Shown here piece by piece: positions 1 through 33,617 of a stretch of 33,617 nt of DNA. The notes below the pieces were generated by a model. It was not told where the DNA came from, searched no databases, and saw only the letters and a program-made list of their open reading frames with translations. This DNA comes from a virus (lineage: Duplodnaviria; Caudoviricetes), in IMG/VR virus record IMGVR_UViG_3300046710_000123, positions 1-33,617 of that record. One strand, given 5' to 3'. Every line of letters begins with the position of its first letter. The first letter of the stretch is position 1. A program made the translations under genes and the position numbers.

Positions 1-367
1 ATCGGGAGCAACGTTGGTTGCTACTGGTTACTCTGCAGATACTGGCACAGTTGCTTCACTCGCAGTTACGGGTGCGGCAACAGTCGGAACAACTCTCGGA
101 GTAACTGGCAACCTAACGGTAGGCGGTGGCAATGTTATCTTGTATGCAACAGGAAACATTTATACTGCGGGAACCGCTACCTTAAAAGGCATTGTTTGCG
201 TTGGGCAAACCGCGGCTACGGCTGGGGCAATTCTACTCGATCCAAATGGATCGCACGCCGCAGCAGTAGGGGCAGGAGTCGTAGCAATCTACTTCACCGC
301 AGGTGGAAATCTAGAAGCTAAGAAGGCAGGTCCATTAACATCGACATTAAACGGCGCATGGGCGTAG
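1..367 (+). CDS. 5'-truncated Gly/Thr/Ala-rich virion protein (head fibre/decoration-like), paralog of the next gene
   Basis: Frame is open from position 2. Beta-rich repeats (AVTGAATVGTTLGVTGNLTV) and the C-terminus TSTLNGAWA match the next ORF. Lies upstream of the head-tail genes. Confidence 0.6.
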   Translation, partial: SGATLVATGYSADTGTVASLAVTGAATVGTTLGVTGNLTVGGGNVILYATGNIYTAGTATLKGIVCVGQTAATAGAILLDPNGSHAAAVGAGVVAIYFTAGGNLEAKKAGPLTSTLNGAWA

Positions 368-380
368 GTAGGTGGAGAAT

Positions 381-815
381 ATGACTCGCACAAAGCAAAT
401 ATTGTGGGTTCCTACCAAAGATGGTATCACAATCAAGTCTGGCGGAACGTTGGATGTAACAACCGCAGGATCCCTAGCGATGAGTGGGAGCTTTGCTTCT
501 ACTCCCGCTTCGGTAATCGTTACAGCGGGAATGACCGTTGGGACAACGTTGGATGTTACGAGTGATCTAACAGTCGCCACGACCAAGGTGATAGCATCTG
601 CCACTTCTGGCAATTTATATGCTGATGGAACATCAACGTTCGTAACCAGTATGATTGTCGGAGCTAGCTCAAGTACTGCACCTATTGTGTTCAGTCCTGG
701 TGGAGTCTGGTTTGATCCAGGTGCTGGAAAAATAGGCATCTTTTTCGATGGAGATGTTAAGGCGTGCAGACACGCGGATGCACTAACTAAAACACTGAGT
801 ACAACTTGGGCATAA
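381..815 (+). CDS. Gly/Thr-rich virion protein, paralog of 1..367
   Basis: ATG at 381 after GGTGGAG (ORF track starts at GTG 372). Contains VTAGMTVGTTLDVTSDLTV and ends TKTLSTTWA. Confidence 0.65.
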   Translation: MTRTKQILWVPTKDGITIKSGGTLDVTTAGSLAMSGSFASTPASVIVTAGMTVGTTLDVTSDLTVATTKVIASATSGNLYADGTSTFVTSMIVGASSSTAPIVFSPGGVWFDPGAGKIGIFFDGDVKACRHADALTKTLSTTWA

Positions 816-834
816 AGTGAGTGAGAGATAATTA

Positions 835-1065
835 ATGGGAATAACGATAGAACAAGTCGAAGAACGAAAGGCGCAACTTATACAGCAACGCGACCAACTT
901 GCAGCGAATATAAACGCTTGCAATGGTGCGGTTGAAAATTGCGACTGGATAATTGCGATTCTAAAGACTGAAGAACGTGAGGCGACCTCACAGAAAAATG
1001 ATGAAGGGTCTGATTGTCAAAACGAATCAGATCTCACGCCCCGCTTGAGCGGGGGGGAAATGTGA
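835..1065 (+). CDS. Small coiled-coil protein
   Basis: Heptad-like IEQVEERKAQLIQQRDQLAANINACNGAVENC; tightly packed in the operon. Confidence 0.65.
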   Translation: MGITIEQVEERKAQLIQQRDQLAANINACNGAVENCDWIIAILKTEEREATSQKNDEGSDCQNESDLTPRLSGGEM

Positions 1066-1071
1066 AAAAAC

Positions 1072-1602
1072 ATGGCAAATAAAGAAGATTTACATAAACT
1101 GAAGTTTAGTGTAATGGTGGCTCCAATATCAGAAGCACCAAACACTAAGATGGCAGCGGCTACCGCAGGTAGTTGTTTAGATACGCAGGGATTTGAATCA
1201 AATATGTTTGTATTGACTTTCGGCGTAGCTGCCGGAGTAAATGGCGTGTATGCCCTTTACGACAACGATACTAGTACTACAACTGCTGGCACTATTGTTA
1301 CGGGCAGAAACGTTATCTTTGCAGTAGCAGACAATACAGCTGCATATCTTGGAACTGGAACGTTAGCGAACAACACATATCCAGCAGTTGGGCAATGGGT
1401 CCAGAGTACTGGAACGTTTACGCCAACAACCGCATGTACTGGGAAACAATTCCTGTTTGCATATACTGGAAACAAGCGGTATGTCAGGCTGTATGCAAGT
1501 GCTGGGGATTCAGCAATATACACACTGACAGCAGTCCAAGGACACTTCCGATATGCTGGACGTGGCGGACTATACGTAGAGCCATACGCTGCAGAAGCAT
1601 AA
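1072..1602 (+). CDS. Putative head decoration/capsid-associated protein
   Basis: Motifs LDTQGFES and YTGNKRYVRL resemble the beta-sandwich proteins often encoded after HK97-fold capsid genes; position before the connector. Confidence 0.55.
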   Translation: MANKEDLHKLKFSVMVAPISEAPNTKMAAATAGSCLDTQGFESNMFVLTFGVAAGVNGVYALYDNDTSTTTAGTIVTGRNVIFAVADNTAAYLGTGTLANNTYPAVGQWVQSTGTFTPTTACTGKQFLFAYTGNKRYVRLYASAGDSAIYTLTAVQGHFRYAGRGGLYVEPYAAEA

Positions 1603-1784
1603 TGCCGCGTGGAAATCGCGTTATGATGCTCCGAACCATGCTGAGGAATGGTACGGATGAAAATGGGGAGACAATAGAAACTGGGTATAAGATAGGGGAG
1701 GTACACAATCTCCCCCCTCATATAGCCCGAGCATTAGTTAAGAAGGGATACGCAGAGTTCTATCATGCGCCTAAAAAAGCTTGA
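1602..1784 (+). CDS. Small 60-aa head-region protein
   Basis: ATG overlaps the TAA of the upstream gene (TAATG). MPRGNRVMMLRT...GEVHNLPPHIARALVKKGYAE resembles small proteins found between capsid and connector genes. This is the real part of track ORF 1395..1784. Confidence 0.65.
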   Translation: MPRGNRVMMLRTMLRNGTDENGETIETGYKIGEVHNLPPHIARALVKKGYAEFYHAPKKA

Positions 1785-2298
1785 AGATGCAATCGAAGAA
1801 CCAGTAACAGTGGAGCAGGTCAAATCAGACCTGATCCTTACTGGAGATGCAGACGACGATCTCATAGAAGAATGGATCGTCGCTTTTAGGCAATTAATAG
1901 AATCACACGTAAAACAATCTTTACTAACCCAGGAATGGCGACTTTATTTCAGACCAGACGAACTCGATGACGACAACAGAATAACATTACCAAGACCACC
2001 AATTCAATCGATAGAAGAGGTTACGTTTGTTGACGGCGACGGACTTGTAGAAGTCCTAGTAGTAACTGATGATTATCGACTTGAAGATGAAGATTTAGTC
2101 TTGATTGATAGTTATGATGATGGTTCTCTTACAGTAGATTATTATGCTGGTTATGAAACAACAGAAGAAATTCCACAGCCAATCTTACAAGCAATTAGAA
2201 ACAGCGCTGCAGCCCATTATGAAAACCGTGAGATGTTTGTGTTGCCACCGGCAGTAAAAATGCAGGTTGCACCATATAGGCGGGGGAGATTACTATAG
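1765..2298 (+). CDS. Head-tail connector (HK97 gp6/SPP1 gp15-like adaptor)
   Basis: EPVTVEQVKSDL...DDDLIEEWI...SLLTQEW...LPRPPIQSI...YYAGY...IPQPILQAI...AAHYENRE are characteristic motifs. Confidence 0.9.
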   Translation: MRLKKLEDAIEEPVTVEQVKSDLILTGDADDDLIEEWIVAFRQLIESHVKQSLLTQEWRLYFRPDELDDDNRITLPRPPIQSIEEVTFVDGDGLVEVLVVTDDYRLEDEDLVLIDSYDDGSLTVDYYAGYETTEEIPQPILQAIRNSAAAHYENREMFVLPPAVKMQVAPYRRGRLL

Positions 2299-2348
2299 CT
2301 AAAAAAGGCGGCGCTACTAGTTCTTCAGAAGCGGCATCATTAGCAAAC

Positions 2349-2714
2349 TTGATTCCATTTGCTCGACCTGTATTAAGCCCATCAACTGGCTCATTACGGG
2401 ACGAATTGGATATAGTTGAGATGACAATATCAAAGACGGAAACGGGATCTCCGCAGACGGTTGAGACTGTTATAGATACTACTAGAGCAAAAATTATGCC
2501 CCTTAGTGGAGTTGAAATATTCCAAGCATTACAACTAGGACATACTGTTAGTCATAGAATCCAAATGCGTTTTAATAAGAATATTGATACTAAAAAACGT
2601 CTGCGTCACTATGATATGGCATTAGAAAAATGGCGTGAGTTTAAAATAGTTTATGCCCTAGATATTCAAAATAGGCACACGCAGTGGGAAATCTTTGCCC
2701 ACGAGGAGTTATAA
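2349..2714 (+). CDS. Head closure/head-tail joining protein (SPP1 gp16-like); start may be ATA at 2295
   Basis: GSLRDELDI...RAKIMPLSGVEIFQA...SHRIQMRF pattern; follows the connector. Confidence 0.85.
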   Translation: MIPFARPVLSPSTGSLRDELDIVEMTISKTETGSPQTVETVIDTTRAKIMPLSGVEIFQALQLGHTVSHRIQMRFNKNIDTKKRLRHYDMALEKWREFKIVYALDIQNRHTQWEIFAHEEL

Positions 2715-3187
2715 TGGCTGGCGGAATATATGCAGAACTTTTAGGAACTTCCGCATTTCTTACAAATCTTGCGACGTTCGCTGGTAAAGGCGAACTGATA
2801 GAAGATGAACTGTGTAAACATTATGCTGAAAAACTTAGGGACAATATGGTACGGATTGTACAAGAAAACGAATCTGTTTATACCAATTATCTTATCAGGG
2901 CGTTAGAAGAAAATGGGGTTCGACGTGCTGGTGGACCAGGGGATTATGAAGTTGGACCTACGGGGGTAGCATATGCACCGTATCTTGAATACGGAACACG
3001 ACCACATACTCCTCCAATGGAAGCTATCACCCCATGGGCAGAAGCTCATGGAATGACGGGTGGACAGTTGTGGGCGCACATCAAATCAGAAGGAACTGCA
3101 GCCCATCCCTTTATGCATCCAGCCATAGAAGCTACGAAGGGTTTAGAATTGTCAGAAGCACTGGGACTATTTATGATGATGTGGTGA
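2714..3187 (+). CDS. HK97 gp10-like tail completion/neck protein
   Basis: YAPYLEYGTRPH...GTAAHPFMHPA motif; ATG at 2714 overlaps the upstream TAA, with GAGGAG as RBS. Confidence 0.85.
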   Translation: MAGGIYAELLGTSAFLTNLATFAGKGELIEDELCKHYAEKLRDNMVRIVQENESVYTNYLIRALEENGVRRAGGPGDYEVGPTGVAYAPYLEYGTRPHTPPMEAITPWAEAHGMTGGQLWAHIKSEGTAAHPFMHPAIEATKGLELSEALGLFMMMW

Positions 3188-3188
3188 A

Positions 3189-3608
3189 ATGGTATTCAAT
3201 GCTCCGTTTGTCAAACATTCATCGGAACACGCATTACGAACACAGTTAAACAAAGTATTAAGTGGTGGAGTTAATGCGGATGTTTTCAACGGAACGGCAC
3301 CAACAGAACACGATGACCCAACTGTTGTAATCGGAGAATCGACGACTGCGGCAGAATTTGTTACAAAAGCAAATGAAGGAGAAGAATTAATAATTACAAT
3401 TCATATTTACACAAAAGAAGAAGGATACGACCAACTTGACCAACTCAAAGAAGAAACACTTGTAGCGTTATCTGCACTACCCGACCATTTAGACGAACAT
3501 TGGTGTATTGTAAAATACAACATCGATCCTGGGTCACGTAGGTGGCATTATGCTGCAGACAAGGCACAGCAGATCCTGTATGTTAGGTTTAGTTGCGATT
3601 ATTATTAG
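3189..3608 (+). CDS. Tail terminator (SPP1 gp17/DUF3168-like)
   Basis: VFNGTAP...PTVVIGE...ITIHIYT pattern; synteny between gp10-like and tube genes. Confidence 0.75.
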   Translation: MVFNAPFVKHSSEHALRTQLNKVLSGGVNADVFNGTAPTEHDDPTVVIGESTTAAEFVTKANEGEELIITIHIYTKEEGYDQLDQLKEETLVALSALPDHLDEHWCIVKYNIDPGSRRWHYAADKAQQILYVRFSCDYY

Positions 3609-3651
3609 AAAAAAGTGAAATATAATATAATGTGAGGAGTTGAATATAAAT

Positions 3652-4083
3652 ATGGCAGCAAAAATAAGAGGTGCGAGTGTTGTAGCTCTGATTGATACTA
3701 CACCAACAGCAGACACACCATCGTATCACATGGTGGCGTTTCAAAAAACCTGCACACTAACCATGGCAGAGGATACAATAGAAACCACCAACAAAGAAAG
3801 CGGATTGTGGAAAGAGTATATCACAGGAAACCGTGATTGGGCAGTTGAAGCAGATGGAATGATTGTAGAAACGGATACCGGAATTCAGGCGGTTGAGAAT
3901 GCGTGGTTAGCAGCATCACCACAGCCACTTCGTCTAGCAATTAGTACCCCCGCAAATCCCAATGGGTATTGGACCGGAACAGCAATCATAAAGTCGTTAA
4001 AATACACAGCAGCAGACAACGGTGTTTACACAGCAGCAATTTCATTTACTGGCACCGGAGCACTAACACGGAGTGTGAGTTAA
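3652..4083 (+). CDS. Major tail tube protein (TP901-1-like family)
   Basis: DTIETTNKESGLWKEYITGNRDWAVEADG...AISFTGTGALT signature; start TTG 3640 or ATG 3652. Confidence 0.9.
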   Translation: MAAKIRGASVVALIDTTPTADTPSYHMVAFQKTCTLTMAEDTIETTNKESGLWKEYITGNRDWAVEADGMIVETDTGIQAVENAWLAASPQPLRLAISTPANPNGYWTGTAIIKSLKYTAADNGVYTAAISFTGTGALTRSVS

Positions 4084-4084
4084 A

Positions 4085-4495
4085 ATGGTAGCAACATCAA
4101 CAGTAGTAACAACTAATGAATACGGAGTCGCCGGTGCGGCGCCTGTGGCAGCACAAACAGTTGCATCCACAGGGAATGTAATACTCGTGTGGACTGCAGG
4201 AGTAGCCTCTGGAAACAAATTTTTGAATGACGGAAATACATTACTACTAGTTCAGAACACAGCAGCACCATCAGTTATTGCGACGCTTACCGGCGTTGGA
4301 ACAGACAACTTTGGTGCAATAGCGGACGTAGCAGTGACTCTCGTTGGAGCAACGATACCGTACGAATGGCACGTATTAGGTCCGTTTAGTACCAGACACT
4401 TTAACGATGCCGATGGATATATGACTGTTGTGTTTGGAACCGGCTTCGCAGACATACAGATGTCGGCTGTCAAACTTGGAACAGTTAAGGAGTAA
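4085..4495 (+). CDS. Virion structural protein, paralog of 4510..4884
   Basis: GNKFLNDGNTLLLVQN and LGPFSTRHFNDADGY motifs; located in the tail operon. Confidence 0.7.
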   Translation: MVATSTVVTTNEYGVAGAAPVAAQTVASTGNVILVWTAGVASGNKFLNDGNTLLLVQNTAAPSVIATLTGVGTDNFGAIADVAVTLVGATIPYEWHVLGPFSTRHFNDADGYMTVVFGTGFADIQMSAVKLGTVKE

Positions 4496-4509
4496 AGGGG
4501 TGATAAAAG

Positions 4510-4884
4510 ATGACAAATGCAGAACAAGTATTAACTGTTTATACCTCTACACAGAATGGAACTGACATGACGGCCAACTTCACGCAAATTGCGGACGGTT
4601 CTGGGGTTCTAGGTGCTGGCTCTCGTTTCAAGAACGACGGCAAAACCGTTCTTATTGTTAGAGCGGCAGCAGCGTCACGAACTGTGACAATCGTTGGTCA
4701 GCGAAGAGGGGACTTTGGGGTTCTAACTAGCACCTCGGTTGTTTGCCCGACGGGAGTAAACGTAGTTGGACCGTTTTCAACGCAACACTACAACGATGCC
4801 AGTGGCTATTGTCACATCACGTGGGATAGCACGTCTGTCGGAAGTTTTGTGGCTGCGATGAGTAAGGGCGCAGTTAAAGAATAA
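4510..4884 (+). CDS. Virion structural protein, paralog of 4085..4495
   Basis: GSRFKNDGKTVLIVRA and VGPFSTQHYNDASGY; RBS GGGGTGA. Confidence 0.7.
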   Translation: MTNAEQVLTVYTSTQNGTDMTANFTQIADGSGVLGAGSRFKNDGKTVLIVRAAAASRTVTIVGQRRGDFGVLTSTSVVCPTGVNVVGPFSTQHYNDASGYCHITWDSTSVGSFVAAMSKGAVKE

Positions 4885-4927
4885 ACAATATAAACCGAGC
4901 CACAATCTTCACAGCAGGAGATTAGTA

Positions 4928-5341
4928 ATGAGAAAACTTAAAAGTGAGATAGACATTGACGTAGAAGGCGACGATGGCGAGATGAAGACGTATACCTTAC
5001 GGTATGATTTAAACGCACTAGACGCGTTTGAAAATATTTATGATAAAAGTATACTAGAGGTATTTAGTCCGTCCATTGATGAAAATGGCACTATGATGAC
5101 CGATTCTAAAGGGCAACCACTAAACCTGAATTTTAGGATCGGAATGATTCGTAATCTTATATATGTTGGTCTAATGGCACATCATCCAGAGATCACAAAA
5201 GAAGACGTTGGCAACATGTTTGATCTAAACGAAGCTAATGAAAATATAATGCCTAAGATTGCAGACGCCATCGCACTTTCAAATAGGCAGCGATTCCCTA
5301 ACGAGAAATCGGGTAAGACTGGTAAACCCCCAAAAAAGTAA
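4928..5341 (+). CDS. Tail assembly chaperone (G-type)
   Basis: YTLRYDLNALDAFE...IRNLIYVGL...ITKEDVGNM pattern; lies between tube and TMP and ends in a slippery site. Confidence 0.85.
   Translation: MRKLKSEIDIDVEGDDGEMKTYTLRYDLNALDAFENIYDKSILEVFSPSIDENGTMMTDSKGQPLNLNFRIGMIRNLIYVGLMAHHPEITKEDVGNMFDLNEANENIMPKIADAIALSNRQRFPNEKSGKTGKPPKK
5332..5338 (+). other. Programmed -1 ribosomal frameshift slippery heptamer A AAA AAG
   Basis: ...CCA AAA AAG TAA; the -1 frame is open from 5338 (GTA ACG TAC...) into ORF 5389..5724. Confidence 0.8.
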
Positions 5342-5724
5342 CGTACGACGACTTCAAGACAAATTGGTCTCTCATTTTTGAGATCGGGTTGGGTCCAATT
5401 GGACTCAACTGCGATTCACTCGGTAAGACTACATTTGGAGAACTCGTCGATTTGTACAATGCTCATAACTGGCGCTTAGAACGTGCAAGACTAGAAACTG
5501 CACAACAAACATTTATTTTAGGACGCGCATGGGGAATGGAGTTGGAAATAGAAGATATTTTAGGTAGAAACATCTATCCAGCATTGCGGTCGATTGAAGC
5601 GATTAGCGGTGATGAAGCAATGGTAGACCGCAGACCACGTGAAGTAAAACTTGCAGAAGCAGAAGAAGTTAGAGAACACTTTAGATCCATGGGACTCGCG
5701 GACGAGCTTGAAATTGAGGAATAA
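5338..5724 (+). CDS. Tail assembly chaperone T-segment (expressed as G-T frameshift fusion)
   Basis: Only a weak TTG start at 5389; in the -1 frame relative to 4928..5341; directly precedes the TMP. Confidence 0.75.
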   Translation, partial: VTYDDFKTNWSLIFEIGLGPIGLNCDSLGKTTFGELVDLYNAHNWRLERARLETAQQTFILGRAWGMELEIEDILGRNIYPALRSIEAISGDEAMVDRRPREVKLAEAEEVREHFRSMGLADELEIEE

Positions 5725-5726
5725 AT

Positions 5727-8700
5727 ATGGTTTCTAATATCCTAGGGGATTTTGTAGTAAGGATTAATGGAGACATAACTGGATTTATCGCTGCGCTTGC
5801 GGGGGCTAAAGCAGGGATGGCGGGTATGGGTGCCGCCGTCGGAGCGTGGAATGCGATTGGTGTTGGAATGTCTGCCGCCTTGACGGTGCCGATTATGGCA
5901 GTTGGTGCCGTAGCACTTGCAAGTGCTCAGGAGGTCGTAAAAGGATATTCTATAATTACCGGGCAGACTGGTGCTACTGGTGCGGAACTCGAAAAACTTA
6001 AGTCGCAATTTCGTGACGTATTTTCTAACGTCCCTCAGAGTGCTACGCAAGTTGCTACTGTAATCGCTACAGTGCAGGACCGCCTACGGGGGATGAATAT
6101 TGACGTAGGTACAACTAGCAAGTCAATGCTAGACCTTGCTCGTGTCACTTCTGAAAGCGCAACTGGTCTTTCAGATGCTGTTAGCAAGATGTTTAAACAG
6201 TGGCCAGAAGCAGCAAAAGATGTTAAGGGCACGATGGAAGCCCTGTTTGATACATTTCAAGCAACACATGTTCCAGTAACTCAACTTGCAACGGATGTAG
6301 ATAAGTTTGGAACCGTTTGGAGAGAAGCGGGATTCAACCTTCGAGAGACAATAGCTATAATGGCCCAGCTCGATGCTGCTGGACTTAACTCAACTGATAT
6401 TGTTCGAGGTATGGCGTATGCGTGGTCAAACTTACAAAAGGGATCTGTGGCTACAAAGGGTGCGTTAGCCGATGCATATACTGTAATATCCGCGAAAACA
6501 AAAGAATTGGGTCTAGACACCAGTAAGTCTAGCGATATGATGCAGGCGTTCTTCAAAGGAATTGAAGACGGAACCATCAAAGATTCTACAGCAGTTCAAT
6601 TGTTTGGTTCACGATTTGGTGCTAATATCACTGGAGCTATACATGAAGGTCGTATTTCTTCTGATGCGTTTATAAAATCAATGGCAGGTATGCCGGGCAG
6701 TTTAGAAAGCACTGCTACAGCGGCACTTACATTTAGTCAAAAACTAGACATACTACGGCACAAATTAGAAGTAGCATTTGCTCCTCTTGGATTTTCACTA
6801 ATTAATATGCTGACTGGGTTTATCCCAGTAATAGAAAGCATTATAGGATCCGTAGCTGGGCTAGTTGGTATATTTGCTACTCTTCCGCAACCGTTACAAA
6901 ATTCATTAATTATACTTGGTCTGTTCTTAGCAGCTATCGGACCAATCGCGCTTATTACCAATCAACTTGCGATAGGGTGGGGGTTAGTGTTAGGCGTCTT
7001 GACACCTATAGCAGCAGCTCTTGGTATTGTCACAGTGGAAACAGGCGCAGCCGCCGCGGCACAGGCACTCTTAAGTTCTGGATTAACAGTGGCGCAAGCA
7101 AATGCGGCACTTTTAGCTTTGGGATACGGGGAAGTAGACGCGGCTATACTGGTAGGAAGTGCAGAAACAGGTGTTTTTAATGCCTTGTGGGCGGCAAATC
7201 CGATTGGTATTATTGTACTGGCAGTAGCAGCTCTTGCAGTTGGTATTTACCTTCTATATACTAATTGGAAGCCATTCCGTGATTTGGTAGATGGCGTGCT
7301 TAATGCCTTGAAAGAGGCTGCGGGGGTATTAGCAAAGATAATTTCAGATATAGTAGGGATCGCTCCAAAAGAGACAAAGATAACAGTAAACGAAGTTAAG
7401 GGGACCCAAGTAACCACGACGACGCCCGAAGGACCGCCCAAAACTACTGAATACGTCGGTCCGAAGTCTCAAACACCAACAGTTGGTGAAACCGGAACTC
7501 AGTTAGGACCAGGTCAATATCTTGGTTCAGATGGAACTGTTCATAATTTTTCTGATATAACTTCACCAACACCTCCACCAACATCTAGAGAACAAGAGAA
7601 AGGTCCGGCAGCACCAGATGTTGGTAAATGGTTTAACGAGCTTGGTCCGTGGGGTCAACGTCTTAAAGAGAGAGTTGCACCGCAAGGAGAACTAGTAACG
7701 GGACAAGTTCAAGTAAGTAAAGAAGGGGAACCGCTTAGAACAGAAGAACGAACATCTAGAAAGGATCCAATGGCCGGTAGCCCGATAGAAGGTCAGCTGA
7801 AAGCACTTGGCAACGTGGATATTGGTTCTGGGGTTGACCAGATCGGAAAAGCATTTGATGATGTTAAGGGTCGGATACTTGGGGTTCCTACGGCGATACA
7901 AAATGGGTTTGCCGAAGCATTTCACAATATTACTACTACTTTAAATACATGGAAAAATGCAATAGGTAAAGTATGGGATGACATTGTAAAAGGCGCTCAA
8001 GAAGCCGGTGGACGAATAGTTGGATTTTTCCAACCAGCGATTAATGCTTTAAAGGCGGCATGGAATACTATTTCTAGTGCCGCAACTACAGCATGGAATG
8101 CAATCTCTGGTGGTGCTAAATGGTTAGGTGGGGTCCTAGGACAAATAGCACATATTATAGGACAAGTGTTCACAATAGCGTGGCTTCTTATATCAAATGC
8201 GGCTAAAAACGCTTGGAATGCACTTGTTGGATTTATTGGACCGATAGTTACGGCTATTGGTAAGAAGTGGGATGAGATTAAAAATGCCGTAGGTAAAAAA
8301 TGGGATGAGATCCGTGAGGCCGTAGGTAAAAAATGGGATGAGATCGTACTTGCGGCTACAACAAAGTTTAATGAAATTAAAGATGCCATTGGTAGGAAAT
8401 GGGATGAAGTACGTGATGCTGTTGGGGCAAAATGGGATGAAATTAAAAATGCTGTAGGCGCAAAATGGGATGAAATTGTAACGGCAGCTACTACCAAGTT
8501 TAATGAAATTAAAAATGCTATTGGTAAAGTATGGGACGGTATACGCGATGGGATAGGTGCTATATGGGATAATATAAGGGACACTATAGGTCGGAAATGG
8601 GATGAAATACGTGATGGTGCTACAACTAAGGGGGGCGAAGTTAAAACTGCTGCTACGAAACCAATAGATGATCTCAAAACAGCCCTTGGAAAAATATGGG

Positions 8701-9185
8701 ACGACATATGGACAAAAATCCAAGAAGTATGGAAGACAATAACAACGTTTTTCAGTGGCCTTACTATTAGTATCCCACAAGGGCTAAAAGATCTTGAAGG
8801 TATTTTAGATAGAATAATTGCGAAACTTTCTCAGGCAAAGGAGGCACCCCCGGATACTGGGAATGCCGGGGCGAAGTCCGCGGGAACCACAAGTGCCTCA
8901 GATGGACCGGTGCCTAAAGCACTCGGAGGCATGGTGAAAGCTGCTGGTGGTTACGGTGTCCTGCAAGGACCACAGATGGTTCTAGCTGGTGAAGCTGGAG
9001 ACGAAGCGTTCGTTCCGTTACAAAGCGGAAGGATACCAGTTCAAATTATTGGAAGAACTAAGGAAGCGCCTGCTGGGCCAACATACATCACCAACGTTAC
9101 AGTAGACAGTGAAGGGATCGTTCGTAAGGTATTCCAAGCAATACAACAGCTCGAAGATTACCACCATTTAAGTCAGAGCATTTGA
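5727..9185 (+). CDS. Tape measure protein
   Basis: N-terminal LGDFVVRINGD, Ala/Gly-rich helices, hydrophobic ANPIG segment, 11-aa Trp repeats, C-terminal ALGG...GPQMVLAGEAGDEAFVPL. Confidence 0.95.
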   Translation: MVSNILGDFVVRINGDITGFIAALAGAKAGMAGMGAAVGAWNAIGVGMSAALTVPIMAVGAVALASAQEVVKGYSIITGQTGATGAELEKLKSQFRDVFSNVPQSATQVATVIATVQDRLRGMNIDVGTTSKSMLDLARVTSESATGLSDAVSKMFKQWPEAAKDVKGTMEALFDTFQATHVPVTQLATDVDKFGTVWREAGFNLRETIAIMAQLDAAGLNSTDIVRGMAYAWSNLQKGSVATKGALADAYTVISAKTKELGLDTSKSSDMMQAFFKGIEDGTIKDSTAVQLFGSRFGANITGAIHEGRISSDAFIKSMAGMPGSLESTATAALTFSQKLDILRHKLEVAFAPLGFSLINMLTGFIPVIESIIGSVAGLVGIFATLPQPLQNSLIILGLFLAAIGPIALITNQLAIGWGLVLGVLTPIAAALGIVTVETGAAAAAQALLSSGLTVAQANAALLALGYGEVDAAILVGSAETGVFNALWAANPIGIIVLAVAALAVGIYLLYTNWKPFRDLVDGVLNALKEAAGVLAKIISDIVGIAPKETKITVNEVKGTQVTTTTPEGPPKTTEYVGPKSQTPTVGETGTQLGPGQYLGSDGTVHNFSDITSPTPPPTSREQEKGPAAPDVGKWFNELGPWGQRLKERVAPQGELVTGQVQVSKEGEPLRTEERTSRKDPMAGSPIEGQLKALGNVDIGSGVDQIGKAFDDVKGRILGVPTAIQNGFAEAFHNITTTLNTWKNAIGKVWDDIVKGAQEAGGRIVGFFQPAINALKAAWNTISSAATTAWNAISGGAKWLGGVLGQIAHIIGQVFTIAWLLISNAAKNAWNALVGFIGPIVTAIGKKWDEIKNAVGKKWDEIREAVGKKWDEIVLAATTKFNEIKDAIGRKWDEVRDAVGAKWDEIKNAVGAKWDEIVTAATTKFNEIKNAIGKVWDGIRDGIGAIWDNIRDTIGRKWDEIRDGATTKGGEVKTAATKPIDDLKTALGKIWDDIWTKIQEVWKTITTFFSGLTISIPQGLKDLEGILDRIIAKLSQAKEAPPDTGNAGAKSAGTTSASDGPVPKALGGMVKAAGGYGVLQGPQMVLAGEAGDEAFVPLQSGRIPVQIIGRTKEAPAGPTYITNVTVDSEGIVRKVFQAIQQLEDYHHLSQSI
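8265..8627 (+). repeat. Eleven 33-bp (11-aa, KWDEIxxAVGx) tandem units with a 132-bp higher-order period
   Basis: AARTGGGATGAR-type units recur every 33 nt; units 1-4 resemble units 5-8 (KFNEIKDAIG/KFNEIKNAIG). Confidence 0.9.
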
Positions 9186-9194
9186 GGAGAAATA

Positions 9195-12100
9195 ATGACA
9201 GAAGTTTGGAAGATTAGGACATCAGACGGAGAAGAATATAATCTTCATACTGGTCCCGCAGCCAGTAAACGTGGTGTAGATCCCACAAAGATATACAATC
9301 TTCAGCAAGGGGGGTACGGGCAATATGGAATGCCTGTGACGATTGAACGTGACAAGGTTCCCCGCGTAGCTGGATCGGAAATTAGAGGTGTAGCGAGGGA
9401 CATTAGAACGATTTATCTACCAATTAGAGTAACAGGGAGAGACGCTGCAGACTTAAGTAGGAACATTTCTAGGTTCAGACAATCTATTGCTCCAGAAAAT
9501 GAATTACAACTTTGGATAACAAATGCTGAAGGCATAACTAAAGTATTATACTGTAGATATGCAAAAGGATTTGAAACTGCTGCAGATGAAGGGAATACAA
9601 CTGGAATTGACTGGAAACTATTTCCATTATATTTAGAAGCAGATGATCCTTATTGGTATGATCCTCCTGGTGGTGAGCTGTCACGTAATTTTTCAACTTT
9701 ACCATGGAACTCTGAATTTTTCACGTTTAATGTCATTACGGGGTTTGCACAAGATGCACACATCGGGGATACAAGAGTTACAATAACAGACACATCAAAC
9801 TTTGCACCAGGAAAAGCTGTGATGCTCCGTGGCAGTAAAATTGTTATTGCTAATGAGATTGATGTTTCAGAAGAAGCTGAACTCACAGACTCTACTGCAG
9901 AACCAATTCCAACGAATGTTTATTTGGCAGTAAGTACCGAAACCCCACAATTAAATCAACCAATCCAAATATCTGGAAAGGTTGTAGACATGCAAACCGG
10001 GAAAGGTTTGGCAGATCGGATAATCGAACTGACCAGAACATTTCTAGGTGGAGGTAGCAATCAAACAAATACGCAAACTTCTACAATAGTTCAAACGCAA
10101 ACCACCGGAAACGTGTCTGGCTCTGGTAATGTTATAACCTTTGGATCCCAATCACAAAGTGTTACTCAAACTAGTACATCAGTTAATATTTGTATTACTG
10201 ATTCTAAAGGGAATTTTAACTTCACTGATATACTTGGGTTGGATGGTATATTTAATTATAAAGCGCATTTCAAAGGATCGGACTGGAGCCATCTGGGACC
10301 TTCTGGAGATAGCCATCCGGGTCCGGATTTTGGTCATCATGGTGAATCAGAACATTCCAAAACTATACGGGTAGGATCAACAACCGCAACGACTCTCACA
10401 CTTGTCACTTCTAACACAAACCCTGGGCGCAACGTTCAATTCAAACTTTACGGATTACTTACCACAAGTGGTAAACCAATAAAGAATGCGCATATTCGAC
10501 TTTATAAATCTTCTCCAAGTGGGGGTAATGAGATAGGACAAACGGCTACGAATTCTAACGGGGAGTACTCTTTCCTTCGATCAGAACCGGTTGATTCGTG
10601 GTGCACATATGAAGTTGTCTTTAGTGGCGCAGGTGGGATGCCGGATGCTGACATCCAAAAGCGGAAGATGTGGATTTTTTATGATAACCTATACCGAAAG
10701 ATGTTTGATATGTATGATGCGCTCTACGCGAGGATGTATAAATTAACACACGCTGACGCATATCTACCTAAAAACAACCCGTTTTTAAACAAACCGAATC
10801 CTTTTGGGGACTATCCACCCGGGGGTTACGCAATAGCGTCGGCAAAGATACATGTTAAGATCGGATCTCCATCGTATCCAATAAATTACAGAGTTGCGTT
10901 AACTCCTAATCAAATAAATGATGGAGAGATCCAATACTTTGGGAACTCTACAACTGGAACAAAACCAACATTCAACTCAGTTATATTGATTGCAGAATCT
11001 GAATACGAAGTTGGTACGTCAGGAACTCGTTCAACTTATGCAGCAGAACGTGCGACAATCGTAGCTCAAGGGTTCACTCCTATGATTGATATCTCCGTTG
11101 TGACTGATAAACTTGCAGCACTATCGGATAAAGAAACGTGGATTCAAGGACTTTATGGTGTGGGATGGAGATACTTCTGCGGGCTTAACTCTAAAGGACG
11201 CTCTGGCGATCCTGCATACCTACGCGGGCTTCATAGCGATATAAATTATATTAACTACAATTCCGCTCCAAGAGGTTCCACTGGAACGCAACCGGATATT
11301 TCAGGAACTGGTGTTTATAAAAACAGTTTTGAATGTATGTCAGACTTGGCAGTTTCATACATTGAACAGTTTACAACGGCGGCGTGGGGAGCAACTCCAT
11401 CAGTCAAAAGCGGGCTTCTTGCTCCTATAATAATGAATCCGACCGTTAATCCGATGCTAGTAAATTCTGTAGCAGATGCATATCCAGCATATCGTGATAT
11501 ACTTGATTGGACTTATGCAGAATCTGTTGGGATGGACAATTTTACAGTATGGTTCCATCCTAAATACAATTCACCTAGTGCAAGAGACATCGTTCCAGAA
11601 CAACTTAGTATATATAAATTTCTTTTGTTTGATGACATGCTCCAACAGATGCAAGAAGCATACCCGCCGATTCCAATAAGTGGGGCGGGATGGATAGAAC
11701 CTACTGTAAAGGCGGTATCACTCTCACTTGATTACTCTCTTAACCCACTTACATTCACGGGGGTACTTACGTGGATAAAAGATGAAACTCCAATTCCTGG
11801 TGCCGAAATTGCATTACAATTACACGCATATTCAAAGATTGGTGATATGTCCCGCGAAAGTACACCATTATCACACGTAAGTTCCGCCAGTGTACTCAAA
11901 GAGCAGAAAGTTATCTTATTCGATAGTACATCTGGGTTTATTGCAGGAGCAACTGTTGAGATCTCTGATTCCATACTCCACCACGAAACTGGAGTAATCG
12001 CCACCGTAGCAGCGGGAAGTATAACACTAGTCGATAACCTCACAAAGGATTACAATATAACCACTCCTGAAATAGTTTATCCAATCGTCGCACAAATAAC

Positions 12101-14081
12101 AATTCCTGCTGGGCAAAAAGTGGTCCCATTGAATGATACTAGTGGGTTTATTATTGGTGGGGATATTACAATCTCGGATGCAGCGCATTCTGAAACTGGG
12201 GTGCTAACAAGTATCCAAACAAACGCAAGTTTAACACTTACTTCAAATCTTACCAACAGTTATTCTTCGCCAACGGTGACGCAAACAAGCTGGCCTTCTG
12301 GGCAAAAAGTGATTCATGTAGCACAAACAGTCGATTTCGCTGTTGGAAACTCCATTATTGTTGCCGATACTACCAACACCGAGGCTGCAAATACAATAGT
12401 TTCAATAAGTGGGGGAGCACTCACACTTACTAACAATTTAGTACATAAATATGCTATGGATGCAACTGTGAACAATACGGGTAGTAGTGCGTGGAGAACT
12501 ATCGCTACTACCGCAACAGATATTGATGGTAAATATTCAGTAAATATAGGGCGTGTTATAAAACGCAGTAGCGATAATGCAGCAAAGAATCAAAAGATTG
12601 TTAAAACAATAGAAACAAACGGTTTTATTGTTGGTTCACATGTAAAGATATCTGATGCTCTGCATTCAGAAATAGGGGTGATAGCAAGTATAACTACTAA
12701 CACAAGTATAACACTTGTCTCAAATCTTACTCAAGATTATATAACACCACTAATTACTGCATATAATCCGCCAGGAGAACATTGGTATAGGGTATATTTT
12801 GCCGGAGGATCGTTAGGCGGGAAAACGTACATGTCGTGTTATACTCCAACAGACGATGGGATACAGATATTACATCTTACTGATTATGAAACACTAGCAA
12901 TATCTCAAGCAAACACGGTAGCTTCAGTGGATAGTCCAACCGTATTAACCCTCAACACACCACTGTCAGAAGAGTATCTTGTGTCAAATGAGTGTTATAT
13001 AACGGAAACTGATATGATAGACACATTCCTTAATCCAACAGATACCGTCACGCGAACTATGAGTAATGGGATTGAACTTGTGGTATTCTGGTTACGTGGT
13101 TGCCCACCGTGTTACGGTGTTAAAAACCAAGTTTCTGCCCTTCAGACGGAATTTGCAAACATATCTACAACATTCGTAGAAATAGAAGATCACTGGGCGG
13201 ATCCCATAACACACTTAGTCCCACCACATTATAATCCCGTTACAGGGGCATTATTAGTTGCAGAACATAGCGCAATTGATGAAATGGGGTATCTAAATAT
13301 AGGGATGGATGATGCAGCAGTAAGGTATCCAATGGCGTATAACTTTGCACTAAAATGTGGACCATTTTATCCAAAACCGAGTGTTATCGGCGGCATAATG
13401 CCCGCGGTTCTATGCGTATACAGAGATGGATTATTTATTAAAGCGTGGTGTGGAGTGCATACTACTGGAATTGATCCAGTTTCTAAGATAACAATACAAG
13501 ACACTTGCGGGCCACGACTCACATGGAAGTTTGGTACAAGTTATATCGCAAATAAAGTTATAATCATTAATCGTGGAGACGACAGCGCATATCCAGTATG
13601 GACAATAACCGGACCTGGTCGATGGCCAACGTTTAAGAATATCACAACCGGTGAATCAATTAGTTTGGATTACGATCTGATCGCGGGTGAAACAGTTGTC
13701 CTAGATACTCGCGAATTTGCACATACATGTTATAGCACTCGGTCATCAAGTTATACCGGAACTGGATATATGGAATCGGTCACGTGCCCAACATGTAAAG
13801 GGAAAGGCGCAATACCGTCATCGTGTGAAAACTGTGGGGGGTCTGAGATATGTCCAACTTGCCACGGTTCGGGAACTGTCAATCGCTGGGTTGTTGGTAC
13901 GCTAGGAACAACTTCTGATGTTAGCGGTATGTATAATTTACGTTACGCAATAGATATAAATGAACGGTATATGTGGGGTTTTGCTCCAGGTGCAAACATT
14001 ATAGAAGTTGAGATGGGTGTTACAGAATATGGAAAAAGCAATATTAACATGACACTTATGCAAAGATTTGAAGGTGCATAA
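9195..14081 (+). CDS. Giant distal tail protein (Dit) with nested inserted domains
   Basis: Follows the TMP. Dit N-part (RDIRTIYLPI...LYCRY...LEADDPYWYD) and C-part (INRGDDSAYPVWTITGP...GETVVLDT...WGFAPGANII) flank about 1270 aa of insertions. Confidence 0.85.
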   Translation: MTEVWKIRTSDGEEYNLHTGPAASKRGVDPTKIYNLQQGGYGQYGMPVTIERDKVPRVAGSEIRGVARDIRTIYLPIRVTGRDAADLSRNISRFRQSIAPENELQLWITNAEGITKVLYCRYAKGFETAADEGNTTGIDWKLFPLYLEADDPYWYDPPGGELSRNFSTLPWNSEFFTFNVITGFAQDAHIGDTRVTITDTSNFAPGKAVMLRGSKIVIANEIDVSEEAELTDSTAEPIPTNVYLAVSTETPQLNQPIQISGKVVDMQTGKGLADRIIELTRTFLGGGSNQTNTQTSTIVQTQTTGNVSGSGNVITFGSQSQSVTQTSTSVNICITDSKGNFNFTDILGLDGIFNYKAHFKGSDWSHLGPSGDSHPGPDFGHHGESEHSKTIRVGSTTATTLTLVTSNTNPGRNVQFKLYGLLTTSGKPIKNAHIRLYKSSPSGGNEIGQTATNSNGEYSFLRSEPVDSWCTYEVVFSGAGGMPDADIQKRKMWIFYDNLYRKMFDMYDALYARMYKLTHADAYLPKNNPFLNKPNPFGDYPPGGYAIASAKIHVKIGSPSYPINYRVALTPNQINDGEIQYFGNSTTGTKPTFNSVILIAESEYEVGTSGTRSTYAAERATIVAQGFTPMIDISVVTDKLAALSDKETWIQGLYGVGWRYFCGLNSKGRSGDPAYLRGLHSDINYINYNSAPRGSTGTQPDISGTGVYKNSFECMSDLAVSYIEQFTTAAWGATPSVKSGLLAPIIMNPTVNPMLVNSVADAYPAYRDILDWTYAESVGMDNFTVWFHPKYNSPSARDIVPEQLSIYKFLLFDDMLQQMQEAYPPIPISGAGWIEPTVKAVSLSLDYSLNPLTFTGVLTWIKDETPIPGAEIALQLHAYSKIGDMSRESTPLSHVSSASVLKEQKVILFDSTSGFIAGATVEISDSILHHETGVIATVAAGSITLVDNLTKDYNITTPEIVYPIVAQITIPAGQKVVPLNDTSGFIIGGDITISDAAHSETGVLTSIQTNASLTLTSNLTNSYSSPTVTQTSWPSGQKVIHVAQTVDFAVGNSIIVADTTNTEAANTIVSISGGALTLTNNLVHKYAMDATVNNTGSSAWRTIATTATDIDGKYSVNIGRVIKRSSDNAAKNQKIVKTIETNGFIVGSHVKISDALHSEIGVIASITTNTSITLVSNLTQDYITPLITAYNPPGEHWYRVYFAGGSLGGKTYMSCYTPTDDGIQILHLTDYETLAISQANTVASVDSPTVLTLNTPLSEEYLVSNECYITETDMIDTFLNPTDTVTRTMSNGIELVVFWLRGCPPCYGVKNQVSALQTEFANISTTFVEIEDHWADPITHLVPPHYNPVTGALLVAEHSAIDEMGYLNIGMDDAAVRYPMAYNFALKCGPFYPKPSVIGGIMPAVLCVYRDGLFIKAWCGVHTTGIDPVSKITIQDTCGPRLTWKFGTSYIANKVIIINRGDDSAYPVWTITGPGRWPTFKNITTGESISLDYDLIAGETVVLDTREFAHTCYSTRSSSYTGTGYMESVTCPTCKGKGAIPSSCENCGGSEICPTCHGSGTVNRWVVGTLGTTSDVSGMYNLRYAIDINERYMWGFAPGANIIEVEMGVTEYGKSNINMTLMQRFEGA

Positions 14082-16475
14082 ATGGTAATTCATGAAGATC
14101 GGTGTATAGTTAAGTATTCTAATTATCCTACTACTGGAACTACAGTTACGAACGAAGGTATTGGTGGAGTTATGTATAACGGAACTGCTAATGATAATAA
14201 TTATTCATCATTACCAAGCGGTGCTACATGTTTTGCGTTTAATAATACCACCGATGCCGTCGTAATCCCATCGGGTGGAGTAAAAACTAATTCCCCGTTC
14301 ACAATTGAATTAGTATTCTACCTTAATTCTATTAGTCCAACGAATGGTTGTATTCCACTTGTAGGTGCTGGGTGGAACTTTTATTTTCAAATAGGCCCAG
14401 ATGGGAGCGGGATCATCTTTAAACAGGGACCCCCAGCAGATTGGACAAAATATATTCTCGGATCTTTTTCGGCAGGAATTTTTACCTCTAACAAGTGGTA
14501 TCATGTGCAAATAACGTGGGACACATCAGTTTTCACTTCAATACCATCTATGAAGGTTAATAATATCGATATAACAACATACAAGGGAACTGTGGGAACT
14601 ATAACACAATGGGTCGGGGATACGGCGTTTAATATCGGTGGAGTATCAACTTGGCCACCTACCGTAAAAATAGCGTTATTCCGTTTTCATGATCGCATCC
14701 TTACTTCAGAAGAACTTACTGATAATTACTACGCTGACAACTGGCGTTACACATATGTAAAACCGTTCCAATCCGTTCCTGAAGAAGAAGAAGAAGATGC
14801 CAGTATCCCACCCGTTGTTTCCCGTTTGCCAAAAACATCACGACCAAGCGCGTTAGTCGACGCGGACTGTAGAATAATCATACGAAATGCGGATCTTGAA
14901 GATGTTGGGGAAATCACTCGGTTCTCTCAGTGGGTTCACACGCTAAAACTTAATGAAATAAGTAGTTGGCAGCTTGATATGACTACTGACGATTTTCGGA
15001 AGTATGACATTGATGAAAATACTGGGATCCTTTTTTACCGCGACAATGACCTACTTATTGATGGTCCAATAATGCCAAATGGGATTAAACATACATTATC
15101 TTCTGGTGTTGAAACTACAACTATAATCGGGGGGTGTGATCTTGCCTATTTGGTTGGGCGAATTTGTTATCCTGTTGTTACTGGTCCATTGTTTGATACT
15201 AAACTCGAAAGTTGGCGTTTTGGTGTTCAACGTTCTGCGGTAGGAATTAATTCTGCAATCAAAACAGGATGTGAAACCAAAGAAGAATATGATATCCCGC
15301 TTGTTTTGGACAATGCCGAAAGTTATTTAGTTGGATCAACTTGTAATTGGCTTACGGAAGATGGGCATCTTGTTACTGAATGGCATGATGAAAAGTTGAA
15401 GGGAAGTAACAATCGTGATGAACAATATCTATTTAATACAGCACCGATAGTGATGACTGGTGTGGATCTTAGCACAAACACAATTACGATAGATGTTCCG
15501 CAGGGGGTGTCCAACGGAGGAACACAACCAAGGGAACTTTACGCACCGCCAATCCCAGCAGGGGGGAGAATTTATCAAACATCTGGAGGGATTGTTAACG
15601 ATCCAGATTATGAAGGGTTCGATGTTAGAACGGGAACTGCCGATGATGTTGTAAAACAACTTGTTTGGTTTAATGCTGGACGTGGTGCTTGTGCAGACCA
15701 TTTTGGAACTAGAGCTATACCAAAACTTGAAATCGCGGACCCCAACCAGTTTGGGTCGACAGTAACGGCAAACAGTCGTGGAGAAACATTACTAACACAA
15801 GTCCAGAACGTGTGTCTAAGTGGAGGGATCAATTTTAAGATCACCCAAAAAGGCATGGGACAAGAAGAAAAGACGCTCGTATTCGACACCTTTGCCGGAG
15901 CCGATTTGTCAGTAGATGGAAATCTTATATTTAGCATCGAAGGCGGGAACCTTAAAGAATACACTTATTCATACGGTCCGCCGACCGCAAACTATGTTTG
16001 GGGCTGTGGTCCAAATACCGGCCCAGATAAACTTATGTTGCCAAGCGGGAATCAAAGATCCATAGATGATTATGGTAGATGGGAAAGTTGGATTAGTAAT
16101 GTAACCGCAAGTGCTGGTAGCACTGCTGAGAATCCCGATCCGCCTGCAACAATTGCCGCTAATATGGTTCAAGCTAATAATATAGCACTCGCAAAATCGG
16201 TCATCAATGCAAACCTGACACTTACGATACAAGAAACTGATCAAGTTCGTTATCCCCGTGATTTTTCTATTGGAGACAAAGTTGGGATAATGGTTGGCAA
16301 ATCACAGAAAAAACAACTTAATGAAATAATTACTACTCTTGTTTATTCAATACCTGGACAAACAGGAACCGCGTCCGGGTCTGCATTGATGGCTGTTCTT
16401 ACTAAACAGGAAACACGGTCTATGTTACAACAAAGAGCCACTAGTAAATTATTACAACAAATGGCTATGGTGTGA
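14082..16475 (+). CDS. Baseplate hub (ReqiPepy6 Gp37-like) with N-terminal LamG/ConA-like domain
   Basis: aa 1-225: FTIELVF...NKWYHVQITWD...FRFHDRILTSEE (LamG). After an acidic linker: LKLNEISSWQL...FSIEGGNLKEYTYSYGPPTANYV...YGRWESW...DFSIGDKV. Confidence 0.8.
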   Translation: MVIHEDRCIVKYSNYPTTGTTVTNEGIGGVMYNGTANDNNYSSLPSGATCFAFNNTTDAVVIPSGGVKTNSPFTIELVFYLNSISPTNGCIPLVGAGWNFYFQIGPDGSGIIFKQGPPADWTKYILGSFSAGIFTSNKWYHVQITWDTSVFTSIPSMKVNNIDITTYKGTVGTITQWVGDTAFNIGGVSTWPPTVKIALFRFHDRILTSEELTDNYYADNWRYTYVKPFQSVPEEEEEDASIPPVVSRLPKTSRPSALVDADCRIIIRNADLEDVGEITRFSQWVHTLKLNEISSWQLDMTTDDFRKYDIDENTGILFYRDNDLLIDGPIMPNGIKHTLSSGVETTTIIGGCDLAYLVGRICYPVVTGPLFDTKLESWRFGVQRSAVGINSAIKTGCETKEEYDIPLVLDNAESYLVGSTCNWLTEDGHLVTEWHDEKLKGSNNRDEQYLFNTAPIVMTGVDLSTNTITIDVPQGVSNGGTQPRELYAPPIPAGGRIYQTSGGIVNDPDYEGFDVRTGTADDVVKQLVWFNAGRGACADHFGTRAIPKLEIADPNQFGSTVTANSRGETLLTQVQNVCLSGGINFKITQKGMGQEEKTLVFDTFAGADLSVDGNLIFSIEGGNLKEYTYSYGPPTANYVWGCGPNTGPDKLMLPSGNQRSIDDYGRWESWISNVTASAGSTAENPDPPATIAANMVQANNIALAKSVINANLTLTIQETDQVRYPRDFSIGDKVGIMVGKSQKKQLNEIITTLVYSIPGQTGTASGSALMAVLTKQETRSMLQQRATSKLLQQMAMV

Positions 16476-16483
16476 AGTAAAAA

Positions 16484-16984
16484 ATGTTAAAACAAACACA
16501 AGATGAATATAGAGATGCTGTAGCAGAAGCAATAATAAATGCACGTGGAGACCTTAGAGTGCACGGACATACAATAGATGATCATCAAGCTTCGTTAGAC
16601 TGGCACAACGATCGATTGGATGCTAATGCCACTACACTCAACTCTCACGGATCTGCAATAAGTGGCAACACAGCAAGCATAAATACGTTGAATAGTCAAG
16701 TAGATAATTCGGCTGGATCTTTTCCAGGCGCTGAGTTTTGGGTATTTGGAATTGGATCAACCCACTCGTGTTTTGGGAGACGTTGGACCACTCTTGGCTG
16801 GGGTACTTGGTTTGATATAGGTGGGACATGGTATTGCAACCCCAATTGGACATACGGACCAGGATACCGTGTTGATGTTTGGTGTGTTGGAACCAATGCT
16901 CACATGTACCAAAGAACATGCTTTCCAGGTTCGTGGGTGTGGTCCGGATGGGGTGACCTTGGTGGCGTCCTTTTCCAATATTAA
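16484..16984 (+). CDS. Coiled-coil plus two lectin-like beta-propeller blades (putative receptor-binding fibre)
   Basis: Heptad region LNSHGSAISGNTASINTLNSQV, then two repeats VFGIGS.H....R.W...GWGTWFDIGG / VWCVGT.AHMYQR....WSGWGDLGG. Confidence 0.65.
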   Translation: MLKQTQDEYRDAVAEAIINARGDLRVHGHTIDDHQASLDWHNDRLDANATTLNSHGSAISGNTASINTLNSQVDNSAGSFPGAEFWVFGIGSTHSCFGRRWTTLGWGTWFDIGGTWYCNPNWTYGPGYRVDVWCVGTNAHMYQRTCFPGSWVWSGWGDLGGVLFQY

Positions 16985-17005
16985 AAGTATGGTGGTAAAT
17001 TAAAA

Positions 17006-18070
17006 ATGGGGAAATATTTTGCAGCACATTATGGTGTTTTAGACAACCTAGGCTGGATGGCTTCAAAGGGATTTAATGAAGCAGGTCTTGTTGTACCAGA
17101 TGGACAGCTCCCATCACCTGCGAGTATCCATAATGCGGGCATTCGCTACGCTACGCTTAATATCTTCAATGACGGTAGCTCCGCTGCCTCACAGATCGGT
17201 GCAGCAGGGGGACCATATGCGGGATATTATCAGTCAATCGCTGGTGCCGGATGGGATATGATTGCCGGTGAGGGATGCGGGGGAGATGTAATCAACACCG
17301 TGTGCAATTACCGGTGGTATGTTAATTATGGTGGCGATCAACAAAATAATATGTACGCGCCGCCTTGGAATCATCCGGCAGATAGGCGACATCTTGATTA
17401 TATCGAAGCTTATACGGCAGGAAATTGTCTTAGCAACCCGGGCGGAGTGGCGGGGTGCATCAACGCCGCAAGAGCTGCTGGGTCGTTACACTTGGGGATA
17501 CTTATAGGGGACTGGTGTTTGGGCGATGCAAGTCAGTATATCAGTCTCGTCGATAGTACCGGCTGCGATACGATTTGTTTCTGGGGTGGGTACGGACAAC
17601 CATCATCACGTATGCAGGGATTGGCAGACCAACTAATCGGTCACTACGGCGCAGTAAAATGGGGTGGTGGCGGAGGTGGAGCAGCACCAACAAAGGCAGC
17701 AGGAGCAGCAGCAGCGGCACCTGCAAAACATCCTGTCATTCACTGTCCTTGTCGGCATATCTGGCTTGGTATATGGGGTGTTAAGGGTTCAGAGATGTCA
17801 GAACATCTTGAGTGGGATGTTAAGTTAGTTGGACAAGCAGGATTTGTTGATGACAATAATCAATGGATTGCCGGGAAACCATACACAGGTATGCTCGAAT
17901 TGTGGACGGCTAACGAAGATAAGTTATGGAAACTAAATGACTTCTGGCCCGACGCCAACGGAGCATTTTCATTACTTGTAATGAGTGATACGGCAGAAAA
18001 AAGGCATTATGGTATAAAGTTTGCTCCTGGTTGGAAAGGAGAACCATATCGAACAGTAATGGAGTATTAA
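17006..18070 (+). CDS. Putative glycoside hydrolase-like TIM barrel plus Gly/Ala linker plus Ig-like domain
   Basis: Alternating beta/alpha pattern with Glu89 (IAGEG) and Glu134 (DYIEAY) at strand ends; GGGGGGAAPTKAAG linker; C-terminal PDANGAFS...RHYGIKF. Confidence 0.5.
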   Translation: MGKYFAAHYGVLDNLGWMASKGFNEAGLVVPDGQLPSPASIHNAGIRYATLNIFNDGSSAASQIGAAGGPYAGYYQSIAGAGWDMIAGEGCGGDVINTVCNYRWYVNYGGDQQNNMYAPPWNHPADRRHLDYIEAYTAGNCLSNPGGVAGCINAARAAGSLHLGILIGDWCLGDASQYISLVDSTGCDTICFWGGYGQPSSRMQGLADQLIGHYGAVKWGGGGGGAAPTKAAGAAAAAPAKHPVIHCPCRHIWLGIWGVKGSEMSEHLEWDVKLVGQAGFVDDNNQWIAGKPYTGMLELWTANEDKLWKLNDFWPDANGAFSLLVMSDTAEKRHYGIKFAPGWKGEPYRTVMEY

Positions 18071-18071
18071 G

Positions 18072-18590
18072 ATGGTAATAGCATGGTGCTTTGTTCAGGA
18101 CGGGTGTTCGCATTGCGTAGACCTTGAAAATGCTGTAGCTGCCGCAGGTTTGACTTCACAAGTTGAATTCAGTGGAAACAATCCTTGTGGATCTGGTTCA
18201 ACACCCGCAACGAAGACTGCTGCAGGTTGTTTTATGTATCCAAATTGTGATTCTAACTGCCAACTAAATGCGATCAAAGCGGCAGCGTCCGCTGGAACCA
18301 AAGCAGCAACCCCTGCAGCTCCAGCAAAAACTGCCGCAGCAGCTCCCGCGGGAAAGACTACTGCTGCACAGGACAAGGCACAGGTTGCGTCGAGGACAAA
18401 TGTATGGTCAAATGATGTAGTTATAAATTGGGGGGAACGAAATCCAAGACCGGTAATTGCACAAACCCCTGTGGGGTGGCAACCTCCGGATGCTCAGTTA
18501 ACGCCCGTTTTACCATTACCACCAGAGATTGTTACGGGGGTAACCGTAGCCTTACGAGATCATCAGAAGGGTAAAAGTAGGAAAGGTTAA
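18072..18590 (+). CDS. Glutaredoxin/thioredoxin-like CxxC protein with Ala/Pro/Lys linker
   Basis: N-terminal strand then GCSHC helix (WCFVQDGCSHCVDLE), a TP candidate for the cis-Pro, and extra cysteines. Confidence 0.5.
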   Translation: MVIAWCFVQDGCSHCVDLENAVAAAGLTSQVEFSGNNPCGSGSTPATKTAAGCFMYPNCDSNCQLNAIKAAASAGTKAATPAAPAKTAAAAPAGKTTAAQDKAQVASRTNVWSNDVVINWGERNPRPVIAQTPVGWQPPDAQLTPVLPLPPEIVTGVTVALRDHQKGKSRKG

Positions 18591-18650
18591 TATAGAAAAC
18601 TATAAGAGATGTGCAATCACATATAAAATTATACAAGGAGTAGAATAAAA

Positions 18651-20243
18651 ATGGAAACATATTATCCGTTTGCAGTACCACCAGGGAATACGATGACTGA
18701 GAACCAATGGAGTCAGATGTTCAGATATGTCCTAGGTACTGGTGTTATATCAGTCAGCTTTCAAGATCAACTTAACCAGTTACTCGTAACTCCAGGTCCA
18801 ACCGCATTAACGGTTAATATAGATACTGGTGCAGCGTGGATTCAAGGACATTATTACCAGTCCGATGCGGTTAACACATTAACAATTAATCAAAATCCGA
18901 GTTCATCTGTACGGTCGGATTTAGTCGTACTTGAATGCAAGTGGGGACTAGATGCTGGAATTACGGCAAAAGTAGTAGAGGGCACTCCAGGTGTATTGTG
19001 GCCTGCTACAAGTACATATTCGGGACCAATGCCCCCAACACCTATTCAGACGTATGGAGTGAAATGGCAACTTCCATTAGCGCAAATTAACACAGCACAA
19101 AATACGTCAGTTGTTTACGTTCCTACAGATATTATCGATTTCCGGGCTTTTGTAGCTGCGGGAACTGCAAAATCATCAACATTTGTAGTTGCTTCTGATG
19201 GAGCATCACCACTGATAAGAGCAAACGCCGATTCGATTATCCCATATGGGGCACAAAATGCCGACGATAAAATCAACGAAGCGATTCAGATTGTTTCTGG
19301 TTTTGGTGGAGGAACTGTCCAACTTTCAGAAGGAACTTTTAATACCGCAGGCACCATCGAAATGGCAACAAATGTTAACCTGCGAGGGTTAGGAAAAAAG
19401 ACATTGATTCAGTATCATACTGCATCAGGAACCAGTAATTATCCAATTATCCAATGTACAAACGCAGATAATATAACAATCTCAGATCTAAGTATAGACG
19501 GCGGCGGGACTACAATGCTTGAGGCCGCCCCGGACGCAAACATCGCAGGATTCGAAGGGATCTACATAACAGACGGCACGTTTAATATAGTTAAAAATTG
19601 TTGGATAGAGCGATGCTTAAACAATGGGGTTCTCATATATTCTACTGCCGGAACTTCTACACTTACAGATTCCTATGGGCATAGAGTTGAAGGGTGTTAT
19701 CTTGGAAACAATCGCGGTGCTGGGATACATCTGGAAGCCAATGGTGGAATATTCAGTAGCAACCAAATCGATCATAATTTGTATGGTATTATTATGCAAA
19801 GTTCCTCGACTACCGGCGGATTCGGAGCAAGTATAAACGTCGTGAGTAACAATTCAATTCGACAGAACCTTCGTGATGGCATTCTCATAACAGCGGTTGG
19901 GGGAGCGGGAAACAATTCTCAAAATCAAATTTTCGGTAACATTATAAGCAATAGTGGAAGAAACCCTGGTTCCGGTGGGGTTTCCGCGTGGTCTGGTATC
20001 GCCCTGGCTGGTGCTGGTACATTTTGGAATAAGATATCCGGTAATTTTATTCAATGTTGGATGGCTCCGCGGCAGCTGCGTGCGATCTACTTTGACACAC
20101 TCGCTAATCACAATGATGTTACCAATAATACGGTAATTAATAGTACAACTCTCACGGGAGCCACAGATATTATCGGTCCAGCTCCAGAAGGAACAAATAG
20201 GATAAAATACAACTGGGTAACAGGTTCATCTGCGTACGATTAA
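18651..20243 (+). CDS. Minor tail protein/tailspike with pectin-lyase-like parallel beta-helix
   Basis: N-terminal anchor (YYPF...ENQWSQMF...GAAWIQGHYY...RSDLVVL...VEGTPG...QLPLAQI), then DDKINEAI...GGGTVQLSEGTF and Asn-ladder repeats; RBS AAGGAG. Confidence 0.85.
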   Translation: METYYPFAVPPGNTMTENQWSQMFRYVLGTGVISVSFQDQLNQLLVTPGPTALTVNIDTGAAWIQGHYYQSDAVNTLTINQNPSSSVRSDLVVLECKWGLDAGITAKVVEGTPGVLWPATSTYSGPMPPTPIQTYGVKWQLPLAQINTAQNTSVVYVPTDIIDFRAFVAAGTAKSSTFVVASDGASPLIRANADSIIPYGAQNADDKINEAIQIVSGFGGGTVQLSEGTFNTAGTIEMATNVNLRGLGKKTLIQYHTASGTSNYPIIQCTNADNITISDLSIDGGGTTMLEAAPDANIAGFEGIYITDGTFNIVKNCWIERCLNNGVLIYSTAGTSTLTDSYGHRVEGCYLGNNRGAGIHLEANGGIFSSNQIDHNLYGIIMQSSSTTGGFGASINVVSNNSIRQNLRDGILITAVGGAGNNSQNQIFGNIISNSGRNPGSGGVSAWSGIALAGAGTFWNKISGNFIQCWMAPRQLRAIYFDTLANHNDVTNNTVINSTTLTGATDIIGPAPEGTNRIKYNWVTGSSAYD

Positions 20244-20261
20244 TTAGGGACAACGATAAAA

Positions 20262-20510
20262 ATGATAGATGTAGACGACATTAAAGTTAAAGTGTACCCC
20301 CCAAAGGTGACGGTACAAAATAATATATTTCCTCCACCAGAAGAATTACAAAACTGCAGGACATGTATTAAGGGTCGTAGACTCCCTGCAGATGCAATGT
20401 CTAAAGAAGATTATCATTATTATTGTCGATGGGATCTAAAGACCCACATCGGGTTAAAAAATTATGATAATGATTGTGGTTATTATATAAGAAAAAGAAT
20501 GGGGGACTGA
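20262..20510 (+). CDS. Small Cys-containing hypothetical protein
   Basis: CRTC...YCRWD...DCGYY; packed in the operon. Confidence 0.55.
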   Translation: MIDVDDIKVKVYPPKVTVQNNIFPPPEELQNCRTCIKGRRLPADAMSKEDYHYYCRWDLKTHIGLKNYDNDCGYYIRKRMGD

Positions 20511-20513
20511 AGA

Positions 20514-20990
20514 ATGCCAAGTGCCGTATTTGATGGTGCAATGCTCTCGTTTATGACAGGAGGAATTGCTCTAACCGCTGGTATCACTCACGTATTTTGT
20601 ATATTGGGAAATATATCACCTGTAGCACACAAATCCGATTGGTCAACGTATGCTAACTGTAAAAACGCAACAGGACTTTTCGAGCTTTCATCTACAACAT
20701 ACCCAACGTATGTACAGGGGGGTAATTATGTGCCAGTATCAGCCCCAAGTACAGATGTTAATGGAGTTACGGCACTAAAGCCTAACACCGCGATTAACAA
20801 CGGTTCGACAACATTTACTACTCCGATAACGTTTAATTGGGCTATATTACAGTATGCGGCTGTTGCTGATGCGAAAACTACCGATGGTAATAAGTTGTTA
20901 TGCTACCTTGATTTGGGGGCGCAGTCCGCGACATCCGGTCTAGTAACACTTACATGGAATCCTGCTGGGATTATAACATTAACAACATAG
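20514..20990 (+). CDS. Tail fibre-associated structural protein, paralog of 21011..21490
   Basis: YVQGG...WAILQY...LLCYLDLGAQSATSGLVTLTWNPAGIITL. Confidence 0.75.
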   Translation: MPSAVFDGAMLSFMTGGIALTAGITHVFCILGNISPVAHKSDWSTYANCKNATGLFELSSTTYPTYVQGGNYVPVSAPSTDVNGVTALKPNTAINNGSTTFTTPITFNWAILQYAAVADAKTTDGNKLLCYLDLGAQSATSGLVTLTWNPAGIITLTT

Positions 20991-21010
20991 AAAGAAGGAG
21001 AGATTAAAAA

Positions 21011-21490
21011 ATGGCAAGTGCGGTCTTTGATAATGCAATGGTTTCACTATTGACAAAAAAGATAGATATACAAAGTAATGCAACAACTACATATTGTGTG
21101 CTAGGAGGTGCGTCACCAGCAGCATATAAGAGTTCGTTTGCTACATATAGCCAGATTAAACACTCTGCAGCTGGTGGTATTTATGAAATTGTGGGTTCAA
21201 CAGGGGGATATGTAGTAGGTGGAAGCGGAGTTAGTACGGTTGTTCCTACCGCAGGAAACTCTGGAGCGGGGATTACCGGGATGAAAACAAATGCAAATCT
21301 CGTATTCACAGCAACTGGAACAACAATAACATGTTCATGGGCATATATACAATATGCATTGACTTCAAGTACCCCAACAGCCGATGCTAATCCATTAATT
21401 TGTTATCTAGATATTGGGGCGCAATCTGTAACTAACGGCACGCTGACGTTTACATGGAACGCTTTGGGAATCTTGACGTTAACCACATAG
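21011..21490 (+). CDS. Tail fibre-associated structural protein, paralog of 20514..20990
   Basis: YVVGG...WAYIQY...LICYLDIGAQSVTNGTLTFTWNALGILTL; RBS AAGGAG. Confidence 0.75.
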   Translation: MASAVFDNAMVSLLTKKIDIQSNATTTYCVLGGASPAAYKSSFATYSQIKHSAAGGIYEIVGSTGGYVVGGSGVSTVVPTAGNSGAGITGMKTNANLVFTATGTTITCSWAYIQYALTSSTPTADANPLICYLDIGAQSVTNGTLTFTWNALGILTLTT

Positions 21491-21503
21491 AGGGGATAAA
21501 TCT

Positions 21504-22748
21504 GTGGCACTAAATGTATCAAACGCGTTGATTATATACGGACAAGACGTAATCGGTGGTGCATGTGTGTGGCCATCTATTGGAACGACGGTACCAAATG
21601 GTGGAACATTAGGAACGAACTGGTATGGCAAGGAAACTGCTAACCACTACAGTACAATTCGTACATATACTGGACAGGCTATCACAGCTAATAATGATGT
21701 AGTCACTGTTGAGCGTGGCGCACCTGGTATAATATTGTCTTATGACCGCGCACAATCAGTTACAGTAGAATGGGTATTTACTTGGAACTCCGCGAGTGCG
21801 ACCAAATCATACCTTTTTTCGAAAGGTTCAGACCTGTATGTATCATATGACCAAAACGCCAACCTGATGGTATTTCACCGTAGGGCGCAATCAGGTAATC
21901 GTGATGAATGGTCTTGCAAACCGGGCTTTGTTAACGGTAAAACATACGTCCTTCAAATTGCTGGTGGAGCACCAAATACAGCAATAACTGTTATGCTCAA
22001 CAACGTTAGTGTACCAGTGACTCATACCATGGTTGCTGCATCATACGACACCTCATGGGGACCATATGCAGATGAGGATCTTAAAATAATGAACAGTTAT
22101 TCTCAGAACGCTGCTGCACGATGCACATTATATCTATTTCGGTTTCATAATACTAAGCTATCTAGTCTTCAGATGAGTCAAAATTATGACATAGACTGGG
22201 GGCGTGTGTGGACACTTGTGTCGGTTTCCGCACCACTACCCGCATCTGTACCTGTTACGCCCCGCCCGGTTAAATACACCGCAACTAACAGTCCCACTGC
22301 TGGAGCAACGGTTCTTAATTTTGCAGACATAACCGGTTTTACAGTAGACACAGAAGTTACGATAGGGGTAAATGATGGAAATCCGTTGCATTTTGACATT
22401 AAGAGGATATATAGTATAACCACAACTACGGCACCTGCTGGTAGTATAACACTGGTCAACGGACTTGCAAATGCATATACAACCCCTCCCGTTTCATTGA
22501 TTGTAATGCACAATCAAACGTGGTATGAAAATGTTACCCCAACAAGTTCCGGCAATGTAATTGGTCCAACTACGTCAATCGGACCAATAGCGTTACCAAT
22601 AGCGGGGAACGTAGGAGCGGCGGCACAAACACCGACGCGCGTCGTTGCAGCACGTTATGCAGATGTACCACCTCGACCGCACTATACTCTGACACATACG
22701 TTAACATATCGAGTTACACTTAATACTATTGTAGAGGAAGCACAATAA
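21504..22748 (+). CDS. LamG/ConA-like tail protein with inserted beta-module
   Basis: SVTVEWVF...YLFSKG...LFRFHNTKLS aligns by eye with the hub N-domain; later AGATVLNFADITGFTV...GSITLVNGLANAY. Confidence 0.7.
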   Translation: MALNVSNALIIYGQDVIGGACVWPSIGTTVPNGGTLGTNWYGKETANHYSTIRTYTGQAITANNDVVTVERGAPGIILSYDRAQSVTVEWVFTWNSASATKSYLFSKGSDLYVSYDQNANLMVFHRRAQSGNRDEWSCKPGFVNGKTYVLQIAGGAPNTAITVMLNNVSVPVTHTMVAASYDTSWGPYADEDLKIMNSYSQNAAARCTLYLFRFHNTKLSSLQMSQNYDIDWGRVWTLVSVSAPLPASVPVTPRPVKYTATNSPTAGATVLNFADITGFTVDTEVTIGVNDGNPLHFDIKRIYSITTTTAPAGSITLVNGLANAYTTPPVSLIVMHNQTWYENVTPTSSGNVIGPTTSIGPIALPIAGNVGAAAQTPTRVVAARYADVPPRPHYTLTHTLTYRVTLNTIVEEAQ

Positions 22749-23386
22749 TGACATCAGATTTGACTATAGATGAAGGATCATCAGTATATGTTACTGTTTA
22801 CCCAACATATGCTAATGGAGCACCAGTAAACTTAACGAATGCAACAATAACGTGGGTTGCTAGTGTTAACGGTGTGCAACAGGTAAAAAAAGATAGTGCC
22901 ATGATGACTATACTACTTGGAACTCAATTAGCTACGACGGCTGCTGCAAGTGCAGCGGCAGATCAAAATGTTATCCGGTTCACTAAAATTTCTGCATTTG
23001 GTAATGATGTAAATAGAAAGTTGATCACAGATTTGGTAATTGGAGATATCGTAACAATCATAAATAATTCTTCCCAAGAAGAATATTGTACAGTTGCATC
23101 GATCAATATCGTAACCAAAGATGTAACTATGGAAACCAATCTACTTTACACGCACGAAGCTGGAAACGCTATAAAGAGAATTATACAGCAATTTGAATTT
23201 ATTCTTTTACCCGGAGACACAACATTACCATTGACCAAATCATATGGTAATGCGATAATTTGGGATCATATGGCGCAAGCAACGTTTCCAGAAGGGCTTA
23301 GTGCAGAAAATATATATCAAGAACCAACAACTATGATCCTCCTTCGTGGAAAACTTCGAATTTATCCTATACTTGATATAGTCTGA
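22748..23386 (+). CDS. BppU N-domain-like baseplate protein with inserted beta-module
   Basis: LTIDEGSS...NGAPVNLTNATITW...FILLPGDT...LLRGKLRI; TAATG overlap with the upstream gene. Confidence 0.65.
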   Translation: MTSDLTIDEGSSVYVTVYPTYANGAPVNLTNATITWVASVNGVQQVKKDSAMMTILLGTQLATTAAASAAADQNVIRFTKISAFGNDVNRKLITDLVIGDIVTIINNSSQEEYCTVASINIVTKDVTMETNLLYTHEAGNAIKRIIQQFEFILLPGDTTLPLTKSYGNAIIWDHMAQATFPEGLSAENIYQEPTTMILLRGKLRIYPILDIV

Positions 23387-23388
23387 TC

Positions 23389-23487
23389 ATGGCAGGAAAT
23401 AGCAAACGCCGCAATGGAAGTGAGCGCAGGCGTAAAAAACGCGCTAGAAAAGAAAAGAAACAGAAGTTAGGAAAGTTTATATATTAG
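23389..23487 (+). CDS. 32-aa highly basic peptide (not in ORF track)
   Basis: MAGNSKRRNGSERRRKKRARKEKKQKLGKFIY; ATG 2 nt after the upstream TGA. Confidence 0.45.
   Translation: MAGNSKRRNGSERRRKKRARKEKKQKLGKFIY
23476..23483 (+). promoter_or_regulatory. Archaeal-type TATA box (TTTATATA) upstream of the holin-like gene
   Basis: Purine-rich BRE-like GGAAAG before it; about 40 nt upstream of ATG 23523, with RBS GGAGGTG. Confidence 0.5.
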
Positions 23488-23522
23488 TAACGATATAATA
23501 AACAACAGAGGAGGTGGAAAAT

Positions 23523-23726
23523 ATGGTACTAGGTTTAACTTTAGATCCAACACCAGCATTGAACTTGATACCCGTAATAATTCTACTCATCGCATTTTTA
23601 GTCGTAGTAATTAATGGGATTAGTCAATTTTTTGTGCTGACGGGGTTACAAACATCAATAGTAGGCTTCGTTGCATTTGTATTAGTAGCAATGTCTACAT
23701 TTTTAACAACAGTAAGAGCAAACTAA
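23523..23726 (+). CDS. Two-TM membrane protein (holin-like)
   Basis: Two hydrophobic segments; follows the tail genes; RBS AGGAGGTGG. Confidence 0.6.
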   Translation: MVLGLTLDPTPALNLIPVIILLIAFLVVVINGISQFFVLTGLQTSIVGFVAFVLVAMSTFLTTVRAN

Positions 23727-23730
23727 ACGA

Positions 23731-23760
23731 GGGGGAAAATTACCCCAAATTTTTATTATT
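23731..23760 (+). terminator. Short hairpin (GGGG/CCCC) plus T-rich tract
   Basis: GGGGGAAAATTACCCCAAATTTTTATT directly after the stop codon. Confidence 0.3.
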
Positions 23761-23892
23761 ATGAAACCAAGATATACGGTACAACAGACTGAAGTTATAC
23801 TAGCTATGATGCTTAGAGACATAGAAAGATTAGCCAACTACGTAGATCAGATCGAAAAAGGGGTTACGGTAATGATGGGTAACCTAAAATGA
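23761..23892 (+). CDS. 43-aa hypothetical protein (not in ORF track)
   Basis: MKPRYTVQQTEVILAMMLRDIERLANYVDQIEKG...; ATGA-coupled to the next ORF. Confidence 0.55.
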   Translation: MKPRYTVQQTEVILAMMLRDIERLANYVDQIEKGVTVMMGNLK

Positions 23893-24068
23893 TCTTAAGA
23901 AAGAACGGAAAGGACATCGGTAATATTAGTATTCTTGATTTAGCCGCCGGAACAGAATTACCACTTCCGCCAGTAATAACTATTATTTTAACAGACCCTA
24001 AAATCGTTGCAGGATACGAAGAGAAAATGCATGGTCTTGATGATGAAACCGGGATCGTAGAATTATGA
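23889..24068 (+). CDS. 59-aa hypothetical protein (not in ORF track)
   Basis: MILRKNGKDIGNISILDL...; ATGA overlaps on both sides. Confidence 0.6.
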   Translation: MILRKNGKDIGNISILDLAAGTELPLPPVITIILTDPKIVAGYEEKMHGLDDETGIVEL

Positions 24069-24235
24069 ATGTTGAATTATCTGCAGAAACTGCCGATGCT
24101 TTAGATGTGGCTAGGATGTTATATCCAGAAACGTGTGAAAATGATGATGAACTACTTTTCAAGATACTCCTTGAGTGGATGAAATACCAAGGTAAGGAAT
24201 CATTAGATGATTGGATCTCCGACTTCTTTGTATGA
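24065..24235 (+). CDS. 56-aa ribbon-helix-helix-like protein (not in ORF track)
   Basis: MNVELSAETADALDVARM...ENDDELLFKILLEW gives a strand-helix-helix pattern; ATGA overlaps. Confidence 0.55.
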   Translation: MNVELSAETADALDVARMLYPETCENDDELLFKILLEWMKYQGKESLDDWISDFFV

Positions 24236-24813
24236 ATATTTGCACGAACTGCAATAAACCATTTGAATCCAACGGATTTAAAATGTGTGGATCATGTCGA
24301 GAACACTTCCGCGAAAAAACCCGTAGATGGCGCAAAGCAAATCCAGAAAAGGTAAAAGAAATTGGACGTAGAGCAGATAAAAAACGTTATGTTATAAAGC
24401 GCAAATATGATAAATATTGGAGAAACAAGAATCCTAAAAGAGTTCGTGAATATAAACTCCGTGATAAAGAGAAACACGCAGAACGAATACGAAACTATAT
24501 GATACAATGGTGGAAAGAGCACCCAGAAAAACGGAGAATCTACGAACACAATCGCAAAGCAAGAAAACGAGAAAACGGCGGTACATTAACTTTTGGAGAA
24601 TTAAATGAACAATTCGAACTACAAGAAGGATTGTGTTTTTATTGCGGAAGACTCCTAGATGATAATTCCACACACATTGATCATAGAGTTCCAATTTCTC
24701 GCGGCGGATCTAATAGTATAGAAAACATAGCACTTTCTTGCCCATCTTGCAATCTTAAAAAACACACAAAAACAGATATTGAATTTTTACAGGAGATAAA
24801 CAATGACAGATGA
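24232..24813 (+). CDS. HNH endonuclease
   Basis: CFYCG...HIDHRVPISRGGSNSIENIALSCPSCNLKK; N-terminal CxxC...CxxC and basic repeats; true start ATG 24232 (ATGA overlap). Confidence 0.9.
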   Translation: MNICTNCNKPFESNGFKMCGSCREHFREKTRRWRKANPEKVKEIGRRADKKRYVIKRKYDKYWRNKNPKRVREYKLRDKEKHAERIRNYMIQWWKEHPEKRRIYEHNRKARKRENGGTLTFGELNEQFELQEGLCFYCGRLLDDNSTHIDHRVPISRGGSNSIENIALSCPSCNLKKHTKTDIEFLQEINNDR

Positions 24814-26032
24814 AAATAAAGAAGAAGATACTTTTGATCCAAAACAGATTAAATTTGGATATAAACGTGGACTACCAGACCCACGTGACTACCGATATGA
24901 AAAGGCAGTTAAGATCGTAAAGCTTCCGGCGAGTGCTGATTTGCGCCCTTTGATAAAGCGCGTCAAGAATCAAGGTGGATTAGGTTCTTGCGTCGCACAC
25001 GGAACCACTTCATGCTTTGAAGCAACCCAAATAAAATTATCGGGCGCGGATTTTCCTGGGTCTAGGCTTGAGGTTTATGAGAATGGAAGGATTCTTGGAG
25101 GTTATTATCCAGGAGATAACGGGTGTGAGGTAAAAAATGGTGTGCAAGCAACATTTAAGTATGGTGTAGCACACGAAAATTTGTGGCCGTATATAGAAAG
25201 CAAATTTGATGATCCGATACCAGAAAACGTAGCCGCAGATGCAGTAAAAGCAAAAAGTTTGAATTATTATTTAGTTGACTCTGCAAGTGGGTATGCTGCA
25301 ACGCTTACTAACATTAAGAACGCACTTGGAGTCACCGGACTTCCAGTTGTATTCGGTACCCCCGTTTACAACAGCATATTTAATGTTGGTTCCGATGGTA
25401 TGATCCCAATGCCTAGCGGTGCGAGTGTTGGTGGACACTGTATGCTATTTGTTGGTTATGATGATTCCAAATCTGCCATCCTGACACTTAACAGTTGGGG
25501 GACTGGATGGGGAATGAGTGGCTACGGCTGGCTACCGTACGGGTATGTCACACAAGGGTTAGTCAGGGACAATTGGGTAATCGCCACAGAAAGTCAACTT
25601 GGTCCTACACCCCCAACTCCAACCCCACCAGTTGCAGCAGATGGAACCAGCCCTGCCGCAACGGTGCTCGGTACAGACACCTATATGTTTGTTCAAGGAA
25701 CGGACAAGGCACTGTATTACAGGACAGCAGCAAGTGACGCGTGGAAAGCACTTGGAGGCATCTTAACCAGCGGACCCGCAGCAGTAACACTTGGCAACGA
25801 TATATACATGTTTGTTAGAGGAACAGACAATGCACTGTGGTACCGAACTATGGCAAATGGCACGTGGCACTCTCTATCGGGTATATTAAGTAGTGCGCCA
25901 GCAGCCGCAATTTCTGATGGGAACATTATGGTGTTTGTACGTGGTTCAGACAAAAAACTATACGCAAAGACCCGGAAAACATCTAGTGGAACGTGGGGAG
26001 ATTGGACTTCATACGGCGGAATAATCAACTGA
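24803..26032 (+). CDS. Papain-family (C1A) cysteine peptidase with C-terminal lectin-like propeller repeats; candidate lysin
   Basis: Gln57/Cys63 (NQGGLGSCVAH), His212 (GGHCML), Asn230 (NSWG); PTPPTPTPP linker; three repeats PAA...MFVRGTDNALWYR...W..L.G. Confidence 0.88.
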   Translation: MTDENKEEDTFDPKQIKFGYKRGLPDPRDYRYEKAVKIVKLPASADLRPLIKRVKNQGGLGSCVAHGTTSCFEATQIKLSGADFPGSRLEVYENGRILGGYYPGDNGCEVKNGVQATFKYGVAHENLWPYIESKFDDPIPENVAADAVKAKSLNYYLVDSASGYAATLTNIKNALGVTGLPVVFGTPVYNSIFNVGSDGMIPMPSGASVGGHCMLFVGYDDSKSAILTLNSWGTGWGMSGYGWLPYGYVTQGLVRDNWVIATESQLGPTPPTPTPPVAADGTSPAATVLGTDTYMFVQGTDKALYYRTAASDAWKALGGILTSGPAAVTLGNDIYMFVRGTDNALWYRTMANGTWHSLSGILSSAPAAAISDGNIMVFVRGSDKKLYAKTRKTSSGTWGDWTSYGGIIN

Positions 26033-26033
26033 T

Positions 26034-26240
26034 ATGGATAAAGTATTCGACCTCAAAGATGTAGAAGACCCCTTGGAAGCCATCGAATGGGCTGCTTGGC
26101 AAGTCATCAGTAAATTTTCGACTGATAACGAATTATCAACTGCTGACTTCAGTAACACCGCTATGTTGTGGTGTTACCACTCGTTTGCCAACATCTATCA
26201 ATCATATGTAGAGGGCGCAATGGGACAACTCCTCCTTTAA
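26034..26240 (+). CDS. Hypothetical protein
   Basis: Starts 1 nt after the peptidase stop codon; last gene before the T-tract. Confidence 0.6.
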   Translation: MDKVFDLKDVEDPLEAIEWAAWQVISKFSTDNELSTADFSNTAMLWCYHSFANIYQSYVEGAMGQLLL

Positions 26241-26248
26241 TCACCTCC

Positions 26249-26262
26249 TTTTTTCTTTTTTT
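26249..26262 (+). terminator. Oligo-T terminator (archaeal type, no hairpin)
   Basis: TTTTTTCTTTTTTT right after the late/lysis operon. Confidence 0.55.
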
Positions 26263-26265
26263 CCC

Positions 26266-26329
26266 GATGACGTTAAAATGGTTTTGAATAGCTTAACGCA
26301 GTCACCCATAAATAGGTAGATGACGTTAA
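26266..26329. repeat. 11-bp direct repeat GATGACGTTAA x2 with a partial inverted copy between
   Basis: Copies at 26266-26276 and 26319-26329; CTTAACG at 26292-26298. Confidence 0.7.
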
Positions 26330-26335
26330 GACATA

Positions 26336-26410
26336 TTTATATAGTTACACCGCCATACATAATAGCATCTAAATGGGGGGTAAATACTATAGTATAGACA
26401 GTTTTATATA
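26336..26410 (+). promoter_or_regulatory. Two TTTATATA boxes upstream of the early module
   Basis: 26336-26343 and 26403-26410; the second is about 42 nt before ATG 26452. Confidence 0.5.
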
Positions 26411-26451
26411 GAGACAAGACAAAGGAATAAGTAGGAATCTTATGGACGAGA

Positions 26452-26643
26452 ATGTACCTGAATCCAAAGGACGGAGCGGTCCAAATTGTTTGTGACGGAT
26501 GCAACAAACCGCTTATGGAAGTTGCTCAAGACTATGTCATAGTCGAAGGCACAGAACATTACTGTCCAACTTGTTTTGAAAAGAAAGTAAGAATTGACCA
26601 TTATCGAGAGCGTTTAAAAAGAATGCGGGAGATCAAGAAATAG
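26452..26643 (+). CDS. Small Zn-finger protein
   Basis: CDGC...HYCPTC. Confidence 0.7.
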   Translation: MYLNPKDGAVQIVCDGCNKPLMEVAQDYVIVEGTEHYCPTCFEKKVRIDHYRERLKRMREIKK

Positions 26644-27426
26644 ATGGCGATTAAAGTTTATAATGTTAAAAATGGGGGAAGAGTTTACGAATTCGAAGAC
26701 GGAGCAATCTGCCCGTCTGTTACAAGCGTTATTAACATATTGGGTGGTAAGAACTTAATTGGCTGGGCAGTAAATGAGTGTGTGTCTTTCCTTGAAGCCG
26801 AACTCAAATCTGCCAAACCTTACGAGATCCCACATTTACTCGATGATCTTATTATAATGGCTCGAAAGAGGCATAATGTCGTGCGAGACACCGCTGGAAG
26901 CCGAGGAACTGATATACACAAGGCTGTAGAAGGTAGACTGCGTGGGCACGATATTCCTGAATATCAACTAATAGATACCGATGGGAATCCCACACTCACA
27001 GCAAAAGTATTAGATAATTTTGATACCTGGCGGGAAGGATGTAATTTTGTACCACTAACAATTGCAAATGACTTGGGCGTAGGAAAAGAGACTATAGAAG
27101 TAAAAGTGCGGTCTAAAAAGCATAATTATGCAGGAACTGCAGATTTAATGGGACAAACAGATCATCTAGGTGTTGTGCTTGCAGATCTAAAAACAGGAAA
27201 ATCAGTACACAAATCAATGAAATTACAGTTAGCCGCGTATGCTCACGCAATTGGGGAAGCGCACGGAATCTATCCTGATAACTGTTTTGTACTCCATGTA
27301 TTGCCATCCGGACACATTAAAGAGAAACTTAAGATGGATCGGGATGAATACGATAAACAATTTGAAATCTTCTTAGACTTATTAAACGTCTATCGCTGGT
27401 ATACTGATACAGAGAGGGAACCGTGA
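26644..27426 (+). CDS. PD-(D/E)XK (RecB/Cas4-like fold) exonuclease
   Basis: PSVTSVI...RGTDIH...E...YAGTADL...ADLKTG...QLAAY; no Cas4 C-terminal Cys cluster. Confidence 0.85.
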   Translation: MAIKVYNVKNGGRVYEFEDGAICPSVTSVINILGGKNLIGWAVNECVSFLEAELKSAKPYEIPHLLDDLIIMARKRHNVVRDTAGSRGTDIHKAVEGRLRGHDIPEYQLIDTDGNPTLTAKVLDNFDTWREGCNFVPLTIANDLGVGKETIEVKVRSKKHNYAGTADLMGQTDHLGVVLADLKTGKSVHKSMKLQLAAYAHAIGEAHGIYPDNCFVLHVLPSGHIKEKLKMDRDEYDKQFEIFLDLLNVYRWYTDTEREP

Positions 27427-27626
27427 CAGAAGAAGACTCACCAATCACAGAATCCGAGCGAAAGGCAATCGGAGCAGCGTTAAAAGTTCTAGCTGGTCGC
27501 ATAACAGAAGTAGAAGTTATAATGGAAGAGTTATCTGAAATGGTTCTTATGGGAAGTCAGATCGAGATGGAATTGGCTAAACGACTCTTAAAACTTGAAG
27601 GAGAAGAAGGAGCTTTATTGACATGA
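27423..27626 (+). CDS. Hypothetical coiled-coil protein
   Basis: GTGA overlap; helical acidic sequence. Confidence 0.6.
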   Translation: MTEEDSPITESERKAIGAALKVLAGRITEVEVIMEELSEMVLMGSQIEMELAKRLLKLEGEEGALLT

Positions 27627-27964
27627 ATGCACAAATGATGGAAACTAGTATAATTGAAGGGGAAAAGCACATCCCCATCGCAAGATTTGGAAGTGATGAA
27701 CTTTACCGACTAGTATATAACCGTGAGGACCAATATAGTTCTACACCTAATTGGGAAGAATTAGATATAAAATACGCTGGTCGAATCGGTTATATTTTAA
27801 GATTACCTATTATAGTTCCAGTTCAGCCATATAACTCTTTGATGTACACTATTGAAGAAGTCGTCGAAAAAATTTATGTTATGAAAATGGATGATCCTCG
27901 TTTGCCAGATGGGACAGATCCATCGCTAGTAACTTATAACGAAACACCTTGTGAATGTGAATAG
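27623..27964 (+). CDS. Hypothetical protein
   Basis: ATGA overlap; RBS AAGGAG. Confidence 0.6.
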   Translation: MNAQMMETSIIEGEKHIPIARFGSDELYRLVYNREDQYSSTPNWEELDIKYAGRIGYILRLPIIVPVQPYNSLMYTIEEVVEKIYVMKMDDPRLPDGTDPSLVTYNETPCECE

Positions 27965-27972
27965 GAGGTATA

Positions 27973-28101
27973 ATGAACAAAGAATATAATGATTCAGCTT
28001 TTAAATTTCGGAATACAAAAAGAGATTATACTGCAACTATTGTTATGTGTGTTGTCTGGATCTTAGCTGTTGCATTATTACTGATTACACCAACCATCTA
28101 A
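27973..28101 (+). CDS. 42-aa single-TM protein (not in ORF track)
   Basis: RBS AGGAGGT; MNKEYNDSAFKFRNTKRDYTATIVMCVVWILAVALLLITPTI. Confidence 0.6.
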   Translation: MNKEYNDSAFKFRNTKRDYTATIVMCVVWILAVALLLITPTI

Positions 28102-28125
28102 ACTATTCATAAAAGAGGGCAAACA

Positions 28126-28320
28126 TTGAGCGATGATGAACTTCCGGGGTATCTTGACACATGGGAAATGGGAAAGTATAAAGATGACCATGGGGATAGA
28201 ATAGCATGTAACAACTGTGGAAAAGTGATGCTTGTTGATAAACTAAAAAGAGTGGATCCACACGGAGGTTTATATGTTCTCTGTCCATTCTGTATTACTA
28301 AAAAGCATCTTCATTTTTAG
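28126..28320 (+). CDS. Small Zn-finger protein
   Basis: CNNC...CPFC; TTG start after GAGGG. Confidence 0.6.
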   Translation: MSDDELPGYLDTWEMGKYKDDHGDRIACNNCGKVMLVDKLKRVDPHGGLYVLCPFCITKKHLHF

Positions 28321-28434
28321 GACGGTGATTAGAAATTGTTTGTGCAGAAACAGAAAACTTTTTCGCTTAACTTGTAACTCATTATGGGATTATATAAACG
28401 AAACATATTTAAACTAGTTTAACGTAATAATATT

Positions 28435-29043
28435 ATGAAAAACTGTTTGAACTGCAATAAGGAACTTAATATCACGCAGAAAAGAAATAAAAAGTTTTGT
28501 TCCAGTAAATGTTCAGCAACGTACCAATGGAAAATAAACCCCCCGCGGCGAGACTCATCGGGACTTTCTTCTACAGAACTGCATGCACGATGGAGAAAAA
28601 ATAACCTAGAGAGATACCGCAAAACACACAGAGATTGGTATACTAAAAACAAAGAAAAAATGAAGGCAAGACAACGTGAACGTTATGCCACCGAACCTAA
28701 ATTCAGAAAAAAAATGTTAGATTATGCAAGTAGAGACCAAAAAAGTAGGAATAAAAAGAATCGGCTTATTGTTTTAACACATTATTCTGACAAAGATTTT
28801 CCACGATGTGCATGTTGTGGAGAATCGAATGTTGGATTTTTGACACTACATCATATCAATGGCGGTGGAAAGAAACACCGGGAAGCAACAAATAATTCGT
28901 TGGCTACTTGGATAGTTAGACATAATGAATACCCACCAGATCTTCAGGTATTGTGTTATAATTGTAATTTGGGAATGGATAAAAATGGCGGTGTATGCCC
29001 GCATAAAACAACAAAGTTAAATACGACAGATTCTAATGTATAA
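28435..29043 (+). CDS. HNH-like endonuclease (possible homing endonuclease)
   Basis: N-terminal CLNC...FCSSKC; C-terminal CACCGE...LTLHHING...LQVLCYNCN...CPH; AT-rich upstream region with TATTTAAA about 25 nt before the ATG. Confidence 0.75.
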   Translation: MKNCLNCNKELNITQKRNKKFCSSKCSATYQWKINPPRRDSSGLSSTELHARWRKNNLERYRKTHRDWYTKNKEKMKARQRERYATEPKFRKKMLDYASRDQKSRNKKNRLIVLTHYSDKDFPRCACCGESNVGFLTLHHINGGGKKHREATNNSLATWIVRHNEYPPDLQVLCYNCNLGMDKNGGVCPHKTTKLNTTDSNV

Positions 29044-29048
29044 TTATA

Positions 29049-29399
29049 ATGGATGTTCCGACGATCTATGTTATCTCATCCCATGACGAACTACTTCGCT
29101 CTAGGATTTCAAAGAAAACTGAACAGTTAGCGAAGGCTCTTTACCGCACGCTTGAGGGGATAAATGTTCACATTAAGCCGGAGCACAGAAAAGGGTTATC
29201 GATGAGACCAGATCAAACAACTTACCATTACGAACCACGTACTACCGAATCAATACAGACCATCTGGCACTTGCTTGAAGATCTACATAAACTCTTTGCA
29301 ACCACATTTCACGTACACAATGCTGTTGTCAAAAAAGAGTTGCAGGACGATATCAACGACTTAAACGTGTGCGTACTCCGTTGTTTACACATGTCATAA
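29049..29399 (+). CDS. Hypothetical protein
   Basis: 116-aa ORF followed by a T-tract at 29403-29410. Confidence 0.55.
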   Translation: MDVPTIYVISSHDELLRSRISKKTEQLAKALYRTLEGINVHIKPEHRKGLSMRPDQTTYHYEPRTTESIQTIWHLLEDLHKLFATTFHVHNAVVKKELQDDINDLNVCVLRCLHMS

Positions 29400-29421
29400 T
29401 TATTTTTTTTCTACCAACGAC

Positions 29422-29455
29422 ACTTTTATATAACATGCAGCCCTATATATAAAGT
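29422..29455. promoter_or_regulatory. Inverted pair of TATA-like boxes upstream of 29500
   Basis: ACTTTTATATA (29422-29432) and TATATAAAGT (29446-29455). Confidence 0.5.
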
Positions 29456-29499
29456 ACAACAACGGCGGATACGAATGTGCCGTTGGAGGACAAAAGAAA

Positions 29500-29874
29500 A
29501 TGAGTAAGTTAGAAGTGACTAAAGATGGCGGGAAGTTGATCCTCACAAGGACCACCGTCGCAAAGACTAAGAAACAATACCTAGCAAGAGTCGAAGGAGC
29601 AGCGGAAGCAGGATCTAAATTCCCTCTTGACCTGCACTTTATGACCGATGCAGACTTAATGGAACCTGTAGAATTTGTGAAAGTAGATGGAGAAAATGCT
29701 GCTGTTGAAAAGTATGACGTAGCACCAGATACAATGTTCCAGACAGGAACTAAGGGAGACAGAGCATCATTTTTTACCGTAAATTCTAAGGGGCAAATCC
29801 TACAGATCGAGAGGCGCGACGTGCATGAGGGTGTTGGACTCGAATGGGAGACTAGGTCTAGTGGTGGATATTAA
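29500..29874 (+). CDS. Hypothetical protein
   Basis: Clear RBS GGGAG and its own promoter; KQYLARVEG...KFPLDLHF. Confidence 0.75.
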   Translation: MSKLEVTKDGGKLILTRTTVAKTKKQYLARVEGAAEAGSKFPLDLHFMTDADLMEPVEFVKVDGENAAVEKYDVAPDTMFQTGTKGDRASFFTVNSKGQILQIERRDVHEGVGLEWETRSSGGY

Positions 29875-30099
29875 ATGAGTCTAAAACTAGCGATCTTACC
29901 AGCAATAGGAACATTTTTACTTGCATTGGCAACGTATGGAATAGCATGGGTAGCTTTTTATGCATATAACGCCGCACCCATAGCCGGTTCTATGGTAATA
30001 AATTATGTTGCCATAATAATGTTGGCGATGTGGGCAGCCACTATGGCAATATACACCATTACTGTTGGGATGGTTACCATCGCAGCCGCAGCACAATAA
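29875..30099 (+). CDS. Two-TM membrane protein
   Basis: Almost entirely hydrophobic 74 aa. Confidence 0.65.
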   Translation: MSLKLAILPAIGTFLLALATYGIAWVAFYAYNAAPIAGSMVINYVAIIMLAMWAATMAIYTITVGMVTIAAAAQ

Positions 30100-30329
30100 T
30101 GGATATATTTAAACGATTTAGGAAACAAGTGATCAAGGGGGGGAAATGCCCCTCTGATCTTTTTCGTGATGACCTCCAGAAATGTGAGGTTACTGACAGC
30201 GTATGCGCTTTTCATGATACTGGGGTAATTTTGCCTAACTATAAATACTCCGATAAAGCAATATGTCACGCGTGTGTATTTAGTCATCTGTCAGAAGAAA
30301 TTAATATATTATTAAAAGATAGGAGGTGA
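30099..30329 (+). CDS. Cys-rich hypothetical protein
   Basis: TAATG overlap gives start 30099 (MDIFKRFRK...CPS...C...C...CHAC). Confidence 0.6.
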   Translation: MDIFKRFRKQVIKGGKCPSDLFRDDLQKCEVTDSVCAFHDTGVILPNYKYSDKAICHACVFSHLSEEINILLKDRR

Positions 30330-30565
30330 AAACAGTGCTTTGTGAAACATGTAAAATGCAAGAAGGATTGACTGTCGTTGATAAGGATCGGAAGTGGATG
30401 TGTCATGCAGATCCGCAAGGAGCATTCAACGGAGTTAAGATGTTGAACGTACCGGATTTTGTAGATATCAAATGTGATAAGTTTATTTCTACAGAACCTA
30501 AGAAACCTGAACCGAAAAGACCAGAACCAGTAATTGTAGAAAAAGAGGAAGAAGCTCCGTTATGA
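30326..30565 (+). CDS. Small Cys-containing protein
   Basis: GTGA overlap; CETC...C...C. Confidence 0.6.
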   Translation: MKTVLCETCKMQEGLTVVDKDRKWMCHADPQGAFNGVKMLNVPDFVDIKCDKFISTEPKKPEPKRPEPVIVEKEEEAPL

Positions 30566-30708
30566 GGATTTTGGTGACTTGCCCATATTGCTACACTTCT
30601 GTCTCTACGAATTCCAACAATGAGATCGGTGAGTGTAGTATATGTGGCAACCAATATAGATTGTATGGTAACCCAGATCCATGTATGCCAAGAGTGGTTA
30701 ACAAATGA
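30562..30708 (+). CDS. 48-aa Zn-ribbon protein (not in ORF track)
   Basis: MRILVTCPYC...GECSICG; ATGA overlaps on both sides. Confidence 0.65.
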   Translation: MRILVTCPYCYTSVSTNSNNEIGECSICGNQYRLYGNPDPCMPRVVNK

Positions 30709-31154
30709 CCCTCTTAAAACACGGAACGTTTGCAAATAATAAGACTGCCGGTGGTGTTGGACACCTACTTTGGTATTATAATAAATATGATACTAATTTT
30801 GGGTTCAAAATTAACGGTGAAGAATACGACTCGGTGACTAATACGTGCAAACATTGTGGTAAGAGCTTCCCCGTGTATAAATATGGAGGATGTCGTTGGA
30901 CAAAGATCAAATTCTGTTCTAGAGATTGCTGTTGGCTTCACCATTATGGACGACCTTTCTTAGAAGGGGAAGAAAATAAAAAGAAGATTAGAAAAGAAGC
31001 TTATGAAAAACACTACTGGAAAAGTAAGAAGAAGAGTGTGAAACGCAGTCCAGAAGAACTTAGAGTATACCATAACGAACAATCTAAGAAATATTATCAA
31101 AATCATAAGGAAGAAATAAAAGAGCGGAAAAAATTAAAAACAGAGGGTGGTTAG
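30705..31154 (+). CDS. Zn-finger/basic protein resembling the N-part of HNH-associated proteins
   Basis: CKHCGKSF...KFCSRDC then a Lys-rich tail; no HNH motif. Confidence 0.55.
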   Translation: MTLLKHGTFANNKTAGGVGHLLWYYNKYDTNFGFKINGEEYDSVTNTCKHCGKSFPVYKYGGCRWTKIKFCSRDCCWLHHYGRPFLEGEENKKKIRKEAYEKHYWKSKKKSVKRSPEELRVYHNEQSKKYYQNHKEEIKERKKLKTEGG

Positions 31155-33617
31155 AACGGCTGAAAATGTTGTATTAAAACAAGCGGTAAAATACAGTGAA
31201 CTAGGGTGGGAAGTAATACCCCTAGCAGAAAATAAGAAGATTCCGTTGACTTCACACGGATTTAAAGATAGCACTACAGACCAACTTGAAATTGAAGAAC
31301 TATTTAAAAATCCTAATTGTAATATTGGAATTCGAGTTGGTCCCGAAAGCAACTTGGTAGTTCTTGACATAGATGATAAATCTAATAAATCTGGTAGCGA
31401 ACGCCTTAAAGAATTAGAAATACAACTAGGAAAGTTACCGACCACACTGACTGTCAGGACACAAAATGGGCATCATTATTACTTCTCATTCCCTGAAAAA
31501 TGGAATGAATCACAGATAAAGAAAGAATTAGCACCAGGCGTTGACTTAAAAACGAAGGGTGGTTACGTAGTAGCTCCACCAAGTAAGATAGATAATTTTC
31601 AATATCATATCGAAACCCCTGCAGAAGTTGCAGAGTTACCAAAAGATTGGGTAAACGAAGCATTAAAAGAATATCCAATAGATTGGACCAATGTACAACC
31701 ACTGCGCGGATCTGGGAAATTAATCACAGAAGAATATGGATTAAAGATGGAAGATGTTATCGACCTACCTCCTAATGCACGTCGAGGATCCGATAATTCA
31801 TATCTGATCAAACATCCGGTACACGGTGCCAGTGGTGAAGGTAATCTATCTGTATCCTTATCAAAGAACCTATGGCATTGCTTCAGATGTTCAAGTGGGG
31901 GTGATGCGCTTAGTTGGGTGGCCGTGAGAGAGCACTTCGTTGATTGTGCCGATGCTGGTCGGCTTGATCGTGAGACGATAAAAAAATGCTTACAAGTATT
32001 ACGTTCTGAAGGACTTGTTCCAGAAGAATCTACTATCCGAGAAACCGTAAGTGCCACAAAGCCCGATGGAACCACAGAAGAATATACTATTGTGTTAAGA
32101 AAGCTAGATGACGTTGCCAATGTAGAACGGTTTATGAGTCGCCATGCAAACGATCTGCGATATTGTATTGAACTCAACCGTTGGAGAGAATACAACGGTA
32201 AGTATTGGAAAGACGTTTCAGTAGATATTATCAAAAGATATGCTAGAGACGTAGCCGCAATAATCAGAAAGGAATCCGCACTCATAGAAGAACTCAATAT
32301 GAGTGATGCTGAGAAAACAGCAATGGTTCGTGATTATGAACGATGGGCGCGTAATAGTTCCCAGAGGCGCAGTCTAGAAGCAATTGTTGACCTGTCAAAA
32401 GCGGATCTTGGTGTTAGCACAAACGACTTTGATGCAGATCCCTACCTGAGTAACTGCGAAAACGGAACATTTGATATTAGGAATGGGCAATTAAATCCCC
32501 ATAGAAGGATGGATTATATAACAAAATACCGTGAGAGTCCGTATGAAAGGGGGTTTAAGGATGAACGATGGGATGCATTCCTGGATAAAGTTCAACCTAC
32601 TAAAGCGATACGGAACTTCCTGTGGAGAGCTGCCGGTTATTCAATGACTGGCGTGACTAACCAAGAAGCTCTGTTCTTTTGCTTTGGTGATCGGTCTACT
32701 GGTAAATCAACATTTCTTGCTGCTATGCTTAGTGCTGCAGCGACTTACGGGACTACATCTAAATTTGCTACGTTCCTTGCAGATCGATCCGCATCTGGTG
32801 GAAGTCCAAGAGAAGATGTGGCCAGACTGATTGGTTCACGTATCACTATTTGTAACGAAGTAAATAAAGGTACAAAATTTAATTCTGCTCTATTGAAAAC
32901 GCTTGTTTCTGGCGAACAATATGTAGCGAGAGTTCCATATTCACCCACATCAATAGAATTCGATCCCGTATTTAAGTTGTGGTTATCTGCAAATGATCGC
33001 CCTGAGATAGAGTACGATGACATGGCAGCATTTCGTAGATTTTATGTTGTTCCATTTGATGTTCCTATACCCGTTAAAGAACAAGATAGAAGTCTCAGAT
33101 CTGTCTTTAAACACGACCCAGATATGAAGAAAGCTATTTTGGCTTGGGCTTTGGAAGGTGCCGTTGAATGGTATAAAGTTAGTGACGGTGGTAAAGATGA
33201 TGGTCTCCAGGCACCAAAAGAAGTTGTGTCTGCAACTGAAGTTTACCAACTAGCAATGAATCCATTATATTCTTTTATTCAAGCAGAATGTGAAATTGGA
33301 TGTGACGCTACAGGGAATCCATTTGAAGAAGGAGCCATAGAGCTTTGGGATGCTTATGACAACCCCCACGCACACTATGATATAAAGGCAGTTAAGAGTT
33401 CCAAATCGCTTGGGAAATACCTGTCAGCCCTTGGATTTGAACGCTATCGTGAAAAGGTGGGTACTCGACAATATAAATGGAAATATTTGAGGTTATTAGA
33501 AGCGTACGAAGTTCCTGGTATGCAACCCAGATCAAGTGCGTGTCCTATGCTTAAACAAACAGAATCACTAGGCTGGGAGATTAAAAAGATCTGTGGTATG
33601 TGTTTAACCAAGCCAGA
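31147..33617 (+). CDS. Bifunctional Prim-Pol plus Zn-binding domain plus D5-like SF3 helicase (3'-truncated; absent from ORF track)
   Basis: Translated by hand from GTG 31147: LGWEVIPL...HGFKDSTTD...NIGI...VVLDIDD...GHHYYF...GVDLKTKGGYVVAPPS (Prim-Pol); HPVHG...WHCFRC; NCENGTFDI (D5_N); Walker A GDRSTGKST at 32686; ICNE; LWLSAND; RRFYVVPF. No stop codon before the window end. Confidence 0.93.
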   Translation, partial: MVRTAENVVLKQAVKYSELGWEVIPLAENKKIPLTSHGFKDSTTDQLEIEELFKNPNCNIGIRVGPESNLVVLDIDDKSNKSGSERLKELEIQLGKLPTTLTVRTQNGHHYYFSFPEKWNESQIKKELAPGVDLKTKGGYVVAPPSKIDNFQYHIETPAEVAELPKDWVNEALKEYPIDWTNVQPLRGSGKLITEEYGLKMEDVIDLPPNARRGSDNSYLIKHPVHGASGEGNLSVSLSKNLWHCFRCSSGGDALSWVAVREHFVDCADAGRLDRETIKKCLQVLRSEGLVPEESTIRETVSATKPDGTTEEYTIVLRKLDDVANVERFMSRHANDLRYCIELNRWREYNGKYWKDVSVDIIKRYARDVAAIIRKESALIEELNMSDAEKTAMVRDYERWARNSSQRRSLEAIVDLSKADLGVSTNDFDADPYLSNCENGTFDIRNGQLNPHRRMDYITKYRESPYERGFKDERWDAFLDKVQPTKAIRNFLWRAAGYSMTGVTNQEALFFCFGDRSTGKSTFLAAMLSAAATYGTTSKFATFLADRSASGGSPREDVARLIGSRITICNEVNKGTKFNSALLKTLVSGEQYVARVPYSPTSIEFDPVFKLWLSANDRPEIEYDDMAAFRRFYVVPFDVPIPVKEQDRSLRSVFKHDPDMKKAILAWALEGAVEWYKVSDGGKDDGLQAPKEVVSATEVYQLAMNPLYSFIQAECEIGCDATGNPFEEGAIELWDAYDNPHAHYDIKAVKSSKSLGKYLSALGFERYREKVGTRQYKWKYLRLLEAYEVPGMQPRSSACPMLKQTESLGWEIKKICGMCLTKP

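Follow-up and report, generated by a model that had tools for sequence, protein, structure and literature searches.

Evolved distal tail proteins (Dits) have been described in several siphophages, among them the lactococcal P335 phages C41431 and BK5-T, skunaviruses, S. thermophilus phages, L. casei J-1 and O. oeni OE33PA. As far as the published descriptions go, their gene lies between those of the tape measure protein (TMP) and of Tal, their core is made of a belt and a galectin domain, and the additional sequence is inserted within the galectin domain or immediately ahead of it; the Dit of OE33PA has a carbohydrate-binding module (CBM) flanked by two further domains (PMC9692632, PMC9437275, PMC8540738, PMC10688798). 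According to the same descriptions, these proteins comprise about 500-660 aa (published lengths of ~500, 512, 548 and 659 aa) and carry one or two CBMs, which are the established precedent for host binding (PMC9692632, PMC9437275, PMC12474359). The distal tail protein of Bxb1 is reported to have three additional domains (PMC13252515). Domain insertion is also found in other proteins. The rider of a Klebsiella phage K1 lyase (PF24149; PDB 7W1C) is a six-stranded barrel placed within one loop of the fold that hosts it, and rider-like inserted barrels occur in the Mystique tail tube, the Chi tail tip, the JBD30 baseplate, the VP1 capsid and GH110 PpaGal. In contractile tail sheaths (T4 gp18 type, diffocin CD1363), domains are described as inserted in one another (PMC6088184).

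The window studied here, a whole stretch of 33,617 nucleotides from a member of the Caudoviricetes, contains a single open frame at 9195-14081 (+) encoding 1628 aa. It directly follows the TMP gene (5727..9185, +; PF10145 and many PHROG TMP matches) and precedes that of a Tal/Gp37-like hub with an N-terminal LamG domain (14082..16475, +; PF14594, PF13385). The same TMP-Dit-Tal order is observed in three loci with short Dits (L052, L056, L057). The N-part, containing the belt and the start of the galectin domain (aa 1-176; 9195..9722, +), matches phrog_106 (E 1e-16) and phrog_33 (E 0.003) and shows 39% identity to residues 1-173 of the 307-aa relative P0011. The C-part, with the galectin domain (aa 1439-1628; 13509..14081, +), matches phrog_33 (E 4e-9) and PF22768 (E 0.0014), a family for which P0011 scores above the cut-off. 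Residues 1-176, 1444-1514 and 1581-1627 align collinearly with P0011. Moreover, the model of the 574-aa relative P0010 aligns end to end (residues 1-574) with seven solved Dits (Douge, Bxb1, SPP1, monocin, p2, 80alpha and TP901-1; Z 21.5-14.2). By collinearity and by the predicted fold of this relative, the open frame encodes a Dit divided into two parts, as proposed in the preliminary description of the sequence, and it is assumed by analogy to form a hexameric ring at the tail tip. In P0011-P0015, a short loop occupies the place of the insert, located between aa 176 and 1439, so that the alignments place the protein among evolved Dits with extra domains in a galectin-domain loop. One contig of X2, possibly the source run, spans 9190-14300 and an X3 contig covers 11739-13317, including the four modules discussed below, with zero differences; the nested frame is thus not an assembly artefact.

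According to alignments with relatives and to the structural models, three levels of nesting are present. A rider-type β-barrel and a thioredoxin domain are inserted into the Dit core; one hairpin of this rider-type barrel opens to a chain of Ig1, Ig2, a (β/α)8 barrel and Ig3; and two loops of Ig3 accommodate three and one further rider-type barrels. Whereas gene position, core and insertion site are those of evolved siphophage Dits, the window protein differs by its ~1,260 inserted aa, its three nesting levels, its TIM barrel, thioredoxin and Zn finger, its probable archaeal host and the lack of a recognised CBM: no CBM family was found in the insert with Pfam, and the folds found there are Ig, TIM barrel, rider and thioredoxin. 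The Bxb1 distal tail protein (PDB 9D93 chain M) is the top Foldseek match and the second VIA match (Z 19.0), 271 residues aligning over the chain range 8-681; hence the Bxb1 Dit also has a large internal insert. However, its chain has ~670 residues, as compared with 1628 aa, four kinds of fold and a branched nest here. The contractile sheaths belong to another family with other folds, and they display a fixed linear nest instead of a variable branched arm. As for the proposal that this protein goes far beyond known evolved Dits, it is borne out by length (published ~500-659 aa; Bxb1 chain 670) and by the mixture of folds, but not by nesting as such. What is new is the mixed branched arm with an enzyme fold, together with a graded series of relatives.

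The enzyme fold is a glycosidase-like, likely inactive TIM barrel (aa 561-826; 10875..11672, +), modelled with eight strands at pLDDT mostly ~90. VIA scores reach Z 14.8 but are tied over unrelated barrels (Cwp19 14.8, pyruvate kinase 14.6, GH20 14.4), an Atlas match to GHL10 scored only 0.81, and at the sequence level neither a Pfam family nor a PDB chain was matched, so that any attribution to GHL10/Cwp19, GH114, GH18 or GH20 would be tentative. The fold is shared with Cwp19/GHL10 and with GH114 and GH191, which use a strand-4/strand-6 acid pair. In GH114, an Asp/Glu pair is described where the barrel has its C-terminal end, beside strands 4 and 6 as judged from the numbering (PMC12054363). 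In the parent family of the window barrel, acids are likewise conserved at the C-terminal ends of these strands, but with Glu instead of Asp at strand 4; from fold and residue pattern, it would be a glycosidase family. Glu is found at strands 3, 4 and 6 in 50, 46 and 45 of 58 other family members (with 5, 9 and 11 gaps), and in 8/9, 9/9 and 9/9 members of a second Dit lineage, made of nine proteins where the same barrel is placed after an uninterrupted Dit. The corresponding counts in nested Dits are 0/14, 0/14 and 2/14, with three additional Asp at strand 6, so that the strand-end acid pair of TIM glycoside hydrolases is not conserved in nested Dits. Barrel and Ig3 together match whole secreted-type proteins labelled Halobacteriota archaeon: residues 491-859 of P0002, a long Dit, align without a break with residues 44-404 of the 406-aa P0021. 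In a quick tree, Dit-borne barrels and P0019-P0021 form one branch (support 100). Further downstream, Glu has been retained at strands 4 and 6 in a distant paralogue (17006..18070, +; family HMM E 7e-7 with Z=1000), which is, judging from these residues, a candidate active enzyme. Its homologues follow Tal in the loci L052, L056 and L057.

The thioredoxin-fold domain (aa 1290-1438; 13062..13508, +; VIA Z 9.9 on the P0010 model) has the predicted fold, a CxxC motif before a helix and a conserved proline before a strand; W1299, the CPPC motif at aa 1303 and M-P1403 are invariant in 14/14 sequences. A Zn-finger insert of the CxxCxGxG type (~13740-13934, +; PF00684, E 4e-5), with its first CxxC at aa 1531, is missing in P0011-P0015. 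DnaJ-type fingers (PF00684) consist of four CxxCxGxG repeats; assignment to this type was rejected, the insert having only three CxxC and 24.3 bits for a cut-off of 32.7. Both elements had been announced as additions to the nest. They are indeed present, but the thioredoxin domain is placed serially after the split module, at level 1, and the finger is separate, within the Dit C-part.

The cysteines of these domains (CPPC, C1388, C1419 and the six of the finger) are invariant in all 14 sequences, which would also suit an arm with the same nesting but a structural role, forming a cage or scaffold around Tal and docking other tail-tip proteins. Thioredoxin would then form or shuffle disulfides in a Cys-rich tip, and the TIM barrel would bind a protein or nothing. 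The loss in the nested barrels of an aromatic pair after strand 6, kept by the rest of the family, goes in the same direction, and published accounts describe a K1-lyase rider that stabilises the trimer (PMC8822698) and Bxb1 Dit domains that shape a barrel or cage (PMC13252515, PMC12474359). However, the K1 rider is described as also lining a glycan pocket (PMC8822698), and tail-tip proteins acquired the TIM barrel on more than one occasion. Furthermore, viruses with Dits of 307-309 aa retain the same Tal and post-Tal genes; the arm would therefore have no essential scaffold role. A purely structural arm thus appears unlikely, while deserving serious consideration.

Alternatively, the barrel could have retained glycosidase activity through a different acid pair, for instance D632 or E601 with E713, and digest the host envelope. 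D632 is invariant in the 14 nested Dits, E601 is present in 13/13 rows of A5 and E713 is kept in the window protein, and in the alignment the strand-4 column adjoins an insertion of 2-3 residues; the second Dit lineage, with its full acid set, makes active barrels on Dits plausible. On the other side, E601 is not conserved outside nested Dits, and the strand-4 and strand-6 glutamates are almost entirely gone from them. We consider residual activity quite improbable. Since the Glu of strands 3 and 4 are missing in 14/14 sequences, the nested-Dit barrel is likely, from its residues, a dead glycosidase used for binding.

The evidence for the splits comes mainly from relatives. The N-half of the level 1 barrel (aa 177-214; 9723..9836, +; HMM positions 6-33; pLDDT 78-95) aligns with P0010 and L052. 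It is followed by an outgoing stalk strand and an acidic linker (aa 215-239; 9837..9911, +), with a long strand at model positions 39-50 and a linker of low confidence. The return strand and the C-half (aa 1232-1274; 12888..13016, +; HMM positions 36-64; pLDDT 79-96) correspond to P0010 from residue 220; the outgoing strand would pair with the return strand. Window residues 1-213 and 1242-1337 align with residues 1-211 and 220-313 of P0010; thus, ~1,028 aa of the window replace 8 aa of P0010. The halves are joined in the same way in L052. An HMM built from intact copies only gives the window N-half 5.1 bits, less than the highest score among 300 shuffled controls (6.0), and the C-half 7.0 bits. 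It is thus on the uninserted relatives, and not on the motif by itself, that the split is based. An AlphaFold model of aa 170-1290 gives pLDDT 77-96 for both halves and for the three pieces of Ig3, up to 1,000 residues apart; this confidence and the strand pattern suggest that the halves pair. In P0010, the model shows six strands at residues 177-251, a barrel inserted in a host domain that superimposes on the K1-lyase rider (7W1C) with Z 12.7 and 2.1 Å over 79 residues. PF24149 is matched weakly, by 3/16 copies (best E 0.0096) and by none of the four window Dit copies. The module belongs to a generic kind of barrel found inserted in virion proteins; it differs from the K1 rider in that one copy is split by ~1,000 aa and four more lie inside an Ig domain. 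The multi-function adhesion proposed in the preliminary description would be putative, the arm having no known CBM family, a generic β-module and a TIM barrel that has probably lost catalysis.

Model and relatives also agree with the proposed content of the split module. Ig1 (aa 240-395; 9912..10379, +), with β-sandwich strands in the model, carries an N/Q/T-rich loop insert (~10050-10187) and a His/Gly-rich loop; its loop inserts are missing from most relatives. Ig2 (aa 399-557; 10389..10865, +; PF13620, E 3e-5, below the cut-off) is interrupted ahead of its last strand by an amphipathic helix (~10632-10826; model positions 315-349). After the TIM barrel, Ig3 is made of pieces a (aa 833-878; 11691..11828, +; pLDDT 86-95), b (aa 1099-1118; 12489..12548, +; pLDDT 93-95) and c (aa 1194-1226; 12774..12872, +), the two latter delineated by alignment of relatives; piece c ends where P0020 and P0021 end. 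Between a and b are three intact barrels in tandem (aa 892-1092; 11868..12470, +), with full-length matches to an HMM built partly from these same copies, and between b and c a fourth one (aa 1124-1187; 12564..12755, +), 54% identical to copy 1. The modules proper, at aa 896-957, 965-1028, 1028-1091 and 1125-1185, share 26-54% identity. In the AlphaFold model, copies 2-3 have pLDDT 57-84, and copies 1 and 4 are unfolded (<50). The motifs that had been quoted were all recovered in place, for the module halves from aa 188 (nt 9756) and at aa 1236 (12900) to 1261, and for Ig3 at aa 852 (11748), 1100 (12492) and 1193 (12771). The comparison of inserts among homologues advocated in the preliminary description shows each break point, at all three levels, in an uninserted relative, Ig3 being continuous in P0002, P0007 and P0008. 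Linear beads on a string with chance look-alike halves, a reading favoured by the low N-half score (above the shuffled control in only 4/13 long Dits), are already contradicted by these relatives and by the two models, since halves are joined in P0010 and L052, 12/13 C-halves score above the control, with their break at an identical position of the model, and P0010 matches whole Dits; this reading is very improbable.

In the same gene slot, relatives range from bare Dits (304-316 aa) to proteins of 574-579 aa, with an unbroken β-module, thioredoxin and Zn finger, and of 1231-1628 aa, where the module is split by Ig1-Ig2-TIM-Ig3 and Ig3 is whole or interrupted. The number of intact barrels within Ig3 is zero in P0002, P0007, L008, L009 and L019, one in P0003-P0006 and P0009, two in L005/L012 and P0017, and four in the window only. 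P0010 branches inside the long-Dit clade and is not basal; the size series is therefore not a proven order of gains, and any order of domain acquisition is conjectural. An organism was named for four of ten clusters looked up, in each case a Halobacteriota archaeon. The host is thus probably archaeal, by labels of MAG proteins that are possibly proviral or misbinned; a GTDB genome scan with the barrel alignment gave only two weak matches, both bacterial.

Taken as a whole, we regard it as probable that the three-level nested arm on the Dit grips host glycans with its TIM barrel, predicted to be inactive, the host being probably archaeal. Six Dit copies would ring the tail tip, each with a branched arm emerging from a galectin-domain loop. 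The split barrel would act as a socket, and a two-stranded stalk would carry the Ig-Ig-TIM-Ig chain out and back, thereby keeping the TIM barrel at a distance from the ring. The TIM-Ig3 unit may have been acquired whole from a secreted host protein; the acid pair would then have been lost and the groove retained for reversible binding, each arm holding the virus on host surface glycans. The extra barrels on Ig3 would be optional decorations or spacers, variable in copy number, and envelope cleavage, if any, would be left to the paralogue at 17006-18070.

More tentatively, it may be imagined that viruses infecting an uncultured lineage of Halobacteriota capture a complete secreted glycosidase (TIM-Ig) of their host, which is fitted into a split rider barrel on the Dit and disarmed to a lectin, cutting being left to the post-Tal paralogue. 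The rider barrel would be a general plug-and-socket brick, entering Dit, Ig and TIM loops, accepting inserts of 1,000 residues and nesting in itself up to six deep in bacterial secreted enzymes. If this is true, a single small domain would build both branched and matryoshka-like proteins, in viruses as well as in cells. The series from 304 to 1,628 aa in one slot shows which Dit, rider and Ig loops accept very large inserts, and split-domain folding and growth by insertion thus become directly testable. The comparison of active-looking and dead-looking barrels offers a route to enzyme-to-lectin conversion on a virion. Finally, if the host call holds, this locus would give a rare view of how a tailed virus recognises an uncultured archaeal lineage, and the undescribed family of secreted TIM barrels with conserved acids would be a probe of the envelope of that lineage.

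The window's distal tail protein (Dit) gene is a stop-free reading frame at 9195-14081 (+) encoding 1,628 aa. Upstream of it lie head-tail connector, major tail and tape-measure (TMP) genes, and downstream a gene for a Gp37-like tail hub protein (Tal) with a LamG domain at its N-terminus. The window is the complete IMG/VR record, with a completeness estimate of 50%. Its DNA was found in part in 10 sequencing runs; the three with at least half of its words are all labelled peat metagenome, two of them being possible source runs, and no RNA run is among the listed holders. In the four of the 10 runs that were compared, a contig of run X2 (possibly the source run) covers 9190-14300 in one piece, a contig of run X3 covers 11739-13317, including all four intact beta-modules, with 0 differences from the window, and no contig joins across a module. 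The four intact copies show 26-54% protein identity to each other and therefore do not result from assembly duplication. Neither long repeats nor inverted repeats in the DNA were found at the insertion points, and the similarity of the module copies is 71-75% within short stretches; nothing thus points to a mobile DNA element. Further upstream, two small genes (4085-4884) between the major tail protein and tail chaperone genes occupy a slot common to the related loci L052, L056 and L057; they have 0 matches in Pfam and one weak tail match in PHROG.

Relatives of the Dit comprise 8 long and 7 shorter homologues, plus loci from viral and metagenome contigs, and fall into three sizes: 304-316, 574-579 and 1231-1628 aa. 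The smallest, at 304-316 aa, are P0011-P0015 and L057, which are bare Dits. Aligned with P0011, the window Dit gives three collinear blocks (window aa 1-176, 1444-1514 and 1581-1627), so that its extra material consists of one large insert plus the Zn finger. In P0010 (574 aa) and L052 (579 aa), the beta-module is unbroken and is followed by a thioredoxin domain and the Zn finger; window aa 1-213 and 1242-1337 align with P0010 residues 1-211 and 220-313. The long forms (1231-1628 aa) have Ig1-Ig2-TIM-Ig3 inserted into the module, which is thereby split. Their Ig3 is uninterrupted in P0002, P0007, L008, L009 and L019/P0008, contains a single intact module in P0003-P0006 and P0009 and two modules in L005/L012 as well as P0017; three plus one occur, among the relatives compared, only in the window. 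P0009 and L005/L012 carry an additional intact module downstream of the split one. The Dits of L052, L056 and L057 are all flanked by TMP and Tal homologues. Every motif quoted in the preliminary description lies at its position in the reading frame, and the nested domain insertion proposed there is borne out by the uninserted relatives (P0010 and L052 for the module, P0002 and P0007 for Ig3) and by the insert content of the homologues, which runs from bare and unbroken-module to split-module Dits with 0, 1, 2 or 4 modules in Ig3. We consider the nested architecture to be close to certain.

Smaller inserts vary among the relatives. An amphipathic helix precedes the last strand of Ig2 in most of them, and an N/Q/T-rich segment is found in Ig1 (window, P0003) or in Ig2 (P0006, P0008, P0009, P0017). 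In P0004, P0005 and P0017, another finger lies within the thioredoxin domain. About 370 additional residues precede Ig1 in L009; its Dit (L009:10001-14824, 1608 aa) there holds an extra Ig and a further, possibly propeller-like domain. The thioredoxin CPPC motif, P1403 and the six finger cysteines are invariant (14/14).

A module HMM (69 positions) built from 12 intact copies was compared with 300 locally shuffled control sequences, the best of which reached 6.0 bits. In 13 long Dits it matches complementary halves (about 2-34 and 30-66 of 69), and it exceeds the best control for 12/13 C-halves and 4/13 N-halves, the N-half of the window scoring 5.1 bits, below that control. Because N-half scores are weak, the module split is established by P0010 and L052, not by the motif. 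Refolding of the split domains, raised in the preliminary description, was addressed by AlphaFold on aa 170-1290 (47 sequences; mean pLDDT 73.6, pTM 0.59). Within this range, confidence is high for both split-module halves (pLDDT 78-95 and 79-96) and for each of the three pieces of Ig3 (77-95). Of the intact copies, 2 and 3 reach 57-84, and 1 and 4, for which the alignment mostly has 1-3 rows, fall below 50. We infer the pairing of the module halves from these confidence values and the strand pattern. Two long strands (aa 208-219 and 1230-1245) are compatible with a two-stranded stalk.

The model of P0010 (pLDDT 74.5) aligns over residues 1-574 with the solved Dits of Douge (Z 21.5), Bxb1 (19.0) and SPP1 (17.3), as well as with those of monocin, p2, 80alpha and TP901-1. 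A Dit fold, without which the initial reading would fall, is thus predicted for this relative. Residues 268-394 align with thioredoxins (Z up to 9.9). The module (175-253) aligns with K1 lyase's rider domain (Z 12.7, 2.1 A) and with inserted barrels in other virion proteins. According to the accessible part of the source, the K1-lyase rider is a barrel of two three-stranded sheets protruding from the beta-helix, which stabilises the trimer and lines the glycan pocket (PMC8822698).

The size series of the Dits does not establish the order of gains. In the core tree (307 columns, 19 rows, three fragments excluded), P0010 lies within the long-Dit clade (100/100), and P0002 and P0003 branch earlier with modest support (97/73). 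The tree therefore gives no support to P0010 as an ancestral intermediate, and a clean secondary loss may account for its form. L005 and L012 have inserts in common and differ in their N-parts, which suggests recombination.

Sequence searches of Pfam, PHROG and PDB gave no match for the TIM barrel or the thioredoxin segment and nothing above noise for the module. The Atlas provided leads only (barrel 0.81 to GHL10; modules 0.91 to unnamed clusters). The three tandem modules had 0 tblastn matches in 50,697 GenBank phages, and Foldseek on BFVD returned generic Ig-domain matches only (TM at most 0.16 of the query). The module may resemble domain I of T4 gp18. In a literature search covering mainly open papers without supplements, we found nothing on this Dit family, no Dit with a TIM barrel or thioredoxin and no self-nested rider repeats; nor did we find, in the same scope, an earlier description of a mixed, branched Dit nest with an enzyme fold and a thioredoxin, of such a Dit with a probable archaeal host, or of a series from bare to four-fold decorated. 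Published evolved Dits, in the accessible parts of the sources, have about 500-660 aa and one or two CBMs (PMC9692632, PMC9437275, PMC8540738, PMC10688798), whereas the window Dit has 1,628 aa. The Dit of Bxb1, as far as the sources were accessible, has three extra domains, which form a cage and flatten on the host wall (PMC13252515, PMC12474359); in the structure alignment with the P0010 model, its chain has a large internal insert, as does the window Dit. A Russian-doll domain order is known from tail sheaths (PMC6088184, in part).

The rider-type module is also found in bacterial enzymes, 40/58 matches carrying the GH54 domain PF09206. In P0186 (GH27), it appears self-nested, apparently within the catalytic domain, with five N-parts by pattern (six by eye) spaced by about 51 aa, then six C-parts spaced by about 23 aa. 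P0172 (GH78) has about five plus five module parts, the innermost holding another domain. In P0186, P0172, P0140 and others, the module breaks at model position ~47, and in the Dits at 33-34. In the window, two further genes, 21504-22748 (+) and 22748-23386 (+), encode a single rider-type module apiece (at aa 260-330 and aa 65-136), with homologues in several related loci, and the Tal proteins of L052 and L056 show weak partial module matches.

Window aa 561-826 form an eight-stranded alpha/beta barrel in the AlphaFold model. The best 50 VIA matches all cover it, led by Cwp19 (Z 14.8, 3.5 A, 228 residues), with pyruvate kinase and GH20 tied; Foldseek on the arm model returned GH13, GH66 and Ig-rich proteins. 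The predicted TIM-barrel fold is sure; the family assignment, with the top VIA matches tied across barrels, is not. A profile search of 1.84 billion representatives gave a family of 73 proteins, of which the closest non-Dit members (P0019-P0021) combine the TIM barrel with the same Ig; residues 491-859 of P0002 align unbroken with residues 44-404 of P0021 (406 aa). The N-terminal stretch is strongly hydrophobic in 12/13 hand-picked family members. In a quick 62-row tree, the thorough search being unfinished, the barrels of the 14 nested Dits are monophyletic (100) and group with P0019-P0021 plus a second viral group (100). An organism label was available for four of 10 clusters looked up, each a Halobacteriota archaeon MAG. 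Capture of the TIM-Ig3 unit from an archaeal host would be the simplest reading, bearing in mind that MAG labels can mislead and that a GTDB scan does not confirm it; from these labels, an archaeal host of the virus is fairly likely. In the GTDB genome scan with the barrel alignment, 2/67 pattern matches were confirmed, both weak (E 4e-4) and from Chlorobi, and were set aside.

The second viral group carrying the barrel is a second lineage of large Dits (P0035, P0040, P0041, P0045, P0054, P0058, P0063, P0069, P0070; 851-1764 aa), where Ig-Ig-TIM-Ig follows an uninterrupted Dit; PF22768 is matched weakly in 7/9, and no genomic locus was found for this lineage. Here a module lies inside Ig3 of P0045, in the loop that holds the fourth copy in the window, inside Ig3 of P0069, where it is apparently split, and inside the barrel itself in P0058. 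P0023 combines the barrel and a prophage-tail domain in one protein.

Strand-end Glu residues (strands 3, 4 and 6) are present in 50, 46 and 45 of the 58 other members (fragment gaps 5, 9 and 11) and in 8/9, 9/9 and 9/9 second-lineage Dits. In the nested Dits they number 0/14, 0/14 and 2/14, with Asp at strand 6 in three more; the strand-3 Asp is retained in 14/14 and E713 in the window. The strand-4 column adjoins a short insertion, and the window has no acid from W658 to R669. In GH114 and GH191, the accessible part of the source places the catalytic acid pair at the C-terminal barrel end (PMC12054363). By its residues, the nested barrel is probably a dead enzyme.

A C1 peptidase of the papain family (PF00112) encoded at 24803-26032 (+) has C-terminal beta-repeats like, by eye, those of the secreted TIM-family proteins P0025 and P0026, and is a possible lysis or envelope enzyme. 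At 18072-18590 (+), a small protein has a CxxC close to its N-terminus and more cysteines, and its last 40 aa are matched at the C-terminus of an 885-aa L052 protein. In two related viruses, the main TIM family is present a second time as a gene of its own, on the opposite strand from the Dit and with all three Glu intact (G001:C1:36090-36779, G003:C1:26677-27363).

The window also encodes a distant paralogue of the barrel at 17006-18070 (+) (E 7e-7, Z=1000), which retains the strand-4 and strand-6 Glu (5/5 and 4/5 in its group), has homologues after Tal in short-Dit viruses as well, and is a candidate virion glycosidase. As the acids are lost in the nested barrel and retained in the paralogue, we propose a division of labour in which the Dit arm would bind and the paralogue would cut. 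Thus, of the initial interpretation, the nesting holds, and the adhesion arm stays conditional: we lean towards a glycan-binding arm displaying a disarmed, host-derived barrel.
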